The translations under genes were made by a program, and so were the position numbers. A model generated the notes under the pieces. That model was not told the DNA's origin. It did no database searches and saw only the letters and a list, made by a program, of their open reading frames with translations. From Marsupella aquatica (lineage: Eukaryota > Plantae > Marchantiophyta), in NCBI GenBank assembly GCA_973895155.1, contig OZ316898.1, forward strand, positions 15,096,330 to 15,160,329: a DNA stretch of 64,000 nucleotides, given 5' to 3'. This document shows positions 1-64,000 of this stretch, piece by piece. Numbering within the stretch: position 1 is the stretch's first letter; each line of letters begins with the position of its first letter.

Positions 1-2725
1 GTTGATCGTCACCATGTGACTGGATTTGTAGTTTGATCTCATTCTGGATTTCTGATACAGAACATACCAGTTCCCCTGTGTCCCTTCGGATTTCTAGCAT
101 CTCATTCTGGATTCCTGCTGCCAGCTCTCATTTTGGCCGTTCTGATCGGTGCAGAAGGTGGGTCTTTTGTGCCGTCTTTTGACAGCCTTCATTGGGTCAG
201 TCGTTGATCACATGTGTGTGGTTACTTTCTACTCTCCCGAACGTTCGAAACTGGTACAGGCGTGACTTCGAAGTCTTCGTGATAACATTACCATAATGTC
301 TTACAACCGAAGGTTTGGCTTCCGAAGCGCTTCGCTCATTCATTTTGAGGATTGTCCATTCTGAGTCTCTCTGTGTGACCTACATGGCCCGGGAATGATA
401 ACTCAGACAGCAGTAGTGTTTCAGCTTCTTTCCTCGCAATAGGAAGGAGTTTCTTTCCTTAGCAGTGTTTCACTATCAGTCGGCTCCACCACTACCCTAC
501 GTTGCCAGTGAGTATTGTCTACCAAAACTCAGAGTAAGTCATGAAGGGAAATAAATCTCATGCATTAGATGGCGGGCTGCTCTGCAATAAAAATGCCAGG
601 AATCACTGCTTGTCAGATTCGGACATCCGTTAGTAGATGAGAATGGGATGCACTAAGGCTCAGGTGTGGCAATCCTCTTCACTCAAGTTTCGTTCATTCT
701 TGTTCAGGAATATACCCTCGTATGGAGACGTGGCACTCGGTGTGAACTCTACATGAAATAAATATCTGGAAGAAGTCCATACAAACAACGCACAGCCAAA
801 GAAATGATTTATCTCACATATTAGTGCTTCTGGCCTCTTCGTTAGCCATCCAGGCACCGACGATCCTTCCATTGAAATTTGACAGTTATAGGTGATTCAA
901 AGGAAGGCAAATTCGTTAATTCCCTGATCCTCGGTGTGTCATCTTCATGGATGAACGTGGTGAGCATGATGAAGAAGTTGATCGTCCAGAACCGCACTGA
1001 AGTTCAAGCTGTTTTTTCCTCCACAAAACCCTCAACCTTTCCATAACAAAGAACCACCCAAAACGTTCCCGTCCTCTTGTTAAAATGTCCGTTTCAGTAA
1101 AGAGCTGATACTTAGAATCTCGAGAGCGCGACGACACAATATCCCCAACAAGGAGTACTAAACTGCGTTCATGTGTTCATTGTTCCTTGAGAAGATGGAA
1201 TGTAATGACTGTTTCCATCGCTGCGGTCGTAAGCACGCTTAATGTAGTGACACTGAGAGTTCAGCGCGAGGATGCAGAGACTGCAAGCAGTTTACCTGGA
1301 ATAAATCGGCCTGAGGCGACTAATGCCACTAAACTTGACATGTGTAGTCACTTTCGCCTCGTTTCGACCCAGAATTTCAAATGCTGAAGTGAGGAATATC
1401 ATAAATCATTTTTCCGAGTTAAAAGGGTTAGTTCATTCAAAGAATTAAAGTCATAGTAGATAATATTTGGATTCACGTAGATTCTCCTCAGACCAGAGGA
1501 AAAATAGGAATACATATGGCTTGGGAAAACTAATGGAATAAATGTTGGGCTTTACATGCTCTCATCCGTCTTTATCTACACTCAGCCAGCTTGTGTGACT
1601 TGGACTTGGAAGCTCACATCTATGCCTCGAAGACAAGGATGTTTACATTTGCAGATAGGACACGTTCGTAGGGCGAAGTGTACATTACCGCAACACACGA
1701 GTGACTCCTGCATAACATGTACAACGGACTTTGCTGCATTGAAGTGGGTCGAGAGGCAGAAGACATTTTTAAGGGACTTGTTTGGAATCTTCCTGCCATG
1801 GTCATGCAATTATGAAATGCCAGAAGTTATGTTACAAAGATAGGTTACGTGTAACAACGCTTGCGTGAGTAGCTGGATCCTCATCTTGTTGAATGAAACA
1901 CTTAAAGACTCAAACCTGGTGGAGATTTATAGAATACTAATCCCTAGTCCCTACATCCATATCCATATATTCTACTCGTTTAATCGACTTATCAGTCATA
2001 CCGGCATCCTTGGCACGCAAGCATGACCCTGAGAAAACGTCGAATTATATGAGAGGGAACACCCCTTTTCAGTGTTGAACATAGGAAAAGTGTTGCAGCG
2101 ATAGCGTTTCGGTAACTTGATTCTGTCTCACCTTTTGTCAGATCCGAGCAATATTCTTAAGATTTTGGAATCAGATTTTCAGCTTTCCAAAACCAGAATG
2201 TGGAAAACGGCAGTGTCACTCATATCTCCCACGCGAGACCGCATAGTGCACCTACACGGCAGCTAATGAGTTTTTCATCCGAATACTTGAACTCATCTAT
2301 AGGGCGTCAAAAACCCTGCTCCTAGGCTATTCTTCAAAAGAATTCACCGATTGCTTGGAAATTCTAGAATACTGGGGGCATTCAGCAACTTCCTAGCTTG
2401 GTTGTGTCATCGTCTCCAACTGTTTTCATTATCATTGTTACGCCAAGTCGACCAGCAAGGATCTCAATGCAATCCTAATAAGGTGAGCCTCATCAGTTCT
2501 CCCAACTGTCTTATATACAAAAGGAGGGCCTTGACAAAGTTAGACCTCGTTGGCTTAATCATAAGGCTGTATTCACTGTCGCTTTCGAAGACCAACACTT
2601 GCATTTAAGATCCTATGCTGTCATTGGGTCTGGATAGAGACATCAGTTGGCAAGGACTACCCGCACTATAATTCGATCATATACACAGAAAGTCTACAAC
2701 TGCCAACAGCAATTTGACATGGCTC

Positions 2726-5456
2726 CTAGGTGTGTCCACCAGAAACTGAGGTATTTAATCCCAAAGAATGCGCAAGATTAAAAGCGAGAAAAACAGTATA
2801 AAGAATCAAGAGGCCTACTCCTAACGTTTTCGTAGGTTGCATCCTTCGTGATGGTAGCATGCAAAGGGCCCAAACTAACCCAACTACTAAAAATGCCAGC
2901 GTAACATAAATGTTGTCATCTTGAGGAATGACAAAAGCAGCAGGATAAGACTTCCAGCTTGCGAGCACAAAGGAAAGGCCTATGCCCATAAGTGTGTTGA
3001 ACAAGGGTCCAGCATAACAACCTGAAAATGCTATCTGCATTCCATCACCTCCATAATAAACCAGAGCCAGATTTGACATGAGATCTCCAATTGAATTACC
3101 CCACGCCAGCACAGTCAAGCCTAGAATAGCCGGATCAATCTCCAACACCACCCCTAGAGACACCAGAGCTGCCACAAGCTCATTGGCAATAATGTAAAAC
3201 CAGACAATGCTCAATATGAACCCACCAGCTGCCCATGGAAATAAGAACCTCCTTGGGGGATGGGCTTCTGTTAGAGTGAAGTGAGAGACCCCTCCTAGAA
3301 CAACCCCAATCGTTCCAGCCACGATGTATTCCTTCCAGGAGCTACCAGATAGCCCACCATCCCAAACCATCGCGAGAAGAACGGGTGCAAATGTTGCGCT
3401 GCAAACAGCATAAAACTTCGACCAGCCAACGTCGTCCACGAGAGGAATAGTGAGACGTCGTGGTATGGTAAGCGGCCACCCCACAAACCGTGAGCAAATT
3501 CCTCGTAAAGAGTACCAATTCACTGCAGCCTCCTCTTCACTCCAGCCCCAAAGTGGTCGATTACCAAATGAATCTCGCCTATCAAGATGATTTTGGTGCG
3601 AGTAGATTGCTACATGTGGTGCCCACATCCACTGAGGCAAAGAATTTTCCACTCCCGTTGGAAAACCTGTATGGTTGTCAACAATTTCCTCATAGGAACC
3701 TTGAGCATCATATTCGGACTCCTCGCTACTATATGGGTCGGACATACCTGCAAAAAAATACGATCCGAATGAGTTGGTCAATACCTCTGTATCAGAAAAC
3801 ACAAAATACATCGAGGAAGTTGTTGTATGTAACCGGTGTCTACAAGTCCATAATTATCCACACAAGTAGCACGAACTGAAGTAAAATTGTTGACCTAAAA
3901 TTTTTGGCCAGCCCTTCTGATTTGTTTGAATGCTCAGACTATCGCTGTAATGTCTAGAGATTTCCTCGTTCATGAACACTAAGCTTGTATCTTAAACTCA
4001 TTGGGAGAATTACAGAAAAGGGAGAAAAGTCTTGCACATAGTTTCTAGTCTCATGAAGTACCAGTTCCCTTGGCCTATAAAGTTAGTTTGTTTCATTTTC
4101 TTCTTTCTGACATATTGTCCGCCTCGTCATTTCTACTCCTTGCCCGTTTCTTTCCTGCGGGATCTGTGGACCAAAAACTACTTCATACATTCATCAACAT
4201 TACTCATTTTGTTGTATCGCCAGTAAAAAACAGACAAGTTCGTCAAGCTCGGTAGGTATCGCTTTGGTGTATGTTCTCAAAGTGTACATAGCAAGTACCA
4301 TATACTGATTTTAAACGACACAAGCACATCATGGGAAAGTGGCAGTCTCCACCGTCCCCCAGATCAAATAAATGCTGAATCGTTGAGGTAATTAAGTACC
4401 TGAGAGAAGTGGTTGCAGGGCGCGCATCTGTGGAAATTTGTGCCGGTGGGACTTGAGAATCTCTACCACTGCCACTGTGAATGCGTATAATACATAGATA
4501 GAAGTATAACCGACAGCGCCCCAAAAATGAATTTTCCCCACATAAAGAATTGTGGTGAGAGACGCCAACGTGAAGAAAAAGAATCCAATGTCCCTTAGAA
4601 AACCACCACGATCGAGGTGGACAGGAGAAGCACTAGCCCCTACTATCGCCAGACTCACGGATCCAGCCACCACGGACGAAATGAAAGTAGCACCACCCAG
4701 AACAGAGTTTAATCCGACTTGTCCTTGCCCTGACGCACCTATGAACGCCGCAATACTTGCAAACACATCCGGCGCCCCGTTGCCAAGGGGAAGAAGGGTG
4801 ACGCCCGCAACGGTGGGGGCGAGATGCAGAAGCTGGGACAGTTTCTGAAGAGCACAACAAAAGAAATCTGCCGCTGTGTTTCCAAGCATATAGAACAAGG
4901 AACCTAGCCAGAAAGTCAGAGCAATATAAGCTATGATTGGAGTCCCAGAAAACCAGCAGTAGAAGACCTGGGTATACTCAATTAGGGTTCCTGAGCTGCA
5001 CTGGGGAATAGCTTTCACGTAGGAACACGAATCCGCGAATCCAGGATGCAGCTTCACATTTGCACAACCTAACGTCTCATCTAGCGGCTCGACGGGGTTT
5101 GGTAAGCTCCCATTTTGAGAAGAAAAATTAGGTTGCTGTTCCATCTCCACTCCGGAATTCGACTTTTGCGATGTCTCGGAGGTATCATCCGTCCTTGTCC
5201 TAGTGAGCTCATCCTCACCTACTGCCAACAGAGCCCTCACTGAACCGAACCTGCCTCCACCGTAATTTTGCCTTCTTCTCCCATCGGCTTGCACTAGTAC
5301 AAACTTTCGCGGTGAATTGGATTTTGCATGGATAGCAGCCCCACGAGTCTGATAACGATTCACCGGGGAAAACTGACCAACGACCAGAACGAGAAAAATA
5401 ATGAACGAACCGGTCAAAATGGCGGGACGAATTTGACGGTCCCACGACTGCTTCAT
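2726..5456 (-). CDS. CCX: Cation/calcium exchanger (CCX family, Na_Ca_ex), 2 exons: 5456-4400 and 3747-2726, ~692 aa
   Basis: Alpha-1 repeat GVTLLPLGNGAPDVFAS, alpha-2 repeat GLTVLAWGNSIGD, PRRLTIP motif and multiple TM helices. The GT..AG intron 4399-3748 joins the exons in frame (2079 nt). Confidence 0.93.
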
Positions 5457-6119
5457 ATTGCGTTACTGGGTGCTTGGAAAGTCGTTTATCAACTCCATCA
5501 ATTGGACAGTGAAGAGGCCTCTTCAAGTTCTACAGTTGTAAAAAGTGCTTCTCCTTCCAAATGGTGTCAAAACGCACAAGCTTTCCCACGAGAATGAAGA
5601 GTTCAGTTCCCCCTCCCCCTCATCATCTCGTTCAGCCAAAGGCTTCACTTCAGCACTCACTCCAACCCCGGGGCTACGGGGACTTTGCTCAATTACAGCC
5701 CAGGAGCACGAAGAGCGTTTAGCAGAAAATCAAGCCGAGCTCTTCAGAGAAACTTCCAATTCCAAATTATACACACTTTAGCAGCACAACATACACAGAC
5801 GGACGAGGATAGCAAACAGCCTAGCCACAAAATCAAGACGGCCAACAAATCTGAGAATTGGGAGTCCTCCCTGATCTCAGCTGATTCATCTCCAACGAAA
5901 CGCAGGAAGCGTTTGTTTCTCAAGGAGAAAACGACTCTGTTCCTTCAGTGAACTGGACGATGACTGCAGAATTCGGTACATGTATTCCTTGAAGGCGAAG
6001 TTTCCTGATGTTGAAATCACGGTAGACACACTGTAGACTGTACTGCATTTTAGGAGTATTATTAGAATTTTGATGTAAGACACAGTTTTCAAAGTAACAG
6101 GTACAACCTAGAAAAAGTC

Positions 6120-6465
6120 TGTAAACCTGATAGTCCCTGTTGTGTGTCATAATTACAGCTACATCCTAGAGAAATTATGTAAACCTGATAGTCCCGGGGA
6201 TACCATTTATGCACTTCTCCTTCTATGCAGGGTTTGCACTACCTAATAATGGGAAATTGTGTGTGCACTTCCCCATATGTGTCTTCACGTCACACCCATA
6301 GGACTCCTCTCATATCTCATACTGCAGTATTAAACTGGAGAAGTGAATGAAACTACCCTATGTTTAGAATAATGTCGAGAGGGAAAGTGAGCATTGTGAG
6401 ATATAATGCCCCCCAAAACAAGAGCGGTAACCCAAGTTTTGAGGGGCTTTATTCTTACAATGCAC
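6120..6465 (+). repeat. Left arm of a long inverted repeat (putative TIR); partner at ~36409-37029
   Basis: Blocks such as GGTTTGCACTACCTAATAATGGGAAA, CTCCTCTCATATCTCATACTG and TTTTGAGGGGCTTTATTCT occur as reverse complements at 36.4-37.0 kb. Confidence 0.8.
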
Positions 6466-6967
6466 ACATTAACATCCCTAAAAGCTTGAGTGGTTTTTTG
6501 GAACAGACAAGAAAGACAAACCTGTGAAGTAGATTAAACTACCATGCAACAATTTCTTGCCATGCAATTGGTCAAGAGAATGAAACAAGTTAAAATTAGC
6601 ATTCAGAGATTTGCTATAGACATGTAGAGACTAGGTGGAGGGATATAGTCTCTACCATTATGGATATACTCTTTTATTTTATTTCATGCCATAAGGCTAT
6701 TTTTGCTTTTAGATTCTCCTGGATTTAAGATATTTCCCATAATTCCCTCCCAAAAGAAGTGAAGTAACCTGGAAAATTAATGCCATGGAAAATACAAAGA
6801 GAAAAAACAAAAGTCTTTAAGGTAAGTGCATGCTTCTATGGCAACTGTGTTTTCACTTGCACTCATCAATAATGTTTCTTTATCTATGGGTTTCACTAAC
6901 CCATGAATATATGTGTACCATTATAGACACTGATGGACCTTGCCACCCAACGCCCTTCACCAATTCC

Positions 6968-7312
6968 TGCTAGGTATTGCTCTTAGTCTTGTGACTCCTG
7001 AGCTAACCACAATTAGGTTAACTCGGGTTAGGACTTAGCTAAGGTTAGCGAAAGTGCTGTTGTGTATATTGCCAGGGCTGGTGCCAGACCCTGGGGGAAC
7101 TTAGGCTCATTGTTATGGAGCTAGTTGAGAGATAGGGAGAGCTTGTGCTGTGGATGCTTGGTATGGCCGATCGGCCTAGAGTGCAGTAAAGTTCTTGTGT
7201 GTTCCCGTGGACATAGCCTCATGTGGAGGAGAACCACGTATCTCTCTGTGTTGACTCTTGTGGGTTGGATGGTTCATGGGCTTGCCGTTGCGATTGTCGT
7301 CTAGGAGCAACA
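6968..7312 (+). repeat. 5' LTR of copia element (345 bp, TG..CA)
   Basis: About 20 mismatches (mostly transitions, counted by eye) versus 22605-22949, i.e. ~94% identity. Confidence 0.96.
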
Positions 7313-7314
7313 AT

Positions 7315-7326
7315 TGGTATCAGAGC
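7315..7326 (+). promoter_or_regulatory. Primer-binding site (tRNA-iMet type)
   Basis: TGGTATCAGAGC lies 2 nt after the 5' LTR. Confidence 0.93.
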
Positions 7327-8851
7327 ATGCCTGGGAGGTGACGAGGTTTTTTCGTGACGGTTTTCCAATGTTCATTGCCGGTGATACATTCGGAGTTTCG
7401 TCGCATGAAACTCGAATGTGTGTGGCTGAGCGGATAGGTTAGTGAGAGGGCTCTCTAACGGTGGTTAGAACTCGCTAATCGGTATCCGTGGTGCGGAGGA
7501 ATTGGAGTTTGCATCGTTCAAAAATTATTTGTGTTCGACGGTTTTTGGGGGGAGAGACCAGAGATTTTTTTTCAACGGAGTGAGCTGTGCGGTGTTCGGA
7601 AGATCGCACATTATAGCTCAAGTTGAAGGTTGAAGCGAGCTGGTCGTTTTGGTAGTTGAATTGTTGCCGAGTTGTTACCGAGTGCGTCGTGACGAGTGAA
7701 GAAAACATTCAGGTTTTTTCATAGGCTATGGAGCTTGTTCCCATCTGAACCGAGTTTCTCTTCGTGACGTCCAACTCGATGGAAGAAACACAAAGTGCTA
7801 CGGCTCAACGGTTTGATCGCGATGAGGTGGTTGTTTTGAGCCCGAGATTGGCACTTGACGCGGAGTGAAGGCGACGCGGCGGAAATTTTTTCTCTGCTGG
7901 AGCTGCAGACTGTGCCGGTGCAATTCGGCAACATTTCCCGTCGGCGGCGTTCACTTTTCTCGTTTAAATCAGCTGCGGTTAAGGTGAGTAAATTGACATT
8001 TTCTTTGGGGGGGGGTCAATTTTTGCTTTTAAAGGGGTTTAACACACCCTTTTGTGTATACTGTGTATATACACACACAATATACTCCTGGCCCCGCGTA
8101 CCCGATCTTTTTACCCCCTGCCCACACCTCGTTTCTCCCAGCGGCGGTGACCTGCGCAGCGCCGGCCGGCGCATTTGCTGCCGCCCGGCAGCTGCCCACC
8201 CCTCGTGCCCTCCCCTCGTGCCCTCCCGCCTTTACGCCCGCTCCTCGCCCCCTGCCGTGCCTTACACGGCCTCCTTCGCGCCCTGCCTTTGCGCGATGCG
8301 GCTGCTGCCACCGATTGCCCTCTCTCCTCTCAGTTTTCAACATACACGGCTGCGTACGCAGCTGCCCCTTGTATTTTCCTTGGGCGTACCGTGGCCATAC
8401 GCCCTTTGGGCCTGCCCTCCTTAATACTCAGTTGTGGAATGGTAAAAAGGAACTATGAGTGAAAGTGATCCATTTTAAAACATTTAAACCTTACTTGAAG
8501 CTTATTTAGGTTTATCCCTCACCCCTTAATCCATTTTAAGCCTCAAAGGAATGTTATGGAAGAAAGCTAAGAAGTTTGAGTTTGGAAGGAGGAATTGCTT
8601 CGGACAAACAATCGCTTTCAAAGAAATCCGAAAGAAATCGCTTCGGGAGGAAGCAGAAGAATCGCTTTGGAAGTTGGAAAATCGGTTTAGACTTTTGGCA
8701 GCAACTTTGACGGACGATTGCGGATCGGTCCGATGTTGTTTTGAGGAGATTTTTGGTGCATTGGAAAGCTCTTATCAAGGGCTATAAGGATAATTTCAGT
8801 TTGGTACCAAAAGACCAACTTTAGAATAACCCAAACCGAGTAAAGTAACAT

Positions 8852-9329
8852 CATCAGTTATTAGTCGTTTCCATCAGTCGACCTGATATCAGTCGGTACA
8901 TCATCTTAGAGAGGCCGCCAAGATGCGGCGCCAAAAGAAAATGCGAAGAAAAAAAAGAAAAAAAAATTCTCAAAATTTGATGAAGAAAAAATAAACTTTT
9001 TTTGAAATTTTTTTCACTATTAGTGTCCGTACCGTGCGGACATCGCTTCTCAGCGGGGCCAGCCGAGATGACCGGGTGTCCGTACGGTACGGACGCCGAA
9101 TTTCCATGAATTTTTTTTGAAAATATTTTTTTTGTTTTGAAATTTTCAAGAAAATAATTTTTCAAATTTTTTTTCCCGTTTTTTTGGTCCGCTCGCCGAT
9201 CTCGGCGAGGTCAGCTGAGATTGAGTCAATCTCAACTGCCTAGCTGAGATGCATGGAAATGCAAAGTCATCATCTGAGCTACTCAGCTGAGATTCCAAAA
9301 AATTTCAGCGGAAAAACTGATAACTGATG
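8852..9329. mobile_element. MITE-like element (possibly hAT-derived) in the copia leader
   Basis: Termini CATCAGTTATTAGTCGTTTCC and GGAAAAACTGATAACTGATG are imperfect inverted repeats. Internal (GCC/GCT)GAGAT-type repeats are present. No clear TSD. Confidence 0.6.
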
Positions 9330-11481
9330 ATCCTCGCTACCCCCCCCAAACTGATTCTCCAAGGTTTTTTGGCATATGTTACTTAAATCGTTTTCTATCT
9401 CTTTTCTCACCTCTTGAGCTTTTCCATGAGTTAGATAGAGTAGGATATAGAGGGACATAGTTTGGTGTACCTTTAGGAATTAGATTTAGAGAGTCTTAGA
9501 CTTATTTTACCTTTTAGGACCCTAAGTTTAGATGAGAAAAGGTTTTTAGGCTTGTAAACCTTTTGGCATCTTAAACCTTTTGAGGGAGCCTTACAAGTGG
9601 ACTCCCAAGATCATGATTCATTGTCTTTTCTTCAACATTGATTTTTGACCAAGTGTGGGTCTTTTTCTCATGCCAAATTGGGCTTAGGAGAAAGAATTTA
9701 ATGGAGAAGACTTGTACCACTCACATCAATTGAATTTCAAACATTTCATGAATCAAACTTAAGTATTCAAGTTTTGATGTTTGAATTAGTTGTAGGAAAT
9801 AGATTTGAATGGATAACTAAGGTGTGCCTTTGAAATCTAGTTGAAATGAGAATTGTACCAACCTTCATGACGTAAAATCGATCACTACTAAGTGTATAAG
9901 GAAATTAGAGGGAAGAGAAAACCTTTCAATCTATCGAGAAGAAGCCGAACCTAAAGAATTTCATTTCAGCATTTGTGACATACTAATCGTTTCAGGATTA
10001 TATAAGGAAAAACAGCAAAGAAATCGCTTGAAGATTTTGAACATCACAAAACCTTGGTAAATCGCTTTGTTTATTCTTTACGGGACCGAATCTTGGTATT
10101 TAAGGATAAAAGTATATACATTTATATTATTCCACTTACCACATCAGTTTTTACAAAGGGGATTTAGCACCCCCTTTAGGACCCTTTTTTGCCATTTTTC
10201 TTCTTTGGTTCTCCTCTGGTGTCGGGACCTGCCGCCCTCCGTTTTAACCGCTTTGACAGGGGAAACGGCCCCCTTTGAGACTTGTCGTACTATGTGGGAA
10301 TATTCCCAAAAAACAAAGAGCTGTTTTTTGGCCGTCCGACAAAGATTCTGCACGCCGAACGGTAACTTTTTTGGTTCTTTTTCGGCGAGGTCGTAGCCAT
10401 TGGAGTTAGCAACGCGGCGAACCAATCAGATTGCGATTCCAATGACGGGTTGTACTTGGTATTTTGGTTATTCCCTGAGGTGGTCAAAACGGGGGAGTTT
10501 CTCAAGGTTTTACCCACCCCGACCGAAATTTGAATAACTTTTGCGTCGAATTTTGATTTTGATTTTTGCTTTCAGTATTGGACTCCTAGCTTCATGAGCT
10601 ACGCGGCGGTGTTGAGTTTTGAGTTTTATGAGAAGTTTTGAAAAAAGACATTTTTTTGTGATTTTCTCATATGAGTGACTCAGAGTATACTGGAAGAATT
10701 GGCGTCAGTGGAGCTTCAGGATCGCGACGGTCAGACGGAGAGACTGAGGAGGAGCTGCTTTCGTTTGAGGAGGAACAAGTATCACCGGTACGATCACCGG
10801 TGCGACATGTAGTGGAGCTGTTCTACTACCAAAGCTGTCGGTAGTTGGGAAGAAGAGAGAGATGGCGAGATTCAGAGGAGTGAAGTTTGAGGTGGAGAAG
10901 TACGATGGTCGTACTAATTACTTGCTCTGGGAAAAGCAAGGGAAGGGTGTTCTTCGGGCCATGGGCTTAGCTCATCTGCTCTCTTCGTGAGAGCAGTATG
11001 ATGGAGAGGAGGAGATGTTTGTGAAGTAGTGGAGACAAGAGTAGGTGATTGTTGTCAATGCGGTGATGCTATACCTCAAGCCACATATCATCAAGAAGCT
11101 GGATGATTATGACAATTGCGCATCACTATTCAAGGCCCTCAAAGAGAACTACTACCGGGAAGATGCATCAGACCGGTTGTACAAGAAGTCTTGCCTCAGG
11201 CTCAAGGAAGGGAGCAAGCTGCAGGATCACCTGGATGAGTTTGACAATCTAGCGGTGGATCTGTCAAACCTGGGTAAGGTAGTTGAAGATGAGGATAAGG
11301 CCTTGCTTCTGCTAAGCTCCTTACCGTCATCTTATCAGGGCTTGAAACAGGTGCTCTTGTATAGAGATCTGAAGTCCATTTTGTATGATGAGGTGGTGAG
11401 TTCTCTACTGTCAAATGATGCACAGAAGAAATTGGGTCAAGCGCAAACAACATCTTCTTCTGGTACTGCGTTGAACGTTAA

Positions 11482-14400
11482 TGTGACAGGGCAATGTGTC
11501 ACTTAACCGAATGCAGGTTCTAGATTAGGACTTATACGGTCATTAGGACCGTCACCGTAGCATAGAATAGCATGAATAGCCGTCTTTGCCATCATGGATA
11601 GATTATGAGTAGGTTAGTTGATCGAATGATTATAAATTAAGGAAGAGGATTATTACGCTCAACCAAGGTACGGTGGCGGCGGCGGAGTAAAAATCCGTTA
11701 GAAGAATCACGCTTGGACCGAGACGCCAACTTCAGCTTATCATCAACGACCAAAACGGCCTTGCCCACTCACGCTCGAGCTCACCCTGGCACCTCCATAA
11801 GAGCGGAGTTGATAAGCATTGCGGGCCATTTGCTCATTTCTACCTTTTGGAATTCGCGGACACTGCCATTCACTCTCGCCTTTTTCTCGAATGAAGCTGA
11901 CCTTTACGAGGAGATTATTGAGGGATAAGAGCGGATTGTGGCGAGATTTTGTCAGGACGAGTAAGGCCTCCACCAGCAAGCGGACCGGCCGGGCAGAAAT
12001 GCGGACTCGACAAACTAGACTACAAAGGTTAGTATGACCCTACAGCCTTAGGATTTTGGACCTTGTTTGGCGAGGTAGGTGCTAAGTTCTCTGAGACTTA
12101 CTGGTACTCTTGCCCCAAGAAAGCCGCTTACGAACGAAGATACGCGAAGTTGGTGGCCAAGGTAGCACAGGTTAACTGTGAGAGGACAACCATCACCAGG
12201 GATTCAAGTTACAATGAGCTACGGGATTACATCACCGAGCTATATATCAGTGAGGAAGGGTTCAGATTGGTGGCAGAGGCAATTCTTGAAGTTCCTGCGA
12301 AGTTCTTTAGGCTAAGGGGCAGCCAGAGACTGACTCCAGCTGAGTTTGACAAGATTCCGAGATACATCGACCAGCAGATTGCAGCCGAGAAGCATGAAGA
12401 AGACATCAGCAGACAACGGGAAGAGGCGCGTAACCTTACATTCCTCGAGGAAAGCTCCAACGCCTTCAACTGGGATATGGCTACCCCGACACCACCCCCA
12501 GCCCCTCAGCCAATGACCACCGGTGTACCACCGAACTGGTCCCAAGTCCGTCCCGTAAACAACACTGAGTATTCCTCGGGTTCCGAGCAGGGTAGTCCGC
12601 AACTTGAGCAATGTTCGCGGAAGCGAGCAAGGATGACACCGGCCCCCAAACTGACAAGGCAAACCAACGCCGCCCCTGCACCTGCCCCGGCAAACCCCCC
12701 AACCAACCAGACCCGACGACCCACGGATAATCCAAAGTCTAACTTACTACAGGTAATCTGCGTCCCCGAGGTAGTCTGGATCGCGATCAAGAAACTTGAC
12801 CACGCGGACTATCTCAAGGAGCTTCATTTGGAGCAGTTCGCTCACTTGCTATGGAGATCGTGCGCAGCCGGGCCAAAGGAGATTTGTGAGTTCATCTCCA
12901 ATTTTGACACGGACGCATCGGCCACCAAGGTTGTAGGACAGACCTTATCACTCACGGAGCATCGGCTAGCATAGATTTTCTACCTGCCAACCGGGCCGGT
13001 GTCGGTTGAACTCCAAATTTGGGATAAGGAGTATACACCTCGGCACTTCAAACCCGAGGGTAAGACAGACAACGGATACAAGCAAGGGTCGTGCACCAAC
13101 TTAATCTGTATGGAGCGGCTTAACTTCATATGGACTACCCTACACATGATTGAGCCACAATCCGAGATCTCCCTCTGCACGATCGTACAGGTAGAACAGT
13201 ACAAACGGCGGAACTGGGCCCAATTCTTTTACCATAGGTTCTCGGGAGAGCTTAAGCGGGCTCAGGGAGGTATGGCTATTGGGGGGAAGACTTACCTGGG
13301 AAGTCATATCGCCATCATCCTCGCTTGGTACAAGGCACGGCGGGAGGCCAGGGGAAAGAATATGGCCATCTCAACCCCGACTAATATCACCCCCGCTCCG
13401 GAGGAGGCTACCTCGAGCGAGCGGACTACCTCACCTCGGGCAAACCCCAAACCGGAGGCCCCGACTAATACTCCGTCACCTCCCCGGGTTGAAATTCCGC
13501 CGCCCCCTTCCGTCGAGCCTCCGCTACCCCCGGTACAACCACCTCCAATCCCTCCACCACCTAAAGAAACCTTCCCCTCCCCATTGCAGACTACAGAGGA
13601 GCTCGCCGCCCCGCCCAAGGAACCGCCGGTACCCGAGAGGATGGAGGACTACCAAGTAGCCCCGGGGACCATGGCCTATGACCTGGTCCAGAAGTTTAGT
13701 CAGACTCTGTCAGGGGAGCTGGCGATGTACATCAGACAACAAGTCTCGGCGTACTTTCAACCAGCCTTCTTCATGTTAGAGCACCAACCACGGATCGTAA
13801 GCCGCTTGGAGGAAGAACTCATGGCAAAGGGGAACGAGATTGGGCGCCTCCAAATGCTGGTAGGACACCTCGAGGAGGAGGCCACTACCCACCATGAGGA
13901 GTTAGCCCGCACCGTCGAACAGCGTGACGGACTAACCCCGGAGTTGAGCAGGGCGCAAACGGATCTCAAGAAGCTGAACGACACCGTGCTTCAGTTGCGC
14001 TCAAAATCCTCGGCTCGGGTTACCAGCCTGACCGACCTCAACAAGCAATTCCTGCAAGCAGCTCAGTAGGTGGCTAGTCTCTCCACCGAACGGGATAAAT
14101 TGCTGGCGCAGGACCAGGCCCAGTGTGACTCCATTATCCAGCTCAACCTGGAGGTAGCACGGCTCCAAACCGAGGCCGATAAGGTGGAAAACGAGGTAGA
14201 GAAGGCGGTACGGGATAACAAGGCCTTGCAGGACCGCGTTACTCTGCTCGTCCTCCAGCGGGCAAGACTTGGGCCCACCTCTGATCAAGGCGGCTCGAGG
14301 TCTCGCTCCGACAGGGGGACAAACCCTGGTCCGACCACAGCACGCACGTAAGGGGTGGTTAGCGAAGGGTGGGAGCAGGCGCCGCATGAGGCAGTTGAGT

Positions 14401-15341
14401 CAGCGGCATCTTTTTGATTAGGCTTAACGACAGAATAGTTGTTATTAGGCGCCGATTAGTGGCATAGTAGAAAGAATTAGGATAGGACCAGTTAGGATCA
14501 GCCGATGTAGGATAGAGTCCATCAACAAACTAGATTTTGGTCAATAGACTTAGCTGCTGCCACCCCAGTCAGCGCCCTTCCCCCCGACGGTCAACCGATC
14601 AGAGGAGTGCGGCCGGTTAGTCAGAAGGTAGTTAGTCAGTAGGCATTACCACGGAAGGTAGTATCTTCCGGTTCCTTTCTACAACTGTAGTATTTAGGCC
14701 TCCCTTTCCGCTGTGGAAAGGGGAGAGAAGGCTTAGTTATCTCAGCGCAAGAAATGACGAGGCACGGGGAGTCTCGGCCTAAGCAGGGTCAGAGTGCACT
14801 AAGGAGTGAGAACCAGAGTCGAGCTTGCTGGGCAAGCGTGGGGCGGGGCTTCGTGGAGATTGGGCATCGACTGACGTTGGGCATGCTGACCCCCTTAGAA
14901 GTCGAGTCAACTATGTAAACTGATTCTTCATTGAGTAAATGTAGTCTTTTCCCCCTAATGTTTTTGCGAGTAACTGGTGTTGTGTGTATGCTTTGTCTGG
15001 GCAAAGGCGCCATTTCAAGGGACGTACTGGGTGCGAACTAATGGTAGGGATTGCCACCCATTGCATGTCACAAGGTTCTGTCGCGTCGATGGCTTGAAAG
15101 CACCAAGTCGGGAGTTAGTCCGAGTCAGTAACTGTGGGAATATTCCAGCGGTGGAAAACAAATATACCTATGACCAGTACGAGTTGCGTAAGTATTATAC
15201 CGGTAAGTATATTGACTTAGCCCGACTTAGGGCTAATCGAGGCCACTACACACCTCCTTGCCCGAACCCTCACCCCTACTGGTGGTCGTGGTCGCCCCAT
15301 GGAACTAAACTGGATTTAAGGCCCGGGTTAGGGGCGTGACA
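11482..15341 (+). mobile_element. 3860-bp TG..CA insertion with 5-bp TSD (putative large Gypsy-type solo LTR carrying an ORF)
   Basis: Starts TGTGACA and ends GGGGCGTGACA. TSD GTTAA at 11477-11481 and 15342-15346. Removal restores the gag reading (ALNVN-RGR). Confidence 0.88.
12063..14351 (+). pseudogene. ~760-codon ORF (two in-frame TAG stops): plant-transposon accessory domain, Pro-rich linker and coiled coil
   Basis: ORFs 12063-12974, 12999-14069 and 14070-14351 are all in one frame. Motif EFISNFD..TKVVG..LT..LA.IFYLP.G..NGY..C.N..NW resembles the 'putative plant transposon protein' (Transposase_32-like) domain. Confidence 0.75.
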
Positions 15342-16282
15342 GTTAACCGTGGCAGACCAGCGCAACGCACGAATGGGCAGAACAAGTTTAGATCTACATC
15401 ACGGGGGAGATCTAAATCCAGAGGAAAATTGCAAGAGAGGAAGCCTCTTGCATGTTGGAGATGTGGCAAGCCTGACCAAATGAAAAGGAATTGTCGAGTA
15501 AAGGACCCTACTGCATCAGCTAACGTGGCATCAAGCGCACATGAGGTAGATTTACTCGATGATGATGACATTTTATGATGCCAAGGTTTTACTCTCAACG
15601 TAGTGTCAAATCTAGGTAGTGATGACTCAATTCTAGATAGTGCATGTACTTTTCACATTTGCTTTAGGAGAGATTTTTTCAGTTCTTACATGGTTTCCAA
15701 TGGTTCAGTGTTGATGGGAAATGGAATCCCATGTCAAGTGGTTGGACTTGGATCTGTTAGATTTCAGATGTTTGATGGTGTTGTGAGAACGTTGAGGAAT
15801 GTGAGACATATTCCCAGCATGATGAAAAATCTCATTTCTTGGAGTTTTAGAAGCAAATGGCCATCGGTGAAGTTTTGCTAATGGTGTCCTTCAGGTTTCA
15901 ACTGGTAAAAAAGTTGTATTGAAGGGAAAGAGACATAAAAATCTATACGTTTTGGAGGGCAATGTAGTTTGTGATGAAGCCAATGTAACCTTATCTCATG
16001 AGGAGACGGCCCGACTATGGCACTTCCGACTGGGTCACATGAGTGAAAAAGGTTTGGCTGTTCTTCAGAAAAAGGGATTACTTTCTAATTTGCAATCTAG
16101 TAAGTTAGAATTCTGTGAGCATTGTGTGGTTGGGAAGCAGCACATGAAACCCTTTGGAGTTGGAACTCACACCAGCAAGGAGGTACTTGAGTATGTACAT
16201 AGTGATGTGTGGGGACCAGCCCCTACTCCCTCACACTCTGGACTGTTATTATGTCACGTTCATAGACGGTTACTCAAGGTAT

Positions 16283-19200
16283 TGTAGCAAGGTGATAAAG
16301 AGATAAATGACTATTTACTCCTTAACAACTCGATTTCGTTCCGGTTAGGGGTGGATAAGATCGAAAAGACCTAATTAACACGATTTGAGAAGTTTACACC
16401 AACATTCTTAGGTTGGAGAGATTTCTAATGATCTTCTTAACATAAGTGTTTAACCACAAACTCAAGTGGGTAATCCTTAGGATTCACAGTGCAATAATAA
16501 AGACTAGAATTAACAAAGATTGAAACTAGAGAGAGAGTAGATAGGAGTTTTCAAAGTGCAAGGGGATTGAATTTCTGACCATCACCACTCCTTCAATAAG
16601 GATTATGGCCTAATTTAAGATTCGGAAATCAATATTATACTTGCTTTTTGATTTCTCGTAGCAACTCTCCTCCATCTATTGAATTTAGAAGATATGAACG
16701 TAAATCAACCCGTGACACTTTTCTGGTCCTGTTGAGGACGGTACTAGGATACTCAAATTGGCTTACTTCTCCTACAATCCTTAAGATTGCTTGGTTGAGT
16801 TTTGTGCAAATGTCAATTTCCTCTTTGGTGAATCTTCCAAATGTATTGGTCACAAATCTCATTGATCTTCCAATATCATTATAGGCACACTCTAGTATTC
16901 ATTGAACATTTCACAACAACTCAAGGGTTGCTAAACTTCTTCCTTTTACTCAACCATGGTAAAAAGAAGGGAAGAAAAGACATAGGTTTCTCCAAAATCA
17001 AAATGGGGAAATCAATGCATCTCTCTCCTTTGGGTTGACTTTGGGTTCTCCTCCTTTTGTACTAAAAGTGGAGATTATGAAAAAACATGCCTTTTCAAAA
17101 CCCAAGTCTAAAGAAGTATGTAAATAAAAGTAAACTATCCTAGTCAAAAATAGAGTAGAGACTACAATGGATATATCAACAAAATGCTGGAGTCTACTTA
17201 CTCATATACTAGTCTACATAGCCATTTCTAGGTCTAAACTAATGTGGCTCTAACTCTCTAAATATAGTTCTATTCAGGTCCTATCTTCTGGGAAGGATCC
17301 TCCTCAGGGTTGGCCATAGCAAGGGGTTCTGGCCGAAGGTAAACTCCCTGCTGGCCAGTGGTAAAAGGGATGGACGGGTCAATATCCATGTTCTCCTGAT
17401 GGGCACTTGGGTCATGAGAATAGGTGTAAGAATGGGAGTGGAAGTGTGTACTGGGAGTGGGAAAACCAGGAGGGTTGAGGGGTGATGAGGGGCCAGTGGA
17501 ATAGACTCCTTTATGAGGACTAGGAGAGAAAGATCTGGTAGTAAAGGGAGGAATCTCAATATCAGCTAATAGCTCCTCAGTAGTCAAGTCACTCATCTCC
17601 CTTAAGGCTTCACAGGTCTTTGAGAGGCCTGTAAGTGCATCATCCACCTTGGTACTCACATCTACCACTAAATGGTTAATCTTGGAGAAAAGGATGGGTG
17701 TGGTGTTCTTGGCCAAATACTCATCATAAATCTGGGCCTTAAGAAGATCCAGAGAAGCTATCTTAGTCAAAGGCTCAATCAGATCCAAAGATTGAGTGAT
17801 ACTGAGTTGGAGAGTATGCTCAAGCTCATTCTTCTTCTTACTCTTTTCCAACTGCTGTTTGAGTTCAGATACCTTCTTCTTGAGAAACTCATTCTCCTTC
17901 TCCAACTTCCTCTTATCTGTGGCATCACTCATGGTGGAGATCTTCTCAAGAATCTGCCCTGGTTTCACTCCTAACTTCTGAGAAATGTCAGTGATGGCCT
18001 TCTCCATCACAGTGGTCTTCCTCTTCACCTTCTGGAACGTGTCTGAGATGATCTGGAAATCAGCTAGGGTGTCTTGGGAGGCATGGCCGGGTGCATCCGG
18101 ACATTCAGCCGGGTCGACGAAGGCCGGGTTGGAAAAGTCCGGGTCGAGGTTCCGGGCAGCAGACCGGGTCTTTCGAGGATTTGTCTCTGCTGGCTCCTCA
18201 TCCTCACTGTCATCAGAGGTGGCCTGGGCGATATCTGGATCTGTCTCTCCATACTTGATGAAGTTGTACTTGGCCAATAGTAATTTCTTCTCCTCTCTGA
18301 ACAAAACTCCTTCAAAGCTATATAGATGTACCAGGTAGCAGGAGAGGGGAGTAGGATTCTTGTTGGATAGGTTCTGTACCAACTTCCTTATCAAATCAAA
18401 GATAAGCTTAGCCCAGTTGACTTTTCTTTCTCCCTTGTAAGCAGCAACAATGGTAGAGCCAACTCCAACAGTAACTCTTCTTGGCTTCTCAAGGTACAGC
18501 AGGGGTAGCAGAAAGCTGAAGACTCGTCTCAGATCAGGATCCAAACACTTAGAAACATTGAACCCGTCCTTACTGTTGATGGCTCCTTTGAAGTAAGGAA
18601 GGATTAGATTGACAACTCTTCCCACTGGACCTTCTCCTTCATCTTCCAATACAAAAGCTCCTGCAATCATCATCTGAGTCCATCGCTCAGGTCGGCCTCT
18701 GGAGGTATCCTTAAACTCAGCCGAACACTCCTTGGATCGGATCTATCTGATCATATCTTCGCTCTGATAACTCCAGGGTAGCTCCATCAGAGACTCACAG
18801 CCCATCCTGAGCAAAGACTCCCTCAATTTGACTTTCTCAGCTTCACTGTCCGGAATAGCTGGCCTCAGAATTTTCATGGCAATAGGGACCTCCTTTCTCT
18901 TCGATCGTCTCACAGGGGCTTTAACCGGAGTAGGTGCAGGTGATGTTGAGGTTGAATGCCCCTTAGAGACGCGAGAAGTGGACATTCCGGCTGGATCCGT
19001 CCCTTGCTCCATAGGACTTATCGAAGTAGAAAATGGATTCCCAATAAATGGCCTACCTCCTCGTCGGCGAGCTCTACAATGCTGCGACTTCAGAATGGTC
19101 AATCGCTTCGGTGTCGACCAATGGTAGAAATATCCGGGTCGACCTGGCTACAGCGTTTCTGATCAACTGACAAGCGCTTCTGGAAACGTTGATCAAGATC

Positions 19201-19881
19201 CCGTCAATCAGAATTCAGGTGCATCGAACGTGGGGCAAAGATAGACTCAAACGGGCCTGCAATGTGGATGTCCGGATCGACCTGGCCTTCCTTCTCATCA
19301 CCGATTTATGCACGATCAGAATCTCAAACTTCCTGCCTTCACTCCCAGTGGCAGAGTAGGCATTCCCCTCACAACGAATCAGTCAGTACCCTCATATCCA
19401 GGCTCTCATCAAGAAATTCAAGATTGGTCCTATAATCCGGACCCAAGATCCTCTACCAAAAGGGTAGAGCCTCCTCACTCTACTGCTTTAACAGCCTAAT
19501 GCGCTCGGGAACTCAAAACCTACTAAGTTTGGCTTTGAGAGGTGTGAGAGGCCGGATCGACTCTCCTTCCTTATATCCGGATTCTGCTGTGGTCGTGCCT
19601 GTGTTTGACTTATGGTTTTAAAAACTTTGGCAATGGACAGCTGTTGTTGAGTAGAGTCTCGGTATAAGCTTTATATCTCATTCCAGGCTTATAACAAAAA
19701 GTTCCGGGTCGATCCTCCTTCTCTAATATCAATCCGGGTTGACCTCAGATGGGCTTGAAAGTCTCATAACACTTCAAAGTAGTCTTCAGGTCCCTCTTTA
19801 GCCTCATTTGAGATCTTAAACTTAAAAATTCAAAAATTTATGGCTAGTTAACCCTTCCTTCATAAACATCCTTATCTCACA
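16283..19881 (-). mobile_element. 3599-bp TG..CA insertion with 5-bp TSD (putative large solo LTR carrying an ORF)
   Basis: TSD GGTAT at 16278-16282 and 19882-19886. On the minus strand it reads TGTGAGATAAGG...CCTTGCTACA. It interrupts the copia integrase (DGYSR-YVWIYF). Confidence 0.88.
17270..19102 (-). pseudogene. ~610-codon ORF (one in-frame stop at 18743-18745): transposon accessory domain and coiled coil
   Basis: ORFs 18743-19102 and 17270-18673 are in frame. Motifs LPW..RGRPERWT..KDGF..C.DP..FLLPLLY.EKP.RVT..VNWA..YLVHLY are followed by heptad-rich sequence. Confidence 0.75.
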
Positions 19882-22592
19882 GGTATGTGTGGATCTACTT
19901 TCTCCACAACAAGTCTAATGTTTTTGCCACTTTTAAGGAGTGAAAAGCCCAAGTTGAGAATTAGATTGGTAACAAGGTGAGATATCTTTGATCGGATAAC
20001 GGCGATGAATACGGTTCTGAAGAATTTGGAACGTATTGTAAGGAGCAGAGGATTACACGTCACCTCACAACAAGTTATACTCAACAACAAAATGGTGTTT
20101 CTAAGAGGCTCAACCAAACACTATTGAAACGCTCAAAGAGTATGTTGAGTCAATCATGCTTACCACATGAATTTTGGACTAAAGCTGTCAACACTACAGC
20201 TTATTTTGTAAGTTTCTCTCCATCAAGTTCTATTGAATTCAAGACGCCATTTGAAACGAGGTACAAGCGTCCAACAAATTACTCACATCTGAGGATTTTT
20301 GGATGTGATGCTTATGTACTTACACCTTCTCAGCTTTGATCCAAGTTGGAGTCCAAGTCAAAGAAGTGCATTTTACTTGGCTATCAGAAAGGTGTGAAAG
20401 GTTATAGGTTATGGGCTCCAGTAACCTGTAAACTAATTGTCAGTAGAGATGTGTCCTTTAATGAATCCAGATCATCAAAGAAGGGGGAGAGTTCTCAGGA
20501 CTCCCATACTGACAAGGGGAAATCTCCCATCCCGGACTCGGTTGAGGGGGAGATTAGTCATGATGATGTTCATGACAAGAGAGATGGAGAAGCTCTGGGC
20601 ATGGAGCTAGTTCTTGTGATGGAACAAGAGGAGCAGATTATTGCTGGGGTACCTCAAATTCACCTAGCAGCAGCATCAGATCAGCTTGAATCATCTGCTA
20701 GAAGAACTTTTAGTCGTTTTACTAGAGCTCCTACCAGGTATGGTCAATTTAGGCAGACTCATCTAAGCTAGATGATATTGACATTGCACTTGATGATGAT
20801 ATGGCTTTGATCTTGGAGGAAGGAGAGCCTTCTTTGTACAGTGAGCCTTGTGCTTCAGAGTAGGAGCATGAGTGGAATGCAACAATGCAAAGGGAGTTAC
20901 AATCTTTGAGTGACAACAAGACATGGGAGCTGGTGGAGCTTCCAAGAGGTCAGCAAGTGGTGGACAGCAAGTGGATTTACAAGTTGAAGGACAGTCCTTC
21001 AAAGGGTGAAGACAAGATTTTCAAGGCAAGGCTTGTTGCCAAGGGATTCACTCAGGAGAAAGGAGTGGATTACAATGAGGTCTTTTCACCGGTGGCTAAG
21101 TATTTCACAATTCGGATCTTGTGTTAGTTTGTTGTGTTTTTTGGTCTGGTGATGGATTAGATGGATGTTATTACCTACTTTTCTCTATGGCAACTTGAAA
21201 GAGATGATCTTCATGAGACAGCCAGTAGGCTTTATGAAGAAGGGCCAAGAGAACTTAGTTTGCAGATTGCTCAATTCCTTGTATGGATTGAAGCAAGCTC
21301 CCAGACAGTGGAACAAGCGGTTTGATGATTTCATGCTTGCTCAAGGTTTTATAATGATGGTGTATGATCCTTGTGTGTATACAAAATCAGTCAAGAATGA
21401 TGCATTTGGTTTCATCATTCTGGTTATCTATGTGGATGACATGCTGATTGTGGCTAAAGATCAATCTGAGGTTGACAGACTCAAGGCGAAATTGAGTTCT
21501 TTATTCAAGATGAAGGACTTTGGTAAGGCCAAGAGGATCTTAGGGATGGAGATTTTTAGGAACTCTGATACTGGACAGTTGTGCTTGAATCAAGGCAAGT
21601 ATGCGAGGAAGGTACTTGCATGATTCAACATGGAGGATTATAAGCCAGTGAGTATCCTTTGGCTTCATATTTCAAGTTATCATCGGCTTTCTCTCATACG
21701 GATGTTATGGAGAAAGGTCTGATGGCTAAGATTCCTTATGAGAAGGCAGTAGGCAGTCTGATGTATTTGATGACTTGTACTAGGCCTGACTTGGCCCTAG
21801 CAATGGGCAAGGTTAAACCCTAAATTAGCAGATTCATGTCAAATCCAGGGAAGCTCTGAAATGGATTCTCAGGTATCTGAAGGGAACACAGGACTATGGA
21901 TTACTATTTGATGCCAAATCAGATAGAACGTTAGTTGGCTATGTAGATTTTGACTATGGAGGCTGTCTGGACACAAGGAGATCAACAACTGGGTATGTAT
22001 TTACTCTTGGAGGAGGATGTATCAGTTGGAAATCTACCTTGTAGAAGTGTATATCTCAGTCTACTACAAAAGCAGAGTATGTTGCAGCAGCAAAAGCAGC
22101 AAGGAAGCAATTTGGTCGGACAAGTTGATCACGGAGATGGGTTTAGAGCATGGCAAAATGTCTCTAAACTGTGATAGTTAGAGTGCTCTTCACTTGGCTG
22201 CTAACCAGGTGATGGATAGCAGGGTGAAGCACATTGATATCAGGTACCATTTTATCAGGCAAGCAGTGTCTGATAAAACTTTTGAGCTAGTCAAGATTGA
22301 TGGAAAGCTCAATCCCGCTGATGCCTTTACCAAAGTGATTCCTTTGGAAAGTTTCTCAAGACACCGTGCTACTTTGCAGGATTTGCAAACTTTGTAGCAC
22401 AAGTAGAGTTATTTAGCAATGTGTGACTATTTGTATATGGATTACTCATTCCAGTTTGGCTACGGCTTAGTTCTAGTTAACCCTTAGTTAACCCTTGTGG
22501 TTTTTAGGGGGAGACCTGTTTAGGTGATTGTCTAGAACCTCCCGCTGAGGATTCCATATGGTAGCAATTAGTCCACTCCCCAAGACAAGAGT

Positions 22593-22604
22593 CAAAGGGG
22601 AGTT
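22593..22604 (+). promoter_or_regulatory. Polypurine tract
   Basis: CAAAGGGGAGTT lies immediately before the 3' LTR. Confidence 0.8.
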
Positions 22605-22949
22605 TGTTAGGTATTGCTCTTAGTCTTGTGACTCATGAGCTAACCACAGTTAGGCTAACTCGGGTTAGGACTTAGCTAAGGTTAGCGGAAGTGCCGTTGT
22701 GTATATTGCCAGGGCTGGTGCCAGACCCTAGGGGAACTTAGGCTCATTGTTACGGAGCTAGTTGAGAGATAGGGAGAGCTTGTGCTGTGGATACTTGGTA
22801 TGGCCGATTAGCCTAGAGTGCAGTAAAGCTCTTGTGTGTTCCCGTGAATGTAGCCTCATGTGGAGGTGAACCACGTATCTATCTGTGTTGACTCTTGTGC
22901 ATTGGATGGTTCATGGGCTTGCCGTTGCAATTGTCGTCTAGGAGCAACA
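22605..22949 (+). repeat. 3' LTR of copia element
   Basis: TGTTAGG...GCAACA followed by TSD ATTCC. Confidence 0.96.
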
Positions 22950-23647
22950 ATTCCAACACCCTTGCCTAAGTGCCCTTGGTGTCCGAACAACTACATGGAA
23001 CTCATTGAGCAAGCAACTAGGTACCTCGGGCATCACCACCCAGACAGGAAACAGGAAAATAGGAACTGTTACCAGTAAATATATGAAGTTTTTGGCCCAT
23101 TTTTTATGGAAAGGTAAGACTTGATCGGGTTCCTTGCAACAACAAAATTCATATGCTGTCTCTGTAAATGAATTACTTGTCCACCATATATGCGTAAACC
23201 ATAGAGTGGGTCCCACCATACATAGGCTACTGAGGCGAGGCACACTCAAAAAATACCAATCTTAAAAATATCATCGGAATCGGTAAGGTACTATGTAATA
23301 GCGCTAGGCGCTAACAAAAAAACCAAGGGGTTTGAGATGAGACCAAATGGATTGAACGGTGTTCATAAATAAATAATTAAGTACACTTCAATGAAGTGTG
23401 ACCTGGAAGGTGTAGATTTATATCCCACGAGAAGAACTCAAATATAGGAAAGTTCACAAATGGAGATTTCCTTTGCAAAGATAAGTACTAGAAAGCATTC
23501 GGACCATAATCAAACAAGATTCACTCAGAAAGGGACAAACTGAAGCTAGCGCCCGGCGCTAGCCATATGTTATAACAAAATGTGTACTGAAAATGACTAT
23601 CTGATTTGGTATCATTGAAAAGATGTGAAAAGTTCCAATGCGACAAA

Positions 23648-26600
23648 TCAGTTTGGAGCCGTTGAATCCACCACATCTAGTTTTAGGACGTTGGTATACA
23701 CCCAATAGAGATGCTTGCACGGCATGAAGGGCCTGCCATGAGAATGGCGACGATAGAAGTCCTCACAAGAACAACATGGGAAAATGCAAATCTGTACCCA
23801 ATAAGTGTTTGCCGTGCAAAGTCTCTCTTGGGTTTGGATCTGAAATTGTTTGCCCCAAGAGTTCCCAACAGAAACATCAAATTGTTGAATGAGGGTCATC
23901 GACTCCTTGTTTGCAGATTCAATTCTTTTGTTGTGCCCTTGCAAAAGATTTGAACGTGGGATTGTATTTTTACCATTCCTGCTCCAAAGGCGGATATTGG
24001 CTCAAGGAGATTGATTTTCTCCAGGAAAAGCTTCACATTGATTTGCAAGTCAAAAGGAGATGGAGCAGCCTGATGTCCAGCCTCTGGATTGATAGCAATT
24101 CCTTGCTGAGTTTGGAATTGGACCTCAGCCTTGGAAAGATTAGTTCCTTTCAAAACGGGCAGGCTATGAGGAAATGGGGGAAGATTCACCACATTACGAT
24201 GGGGCCGACTCTTATAGCATGCACTATTGGGACAAAACCAAATCATCTCAGGGTGTGGTTCTCCCCTGAACAAGCGATATCCTTTGACAACAATGCCAAC
24301 TACACCATCCATTGACGGGTAACCAACCTTTTTAAGACGATTGCGACAGTCATCTCGATCCGATTTTCCACCAAGAGATCCATTACACTGAGGCCCTACA
24401 CCATGTCTCGTCACTCTTCGTAGGTGCCACGCCCCTGGTTGCACATCTGTCTCCAACACAGTTGAGTCATGGACAACCTTTTGGAGGTTGGGAGGTGCAC
24501 TTTGCGGGGCTACAGACGACCTTGTTGACCTCCTCCGGGGTGGAGTACTCCAATGACTGCCTTCTTCAATTTCACTTCTGACAGGTCCACAACCCCAATG
24601 TCATGGTGAACAGGACCCAATGCAACGGGGGAGAATTCAGTCTTGTTTAAGTTTTTCCTTTTCATGCCTTGAGTATTTGGTGATGATACAAGAATAGTGT
24701 CATGCCGATGGGAGTCTTGTGTCGAGATGTTCCCAGAGGCTTGACCTTTCCTCTTCATAGACTTTGTGGTAACATCCCCATTGAGAGGGCCACTCCTTTC
24801 CAGGTTGAATTCAACAGCACCGGAAAGAAGCATATTGGAAGCATCTTGGAAAAGTTTTGAAGAACCTGCTTGGTCTGCCGAACGGAATGCCAATTCCCAA
24901 ATTGTAGGTCCGGTTCCTCGGTTAAGACCTCTCTTATACGCCGTATACGCACCAACTTGTGAAAGAGCCCTATTTTGATCCATCTCACATGCTTCAAATA
25001 GACTAGCCTTTTTCTTAGTTTGCCAAGCCTTCATTATGGAATGTGCCGCCTCTGAAGTAGTACAGTCAGGAATCATAGCGCTTTCATCTACGCTTTTGTT
25101 CTGCATAAAACATTTGGAGCACAGTTTAGGAAATATGACTAAGTCACTGCATTCAATAAAGAAAAGTTTGAACCAAATCATTTTGTAAGGTTTCCGGGTT
25201 TAATCAATGCCAGCGCCTGGCGCTAACACCATTCACACTAGAATATGGACAAATACGAGTAACAAGTGGTTAATAAAAACTAGCGTCGGGCGCTAATATC
25301 AAAACTCGGGCAAATATTGGAGTGGAACGAGGACACGAAAGTCACTGGAAATAATGATAGCGCCAAGCGCTAGTATGACTTTGTTTGATTCCTTCTTTTA
25401 AAATGTTGGTTTCGAGTGTTTACTTGTTTATGGATGTTGAAACTCACCAAATGAATGAAATTTCCCCATTGACACCATCGGACCACCCACCACGCAAGCC
25501 AACCTTGGAGCATCCGAAGCTTTCCTAGAACACAATTCCCTGATCTCCACCACACGTCAATTTCCCTGGAAATTTTGTAGGCTCCAATAAATGTTGACGC
25601 GTTCCTTAAAGAGTCCCACATCTTCCGGTGCTCTTCTCGTTTTTCTTCCAATACTCCTTCAATTGAATCACAATGAAACGATTGATAGAAGTGAAACGCA
25701 TCCGATCGCTCCTTTTCCGGGTTAGGATGTCCACCAAAAAACACATTCCAAACAACATTCCATCCAGCTTGAGCATTGTCAGCCATGAATCCATGGATTA
25801 CTAGCTTGTCTAACCCATTTTCATGGAAAACCTCAATCATCAATTTCCAGGCTTTTTCTAATGACTCAGAATCTTCAGCTTTCAACTCACATGTGAAGAT
25901 TGTGCAAAGAGCACGGTAATTGTGATCATAAACGTGAGTGCTAAAAGTTATCCAATCCTTGGTCTTTCTCCTCATACATCAAAACTAACCCACGCACCTT
26001 CTAGTCGACCTCCAGGTTGCATTTGGCGCAACAAATCAACTCCAGATCCGTGCCCTTTTACCGTCATTTTGAAAATATGCGGCCTCTCCTCCTTATAGCC
26101 TTGACCTGGGAGCATGTAACGTTGTAGAAAGGGAAAGTTTATGCATTTTTGCATTTCCACAAGAAACTCTAACTCACCTTTACCATTTTGGTCTTGCCGA
26201 ACACTCCGAAAAAGAGATGCAAACTTTTGAGGGGTCGAAACAACCATTAATAACTCCCAAATTTCTCTTTCCTCCGATTCTCCGATGTCATTGTTGGACA
26301 CACAAAGAGCCTTCCTTAAAGATCCAGTTATGGCATTCTTCATACCCGATGGTGTGGCATACGGTGTAGCTTCATGTTGCTTCTTTATGAACTCATGAGC
26401 AATCTTTTCCGCACCTCGAGAAAAAACTTTATGACTGGGATGCGCATGAGTTCCGACATGCACAACAAGACGCGACATATGTTTACATGTATCCGCGTTG
26501 AGAAGTAATTGCGGGTACATATAAAAAAGCATTGTTGAACAAGCTTTAGTACAAAAGGGCAATTGTTGGCAGTAGTGACAAACTACCCCACCCTCCTCAA

Positions 26601-27426
26601 TAATCTTTCCCATGGTATGTGGCCCCGCAAGTTTGGGTGTCCCATCCCAAGCTTTTGAATTTCTTCTTTTCTTCCGCAATAGATAATCATATTTCTGATT
26701 TTGACATTCGAGTGCACCGGTACACGTCACTTTACCAAATTCCCAAAACTTTTTAGGTTGGACATTCGCAGAGGTTGGAAATATCCGTGTCCAGAAGTAG
26801 CAGTCTTTAGGCCGGTCCATGTCACGGAGCCTCAAACCTTTTGATAGCAGACCTTCTGCGGGAGGCAATTCAAACACAACATTTCCATTGTATTTACTTG
26901 GTAGACAATTCACCTGCTCATGCCTGAAATCACTTATTCGGATGAACCGCGACAGTTCACTATGGCCAGTTGATTTGAGAATGGCATCCATCGCGCTTCG
27001 ACAGTACACAACACCCCCCGAAACGTTTGGCTCGGAAGGAGAGTGACCTTCTATCTTGATAGAAGGCCCTGGATTGGCCGATGTCTGCAAATCTACGACG
27101 ACCTCCTCCTCATCACTCTTGGAAAGGTCAATGAATGGAACTAGATGTATTTCATTCAGAACCGAATGTTGTCGGATATTGATAATGTATCTCTTTCCAG
27201 CGTTGAGGTGCCAAAATCTGACTCCATCATCGATATCAAACAGTGCGTCATCTGTCTCCTCTCCATATGCATGGTCAGGTTTGATGGAATGGATGTCGTT
27301 GATGGCAACGTCAAATCTTCCACAAAGATAGTTCTCACTAACCTGTTTGTACGTGTCGGATGAACCTACAGGGATGCTTACAATCTCCCCAGTATCAGGA
27401 CAAAGAAGCACGACTAAATTAGACAT
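23648..27426 (-). pseudogene. MULE transposase: GCM/WRKY-like Zn DNA-binding domain, DDE core, C-terminal SWIM finger; intron 25447-25101
   Basis: CTGALECQN..CHYC..HVGTHAHP; putative DDE residues SFDV, GFMADN, TSEAAH; SWIM CSCEDF..PCKHLYWV. Frameshifts near 25975 and 23950, stop at 24510. Confidence 0.82.
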
Positions 27427-28301
27427 TGTGGGAGAATGATATTAATTTGATAAACAAAGGAACTGAGAAAATAAGAGAACATAATTACTCAACTTAAGTT
27501 AAGTAAACTCATTCCGAACCTCAGAAGATTATCGTTTGTAAACGATAAAATGGGTACTAGTCGTTAGATGCAGACACATAAATGTAGTTTGTCGTTTTGC
27601 CAATGACACTACTTACCGGTAACGTGTAAAAAACGCGATCAGATAATTATTAGCGCCCGGCGCTACCATAAAGAAGTACTCGGGTTTCAACTTAGAAACC
27701 AGACTGAACGTGCTAGCGCCAGGCGCTATCATTAGCGGACTGTCAAGTCAGAGCGAAATATTTTATTGATTTTGATGGAATTGTTGAAAAATCAATAAAC
27801 ATTTCATTTTGTTTTGGAATCGTTACTTCTTGGGAAAATACAAGGGATATACATAATCTCCTCCGTGTCATCGTCATGTATGAGAGTATTTTTAATGGTT
27901 TTTGATACTAGCGTCGAGCGCTAGTATCGATGGAGATGACTTTGGTTTGCCCAACGGTTACCTCTAATGGTAACATATATGAACGAATTCCTTACTTTGT
28001 ATTGTTTTCCATTGGATTGTTTAACGATACACTCCCATTCATCGCTGCATCCACAAATGACTTGAAAATAGATGTTAATTATACTCATTTCAAACAGTCC
28101 CTGCCACCTGTCTTTGTTTGGATTGGTCAGCGAGATTCTTTCAATCCGACTCGTTCTTTGTCACATGATGTCAACTGCACTATGATGGAAAAGTTTTAAA
28201 GGTTTTATGTAGTTCTTTGTGTACGGTAATTTGTTCGGAGCGTGAGGGTAGAGACTGGCTCTGTGTCGTATAGAGACCTTCACGTATTGACATGCTCCAC
28301 A

Positions 28302-31300
28302 ATGCAACCTTCAAGCGCCCCAAGCTCTCCAAGAGGGTATACCACAGTTCTAGAGGGAGATCATGGTCATTGCAAGTCTACACAATCTTTGTTCTCTGGG
28401 GCATTTTACTCGCATCGAGTTACAAGGTCGAGCGGAGCAATCACTTCCTTCAATGCAACACTACCACTCCAGAAGTCCAGAAGGGTCCGAATGGACATGG
28501 ATAGCATGACCGATTACGCGCTGGGAGAGGGCAACGTGGTTGGATTAGGGATGCATGAAGTCATCTCGTGACACATAATGTCATTTGGAAAAGATTTCCG
28601 GGGAAACGAGAAGGAACCGCCCAGGATTCCGCTTTGTTGGTTGATCCACATGGAGGTAGTGTGGACGCTTCAGAAGGAGAGTACGTCAATTGAGAAATTG
28701 AAAGACTCGTTTCGAAGTAGTGGCTACAATCCAAGGATTGGAATGCGGTCTTTTGTGCAACCGGCCGATTCCGATCAGTGTGGAGCAAATATGCACTGAG
28801 GAGATCAGAGAGTCTTGGGATGCTATTTGGGTTGCTGAGAACAAGAAATTTGAGTTAGAATGCGCAGCAGATCCAGCTTTTACGATCTTGAAAGACAAAA
28901 TGTTCTCAGTCTTTGACAGGAATCACCGACTGTACTCGTGGACTATGGTCACAAAGGAAAATCCAGACAATGTCAAGTATCATCCCAGAGTTCTCTGCAC
29001 CATTTTCAAGGGTGATAAAGCTTTGCAAATTCAGATTGAGGTGGCTATGCACACAGTCAACCAGTAAGTAATTCGGCCCAAACTTGTAATTAAACATTTC
29101 CGCAATCCGTTGTTGTTAAATAAATACTAAAGAGAGTGTTTGTTTTTATGCTAGCGCCTGGCGCTACTAATTTCAAACATGGCCTATTGCAGGTTAGGGC
29201 AGGCTGTTGTTGAACCGTCATGGATCTAGAGTACTATAAGTCAATAATTGACAGCGCCAATTATGCAAAGTTTGAGTATATAAAACATAAGACTTGAAAC
29301 ATTCTTGGTACACACGGAAAATGCCTCTAGAAGCTCTTGTTTATATTTTGTGCAAAAACAAAATCAAAGCTTACACTAACCAGTTCAAGATGGACATGGC
29401 ATTGGCAGCAAGTCAAGGCAATCCTTGGTCAGTTGATGAGGTCGCAAAGCGGCAGTCACTCATGTTGAAAGAGGCCACCAAAGATTGGTCTACAAAAACA
29501 TCCAAAATCACTCCTCTTCTTAGTCCTGAGTTTGAAGATTTTCTAGGTACTTGTGCAGAGATGTACGTATTGACGGAGAAGAACAAGCGAGAGAAAAAAA
29601 CCCAATTCGGTTGTTTGTACTATGGACCGTGCTAGACTATTCACAGCAGTTTCTGTTCTCGATCCAAAATTGAGATGCACTTTGCTTGTTGCTCACTGTA
29701 CTCTAGAGTTGAGAAAACAATTCTTCTACCCTGCCAATGTGAATGATGATCCAGTGAAGCAATGGTGTCACACATGGCAGACCTGGAATACCGTCGAGGG
29801 AATCGCAATTGGGATGTTGCAGTCTACAATTTCCGCAGCCATTGAAACACTCCCAGTTGATAGGCTTATGCTGCCCATTCAGGGTGTGACTCAGTAGAGG
29901 GAGGGTCTGATTGAAATTATTTCAAGTGAGTTCAGAAGGTATGGGGATCTTGTGAAGGCAAAGTTCTTCAACACCATGTGGCCATCAAAATACCCTGATA
30001 AAGAGGTATATACAGAGAAAAATCAGAAGAGGGCCAAGAGGTATTTGTATCGTTTTTACATATGGATGGAAGTACATTCCCCGGATGCGCTTTGGGTGTA
30101 TCCAGCCGCATTTCACAAGTGGATTGTTGCAAAGGAGGGAGATCATGTTGCTGACTTGTATTCGATGTATCCTACCGAGGGTAAACTTCCACCACGGGAA
30201 ATGTCTGAGTGGGAAAGAATTCACTGCCCGTGGTATCTTGACACAGACAAGTGAGATTCACCATTTGACAAAGTGGAGAAGGATTGGTTTCTTAAACTAG
30301 CCAAGTTGTAGATTCTACCCAACATAGTTTCTGAGATGAAGCAAGGGCTCCTGAGCGACGTCGACAAATCATCTACTGAGTTACAAAAAATCTGTGAGAC
30401 AGTAGTTGTCCATGTAGACAGGAGCCGCAAGCCGAGAGGGAAAGTGAAAGTAGACACAACACTACCAAGTGCATCAATGCGATCCGGGAAGAAACGTACG
30501 TTTTCATTCAAACCCAGTTTAGTTCTTTGCTAGCGCCTGGCGCTACTATTCCTGTACTTCAACCTTAATCCGTTTTTTTCTTTCTGACACTAATCCCACA
30601 TTCTCTGCATTGTGTGAATAGGTTAAAAGCAGTCGGATGCAGACGCCACTGATGATACAAAGGTTACCCTGGAAGCTTCAGAAGCAAACACTGGCGCTTT
30701 GCCAGATCCACTTACACCAGTTAATTCTGGAAAATCAGTTGTACCAGTCAATGCAACAAGTACAAAGAAGAAAAGCAAGAGGATTCGCGATGCTGGGCAA
30801 TCAGAAAGGGATTCTCTGGCGGCCACCGGGCTCCAACGTGATGTTGGGAATTTTAAATCCAAGGCATCTCGTCATTGTTTCGTTGAGACCAGTGTCAGTG
30901 AATTAGTGAACAGTGAGTTTAACAAGGGAGAAGCCAGAATGGGTTAATGATGCCAAAAAGTGGGGGAAGGACTTAACCAAATCGGGATGCCGACTGAAAG
31001 GGGTGGTGAGGGGTGGGAAAGAAAGGCCTTTTGGTGTTGACGCTGGTTTTATTTATTTGCCACCTGGGCTAAAACCAACTTTGCTTGATAGGAAGGTCCC
31101 TAAATGGAACGTTCTCGACTGTACGCTAGCCCGATGTTTTTTCCGGGCAATGGATCCCTTTTTGTCGGATGACAGAATTATTGCGATACTCCATATGGGA
31201 GAGTATGATCAGATTTCACAGGTCATCTCAACATGTCAAGAGTCTATAAGAAATTCCAATATTTGTGTACACATAATGTTGTCATGGGGTTCCCCATGTA

Positions 31301-32522
31301 CAAGGCCAAGTTTGATTTGCAGGTAAATCTATTCATCACAATTTCAAAGTTTTGCTAGCGCCAGGCGCTGCTCATTTTATCTAGTGCTCGATTAGAAATT
31401 TTAATCTTTTCCTAGGTACACTACTAATCATACTCTTAATTCTTTGCTAGCGCTCGACGCTATTACAATTCTTAGGTCCTTACTTGTTCATGTTCCCTTT
31501 TCAGGTATTCACTTTACGTTTGGATATATTTTGTCGGGTATCATCCAAGGTGAAAGTCCCAAAGGATCCTAAGTTCAAACCTCTTTCAAGAACAGAGGAT
31601 CCCTCTATCACAAATCTGATCGGACTTCCGTTTGCGAAGGTGGATACAACTCCAGAGCTTGAATTTGCCGGGAATGCCAGACTACATCCAGGGTTTATGC
31701 AGTCTGTTCTGGAACTAATCATGCGTCCCAAAGATATTGTTCTGGATTGGGCTGTAGGTTCTGGGAGTACATTTGTGGCAGGTGATAATTGTGGTCGATT
31801 TGTAATTGGGCTCAAGAATAGGAAGAAGTTCGTTGAAACCGCCTCAAAAATATTTCTTGACCTTCTAACTCCCAAAGTATCTGAGTCCAAAGCCCCTCCG
31901 AAGCCTATGCTTGCAAAACGAAAGAGAGACAAACTTAAATCAGTATTAAATTTTGACTCCGAAGATGAGAATGAAACAGAAGAGGGGGAAGAAGAAGAGG
32001 AGGATCCCAACATTCCCAGAGTGTCTTTAACCAGAGAAGATCCGGAATCTAATGGAGGGAGTGACAACGGAGACTATTCTGAGTAAGAAACTATCGAGTA
32101 AGCTCATAAGCTAACCCGGTTTTTATTACGGTCGATTCCCTTCTTCTCTCTTTGATGTCACCATTTTTATTTCCTTTTTTGCAAATATTGTGGTCGTTGA
32201 CATAAAATCCAATATTCTCCTCCTCAAGTCAGACTGGAATCTTCGTCGGCGTTTCCAACTCAGACGGAAAGTAGCTAGGTGATATATTGAAACTTCTGAG
32301 AAACCATTTGTCTTACCTTCCTATGCTGAAAATGTTGCTAGAAGAGTTGACAGTGTGCGGACCTTGCACTGGGAGAATAAAGGCTTGAGATTAAGGAGGG
32401 GGTCTGATAGAAAATTTATGCGGAACCGATTTGTGGATGATATGGCCAAGAGCAAATTTTTAGACATCGAGGCAGAATCTACCGACAGGTCCGAATCAAA
32501 TGAATCGGAGTGCTCAGATTAA
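28302..32522 (+). pseudogene. Multi-exon gene: ParB/Sulfiredoxin-like N-terminal domain, helical middle, beta-class N4/N6 DNA-methyltransferase-like domain, acidic tail
   Basis: RIPLC(W)L..VFD(R)NHRL matches ParB DGxHR. VDAGFIYLPPG sits at the motif IV position and PKDIVLDWAVGSGSTFVAG...GRFVIGL matches motif I onward. Introns at about 29064-29192, 30496-30621 and 31323-31504. Stops and frameshifts are present. The 3' end is 32086 or, with a further exon, 32522. Confidence 0.72.
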
Positions 32523-32869
32523 CTTGGATCTCTATTGTGTATTTTGGGTTTATTTTATAGTGGAACTATGCTAGCGCCGGGCGCTACCCAAATGTATGCA
32601 AGGAATGTTGTACAAACAAATATATTATATGTCAGTTGCAACCATGGTGTGTCCGCTCGAAGTACACTTTTTGTTATAGTAGCGCTCGACGCTACTATAA
32701 TTGTATGACGGTCATGACGCTGATACATTGGTACTCCCGTACTTTCTGGATGACGTCAGTCAATCTTTACCGTTAATATTTTGTCTGGTCAGTCGCGATG
32801 GTCATGTGAGGTGAAAATGCCCGTTTGATGTTGAGACGGCCATTTCCATTTTAGACCGTAACGGGAGTT

Positions 32870-35049
32870 TGAGGATGCAACCGCCGTTTCTGGATGGAGC
32901 GGGCGGTTCAAGTCGCCACGAGGTTACTGGAGGGATGAACCTGCCACAGGTCCTTACTCCTGGAACATGTTGGTCCGACCCGTAGCCGGAGTCATCATTG
33001 TCGTAGCCTTCTACCGCCTCCTCCGCGGCTTGGACTACCGGCTCCCTCCGCTGCTCTCCTGGTTTTGCCGTGAACACGGCCTCACAGATCACGGGTTGTG
33101 GTTCCTCCTCCGGCTTCCAGGTTGATCTCTTCTTCTCCCTGTCGTGACCAGGAGCTTTGGGCTGCTTTTCCTCGGCTTCGGGACTTGAGGCTCCTACATA
33201 CATTCGGACTCCCGGCTCGTGTTCTGGCCTCCCTCTCTCCTTGGCCCCGGTAAAGGGGTTTTCCCTGGTAAGTCGGCTTAGGCCGACTTCGGGAGCAGTA
33301 TTTTGTACCGGTCCCGTTACCGTTGCCATTCTCCTTTCCTTCTCCAGCAATTTCAACAGATTCTGCATGCCTGGTTGCTGCATCAGCAAGTCTTCCTTCC
33401 TCGGCCTAAAGACCTACTCGATTCTAGGACTGTCGGGCTGGGTTGGTTTCTCTGTTGCCGGCCTCTGTTCCGGAACCTCCTCTGGTGCTCTTGCCTGCAG
33501 GGGAAGTATCGGGGCAAATATCTGACTTCGGGCATACCGGCACAACAACGGCATATGATAGCCAAGACGGGACACGCTTCCCTTGCCGATCACCAACTGT
33601 TCCTCCTTCAAGATTTTCTTCAATTGGGTGAGGAGGTATCCGTTGTAGTCCCGGCTGGGGTCTGGCCTCTCCGCTAGGTAAACCTGTGCCTTGCCGATCT
33701 CTGGCCTTGGCAAGTTGCAATGCATGGTTACCCGCAAGAAATTGATCATCTCCCCAATGTGTGGGTTGGTGCAGGTGTTTCGGAAGAAGCCATTCTTCGT
33801 TGATGGCCCTGGGAATGACCGGAACTCCTTGTCAGGCAAGGGGTTCCTGGTATCAACTTTGGTCTTATTGCCCATCGGCAAGCCAAACGCTTCGGCAATT
33901 ACTCGGGGAGTGAGATAGAAATCCTTCCCATACACCCTTGTGGAATTGGACTCGGGCTCTTAAGATCCCACAAATTCTAATAAGTTTGAATCTGGCACCT
34001 CCGGCTTCAGCCATGGTAACTTCACAAAGGCTTCCATGTAGGATCTGGCCATGAAGCCTTGGTACTTCCGAGTCTGCATAGCCGTAATAAAAGCATGCAT
34101 CCTCTTCACGTGCAAAGTGTAATTGCACTTCCTCGGGGAGGGTCGCCGCCCAGCCTTTCCAGGTGTCATCTCTTATTGGAACGGCATTGATGGGGTTGAC
34201 CTCCTCTTCTTCGGCTTCTTCCTGCCTCCTGCTCCCTTGCTCGGCTAGCTTCCTTGGTGCCGCCGACCTTGTTCTCTTTGCAGGGGTGGTCTCTTCATTG
34301 ATGTTCCCTTTCCTCTTCATAGCGGCTGCCGTGGATGTTTCTCCTAGCGTGGTTGCCTTTGTCCACCCCTCCGTGCTACCCTTCAACTCCCAGTGTATGT
34401 CGTTGCAGCGGTTGATGGCTTCCCGGATGCCGACTATTGTGTCTTCACAAAATAGAAGATCATCGAGTTTGTCGGCAGTAGGTGTCCACAGGAATTCAGC
34501 CGTGATGAATTCTCCTCCTAAGAAGGCAGACTTCTGCAGCTCCCACAGTCGAGCGAGCTCCTGCCGTTCTCGAGCGGCTCTCTCCGATTCTTCGTCCTCG
34601 TAGGTCCCAATGTACTCAGTTGCCTGTTCTAACAGGCATCCCCCAAAATGAGCAGTTTGATTGACGTTTCTCATACCCTTCTTGAGTTGATTGTCGGTAT
34701 TTGCTTCCACCCTGAGTGCTTGCCTGAGCAGCGGACAGTAGTTGGCCTCCCATAGTCGTCTGCTTAGTTTGTGCTTGCAAATGAGCCGCCATTCCCTGCG
34801 ATCGATCCTTACTCCTCCCTGACTGGTCTTCCTTCCCGTTAGTTACCTATAGCCGCCGGCACTTAGCGCGCCCTAACCCTAATTGTGTTCCCTCCCCTGA
34901 CTTTTTACTTCCAGCCTCGGCTCGGGTTCCATAGCCACCCTTAATTGTTTATATTTTCCATCTTTTTGCTACTACACTAATGTGTTTCCAGGGTTTACTC
35001 CTTATTTTATCATTTAAACTGGCCTAGTGATTCTTGGCTAGGCATCACA
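32870..35049 (-). mobile_element. Truncated third ORF-bearing LTR-like element (frameshifted ORF from 34710 down to ~32870)
   Basis: Minus strand begins TGTGATGCC at 35049. The protein LPW..LLEFVGS..TRVYG..LT..IAEAFGLP.G..KNGF..CTN..LG.H is collinear with the 12063-14351 protein. Confidence 0.7.
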
Positions 35050-35800
35050 CGTCATCTTCGGCTGGCATAGTGATTGTTGATCAAGTGCTGTGTATTGGTG
35101 TTGTAAATTGTGTATGACAATAAATGGATGTTGGATTTGGGTTTTTCTTATCACATATGTCCAATGCAACCTTATTTCTCTACTTACTAGCCGTATACTA
35201 GTAGCGTGGAAATTGGCAACGGGGTCCAATGTGAGATTGTTGGCATGGAGACTATCAAATTTTGGATGTTTGATGGTGTTGTGCGAGCACTAACAGAAGT
35301 CAAACACATACCAGATATCTCTAAGAATTTAATTTCTCTTGGTGCTTTAGAAGCTAATGGATCTCATTTCACTGCACATGATGGTGTGCTCTTTGTTGTC
35401 AAAGGTGATGTATCTTTGATTAAGGCGCTATGACAAAATAATTTGTACATCTCTTGCAAGGGGACGTCATTGCTCCTACGATGGAGCATGTGGATTTTAT
35501 GGTGGAACATTTGGATGCAATGGCATTGTCGGCTACTTCAATTGAAGCACCATCAACCTATGATCGCACACATGCCATAGATTTATGGCATGCACGTTAC
35601 TTGAGTGGTGAAGGATGGCCATCTTGGCAAACAAAAATTTAGTGCAAGGAGCCCAATCTGGTAAGCTCTCTTTCTATAAAGATTATATCTTTGGCAAGCA
35701 GAACAGAGTAAATTTCAATTATAGTTCCTACCATTCTTATGAGATTCTTGAGTATATACGTTCGAATGTTTGGATACCAGCCCCGATCCCAGCCTTGCTG
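35050..35800 (+). pseudogene. Degenerate copia pol fragment (protease to start of integrase)
   Basis: WMLDLG..HICP, MFDGVVRALTEVKHIP..KNLISLGAL, LWHAR, LEYIRSNVW. Confidence 0.85.
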
Positions 35801-36127
35801 GTGCACTAAAAACTTGCTTAAGAAAAAGGCCCTGAACTCCCCACTGCACTGGTATTTATCCGGGCAGCGTATCTACCTAAGTATTTCCTTGCTGCGTAAG
35901 CCTAATCTACCCCTAACTGTAATCTACCTATGTACAGCGGAGCAAGAGCACAAGTGTTGCTCTTACCAGTGGATCCGCAATTCCACTAATCTAAGTGTCA
36001 GGGCCGCCTCTTGGTCCTGATCATAATCCTAATTTTGGAGGTCCGCGCCCGCTCTACCCACTCACGCCTCCTTCCTCCACGTCTGCCTTCCCTAAAAGGG
36101 ATGGCCCTCCCCCACCGTCATGATAGT

Positions 36128-36346
36128 GGTGGTTCACCTCATGACTGAGGCTACGTCCACGGGAAAACAAAAGACCTTTACTTTTCTATTGCTCCACTCC
36201 AATAATGAACTGAACTTCCACGAGGGGCTGGCATCAGCCTTGGTTATATACAACATGCATTGCTGCTAACCTAAGCTAAGTCCTAACCTGAGTTAGCCTA
36301 ACTGTGGTTAGCCCTAGAGTCACAAGACTAAGAACAATACTCAACA
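36128..36346 (-). repeat. Partial LTR related to the 6968/22605 copia LTR, opposite orientation
   Basis: Reverse complement TGTTGAGTATTGTTCTTAGTCTTGTGACTC..GTTAGGACTTAGC..TTCCCGTGGACGTAGC matches the copia LTR. Confidence 0.85.
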
Positions 36347-36408
36347 ATTTTTTCATCCATTCCCAAAAAATTACTCAAGTTTTTATAGATGCTAATTTCA
36401 TAGTTACT

Positions 36409-37029
36409 TGCATTGTGAGAATAAAGCCCCTCAAAACTTAGGTTTTGGGGGCATTATATCTCACAATGTTCTCTTCCTAGGACATTATCCTATACATAGA
36501 GTAGTTTCATTAGGACATTATCCTATTCATAGAGTAGTTTCATTCACTTCCCTAGTTTAATAGGGCAGTATGAGATATGAGAGGACTCCTATGGGTTTGA
36601 CTTGACTACACATATGGGGATTTCCACAAATTATGAAGCTATGAAGCTGCTATATGGTGAATACACCTTTCAAATTTTGTCTTATTAAAATTTTGTGTCA
36701 AGTGTTTTGATTTTAATGTGCCTTGACAAGGAGAATCATTTGTATTCACTTGATTTTGAGTGACTCACTCTTAATTAACAGATATTAATTTCTTGACATA
36801 TACTTTACATGTACCTACTTCTTTTATCATAAATAAATAAAATGAATTACATCTCACTACAAGACAAAAAAAAGAGGCATGTTCCAGTATCAACATGCTA
36901 TAATGGGGATTTGCATACACAATTTTCCCATTATTAGGTAGTGCAAACCATGCATATAAGTGTACAATATAAGTGTACAAATGATATCCCCTGCAATTAT
37001 GACATATAGAAGGGACTCTCAAGTTTACA
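36409..37029 (-). repeat. Right arm of long inverted repeat (partner of 6120-6465), with ~280 bp extra internal sequence
   Basis: Reverse-complement matches to 6290-6465 (at 36409-36620) and to 6120-6280 (at 36900-37029). Confidence 0.8.
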
Positions 37030-37537
37030 TATTAATTACTCCATCTTAGGACTGTTTGGAACTCTTCTATTGACTTCCAGAATTAATGTTTTGCATACCA
37101 GAGATATGCACACCTTCCATGATTGTAAACCTCACAAGACCTTTGTGTATAATGTTGAATCTTCTTCTCATATCTGCTGGTCTGAATTACTCCCTGAAGT
37201 ACCATTTGCATACCAGATATCTATGTGCACTCCACCTTAGTTAAACAATTGTAGTAGCAAACTACAAAATGGGGATGGTTCCCTCCATCAGTAGTATATG
37301 GTGGGAAATTGCCTGGCCTCTAGGAGCACTACTAACTAGGTTCAACTTAGGATGAAGATAAATCTCTGGATCGTTTTTTACTTCTTTTTCGACATTGAGC
37401 TTTTCATTCTCAACTGGATGTTGAAGACGAATCTTCACTTCATGTCCATGGGATGGAACTTGATTGTAAGTGAACTAAATATCAAGATGGAAAAGTAAAT
37501 CTAACATTTCACAGGGTATCTATACTGCAACCACACT

Positions 37538-40500
37538 CTAGAATGCAGAGATCGGTAACCTTGTGGTGTATTCTCTTAAGGTATCTACATTTGAGGAATC
37601 GGAGTGTACATCACTGGGCTTTTTGAATTCAACACATCTTCTTGCTGGAGATTGTGAAACCAGTGCTTGAGTTGGTTTCATCAGTTTCCTTATGGCTCGG
37701 TTGCAATACTCCTTTGATTCCTGCAAGTCCGCAGAATTCCATGTTTATCAGTTATCTCGTTATTAGCAGCCTACCTCTTGTCTACCATATATAATAGAAC
37801 AAAAAGACTAGCGAAGAGACAGGTCCTCTTGGAGATACAAGGGGATAGGTACAACAGATATAAACAGCTACTCGTCAGCTCGAAGTGGCACACTTAGAGC
37901 ATGATGGACAGATTCAGGCATCCAGGATACATGTCGGGCAATATAGTAGACAGTAGAAGAAACCTGGTCATTCAAACTTTCTCTTTTCAGTAGACTTATT
38001 GACATCTCATATCAGTGATTGCTTTCTGGATGGATGTATATACCACATCAACAGCCAGATCCAGGTGAAAGGCAGCCATAAGGGTAGCAGTTTGCACAGG
38101 TACATATTCGTCCAAAAGGCATTGCATCACACTGAAGCTTACTACGGATGGTTGGTAGGTCAGAAACTCCACCTCTGCATCAGAGGGTCAGCCAAATGAC
38201 AGGGTCAAATGATCCATCTACTTAAGGTCAGAAACTGTGAAGCTACTTCATAAAGTGTGTGCTACTAGGTTAGTCTGTAATGAGTGTGCAGCTGAGAAAG
38301 AAAGACAATCTTGCTCAGGAAATGCACATTTCATAATCTGATCAGCTTTTATATTCCCAATATTTTCATGGGATTTGATGAGGGACTGCTTGGGGATAAA
38401 TTCCTTCTCCTACAATAGACTTCATTGTTGTACATATATGATTCTGTTTTTCTACTAATGTCATAAGTTTCTTGCAGAGGTCTGCTTTGGTTTGGATTGA
38501 GGGAAGTACTCGAATTCGATTGCGAGTTGCAAACAACAATAACTTGGCCTACAATCCTATGTGAGCGGCCACAGATAGTCAGATAGTGTTAGGCACAAAA
38601 GATTACTTGCATTGAAATTAGGATAATCTCAGCGAATGAAGGGAGCTAGACAGTCCTGTAGACAGTGACCTGGGAGTAAGATGCGCATGACTTCTTCAGA
38701 GCGGCGCCTAAGGGCCGTCGAGAGATGAGCCGGGAACCCAAGCACAGTTAGTCGAGCTATCATGTTGGCCAAGAAATCACTTGCAGTCGTGCCGAGTGTT
38801 CGCCATCCCAGTGAACTCAGCACTACGACCTCGATCTTCCGAAATTTCACGATGTCGAATCCGACAGTCACAAGTCCCTGCTGCCCCCCCCGAAATCGCA
38901 GCCAATGTCATAATTAGCACAAGTCTACATGGTTAAATTTTTCAGCTCCATTTAAAAATTAACGAGAGTCTGATATGCTGCTTAAAAAAGGGTCACAACC
39001 AGGCGGACTGAGATTTCCCATTTTGCTAACTCACTAGAGACCCTCACTCAGTGCCTGCGGAGGAGAGATGTCCTAGGCCTAGTAGAATCCTCATTTTCTG
39101 CACGAAATGGCGACTGAGATCATTCAATTCATCGTGTACGCCTCGATCTCCTCGGAGAACGAAGACTACAAAATACGGGCTCGAAATTGAATTCTAAGAG
39201 AAGCTCGTGATCAAACTCCGTTCGCTCCACAGAGATTAAAAGGTATACCAGTTGTCTCCAGATAGCCCGTGAAATACTAATGATTTTCATGCATGCTCAT
39301 TGATTTCGTTGATTGCTTGCTGCTAATGCAACTATATTGGACTAGCCATCTGTTGTCGCGTTTTGATTGAGTAGGGACATCATTCTCACACACGGCAGCA
39401 ACCTAAGTTGCTCGAGAATTAATGAGGACGCAGAGGGCGAAGGTTGATTACCTGGATACAAGAAAGGTGAGGGACACTGCTATCTTCAAGTTTGGCTGCG
39501 ATCCAGACACATGCTGTCGCTGCCATCAGTAATTCGTCGTTGTCCTCGACCTGGAGTCGGCACAAATACAAAAACTCTTTTGAATCAGGTGTGTGCAAAC
39601 GCTCGCACGGGAACAATTGAGTCAACTTTAGTAGAGAGGTAGGTAGGTATCATAGACGAAGAGCATATGCAGTGCCTTGGATAACCATTCTTGACACCAT
39701 CCAGAGCATCGAATGGCCGCAGCTCCCACAACACATATTACTGCGAATTGAACGGGCCACAATGGAAAGTACGCACCTGAGCGTCCACGGAAAGACGCTG
39801 CGAAAGAATCCTGTCAAAAAGGGATACGGCATGAGCTGCCGTGAGGAAACTCAATTGCAGATGCTCCACCACCTGCAAGAGGCCATCAATTGGCCATTGG
39901 CAGTAGTAGACTTTCAGAATTGCTTCATCTGCCAATGACTACAAAATTAGCCTAATTTTGCAAGCTATGAGATATAGCTTCCCATTGTAAGTCAATAATC
40001 ACAATCTGCTATTGAATACAAAATTAATAAGCCTAAGTTTTGCAGGCTATGAGATAGAGCATTTGTATTTGTCCACAATCACCATCGTGGATTCAATTGA
40101 CGTTGCCGCATTCCATCAAAGGAACCAACTTTCTACTCACCTTTAAGATCCACTTGACAAAGTCCCTTCGGATACTGCGAATGCCATTGATCTCAAGCTT
40201 CCGTGCAGAATTTCCTGTCAATTTCTCCACGTAAGCTTCGGAGAGCTGGTAGATTGTGATGGACTCCTTTTCGAGCAGGAACTCCATGGCCTCCCGAAAT
40301 TCCAGCGTGCAAAGAGAACTATTTATTGTGACTCCTATTCTCTCAGGATCCCTTGTACTTTGATCCCTCTCGTGATACTTTGTACAAATGTCGTTGATAC
40401 ATGATTCAGCAGAGACACTGAATTCTAACTTTTTCCTGGACTGAGAGCTGGGGATTCTTTCTGTAGACCTTCGTTCTTTGTCGTCGCAGAAAGGTCCGCA

Positions 40501-41001
40501 AGCTTTGGCAGCCAGTTGCTCACAGGGCAAACTATTGGACTGAAGGGAGTTCCCAAAAGGAGGATAAGTCTCAGCTTCCACACATTCCCAGAGATCATAT
40601 GTTGCAACTGGAAGGCTAAAATGTTGGTCAGGACTGAAATCATGCCAGACGACTCCGTCAAGTAATCCTGCATCGCTCCAACGGCGATCGTCTCCAGCAC
40701 GATAGTCACCAGTTCCCACACCCACTGCAATCTCTTCCGAGAATCCGAATGGAGAAGGGACTTGCTCCACTCCTGTCCAGGGTCTCTGCTGGAGATAATC
40801 GCAGCCTTCAGGCGACAATAATAAGAGGGAGTAGAGATACGGATCCACAGCTCCGCATAAAGCAGACGGAATGTCTACCATCAGAGGAGAAAGCGGCTCG
40901 CCCTCTATCTTCAAGGAAGAGTAATCAGAGTCGTAACTGTGGGGATCGCCTTGAGCTAGAAGCTCCGTACAAAACAAGTCTATTTCCTCTTCCCTTTTCA
41001 T
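37538..41001 (-). CDS. D-type-like cyclin; exons approx. 41001-40141, 39872-39777, 39550-39452, 38877-38670, ~38174-38043, ~37721-37538
   Basis: N-terminal LFCTE (LxCxE). Cyclin box RRDFVKWILKV..AVSLFDR..ACVWIAAKLED..IEVVVLSSLGW, and C-fold FLTYQPSVV. Consensus in-frame splice sites. An upstream in-frame ATG exists at 41121. Confidence 0.85.
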
Positions 41002-43572
41002 TCTGCGTGCTCTTTTACTGCTTGACCTGGATAATGAAACGTTCTCAGATTTACGCAATTTTGCTGTAGATGTCCTCCGAGACACTCGACATTTCCCTCG
41101 GGGCAAGTCGCGCACACACATTTTGTAGTCTGGTGTTTGAACTTCGACTCGTCTCTCAGACCTGGGTCGAGATCGCTACAGCTGTCCGGATTGTGCCACA
41201 ACTAATCCATAAGCCTCTCGTTCGTCAATAAAACTATATACGCAATCTGGGTTACTGTGCAAATCCTTCAATCTGGGTGCATTCCAAGAAACGAAATCTA
41301 TCCTGTATGTACAAATTGCCTTCGAGTAGCTCAATTTGAATGGCAGCGCTGACCAAATTGTTATATACTTGGTCTGGAGGGAGAGAATGTTTCCAGAATT
41401 GGCGTGGCGTACGTGAGGTGAACTGCCTAAAGAAAATGGAACGCCGGATCAGGTGCGTGCCAAATTAAAAAGGCTCTATTAAGAAACGACACGACCATCG
41501 TCGTTAAGTCTCGAGAGGATAGATGAGATGATCGGTAAGGAATAGATGGAGCTTACCTACCGCTCGACTTAAATCTAAGTATTCATTTCATGCGAACAGT
41601 AGTCCGCGTAGCACGAGCTTCAGCAAGCTACTCTAACTGAATGAGGGGCAAGGCAATAGAACACTCACATGCATTTTAAAGCGAGCTGTGGCTATGCACA
41701 GAAGCATCTTCTCCCGCAAAATTCACGGGGAAGAGCTAGCTAGTCATGCCAAGAAACGAATGACGTAACGGGCTGTATGCTCGGTGAATTGCTGTAACAG
41801 AATTGCGTGCTACAGCAACTTGCTGCCGGGCCTCCTGCTCGTGTTATTTAGTACAGTTGGGAAACAAACGAGCTGCGCGAAGGAAAACCGACAGAAGGGA
41901 CAGCAAGGTGAGGGGTGACGAGGTCCAATGTTCATCAATGACACGGTTTCCTACGCATACAAGATTAATTGAAGGGTTGGGTGGGAAATTGATGTGCGGC
42001 TTCAGAAGCTATACAATAGCAAGGTCAGCTCGATCCTAGCGCTCACTTGTAGCTACAGTTGCTCATACGGTACCGGTACAAGTAACAGTAGAAAATGCAG
42101 CGAGTCATGAGACGACCCTACACAAGAGCCACACTAATGGTAGTACGCATGACCTCCGCAGTGATGAATGAATCCGCAGTGCTGAGTGATCATTAGATCG
42201 AGCTCCACCAGCTCCAAGTGGGCGAGCTGTCCAGCACCACCGTAGTGGGGAGCTGAGTGCTGGACCTTGAGGGAGGAGAGGTCCCAAGAAAGGCAAAAGC
42301 GCAGGAGCAGGTCAGTTGAACGGAATTGAAGCGTCGCATCGTTGACAACGTGCTTTCATTTCCAAGGTAAGTTTCACCCGCCGGTAACATCCATACCGAG
42401 TTACCCCAACGAGCCCAACTTATTGCGCAAGATCTTTGCTCAATCTGTGACCGCCATATCTAAATAGCGCTGTACTGTGTGGGGCAGTAAACAGTCTTTT
42501 GTACGGGACGCCGTCTGGTGATCCTCGACTAGTCGACTGTCATGTGGTTTAAAGTTCAAACTGCTTTCTATCGGGATGTGAGATTTCCATGCACTGTACA
42601 AAATCTGGGGGAAATCTTTGACTGAACAGCCAAATCTCATCTAGTTTTCACCGAGTACTGACGGCTGATTGACATCCAGGGCGATAAGCACAGTCGTTCT
42701 AGAGCGATAGGGTAGGTGCACGAACATATCAAAGTGAACGGCCTTCCGGGTTCGGTTCCAGTGGCAAGGCCTACCTGTTCAACGATTTCTCAGTTGTGGT
42801 GAGATCTTCTTCATTTCTGCGCCTGTTTGCACCCATTAAACCAAAGTAATAAGGTACATGAGGATGAGCCTTAGGAGACACTACTGTCTTACTTGGCTTG
42901 CTTGAACCTCGAAACGATATCTTCGTGGGATTTTTTTTGAGTTTTGTCTCTTGACAAGACTCTTGCAGTGACGCCGTCGTAGTTGTTCCTGTGTCGTTTA
43001 AGTTAGGTAGTCAATTAGTTCGCTGCGGGGTGGGGATTGGTTTCTACGCTTGAAAAACGTTGCTCATCCAGCATGTGAGGATTTAGGGTTTGTTTCATTT
43101 AAACCCTGTCCACATTCTTCAGGATGAAGAGTCGTAGAAGACGATTCTTTATAAATTCAGCGATAAACGAAGAAGGTTCGAACTGAGATCAAAGTCGTAC
43201 AAACTTACACATATGAAATTTTAGTTGGATCGAGCTTGAAATTACAGTTCAGCTAGTGCAATCAAGAAGATATCTAGAATTGTCATGACCGGAGAGTGCA
43301 CATTGGGAACTCAGCTTTTCATGGTTCTGTTGTGAAAACATTTTCATCATATGGAAACTGAGAATATCTCGTATAGTTTTATAGCCTTGGAAAGTGGGAA
43401 CCCGAGCTTCATTTCAATACAATTGAAGAAATTGTAGTTGAGAAATTATTGAAGGTAGAAATCTGCACTGCAAATCCCGAGATCCAGGACTTGGGCACCG
43501 AGACATTACGATCTCAATCCTTTCGATAATCTTTTCTACATTTTTCATCTCTTTCTTTATGCGTCAATAGAT

Positions 43573-44210
43573 GTGTGCAGGTGGGCCCATGCTTGGGATT
43601 TTCCTGAACATGAATGGCCAACACACCCAACCAAGCTAAGAGCAAAACTTGAGCAAAAGGCTTTGCACAAACTTTGGCATGAACCTAGCCCCACGGCAGC
43701 AATACTACATGAGAAATGTGAACCCCATGAAGAAATATCGAGAACAAGAATATTTATCTAGCACTATCTCAGTACAACTTAGACAACTTATTGCTCAGTA
43801 TAGACTAAACTCACACCACCTTGAAGTAGAACAAGGGAGATGGAAGGATATTGACAGGAAAAAGAGGGTTTGTCAACTATGTGATAGCTCTAGTATAGAG
43901 CTTGCAAGTTTTATGAGGGGGTTAGGATGGCATCTCAAATCTTGGTGAAAGATTTGTATGCATTATTTGGTCTGCCCCCTCACCAACTTGGAAGATATAT
44001 CTTTGCGATGGATAGGGAAAGGAGAATAGGTTTGGAAAATCTTTCAGGGCTCTCTAGGTCCATAGTTTCTTTGAGGACATAGTTGTCCTCTTTTGAGCAA
44101 TCTCTTTTGGTTGCTCTTTTCTTTGATTGCATTGTACTTTACTTTTTGTGGCAGCTCCTTTGACTTTCATGGTCCCGGAGCTTATAATACATTACCATTA
44201 CCATTACCAT
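43573..44210 (+). mobile_element. 3' fragment of a non-LTR retrotransposon (LINE)
   Basis: LIAQYRLNSHHLEVEQGRW..R..RVCQLC is typical of the post-RT C-terminus. A short (CATTAC)n tail lies near 44190-44210. Confidence 0.72.
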
Positions 44211-46513
44211 CTTCTTTCCTCGCTAAATTATACACTATATTACTTATCTAGCATAGGTAATTACGAGTACAATTCACAATCCCAAATGTTTGGCATGTCG
44301 TCCAATCCGAGGCGGGCAAGCTCTTTAAGCGTCATTAAGTCTACTCTGATTAAGGGGACCAGAAATCGAATGTACTCTAAAGGGATCGAAGGATTGAGAC
44401 ATTCCTCTCATGGGACTTGAGTTTAGTTCCAAGCGTTCAGTTGCTCCGCGATCCAACTAGGAGCTGTCACTTTCATCTTTGACTTTATCTACAAAAACCC
44501 ACCCAACAGTAGATACTAGGCGGGCTCAGGTACAAAAGCAGTCCAGCAAAACATCAGGTTTGTAGCTGGGAACGCAAGACTGACCTTCCAAAAAGTCTTT
44601 GCGCAAGTGAACGAAAAGACTCGGTAATTTACTACTACTTTGATAGAAAGTGGCCGTGATAGGACAAGTGCAACCTGAATTGCTGCAAGATCTCAATATA
44701 TGCAAGGAGAGACTAGTAGCAAAACTCATAGACATGATTCTCCATTAATGGAAATTGGACTTGATTGGAAGTGCAACAACAATAGATGCAACGAGGGGCC
44801 AGTAACAAAAATGTTCCCAGAGATATTTTAGCATTCTTCAAAATTTTGCAGACTACGAGAACTCTTTTAGCATATACGACATAACAGTTTCAGTAGGACT
44901 AACCAAGTACAATTTTGAAACCAGTGTTGGCACTGGTTGTTTTCATTCCGGTGTATTTGACTTTGTGAGGAAAACTGCACAAAAGCCCGAAGTGTGACTG
45001 CACAGCCGGAGTGAGATCTTGATGAGTGCACTGTTGTGTGGGTTGCAATTTTCTGCTTATCCTCATATATTTGTGCACTAGAATTCATCTTACACTGTGA
45101 AGGAAATTCAGGGAGTAAGTGAGATCCCTAGGAGATACCATTGACTATCGTAGACTTACCACTTCGAAGCGCCCTCAAAACAGCGGTTGGTTCCCAATCA
45201 TTCATGTGCCAACTGTACTTTCTCTTTATAAGTGAATCTCATTAGGCGCAACTATTCAGAATCAAGAGCTTAGACTGAGAATCAGAGACTATTCGTTGCA
45301 AACAAAGAATAGGCAAGGCTCGAATACACCGCAGGTTCAACCCAGCACATTCATTATCCCTAGCGCGATCAGACACAGAGGGATCAAAATGAAAGGCAGT
45401 GCACTGAGTTCAGACATCAAAGATCAACTTACAGTGGACTGCACTCATAGCCTCCTCGATAACAAATCCCTGTAGAGAGGTCAGGAGGGAGTTCGGCAAC
45501 AGTTGAGCTGCACTGGTTTCACAGCCTCCGTTATAACAATTTACGTACAGAGGTCAAAGATCCGCTAATAGTTGAGAGATGGCACTGAGACTTACTCAGA
45601 GACATCACAAGGGCATCAATTGAGAGGTCACAGAGAGATTACATTCGGGTATCAACAGAGCTTGGGAAACTGACAGTTGAGAAAGCACCACAAAAGTTAG
45701 TCTGCCGAGTTAGACTCATAGAAACTGGACCCACGTACCTTCAGAGCAACAAAGTGACCAGCACACCTGACGAAAGGGAGAACACTAATTACAATACAGG
45801 ATAACGTGAGCTTCGATTTTAGTGCAGTTCAAGTTGTGCAATTTGATGGGGCCCGACATCAGTAGTTGGTTTAAAATATATACAAAACGACCAACTTAAA
45901 CTGCATCCTTGAGCAGACATTCTTTTGTGACCACATTTCATGAGAATGGACACGAGCTAATAAGAGCCTAGCCCAATCTAGACACATTGTCAGATTTGCC
46001 ACAGCTCAACATCAAAGAGGATAGCAACATCAAAGAGGAAAGAAAGATCTCCACCCTATTGGGAGTCGTTTCGCACATGTAAGAGCCCAAGGAGAGTATT
46101 GCCACCACGCTGGGCAAACGTTTTTCGGATACCCCACTCACATAAACTCTATTCAACAAGTGTTCCAAGGTTGGTGGGAGCCGCTCGCCCAGTTCTAGGG
46201 ACAAGCCGTCAAGTTATAACATACAGCCACAGAAACACATGGAAGACTATAAGACAAATCTTCAGTGTAATATCTTAGCCACCTTCCAAGGGGTCAACTA
46301 GACCTAGAACACCCATTGTGCTACACCGTAACAACTTAATTTCTTTGCTAAGCTGCTCTCAGCTCACTCTTTCGCAATCTGCTAGCTCGATTACAACAAA
46401 CACGGGGATTGGAGAAATCTCTGGATTTCCACTCTATTTTCCTGAAAAGCTATTCTAAGCAGTTAACGAGTGAAGTACAACGGCGCTAAGCATTGACTTC
46501 ATCTCTAGGTCTC

Positions 46514-49500
46514 CTAGTCGGCTTCTGTCACCTCCTCTACTTCGCCTGCATCTAACGCCACATCTATTATCCCATCTCCGTCTATCACCTCATCCAGTTC
46601 AAAAGAGATTTGTTCGTTTGGCGGGCTTTCCTTTGAGAGCACATTAGGCTTTGCCAGGATGGATTGAACTGCAGTGTGATCTTCATAATCAATTTCTTCG
46701 TCATCCTCTTCGAGTTCCTCCTGGAAGATAGCGCGCGAGGATCAGCATACTGAAAAACATGTCATGCTTTGCGCCTATCACAGTAAACAGAAGGATCGGC
46801 AATGCCTCAAGGTCTAAGAATGAAGACACGGGCACCCCGGCAGTTCTCGTCTCTGACAGAACCAACCATTGTCCAAGAAATGAGCATAGGAGCGGATGAA
46901 TACATAAGCTCCAGCTTCACTATAATGCTATGCTGGCAGTGCCCCTCCGATAGCCAAGCTCAAACAAGGTCGCCTCAATGAACCAGAACTTACATGACTT
47001 TCTTAAAATTGCACTTACAACTCTTCGTCAGGGAATTAACAGGCAGGACTGGAATGATATGCATCAAATAGTGGAACGGAAGTAAGAAAAGTAGAGAGAA
47101 CGACCTCATCATCATCGTCTCCAATGCCAACATCTCCCCCTACTCCTTCAAACATGTCAAGCTGCAATCCCAAAGACAACAGCGGATTGGAGTGACTCGG
47201 TCAAAATGACGAATACCTTACTCTCTAAGGGAATAAGACAGAAGAAAACCCGTGTATCTGCTTGTACAATAACGGCGGTTCATCCAGATGACAGATGTAG
47301 CTCAACACAAAATTACCAAAACTCCAAGATCCATTTCGGTAGCAATATTTAGAGTTAGAGACGGATTTACCTCATCCTCGTCTATCTTCTCCTGTTCAAG
47401 CATTGCCTTCACCTCCTCTTGTGTAAGTAATCGACCAGACTGCGCAACAAATGTCCATCCAACATCCAATGAGAGATGGCTCGTCAATGTGCATGGTCTT
47501 GGATTTCCATTACATGAGAACACCGTTGACTTCTTTAATTAATTACAGATCCCATTTGTGCATTTCATCGGCCTTGTAACCCGAAAATTGCAGGCTCCTT
47601 CAACGTGTAACTTGAACATTGCACCTGAAGATAAGTTTAGATGCAATCTTACCTCACGCAAGATATCCAAAATGCTTGGAATCGGCTCATGCATGTTTTC
47701 ATTTCTATAATCTGCAATAGAGTCTGGATCCTGCTCATAATTAACCGTTGGATATACTGGATCACCTCCCCAAACTGCACACGACAGAAGTATTATTGAA
47801 ACTCCGAAGAGTAGCTTTTGTTCACCACCCAGACACGGAGACTAAAATCATCGCAGACCTTGTAGACCATGAATGCGGGTTCGTAGAGGCCGTGAGGGAG
47901 ACACCAAATCCATACAACCATTAAAACCAAAAGACTTGGTACAGTCGTACCCGAAAGGTAAGCATTAGACTGTTCATAGCTGTTTAACAATTCCTTGAAG
48001 ATAGAGAGAGACTACATTTTAGAGTCCATGTGTCGCAATGAGAACACACGACTGGAAGTATAATTATACCAGAAAGCCCACATGATCAAGGACATGGGAT
48101 AACATGCAAACGGAAGTCACAGTAAGTTATGTTCAGCTAGGTAAATATCTGGTCTCAGTCTAACTGACCATAGCAATCTAAAATTTTAGCATGTAAGTAA
48201 TTGGTTGTATGCATTATGAAATGGGATTGTTTTAACATCATGAAAACACATGCTGAAGCGGATTGAAAACAGGTTACCTTGACCTTCAACTAACCACGAA
48301 TCCTGTCCTCAGACAACAGTTTACACCGGATGATATTGACGAGACTAGAGCGCACCTTGCTTAATCTGATCTTCGCGCATGCGCATTGTCAAGGGATCCC
48401 GTCGTATCCGAACATCTGTCCCCATCATTATTCGATACTCTTCGGCTGTTTGATAAGCAAACATGTCGAGGAGTTGAAGACCTTCGTCCTCACCGGTTTC
48501 CTCAAAATGTCTCTGTACAGCTTCCTTGGAGGTGTCCCCCTTGTAAGCCTTCACCCATTCCTTGTAATATGCTAAGGGTCCAATCTCTTTCTTTCTGGCC
48601 TCCTCGGCTTCCATTCTGCATGTAAGACAAACATTGCAGCTTTGCTCTTATGAGGACTGCCCAAATAACATGGACAAGACTACATATACTTTATTAGTCT
48701 GTTATCTTAGATTGAAGCTAACAGAATGGTACAACCGCAATAGGTTACGGCACAGTAATGCGCCGCTTCCTTAAATTTGGATGAACCGTACGCATTGTGA
48801 GGAAATGACTAAGCAACCTTTCATTGTAGAACACTCGCTTACGTGCTCGTGCAAGCGTTGCTTCAGCAATGGTTGGCTTCTCCCCAAACAGCTTGATCTG
48901 ACCAGTTTCTGCCATAGCTGCAGCCATTACCTGCAAAACACAATTCCTTTCTCAGCTCGGCAATCAACTAATGCGACACCAGGACTACAGACGGATTAAA
49001 TGCCACAAGCATTATCAAAATTTCCTTGGAACTGGTCCAGATATTTCTGAGAATTATCATCTGCTTAAACTGGAGGGGCTAATGTGCAATCAGAATCTCG
49101 GTCAGAGTGCACACCTATTAACATAATTCTTTCCAAAACCAAGAGAATAGTTTCCCTTTCAATAGATCATAAAAACTTTAAGTCGTCCTCAACTATGGAG
49201 AAAAAACAATTCAGACTTTGCGATGAGATGGTAGTCTCATAATTTCCCACAGGTGAGACGGAGAAACACAAGCACCTTCGGACATAAAATTGAGACAGAT
49301 TACAAGAAATACTTTCAAATGGAAGAGAAAGGAACACGAGAGGTGAGTCCAATGAAAAGCAAGGAGATTTAGCTCATGGAAGGGAAGCAATTGCGGAAAA
49401 AACCTTTCTCACTGATAGATTTTTCTGGCATTTTCCTGGCGACCAAACGTACCGTATCACTGTCTCCTGCTCGTTTCTGCCACGCACTCCAAGGCTTCTT

Positions 49501-50697
49501 GCCAGGAGGAGGTTTTTGCCAATTCCACCAAAGCTCCTCGTTGGTCAAAGGCTTACCCATATCATTCTCGTTGGCTTTGCCACCACCGACAAGTGCGTAG
49601 CCTCGATCTCCAAAACCGCTTTCCCCAAAAAGATTTCCCAAAGAGACATCTTCATTTCCTTCTTCCTCTCCTTCCCCAACTTCAGACACACCACCGTCCA
49701 CTTCTTCTGCCTTCGCATCCTCTTTGCTCTCCTTAATCACTTGAGCTATAGACTTGTATGTGCCAGCTTCCTCCTCCGCCCTAAATTTGTCCTTAAGAGA
49801 TTCCAGCTGAGCAATGTTCGCTAGTTCTTCTTCCGATAGATCCTCGCTTGGGTGCTTGTCTGGCTCTACCCAATTCTCCTTCTTCTTCCTTTTCCCGCCA
49901 GCTCGGGTTCTCTTTCTGGGAGAAGGTCGATCAATATCGCTGGCTTCAGATTCACCACTCTTCGCCTTATCATCACCAATGGACGACCTTGGGAATCTCT
50001 CAACTGCAGCAGAGGACGGTGAACTTTTCTGGATCCGTGACAAATCCTCCCCCCAGAATGCAGCATTGGGAAGAGGATTTCGGAACCCATATGTAGGGGA
50101 CGGCTCGCCCGTATTAGGATCGATGTAAGACACGTACTCAGGTTGCACAATTGGCGAGTTGAAAACTGCATCTTCAGGGATACCCATCTCGTCAAGACCC
50201 CCATCGTCGACACCGAACTGGTCTCGACCAAACCTATTACGGCCATTCTTATCAAACCCGTTCCCATCATAAACCTCATCATTATCATCGGGATCGTCCT
50301 CATCTGAGACTTTCGCCCGGCACACATTCCAATGACCCATGACAGCCAATGATCGGTTAGTTGCTGGCTTTAATGATAACTTATGTAACCGCTGCTGAAG
50401 CGAGATGCTTGTCCCAGGGAAGGTAGCAATGCGCCTTCTAGTCGACAACACCATCTTCAATCCGACTACTTTCCGTCTTGCAAAACTTTTCTTCGTCCCT
50501 CCTAATGCAGACAGCTCTAGTGGCCCCCCATTCCTGTCAATCAAAGGGCCCGAGCCTTTGGTCCTCCAGAAGAAAACGGCCTCGTTAAGCGCCATCGCCG
50601 CTTCCCACGCACGCATATGGAGCACAGGAGAGACCTCCCAACCGGATGGATCGGTAGAGTTGCTGGAATATGTCGTGGTCCGCCACAAATTGGACAC
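46514..50697 (-). CDS. PTAC12: Plastid transcriptionally active 12 / HEMERA / PAP5; multi-exon
   Basis: LTNEELWWNW.KPP.., AMAETGQIKLFGEKPT, EIGPLAYYKEWVKA..EETGEDE..EYRIMMGTDVRIRRDPL.MRMREDQIKQ, WGGDPVYPTVNY.QDP. Last exon 46720-46514. Start codon uncertain. Confidence 0.92.
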
Positions 50698-52244
50698 ATA
50701 CGAGCAGAGCGAAATTCAGCTCAGCACAACTACACTAGCTCCAGCAATGTGATTGCCGCGGGCACGAGAACTGTAGTGCTCCGGCCTCATCATCGTCAAC
50801 TCTGCCTTTCTTGTCCACTCCACGGCCAACCTGCAGAATTCATTCATGAATAAATCGAGCTAATTGAACGGCTGAATTTCGCCTACTTCCAACTGAAACT
50901 CAGAGAAAAACCATGCATACTAAATCTAAGTACTATTCCCCTCTAGAATGCCTCCACATCAACTGCAAAATCTAGGGAGCGAGCGTCCATGTCGAGGAAT
51001 ACAGGGCCCGTGGATGCTCAGGAGTAAGGGGATGCGCAAACACAAAAGCACTGAGCTAGACCTGGAGTGAGAGACTCCACATGCTTGTAAGGTTAAGCCC
51101 ATTCGGACAGGCCTTCAAGCGCAGAGAAGGAATGAATAAACTGAAACGAAACTGAAATTTGAAACCATAATGGAAACTGAAAACGAAATCAAAAATTGAA
51201 AAACCCTGTTCAAAGTAAGAGAATGCAAAACCCAAAGATGGCAAAACCCCAAATGCCCGAAAGCAAAGCGAGAGGAAGCCGCCCCCAAGAGAGACAGAGA
51301 GAGAGCTAACCAGAGACGCTGGAATCCGCAGAGGTCAGACGAGATTCACGAGCGGACCCCCGAATCTCACTACAACAGAATGCAGGTGAGGCGAGCTTCC
51401 TCGACCTGGCTGGCACATAATCTCTGCTTGGCCATAAACCCTGCCTTGTCTGCTTCTCTTTGCTTAAACCACAACTCCTACTATTTAAGGAGCTGTGGGA
51501 CAGTACGGCCATAAAGGAGTATCAAACTTTAGTGAAAGAAAGGACATATATGCTTGATGGCCCTCTACGGAACCTTTCTTACCTGATGGGCCCCTATGAA
51601 ACTTTTTTTACCCAAGCCCTCTGTCAGTATTTTTCATCAGAAGTTCTTATCATGGGCACTATAACGGGATTTTCCGCCTTGCAGTGACCAACCACGTTTT
51701 TAAAAAAGACTATGGTCAACCATGACTCCAGGTAAACTGCACAGTCGGACCGTGCGGTCGACCCTGCATGGTCGATCGACAAACCACGGAAATTATCCGG
51801 GACAAACCGCGAAAAGCCGCCGCTGCCAAAACTGCAATGTGAAGACAATATTCATTATGTCTTCGGATTGGCAATTTTACCAATGGCTGGGTAGTCATGA
51901 CGTTTGCTTGTATGGGCTTTTTGCTGAGTCAACACCGTGCAGGAGAAACACGTGAAACCGCGGACACGAAGTGGGAGAAACACGTGAAACCGGGGACATG
52001 AAGTGGGAGAACCACGAAAAGCCGTCGCCACTGCCCAAGCCGCGACTTGAATACAATATGGATTATGTATTCAGATTGAAATTTTTACCGTATCGCAGGG
52101 TCGTCATTAGGTTTGGTTTTCACACGGTGCACACGGGTTTTTCACGATGTTTTCATGTGCGGTTGACAGCGTTAGTGCGGAGTACCTGCGGAGTACCTCC
52201 AAATGTGCACAGTGAATATTGAAGTCCAATGATCACAGTCTCCT

Positions 52245-55200
52245 ATGACAATGAACATGTCAGGTGCAGATGAAGAGGATAATGAAGCAGTGCAAGTGCA
52301 TCTCTGGCGTAGAGGGGACGTATGCGATGTGTACATCCCGGAAGCTGACAGACCGCCACCTCAAGAGAGTCCATGTTTTGGAAGGAGAAAGAGACCCGCC
52401 TCAAACCTGGTAGCAATTCTGGAAGGGAAGAGTCCTGAGCAAGGTGAGAATTTGGTTTGCTGAAATGTGGGGGTATACTTGTTGTGGGCATTGGGCCTGA
52501 ATGCCATCTCACGGCGCACTTGTTATGTAATTAATAGACCCTGGTGCGATGGAGGAAACACCTGATAAATGACTCCAATGCACTTTGGCTCCCATCTACA
52601 AGCTTTTGTTATTTTCCATCAAGATCTGTCTTCCATGTCATTCAATTGTCAATATGGATCAATATATATTTAACTCATGGAATGCTTCTCTGGACTGTTT
52701 CTCTGGACTGTGGATTCAATTGATTTGGTCTTCTGTTGCTGCCTAGTACCTATATTGCCTGTATCGTGAAAGAATTGGCTTCCTGGATTGGAGAAGCATT
52801 TTTAGACAGAAATCATTGTCTTCACATAATTTCGTGTCCAGATTATCGTTTTCGAAGGTGAGAATTCGGTTTGTTGAAATGTGGGGGTGCACTTGTTGTT
52901 TACTATGCCTGAATGCCATCGCCGCACTTGTTATGAAATTAGCAACCTGGATTGGAGAAGCATTTTTAGACACAAATCATTGTCTTCAAATTATTTCGTG
53001 TCCAGATTATCGTTTTCCTTGAATGAACTATCTTGAGTGAGTGTATTGAACTTATTGTACCTCTATTGTTTCTGGACTTTGGAAGCATTAGCCTGATTTC
53101 ATTTCATCTTCTGTCCCTACACAATAATGGATTTATAGATATGTCCCCAAATAAGTCATAAGGTGTAGTGTCTGTGGACTGTAGAAGTATGTGTAGACGT
53201 TAATAATGTTGTCTTCACACTGTATGTACAACATCCCTTGCAGTGGAAGCAGAGGCAGCCAGAATTCGCTTGGGCGAGCGATTCAGTGATTTTGAACAGT
53301 TTGACCGTTGCTTAGATTCATGGGCTGTCATGAATGGCCGTGTGGTTTCCAAATATAAAAGTAAAGGAAGCTTTCGAACTAGAGTGTGTCGATTTAGCAA
53401 TCCTGTAAGAAAATCTTCCAGGATTCCACCTACTCCAGGAGACTGCAATGGTGGTTTGGTAGCTGAAGATGCTGCTGATGATGATGATGATCAAGGTGAA
53501 GGCCAACATGATCACCAAGATGAAGAGGAAGAGGAATCTGAAGATGAGCTCTTTTGGCACTATGACAGTCGATACGGGGAGTACACTGGCTTCCGTGACA
53601 AAGGTTCAGGGAAGTCTAAAACTAAGGGTCTTGCTCAGAGTCTAAATCCACATGCACAATCTATACTCACAGCAGAACAGGTAAGTGCTCACGTGCTTTC
53701 ACCAATTCCGGCAACTATCCCTTGTTGCCTTTTCAGTATTTTTGACAATGGGTGTCTTTGGGCATTGTGTAGGTGGAAGACATTGAATTTGAGAAGGCTA
53801 TACTACAGATGACAGGATCCCAAAAGCAAGTTCGTGCTCCTCTTGGAGACCTTCATCCAAACAATTTGCTGAGCAAGCAACCCAGAGTCACCGCCACACT
53901 CCCACCAGCCTTGGGAGTCCTCACAAGCAGACCTACAGCAATCATCAAGCATACTAGTGTTTGGTTGCCTAGCAGGAAATCAGGCAACAAATCAGCAACT
54001 GGAGCATGTGGGGAGATGTCCAGATTTAGGCCGCCTGAATCTTATGATGAAGAAGGTGTTGATACTTCTTTGTCTTGCCCATTTCGAGTTCGTTGTCATC
54101 GGCAAGCAGAAACAGGGGCCCATATGATCACAGTGTGTGATTTCAAACACACTTGTGCAGCGTCAAAACACAAATGGAGAGGCCCAACACAGAAGTCGAT
54201 TTGGTTGGGCGATACCTTGGCTCCAAGAGTAACACGAAATTTGAAAGTGCCAGTGAAAGAATTACTAAATGGCTTCCAGGGGGACTACAAGAAGAGTACC
54301 ACTTACCACCAGATGTGGCGGGCTAAGGACTATATTAAACATATTCACCTTGGTGGACAGGAGGACACGTTCAGAATGATACCGGCACTCATTGCTAGGT
54401 TGAGGGAGGCTGACCCTGCTTGCATTGCAGAGTGGTCTCCTATGGAAGACTCTAACATTTTCTGTAGAGCTTTTATTTGCCCATCGGCTACAAGGAAAGC
54501 TCTCCAATTCGTTCAGCCGTTGATTTCGCTTGATGCCTGTCACACCAAGAACAGAAAGTACCCCACTCAACTCTTCTTGGCAACATGCTTAGATGGCAAT
54601 GCACAGAATTTCATACTTTGTTATGCAGTTGCTCCAATGGAGAACACTGAGAATTGGATTTGGTTTCTTCAACTAGTTGACAGAGCCCTCTATGGCATTG
54701 AATCCACAATCATGCCAATCATATCAGATCGCCAGAAGGGTCTGGTTGCTGCAGTTAGAGAAGTATGGCCAGGTAAGATCCATGCAGCTTGTGCCAATCA
54801 CTTGAGGGCAAATGTCAAGACCAGGCATGGCAGAACAGCGGCTAATATATTCACTGGTTGCATTTATGCAAACGACATAATTCAGTGAGCATTACATACC
54901 TTTCCTTTCATTTCTCAATTGCCTGTTGTAAGACATTCAATACACTATATATATACATAATGATGAATGTCTTCACTGCGATTCACAATACATATACATA
55001 ATGATGAATGTCTTCACTGCGATTCACAATACATATACATAATGATGTATGTCTTCTATGTGCCTCTATATGGGTGTGTACTGAATGCTTCAGTACACAA
55101 ATGTGCATACATTTAATGATGAATGTCTTCTGTGTGCCTTTGTATGGATGGCTTGTCAATGTTTTTAGTACAGAAGTGTGCATACATAATGATGGATGTC

Positions 55201-56718
55201 TTCTCTTTGCTCAGTACATTAGATGTAGACAAGATTATTTGTCTTCTCTCTGCTATTGTAACTGTCTGGTGTCCCCTCTGTGGCGGTATAACAGGTATGA
55301 ATCTTGTTTGAGGCGGCTATCCAGTGCCGTACATTCAAGTAAGTCAGATGATACTGTAAACTACATCAGAACTTTTGATGTTAGACAGTATTCTCGGATG
55401 GCCTTCCCACTTCCACGGATGGGCAAGGTTACAAGTAACCCTTGTGAGCAAGCTAATTCAGGGTTATTGCCATTTCGGGAATTTGCCCCTTTCAAGTTAT
55501 TAGTTCAACTTTGGATTTACATGCAGCAGAAGCTTAAAGACAGGAGAACAACAGCACTTGCTAGACAGGAAGCATTGACAATTCCAGCCCTCATCAGATA
55601 CAACAACAACTTGAAAACTTTTGGTCAATGGCAGGTAAACATTTCAAATCTGACTTTCAAATCTGACTTGTACTAGTGTGGTAAGGTTCAATGTCTCGAT
55701 CTCAATGTCTGCTGACATTCAGTAATCAAACAATTGACATGGGCAGGTGTTTGATGATGGACAATCCACTGCAAAAGTACAAACAACATCCGGCAGTGAA
55801 GAGTATCTTGTGTCCCTAGCACCCAAGAAATCTTGCTCATGTTTTGAACTACAAGAAATGGTGTGGCCATGTGAGCACATCATGGCATGGGATGACCAGG
55901 AAGGGCGGAACCCATCTGCACATTTTCACAGGTGTTGGCGAACAGGTTCATTGCTTGCTTTGTATGATGAGGTCATGCCTAGCTTTGTTGTAAGTGACCT
56001 TCAGTTGAGTCCTAATTGTGCCCCTCCAGAGGTTGCTGTGAAAAGGGGTCGTCATAGGATGGTTCGATTCCAGCAAGGTCATCGAGGTACAAGGCATGGA
56101 CCCAGGGCTATTAGAGAAGGAGAAGATGTGGTTTACAACACCTCAGGAGAACGTTTCTTGAGGTACCCAGTGTTTGATGACCCCAACAGGGTGGAACCAT
56201 TTCCCGGTGCAAACACTTCTGCTGGACTTCCAGGGATTCAAATTCAGCCACGTAAGAAGAAGCTGCGCCAGTATACCGGCAAGTGTAGGTGCTCCAATTG
56301 TGGAGAAGCTGGACACAACAGAAGGACTTGTCCCAAAATTGCAGAGGTACAGGATTCCTCAATAAACCACTAAGTTCATTGTTGAGTTTATTACTGATTG
56401 TGCGGGTGGGTAATGCTTTGCTTTTGTTACCATTTCATTGTGCAGGTGGATAATGTTGGTTCACATACAGATCATACTCAGTGGTCACCTCTTCCAGGAG
56501 AAGACCTGGTGGCAACTGAATATTCTATTCCTTCTACAGCACCAAGCACAGGCATTGGTCCAGACAACACAATTGCAACAAGACATGATGATCCTTTTCA
56601 CTCTTACAATGGACCCCCTGAAAACATGCAACGATACTTAGAGTTGGCAGAGGAGGTTGCCATGGAGTGCCGAGGCTTTGGATCACAGTATCAGGAAGAT
56701 ATCACTTCATTTGACTAG
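52245..56718 (+). CDS. MuDR/MULE transposase, apparently intact (~986 aa); exons 52245-52443, 53244-53680, 53773-54884, 55295-55634, 55747-56346, 56446-56718
   Basis: DDE residues SLDACH, ISDRQKG and SNPCEQAN; CANH; SWIM CSCFELQEMVWPCEH; CCHC CSNCGEAGHNRRTC. All splice phases are compatible (2961 nt). Confidence 0.9.
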
Positions 56719-56811
56719 TACTTCATTTGACTAACTGTACTTCATGATATGGAACAAACAACTGCTTTGGTTGTGCCCTCAAGAATAGTTAACATAGAGC
56801 TAACTGGCATT

Positions 56812-57016
56812 TCAGTGTTCGTGTGATCGCATTTTTTGAAGACATTTTTCATGTTGTCTTCAGTGTTCAAAAAATGATCTTGTTATTTGAAGACATTTTT
56901 CATGTTGTCTTTAGTGTTCAAAAAATGAACGAGTTACTTGAAGACATATTTCATGTTGTCTTCAGTGTTCAAAACATGATCGAGTTACTTGAAGACATTT
57001 TTCATGTTGTCTTCAC
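56812..57016. repeat. Tandem repeat, 4 x 51 bp, each unit with GAAGAC-N12-GTCTT(C/T)
   Basis: GAAGAC at 56838, 56889, 56940 and 56991. Confidence 0.92.
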
Positions 57017-57241
57017 ATGCACTTTTGGATCCTATGTCGACGGTGCGATATTAGGGTGACTGTTGCGGGGTTTAGGGCGTCCTTAAACCGTCCCCCTGAG
57101 GTAAACCTGTTTTAAGCGCGACGTAGCATGCAGCGTAGCCCATTTGCAACGTCGTGCAAGCGGGAGAGGGGAGCAGAGAGCAGACCATTGAGCAGCTTCA
57201 GAGGATAGCAGAGAGTAGTCGATTGAGCACACTGCGGGACA

Positions 57242-58042
57242 ATGGCAAAGGCGAATGCTGACTTTTTGGTTCGATTGTTGTGGGCATTGGGCTTTGGTGT
57301 ATGGACCATCTTGGCAATTCTCAGTTACATTTTCTTTGCCATCCATTGTATGCTGGAACGCGCGTGTGCTCTCTTCCCCTATCGAAATGACGATCTAGGC
57401 TGCCTGAGCAGGCTGGCTGTTTGTCGGCCACCTGAATCCAAGTCCCATATTACTTTGGGACCAGTAGATGGGGAGCGTGAAGCAGTTGACAATTCTGGAG
57501 CAGGGACTGTGCGAGCTGATGTTGAGCTCAAATCTGAGGTTGGGGTAGGAAGACTGCAACCTGATGTTGGGCCATTGAAAGTCGATGTTGGCTCCACAAC
57601 AAAAGGCGACAGTCATGTTCAGCTGGAATCTGAGGCTGGTGTAGTGAAAGTTGGACCGTATGGGCGAGTAGAAGGTCTTGTGAGGAGAACGCCTAGAAGG
57701 CTGTCGATTGCTTTGCCTTACAATTGTTATCTAGGCGCGCCCTCTCCAAAGAAATGGTATGCAATTGCAAAGGGCAGAAGTCCTGGGATTTACCGCACTT
57801 GGGAGGAGGCAGAGGCTCAGGTCACTGGTTTTAGTGGAGCAAATCATAAGTCCTTCAAGTCCCACTCTGAAGCTGAGACATGGCTACAGCGTCAGTTCAA
57901 TGCAATGGGGGCACAGTGGAAGGCTCCTAATCTAGCCGATAGGCATAGGGTCAATGTTGAATTGCTTGGAATAGATGAGTCTGGCCATGAAGTGTTCAAA
58001 TGTGACTGTTGTGAGGAGATTTTCTGTAGCAATGAACATTAG
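57242..58042 (+). CDS. Protein with RNase H1 N-terminal hybrid-binding (Cauli_VI-like) domain, hydrophobic N-terminus, no RNase H catalytic domain
   Basis: KWYAIAKGRSPGIYRTWEEAEAQVTGFSGANHKSFKSHSEAETWL. Confidence 0.75.
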   Translation: MAKANADFLVRLLWALGFGVWTILAILSYIFFAIHCMLERACALFPYRNDDLGCLSRLAVCRPPESKSHITLGPVDGEREAVDNSGAGTVRADVELKSEVGVGRLQPDVGPLKVDVGSTTKGDSHVQLESEAGVVKVGPYGRVEGLVRRTPRRLSIALPYNCYLGAPSPKKWYAIAKGRSPGIYRTWEEAEAQVTGFSGANHKSFKSHSEAETWLQRQFNAMGAQWKAPNLADRHRVNVELLGIDESGHEVFKCDCCEEIFCSNEH

Positions 58043-59653
58043 ACCCATACGGGGTAATGGGTATAGCTTACGATTGGCTGAGGTGATGGGTACAATTCAG
58101 GATTCCCTGAGCTCCCACTGTAACTCATTGCAGACTAGGCAGAGACTAGCAGCAGAAGTAATTGTAGTTTTGCAAATTTTGAAGACTGCATACGCAGACG
58201 TACTCCACACATTTTGAAATCAGCAATTGAAGCAATTATTGGAATTTGCAATGTTGAGTGCATGGACGTCCATTTCTATGCAATGTGTATTGAGCTATTC
58301 TTTGCTGCCTCATGGCATTGTATTCCATTACTATTGGCCCAGGTCTGTTTAGCAGCAAATTGCGCCAAGGTCTACCTCTCGACCGTTCGACCTTCCTGAA
58401 CGGGATCTGCAATCGAGTGTCCGCCGCAACAACCCATATATTTTCCTACTTTGGTACGAAGACAAAAACCATATTGTCTTCATGTACATACACCCAAAGT
58501 TGTGTAACAGTGTGGGAACAAAACCAAGTAACTTTGACCCATGCCCCCCTGGTAACCATCGTTCTTCTGTCCAAGGAGCATCCAAACACTCAAATTGCCC
58601 CCCTCTTGCAACGGCACAATTTTGGTGGAAGCGTGTAATGAAGACAATAATCATGTTGTGTTCACATGTTTCATTCATTGCATGCTGTATTTTGGACTTC
58701 AAATCACCATTTTTTTCAGGGTAGCCACCATACATACTCAGCATGTTTGTACAAACTTATCAGGATGTTTATGTTGTTAATGGAGATGTTAATGGACCTG
58801 TCACACTTACTCTGGATGCTTATGCTCTTAGAGTTTTTTACTAACTTGTCCCCTAAACTACTACCCAATATTATTAACTTGTTCCTCAGACAAAATTAAT
58901 TATTAACTTAATTGTCCCCCATTTTTCATTTGGGTTAATATTAACTCATAAATGGGTTCCCGTAACCAAGTGAGGCCGATGAAGAGGTGCCCTGATGGGC
59001 TCATACGTACGATCCAATAACAACTTGCCAGATGGTAATGGGAACCCATATACATTTTAATATTGATACAAATACAAAATGGAGGACATGTTGATAAAAA
59101 AATTTGTTTTGGGGGCACCTTAGCAATATTAGGTAATTTGGGGGACAGGTTAGTAGGGGTTAGGGGTTTAGAGTTAATTTAGGGCCCTTAATGAACTTGG
59201 TACATATATATGCTCAATTGACAAAACTAGGCCTTACTTTGGAGTTTTGTAGCACTGAGGGTGTTATACCAATTTTTAGGTACCATATTTATTCACAACA
59301 TATTTTGCCAAAGAAAAGGAAAAGGTAGGAGGGGGATCAATTTTGTCAATCTCTTGACCCACTTCAAGTCAAACATCCATACATATTCTATTCTTGGGTG
59401 TAATTGAAGCCCTACTTTTTGAACAAATGTATAGGGTTTAGGGTGTATAGCCTACTAGTAGCCTCAAAGAGGGTTTAGGGTGTATAGGCTACTAGGAGTT
59501 GGCAGAGGGTTTAGGGTAGGCCTTCTTTCATTACTTCTAGGCCAGAGGCATAACTCACTAAATGGCCTCATTTGAACAATGGAGGTATAGGATGAGTTTT
59601 ATGGGGTTGTTATTCTTGCCTCACCTTATACAATACAAAAGGTCGGAGGTAAC

Positions 59654-59704
59654 TTAGGGTTTAGGGTTTAGGTTTAGGTTTAGGTTTAGGGTTTAGGTTT
59701 AGGG
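59654..59704 (+). repeat. Interstitial telomere-like tract (TTTAGGG/TTTAGG mix)
   Basis: About 8 tandem units, plus scattered GGGTTTAGGG at 59155-59520. Confidence 0.8.
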
Positions 59705-60843
59705 CATAATGGTTTACTTAAACTTGTATTTGGGTAAATTTGACAAAGCAAGAATAAATCAAATAAAGGTTAAACTCATACAAGTTCATGCTTTTATGTA
59801 CACACCTCCTCTACAGTAAGGAATCATCTCACGACACAAACACACCTGGCCTCATACGTGACCATTGAATTGAAGCAAAAATTAATATTGTCCATCTATG
59901 CGGATTTCATCCATGGTCCCTGCTGCCTCCCAGAACCCCAAGCATGCCGGGGCCGAAGACCCAACATTAATGTGACATATGTAAGAGGCTTCTTACTAAT
60001 ATTGTGCCAAATGTTCTTTCTTGCTGTGCCTAATGTTCTTCCTTTGCAAGGATGCCACATAACATGAGGGGGTCTAACACAAGGAAAACTATATGTGAAG
60101 ACATTATTAATGTTTTGTTCACATAATTAGCCCTACATATATTTGAGTTTGAATGAAACCCAATTCAGATTATTTGTAATAGTGAGTGAAGGCAAAATTA
60201 ATGGTGTCTCCAAATTTGCCCAAGTCTGCCTACAACCCACACCCCCTTCATCTGGCCGTCCACACCCGGTCATTTAAATTATGTGTAAGAGTTATGGAAG
60301 ACAGCATACATGTTGTCTTCCTTTTTCCAAAGTGTGTAATTAGGAACCCGGGTACCCTTCTTCTGGCTGTCCGCCCCCACCCGGTCTTTCACATTATTTG
60401 TAAGTGGAATGAAGACAAGATCATGGAGTCTACAGGTTTGCCCCGAAAGTTTCCAAGTGTCCTCTTTTTTTGGCCATTTGTGAGTGCGGAAGACAAGATG
60501 CGTGTCGTCTTTTGCATTCTAAACTTCACAGAAGCAGACTGGAATGATCATGTTATAATAGTAAGGAACTCCACTTTGTGACCAGGTTGAACGGAGTTGG
60601 CCCCTGCTTACTATTTGAACGAGACTACCTAGCTTTAGCATGCATTGTATCCAAACAGACATGAGGTGTCATTGGTAATCAATTATGGACAATAATTTCA
60701 TAATGAACACAACCTTGTAAGGTGAAAAATGTACTGAAGGAAATGTCTGTACAAGTTATGAGGACCCATTATATGACTACCACTGTTGGGAGCTCATGAA
60801 GTACCCATGACGCTACCACTGAAAATGGGGAAGGGTGTGGAAG

Positions 60844-63800
60844 TCAACTGGTAAATTGGGAAGGGTGCAGCAGCTGGTTGATACTCTGCCTAAAAGTATC
60901 CTGAGAAGAAGTGACTTGGGAGTCAATCTGAAGTATTTCTGAAAGCATAAACGTGTCTAAAGTGTAACCATCATCTATTGGAATATCATCCAAGGGACTC
61001 ATGACATGAGATGGTCCCCCTCTTCCTCGGCCCCTCCCTCTACTTGCCACGCTCTTATGCCGCTTCTGCTTTTGTATGACACTGTCTTGCACTGCTAGGT
61101 CATCATCTTCAGGGTTCAGAAACACAACATTGGTAGTTGGATCAACTGCGAGTAGAGGAACTATCTTAATAGCCTGACCCTGGTGCGATTTTGAGACCGG
61201 TTTCCTCTTCTTAGAGGCTTGAACAGGTCCTAAGGCCAGTGTAGTTTCTCTCTGTAGTCCATACAATCCAAACAAACATCAGAAGATGTTGCAAACTCTA
61301 TATTGACATTACAAAACTTAAGGCGTTTGACCAGCAAAACATTGATGATAGAATGTGGCATACCTGGGAGCCCATTGGTGCAGGTGCTGGTGTAGGGGCA
61401 GGTGGTGGAGTAGCTGTAGGGAGCTCATGCACTGATACCCCGGATACCCTTTCTCTTCCCCTTGCCCTGCCTCCCTACAATCCAAACAAACATGCAAAGG
61501 CAGTGGAGGTTAACGTCCTGAACCTGCAAAGCGAAACCACGAATAGAGCAAGGGAATTGGGGGCAGATCCATTCCAGACCTTGGAGGGGTTGGTTGGCGG
61601 TGCAGGGGGCGGTGCTGCTGCTGCTGCTCTGCTCTCCAACAATGCCCCCCTCCTTATTCGTCCCTACACAAAAAAAGATCTAATGTGAACAGGAAGACAT
61701 CGTGGTTATCGTCTCCAACCTGCAGAGAAATTCAAGACGCGTATACAGCAAGGGAATTGGGGGCAGATCCATTCCAGACCTTGGAGGGGTTGGTTGGCGG
61801 TGCAGGGGGCGGTGCTGCTGCTGCTGCTCTGCTCTCCAACAATGCCCCCCTCCTTATTCGTCCCTACACAAAAAAAGATCTAATGTGAACAGGAAGACAT
61901 CGTGGTTATCGTCTCCAACATGCAGAGAAATTCAAGACGTGTATACAGCAAGGGAATTGGGGGCAGATCCATTCCAGACCTTGGAGGGGTTGGTTGGCGG
62001 TGCAGGGGGCGGTGCTGCTGCTGCTGCTCTGCTCTCCAACAATGCCCCCCTCCTTATTCGTCCCTACACAAAAAAAGATCTAATGTGAACAGGAAGACAT
62101 CGTGGTTATTGTCTCCAACCTGCAGAGCAATTCAAGACGTGTATACAGCAAGGGAATTGGGGGCAGATCCAATCTAGACCTTGGAGGGGTTGGTTGGCGA
62201 TGTAGGGGGCGGTGCTGCTGCTGCTGCTATGCTCTCCAACATTGCCCCCCTCCTTCGTCGCTACAAGAAAAAATTGAATGGTGACTTGAAAGACATCATG
62301 GTTCTCGTCTCCAACCTGCAAAGCAATTCAAGACACGAAAATAGCAAGGGAATTGGGGGCAGATCCAATCCAGACCTTGGAGGGGTTGGTTGGCGCTGCA
62401 GGGGGCGGTGCTGCTGCTAGTGCTGGGATCTCGAGGGATGCCCCCCTCCTTCGTCGCTACAAGAAAAAAAATGAATGGTGACTTGAAAGACATCATGGTT
62501 CTCGTCTCCAACCTGCAAAGCAATTCAAGACACGGAAATAGCAAGGGAATTGGGGGCAGATCTATTCCAGACCTTGGAGGGCTTGGTTGGCGCTACACAG
62601 TAGACCTGGAGTTCTGCTGGTGCTGGACTGTCTGGGATGTCCAGGGATACACCCATTCCTCCCTACAATGAAACAAATGCACAACAAACTTAAAAGACAA
62701 GAAGGATCACATCTTCAACGTGCAAAGCAATTCTAGATGTAGGCTAACCAAAGTAATTGGGGCCCAAAGAGGTCAGAAAATGAGTTCCATACGTCGGTGG
62801 GAGGCTCCAACACATGTGCATTCTGTTGAAAGCTGAGGGGGATCTCTGGATGGATAGGAACTTGAATGCCTCTTCACATAGACAGTCCTCAATAGGAGCT
62901 GGTACCTCCTCCATCCCTTGGGCTTCTTGCTGTGGTTGGTCCTCTGGTGTGTTTTCTGGTACCTCCTCCTCCCCTTGGGCTTCTTGCTGTGGTTGTTCCT
63001 CTGGTGTGTTCTCTGGTACCTCCTCCTCCCCTATCTCTTCTTGTTGTGGTTGTTCCTCTGGTGGGTTCTCTGCTACCTCGTCCTCCCCTTGGGCTTCTTG
63101 CTGTGCTTGGACCTCTGCTGGCTCGTCATCCCCATGAACTGATTCATGAGGTCCATCCTCTTCATCCCCCGCCATTGTTTCTTCCGGGTCTTCCGCTGCT
63201 GCACCAGTTATAGCAGGTTCCTGTGGTTCTTCCTTGGGTCCCTCTTCATCACTTTCCTCACACAGCAAACCCCACTTTGCAGGGCCAATCTCATAATCAC
63301 TCTCATCAGAGGTGTCCTGCCACACCTCTGAGACTCCAGCCTACACAATAACACAGCACTATGAATCTCACATGGCACAGGCATACATTACAAAACAAAT
63401 AATTCATGGAGCCTAGACTTACCGCCTCCCGAGCACTTCGAACTGTCATGCCCCTCCTCTTGTATTCTTGGATGAGATTTGTAGTAGACTTTGCAAGCGT
63501 TGTGGGCTTCTGGTCTCGCTTCCATTCCCTGTAGTCAGCAGCAGCAGCTTCGAAATCTACTAGCTTGGGCGCAATCTTCCACTTCAGCAGTGCCCTTTTC
63601 TGCTTCAAGTATTCCACTGCCTGACCAATGAGGTTCTCCCGAACCTCCTCAATGTGCAGAAGATGGGGAGGTTGCACCTCCACATGCAGCTGAGGGAAAA
63701 AACATTGTAGCATGGCACTGTCCATTTTTAAAGCTACCAGTTTTTTATCCCTTGGCAGCACAATGGGCATCTGTTTGATAAGCTCAATCCATCCAAACAC

Positions 63801-64000
63801 AATAGGAGAAGTGCCAGCAGACTCCAAAAATTCCAACAACATCTCAAACATAGAATCATCTAGCAAACAGGACCAACCCTGGTTGCACATGGGATGAATG
63901 TGTGCAACTTTGATAACCCGAACGAGAAGCGTTTTTGTTGGGACAGTGGGCTCCTCTCCAATAACCAGATATTTCTTCTTCAGCATAGCTTTCCTCCTAG
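60844..64000 (-). CDS. Multi-exon accessory gene of unknown function (acidic and Pro/Ala-rich repeats); 5' end may be outside the window
   Basis: ORFs 63306-63986, 62744-63325 and 60844-61275, with small TGTAG/GT-bounded exons between. 60-bp repeats encode EEQPQQEAQGEEEVPENTP. Confidence 0.5.
61548..62595. repeat. Tandem repeat of ~5.3 units of ~200 bp
   Basis: Unit start GCAAGGGAATTGGGGGCAGATC at 61548, 61748, 61948, 62148, 62344 and 62541. Confidence 0.95.

Follow-up and report, generated by a model that had tools for sequence, protein, structure and literature searches.

A palindrome array in the non-coding DNA of a two-gene liverwort transposon as a candidate set of self-recognition sites

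The broken element and its two genes

A broken two-gene transposon carrying an array of short palindromes lies within the 64-kb stretch that we analysed (hereafter the window) on contig OZ316898.1 of the liverwort Marsupella aquatica. The two genes diverge from a common spacer (27427-28241). On the reverse strand, a putative transposase gene (23648-27426), for which a HMMER search gave 213 relatives, is broken into ORF pieces at 27426-25972, 25975-25370, 25181-24510, 24459-23896 and 23944-23648, with an intron at about 25447-25182. A frameshift near 25972 falls inside a D..D..E-like region, a pattern recognised by eye only, and the C-terminus (23648-23944) shows a SWIM-like CxC..CxH pattern; in two relatives the Pfam SWIM model gave E values of 0.023 and 0.28, short of the cut-off. 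Pfam recognised a MULE/Transposase_mut DDE domain neither in the ORFs of the window nor in any of 26 homologues, the hhalign probability against a bona fide MULE transposase located elsewhere in the window was 0.6%, and a PDB profile search with the N-terminal region had no hits. For the clade as a whole, nothing in Pfam, the PDB or hhalign pointed to MULE domains and the SWIM hits were weak, and its assignment to a transposase class is tentative.

The second gene (28242-32086, forward strand) is interrupted by several stops and frameshifts and has three GT..AG introns (about 29068-29293, 30498-30620 and 31324-31505). Its N-terminal domain is ParB/Srx-like, its middle region conserved and its C-terminus N6_N4 methylase-like. 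In protein searches run exon by exon or by ORF piece, a fragment of this methylase was the sole Pfam find in the element: the motif I region matched PF01555 at an E value of 9e-6, just under the cut-off, PHROG methyltransferases at 2e-5 and NCBIfam at 1.5e-4. Motif I is kept, motif IV reads LPPG in the window, and the catalytic (D/S/N)PP(Y/F/W) form of motif IV is absent in every relative (LPPG, LPNG, MPSG, IPTG). At the N-terminus, the ParB/Srx signature position reads DRNHRL in the window (about 28930) and DGNHR(L/V) in relatives, and an arginine-rich GERR-type CTP box was not evident on inspection of the aligned position. Neither Pfam nor NCBIfam found a ParB domain in the second gene, a PDB profile search with the region had no hits, and PHROG ParB hits had E values of 0.18-0.31. 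A first AF2 model from an 8-row alignment (pLDDT 43) was discarded as unusable. The model retained (pLDDT 69) had as its top structure matches, in both rankings, only ParB/Noc/KorB/PadC/sulfiredoxin-type chains; the match was modest (Z 4.5-5.5 over about 95 residues, rmsd about 3.5 A; Foldseek E 0.4-5). In the middle region neither a helix-turn-helix nor any DNA-binding domain of another known type turned up, Pfam gave no hit, and its ESM Atlas neighbours were weak (scores 0.81-0.82) and uninformative. The labels transposase and ParB-MTase, given in an earlier note on this DNA, are weaker than stated there: the first comes without a Pfam MULE hit and the second comes down to the DGNHR signature and a fold match of modest quality. 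Among database proteins the nearest reach 70% identity, on Logan contigs of 1-2 kb.

No terminal inverted repeat (TIR) or target-site duplication (TSD) was found in the window by local alignment of the flanks, by an inverted-repeat search or by 8-10-mer direct and 14-mer inverted matches, nor in three related elements (L002-L004). The element ends are undefined, and the palindromes are therefore the only sequence common to both ends. In a look for an empty site, the left neighbour, a copia-type element (LTRs at 6968-7315 and 22605-22952, 94% identical, TSD ATTCC), proved not to bracket this transposon. A second transposon, at 51.8-62.7 kb in the window, showed no tblastx or hhalign similarity to the palindrome element and was used as an analogue only.

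The palindrome array and its arm CpGs

The sequence AGCG-N5-CGCT occurs 14 times in the 64-kb window against 0.17 expected, and exact copies of the longer TAGCG-N5-CGCTA number 12, where 0.00 were expected. All 14 copies fall within 23299-32694, and the remaining 54.6 kb hold none. Two lie downstream of the transposase gene, at 23299-23313 (core CTAGG) and 23547-23561 (CCCGG), and three in its intron, at 25211-25225 (CCTGG), 25281-25295 (TCGGG) and 25358-25372 (CCAAG). The divergent spacer holds three, at 27651-27665 (CCCGG), 27714-27728 (CCAGG) and 27904-27928 (TCGAG). In the second gene, intron 1 has one at 29152-29166 (CCTGG), intron 2 (GTACGT..AG) one at 30531-30545 (CCTGG), and intron 3 two, at 31356-31370 (CCAGG) and 31448-31462 (CTCGA). 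The last two lie beyond it, at 32572-32586 (CCGGG) and, at the right end, 32674-32700 (CTCGA). The number of copies, their spread over the compartments and the extended arms at 27904 (10 nt) and 32674 (11 nt) all agree with what had been noted earlier. All 14 copies lie outside exon-like DNA; since only about 27% of the element is non-coding, the chance probability is about 1e-8, though a lack of exon copies would be expected of any long motif and counts for little by itself. We found no publication describing the palindrome in the literature searched.

The window copies define a 21-bp consensus, T-R-n-TAGCG-CCnGG-CGCTA-n-Y-A, whose information profile resembles that of a binding motif, with positions 3-6 invariant over the 28 half-sites. 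Likeness between copies stops within about 21 bp, the flanks show no duplications and for the window copy TRF reported no tandem repeat containing the motif; the intron copies (family D1) have a T-rich 5' flank in common. In two copies the outermost base is the sole change, a T>C at 25211 and an A>G at 31356.

All 28 arm CpGs are intact in the window element. The earlier note had warned that a search by eye favours conserved arms. When each arm CpG was allowed to be YR, so as to admit transition-decayed copies, the same 14 copies were recovered and none with mutated arm CpGs was added in the window; the element holds three orphan half-sites against about five expected by background, with no excess. 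The intact state of the arm CpGs is therefore real for the window copy. The core was said to be decaying, and this stands in part. Indeed, every departure from CCSGG is a C>T or G>A change, with 16 transitions in total at core C/G positions of the window copies. However, the same double variant, TCGAG or its reverse complement CTCGA, recurs three times (27909, 31448 and 32680), and because three independent identical double hits are unlikely, the core variation appears to be partly inherited between sites or tolerated. The window comparison concerns a single copy, in which post-insertion decay and lineage history are inseparable.

Palindromes of related elements

For comparison we took nine related two-gene elements (L002-L010), eight of which come from Riccia sorocarpa, a liverwort, and another assembly. 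Second-gene homologues were present at all nine loci, and seven carried the transposase divergently beside them, at 27-57% amino-acid identity; L010 had second-gene matches only, and in L007 the second gene is a remnant. Eight of the nine possess a palindrome of their own in terminal and intergenic compartments, and in introns wherever these were mapped; L010 showed a single such site. Seven distinct palindromes occupy the same kinds of non-coding compartment over eight loci. Among them are ATTGCTAGCG-AGCT-CGCTAGCAAT in L002, where it is present in all seven compartments occupied in the window, homologous introns included; TTCC(A/G)GCG-N5-CGC(T/C)GGAA in L003, L008 and L009; CCGGCGG-N3-CCGCCGG in L004; AGCTAACG-N5-CGTTAGCT in L005; CCAGCGA-N3-TCGCTGG in L006; and CCTTCGGATCCGAAGG in L007. 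Position is conserved, and the palindrome has co-evolved with the elements that carry it. In L002, L005 and L006 motif-bearing units form regular tandem arrays. L003, L008 and L009 have two site classes, an end type and a spacer type; their coding DNA is about 72% identical in nucleotides and no alignment spans their spacers, in which the palindromes make up 8-10% of the length and about half of the shared 11-mers.

Nearly all of these palindromes keep a CG-N5-CG or CG-N4-CG frame. Because of this shared frame the arm CpG is, as judged by sequence comparison, a conserved recognition feature kept across related elements, and the earlier suggestion that the arm CpGs are selected gains support, the CG-N5-CG frame being common to families whose transposases are about 30% identical. 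We compared CpG rates across these relatives in place of same-genome family copies. Transitions have removed 7 of 46 arm CpGs in an anchor-ascertained set of L002, and TG/CA arms likewise occur among the L003 and L004 sites.

A probable protein-binding array and its parallels

We consider it probable, from sequence and position, that the palindromes are cis recognition sites of a dimeric, sequence-specific DNA-binding protein encoded by the element family. The earlier note had proposed a dimeric-protein site, which remains the best reading: the half-sites have a fixed spacing, the profile is motif-like, palindromes form conserved islands where spacers otherwise do not align, and relatives have versions of their own at corresponding places, which makes an element-encoded binder the most likely one. 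Such a dimer would read the invariant CGCT/AGCG of each half-site, and the core and outer positions would accept a purine-purine or pyrimidine-pyrimidine change. With sites in every non-coding compartment, from both ends to the shared promoter spacer and the introns, the protein could pick out copies of its own family. If VANC21/VANDAL21, TnpA/Spm and the AtMu1c transposase are a guide, it would probably mark the ends for transposition and keep the promoter and element body active against silencing. Copies mobilised in trans would have to retain their sites, so that selection would act on the transposing lineage; intact arms despite broken genes fit such selection, and not chemical protection. 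The N-terminal Cys/His region of the transposase may well be the reader, at somewhat below even chances; the ParB/Srx-like, methylase-like protein is a possible, less probable one, and it is rather doubtful that both proteins, or another, fill this role.

A different role for the second-gene product would be parS-like, the protein loading at the palindromes and then spreading or bridging to shield the element from silencing. Its homologues at all nine related loci, the DGNHR(L/V) that relatives keep where the ParB/Srx signature sits, the ParB/Noc/KorB/PadC/sulfiredoxin-type matches of the N-terminal model and the parS-like length of the sites (15-21 bp) agree with this, and the end and spacer site classes of L003, L008 and L009 could mean two readers. 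However, the fold scores stay below Z 6 with Foldseek E values of 0.4 at best, ParB is missed by Pfam and NCBIfam and marginal in PHROG, neither the CTP-box arginines nor a DNA-binding domain in the middle region was detected, and elsewhere in the window another transposon carries a palindrome array of its own and no such second gene. We therefore regard this role as rather unlikely. One could also imagine that this eukaryotic transposon family took over, as its DNA reader, a ParB/Srx domain of bacterial or phage type in fusion with a catalytically dead DNA methylase, which would load on the palindromes as on parS and coat the element so that cytosine methylation is excluded. Such a coat, if it existed, would also account for the survival of the arm CpGs; we offer it as an unlikely speculation.

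According to another explanation, the germ line leaves the arm CpGs unmethylated or marks them in some other way, so that they deaminate slowly, and nothing need read the sequence. The contrast between 28 intact arm CpGs and 16 core transitions could be understood in this way, the whole spacer shows no CpG depletion (CpG o/e 1.08 with motifs masked), and local CG hypomethylation follows VANC binding (PMC5735166). However, a local hypomethylation footprint should appear as a gradient of CpG retention around the motifs, and none was seen in the window: CpG o/e is 0.67 at 8-30 bp from them and 0.83-0.96 farther away. As CpGs within 30 bp are not spared and L002 has lost 7 of its 46, the arm CpGs are very probably not chemically protected, contrary to the protection from 5mC deamination that had been suggested; the TG/CA arms of L003 and L004 point the same way, and selection is needed for a CG frame to persist in families whose proteins are about 30% identical. 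The element is also unlikely to mark itself with 4mC or 6mA, because the methylase-like domain lacks (D/S/N)PP(Y/F) in every relative. Protection is improbable as an explanation.

It is very improbable that no protein reads the palindromes, which would then be a small repeat that propagates itself or is prone to slippage, or an intronic RNA hairpin, accumulating in sequence free to vary. The core variant common to three sites suggests copying between sites, the T-rich flank of the intron copies and the tandem amplification in relatives are in keeping with it, but there is no copy in 54.6 kb outside the element, the intergenic spacer and the regions beyond both genes also hold copies, likeness ends within about 21 bp with no flanking duplications, and relatives swap the sequence yet retain the compartments and the CG frame. 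Readings of the motif as a restriction site (RGCGCY, CCNGG) were set aside, since conservation falls on TAGCG/CGCTA and not on GCGC.

To our knowledge, sequence-specific self-recognition of transposons has been proven experimentally for only a few flowering-plant elements (VANC, TnpA, AtMu1). If the palindromes are indeed sites of an element-encoded protein, liverworts would follow the same strategy by other means, with palindrome arrays that co-evolve with their elements, compartments and a CpG frame that are conserved, and an accessory gene that is unrelated and bacterial in type. Direct tests are possible with the defined 21-bp site and the two candidate proteins, and since every half-site contains a CpG, this would be a natural system for studying how a transposon protein deals with host CG methylation, by reading it or by resisting it.

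Bacterial ParB, Noc and KorB load at palindromic parS, NBS and OB sites and then spread or bridge. The present element likewise has multiple palindromes of parS-like length (15-21 bp) and encodes a domain with a weak match to the ParB/Srx fold. Unlike in these systems, neither CTP-box arginines nor a helix-turn-helix domain was detected, the ParB/Srx-like part shares a spliced eukaryotic gene of a transposon with a methylase-like part to which it is fused, and the sites extend over 9 kb rather than forming one clustered locus.

The TnpA 12-mers of Spm and the AAACGG repeats of Ac are subterminal arrays of sites at ends and promoters, read by an element-encoded protein that can also activate transcription. 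In AtMu1c, where the sites are TIR motifs, the transposase needs no partner to bind the ends and to activate cognate copies (bioRxiv 10.64898/2026.08.24.746577). As in these arrays, repeated CpG-containing sites are found here at both ends and at the promoter, whereas here the same site is also in every intron, the sites are palindromic and no TIR frames the array.

The closest parallels concern VANC21, which binds a family-specific motif, YAGTATTAY, in the introns, intergenic and terminal non-coding DNA of Arabidopsis VANDAL21 Mutator-like elements (PMC5735166). In our case, in a liverwort host, the motif is a 15-21 bp palindrome with a CpG frame instead of a directional 9-mer, and the accessory gene is ParB/Srx-like and methylase-like, with only the methylase fragment seen by Pfam. 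Motif units amplified in tandem, as in VANDAL21, occur in L002, L005 and L006 and not in the window copy. Common to both systems are a short family-specific motif placed in introns, intergenic and terminal non-coding DNA, a TIR-poor DNA transposon with two or three genes as host, and related families with different motifs.

Palindrome array of the window element

The best-supported reading of the palindromes is that they would form an array of recognition sites for a dimeric protein encoded by the element in which they lie. The window of 64 kb contains 12 exact copies of TAGCG-N5-CGCTA, where dinucleotide shuffles predict 0.00, and 14 of AGCG-N5-CGCT against a predicted 0.17, all of them within 23299-32694. 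When up to two mismatches were allowed, two copies were added in the element, at 25211 and 31356, each altered at the outermost base, together with four further scattered matches in the window at chance level. As read from the sequence, the minus-strand gene has two palindromes past its 3' end and three in its intron, and the divergent spacer (27427-28241) holds another three. The plus-strand gene has three GT..AG introns, with one, one and two copies in turn, and two more copies lie past its end. This layout, and the longer arms of two copies (10 nt at 27904 and 11 nt at 32674), bear out the earlier note. Non-coding DNA makes up about 27% of the element, and the probability of finding 14 of 14 copies there by chance is about 1e-8; for a motif of this length, absence from exons is expected anyway.

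The minus-strand gene, a putative transposase, runs from 27426 to 23648 as a long succession of broken ORF pieces, frameshifted near 25972 and ending in a SWIM-like CxC..CxH. The second gene, on the plus strand from 28242 to 32086, has several stops (in frame at ~28569, 29895, 30252 and 30309) and frameshifts (near 28720-28799 and 29600-29635). The palindromes are intact in 14 of 14 cases though both genes are dead. We searched for TIRs and a TSD of the element and found none, and its ends are therefore undefined. Directly to its left lies a copia-type LTR retrotransposon (6968-22952), with a 5-bp TSD (ATTCC), the primer-binding site TGGTATCAGAGC, and LTRs at 6968-7315 and 22605-22952 that are 94% identical and have TG..CA ends; the window element begins at most ~350 bp from the right LTR and is not bracketed by the retrotransposon.

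Folding the 28 half-sites gave the consensus R R C G C T A n Y A from the centre outwards. Positions 3-6 are invariant, and the additional information at positions 9-10 implies a full site of about 21 bp.

Palindromes of related loci

A word search with the 484-aa ORF returned four Logan contigs, all short, and nothing else. There were 213 matches in the full HMMER search, and a search with the ParB-like region gave 20 proteins, each of them hypothetical and from Riccia sorocarpa; from these matches we took nine loci with long flanks, namely L002 (GCA_965154635.1), L003-L006 and L008-L010 (GCA_046195345.1, the liverwort Riccia sorocarpa; PMC11923412) and L007 (an ENA assembly). Second-gene homologues are present in all nine, so the set offers no element without this gene for comparison. 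Seven loci also have a divergent adjoining transposase, with 27-57% amino-acid identity to the window pieces. L010 matches the second gene only, and L007 keeps the transposase with the second gene reduced to an N-terminal remnant. This truncated gene adjoins an ORF for a SWIM-type zinc finger (L007 2049-2453) that belongs to a different transposon, which suggests nested insertions on the ENA contig. In L002, the transposase frame is split by ~4.2 kb (11482-15746), which would be inserted DNA or else an unusually long intron.

Eight of the nine loci have a palindrome array of their own in non-coding DNA, and L010 has a single such site. The palindrome is ATTGCTAGCG-AGCT-CGCTAGCAAT in L002, CCGGCGG-N3-CCGCCGG in L004, CCAGCGA-N3-TCGCTGG in L006 and CCTTCGGATCCGAAGG in L007, and the main one in L005 is AGCTAACG-N5-CGTTAGCT. 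The L002 sites occupy 7/7 of the compartments that hold window sites, among them the counterparts of the transposase intron and of all three second-gene introns. The outer half-site of the window, TGCTAGCG, is identical in L002 and nearly so in a tandem array of AGCTAGCG-GTTTT-CGCTAGCT in L005 (19765-21729, period ~347 bp); the arms of this array are the window's GCTAGCG half-site, and it stands beside an element with a different main site, AGCTAACG-N5-CGTTAGCT.

Two classes of palindrome hold fixed places across Riccia sorocarpa subfamilies at ~72% coding identity. The end class, TTCCAGCG-N5-CGCTGGAA (also written TCCAGCGG-N3-CCGCTGGA), is found at both ends of L003 and L008, and the spacer class, TTCCGGCG-N5-CGCCGGAA (or TTCCGGCGA-N3-TCGCCGGAA), in the divergent spacer of L003, L008 and L009. 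These classes lie at 1361-1825, 8273-9222 and 13452-14736 in L003 and at 3068-3868, 8359-9466 and 15583-16440 in L008, and the spacer class lies at 7797-8800 in L009. They may point to two readers, that is, two proteins binding different sites. The three loci share ~72% coding-DNA identity with no alignment across their spacers, where the palindromes make up 8-10% of the length yet about half of the shared 11-mers.

Arm CpGs and core variation

The earlier note had proposed that the arm CpGs are selected or protected from deamination, with the caveat that copies found by eye favour conserved arms. A relaxed search of the window, with each arm CpG allowed as YR and also with the core allowed as YYNRR, recovered exactly the same copies and no decayed one, and unpaired TAGCG/CGCTA half-sites are no commoner in the element (3) than the remaining window sequence would predict (~5). 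According to these results, the arm CpGs are intact in 28/28 half-sites and the element holds no hidden decayed copies. Moreover, 0 of 28 arm CpGs were lost against 4 to 8 expected at the rate of the core C/G positions (8/56 changed in the window copies, centre excluded) or of the masked background, a contrast that is suggestive for this one copy of the element, with P roughly 1e-2 to 1e-4 according to the baseline.

The relatives favour selection. The outer bases and the core vary among families, and CG-N5-CG is kept in each (CG-N4-CG in L002 and L007), which makes the arm CpG a conserved part of the recognised sequence. Protection finds less support. Among the L002 sites, ascertained via their outermost anchors only, 7 of 46 arm CpGs were lost, all by transitions, and TG/CA arms also occur in L003 and L004; decayed arms have their highest share in L002. 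There is no gradient of CpG retention around the window palindromes from 8 bp to beyond 120 bp, the observed/expected ratio being 0.67 at 8-30 bp, 0.96 at 31-60, 0.87 at 61-120 and 0.83 beyond. With the motifs masked, this ratio is 0.84 in non-coding and 0.60 in coding DNA of the window.

The core was said to be decaying through C>T and G>A changes, and all 16 departures from CCSGG in the 14 copies are indeed of this kind. Decay alone fits less well with a double change, TCGAG, which recurs in one orientation or the other at 27909, 31448 and 32680; TCGGG at 25281 is an intermediate. As three identical independent double changes are improbable, the variation is partly inherited between sites or a tolerated alternative. 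The centre base is S in seven copies and W in seven, from which the ancestral state is not evident.

Candidate reader and known arrays

We propose that an element-encoded dimeric protein, for which both the transposase and the second-gene product are candidates, would bind the palindromes. This model draws on the palindromic half-sites with their spacing of one helical turn, on the invariant inner half-site, on the family-specific outer bases, on the conserved placement and on persistence in unalignable DNA. The interpretation in the earlier note is supported in part. The palindromes are the only sequence common to both ends, and the terminal copies, at least, probably serve end recognition.

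Each protein search took a single exon or ORF piece as its query. The last exon of the second gene resembles N6/N4 DNA methylases in the region of motif I, with E 9e-6 for Pfam PF01555 (slightly below the cut-off), 2e-5 in PHROG and 1.5e-4 in NCBIfam. The catalytic motif IV reads LPPG in the window and LPNG, MPSG or IPTG in relatives, which makes an active amino-methyltransferase unlikely. The ParB label is weaker than first stated: Pfam and NCBIfam find no ParB domain in the second gene, and the PHROG ParB matches have E 0.18-0.31. What remains of it is the motif DGNHR(L/V), common to the relatives (DRNHRL in the window, a G-to-R change), and the predicted fold. For an AF2 model of the ParB-like region (24-sequence alignment; pLDDT 69, pTM 0.69), the leading matches in both structure rankings were all ParB, Noc, KorB, PadC, sulfiredoxin or related kinases, with modest scores (Foldseek E >=0.4; VIA-align Z 4.5-5.5 over ~95 residues). 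On the transposase side, the Pfam MULE domain is absent from the window pieces and 26 homologues, SWIM is only weak and in two relatives, and hhalign gave no link to the window's bona fide MULE; assignment to the MULEs is tentative.

A second, unrelated transposon in the window (51841-62716) has Pfam MULE and SWIM domains and also a gene for a protein with an RNase H1 N-terminal (Cauli_VI) domain. Its own palindrome, GAAGAC-N12-GTCTTC, is present in 13 copies, partly within 51-bp and 200-bp tandem units. It has no ParB/methylase-like gene, which shows that an array of this kind can exist without one. In full-text searches we found no paper joining ParB-like genes, Mutator-like elements and liverworts, and a Mutator survey does not mention ParB-like genes or liverworts (PMC6446971). 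Altogether, the window palindromes are best placed among the self-recognition motif arrays already described in transposons. By ChIP-seq, VANC21 occupies introns, the promoter spacer and termini of VANDAL21 (PMC5735166), the same kinds of place as the window palindromes. In AtMu1c, the transposase alone binds at its own ends (bioRxiv 10.64898/2026.08.24.746577).
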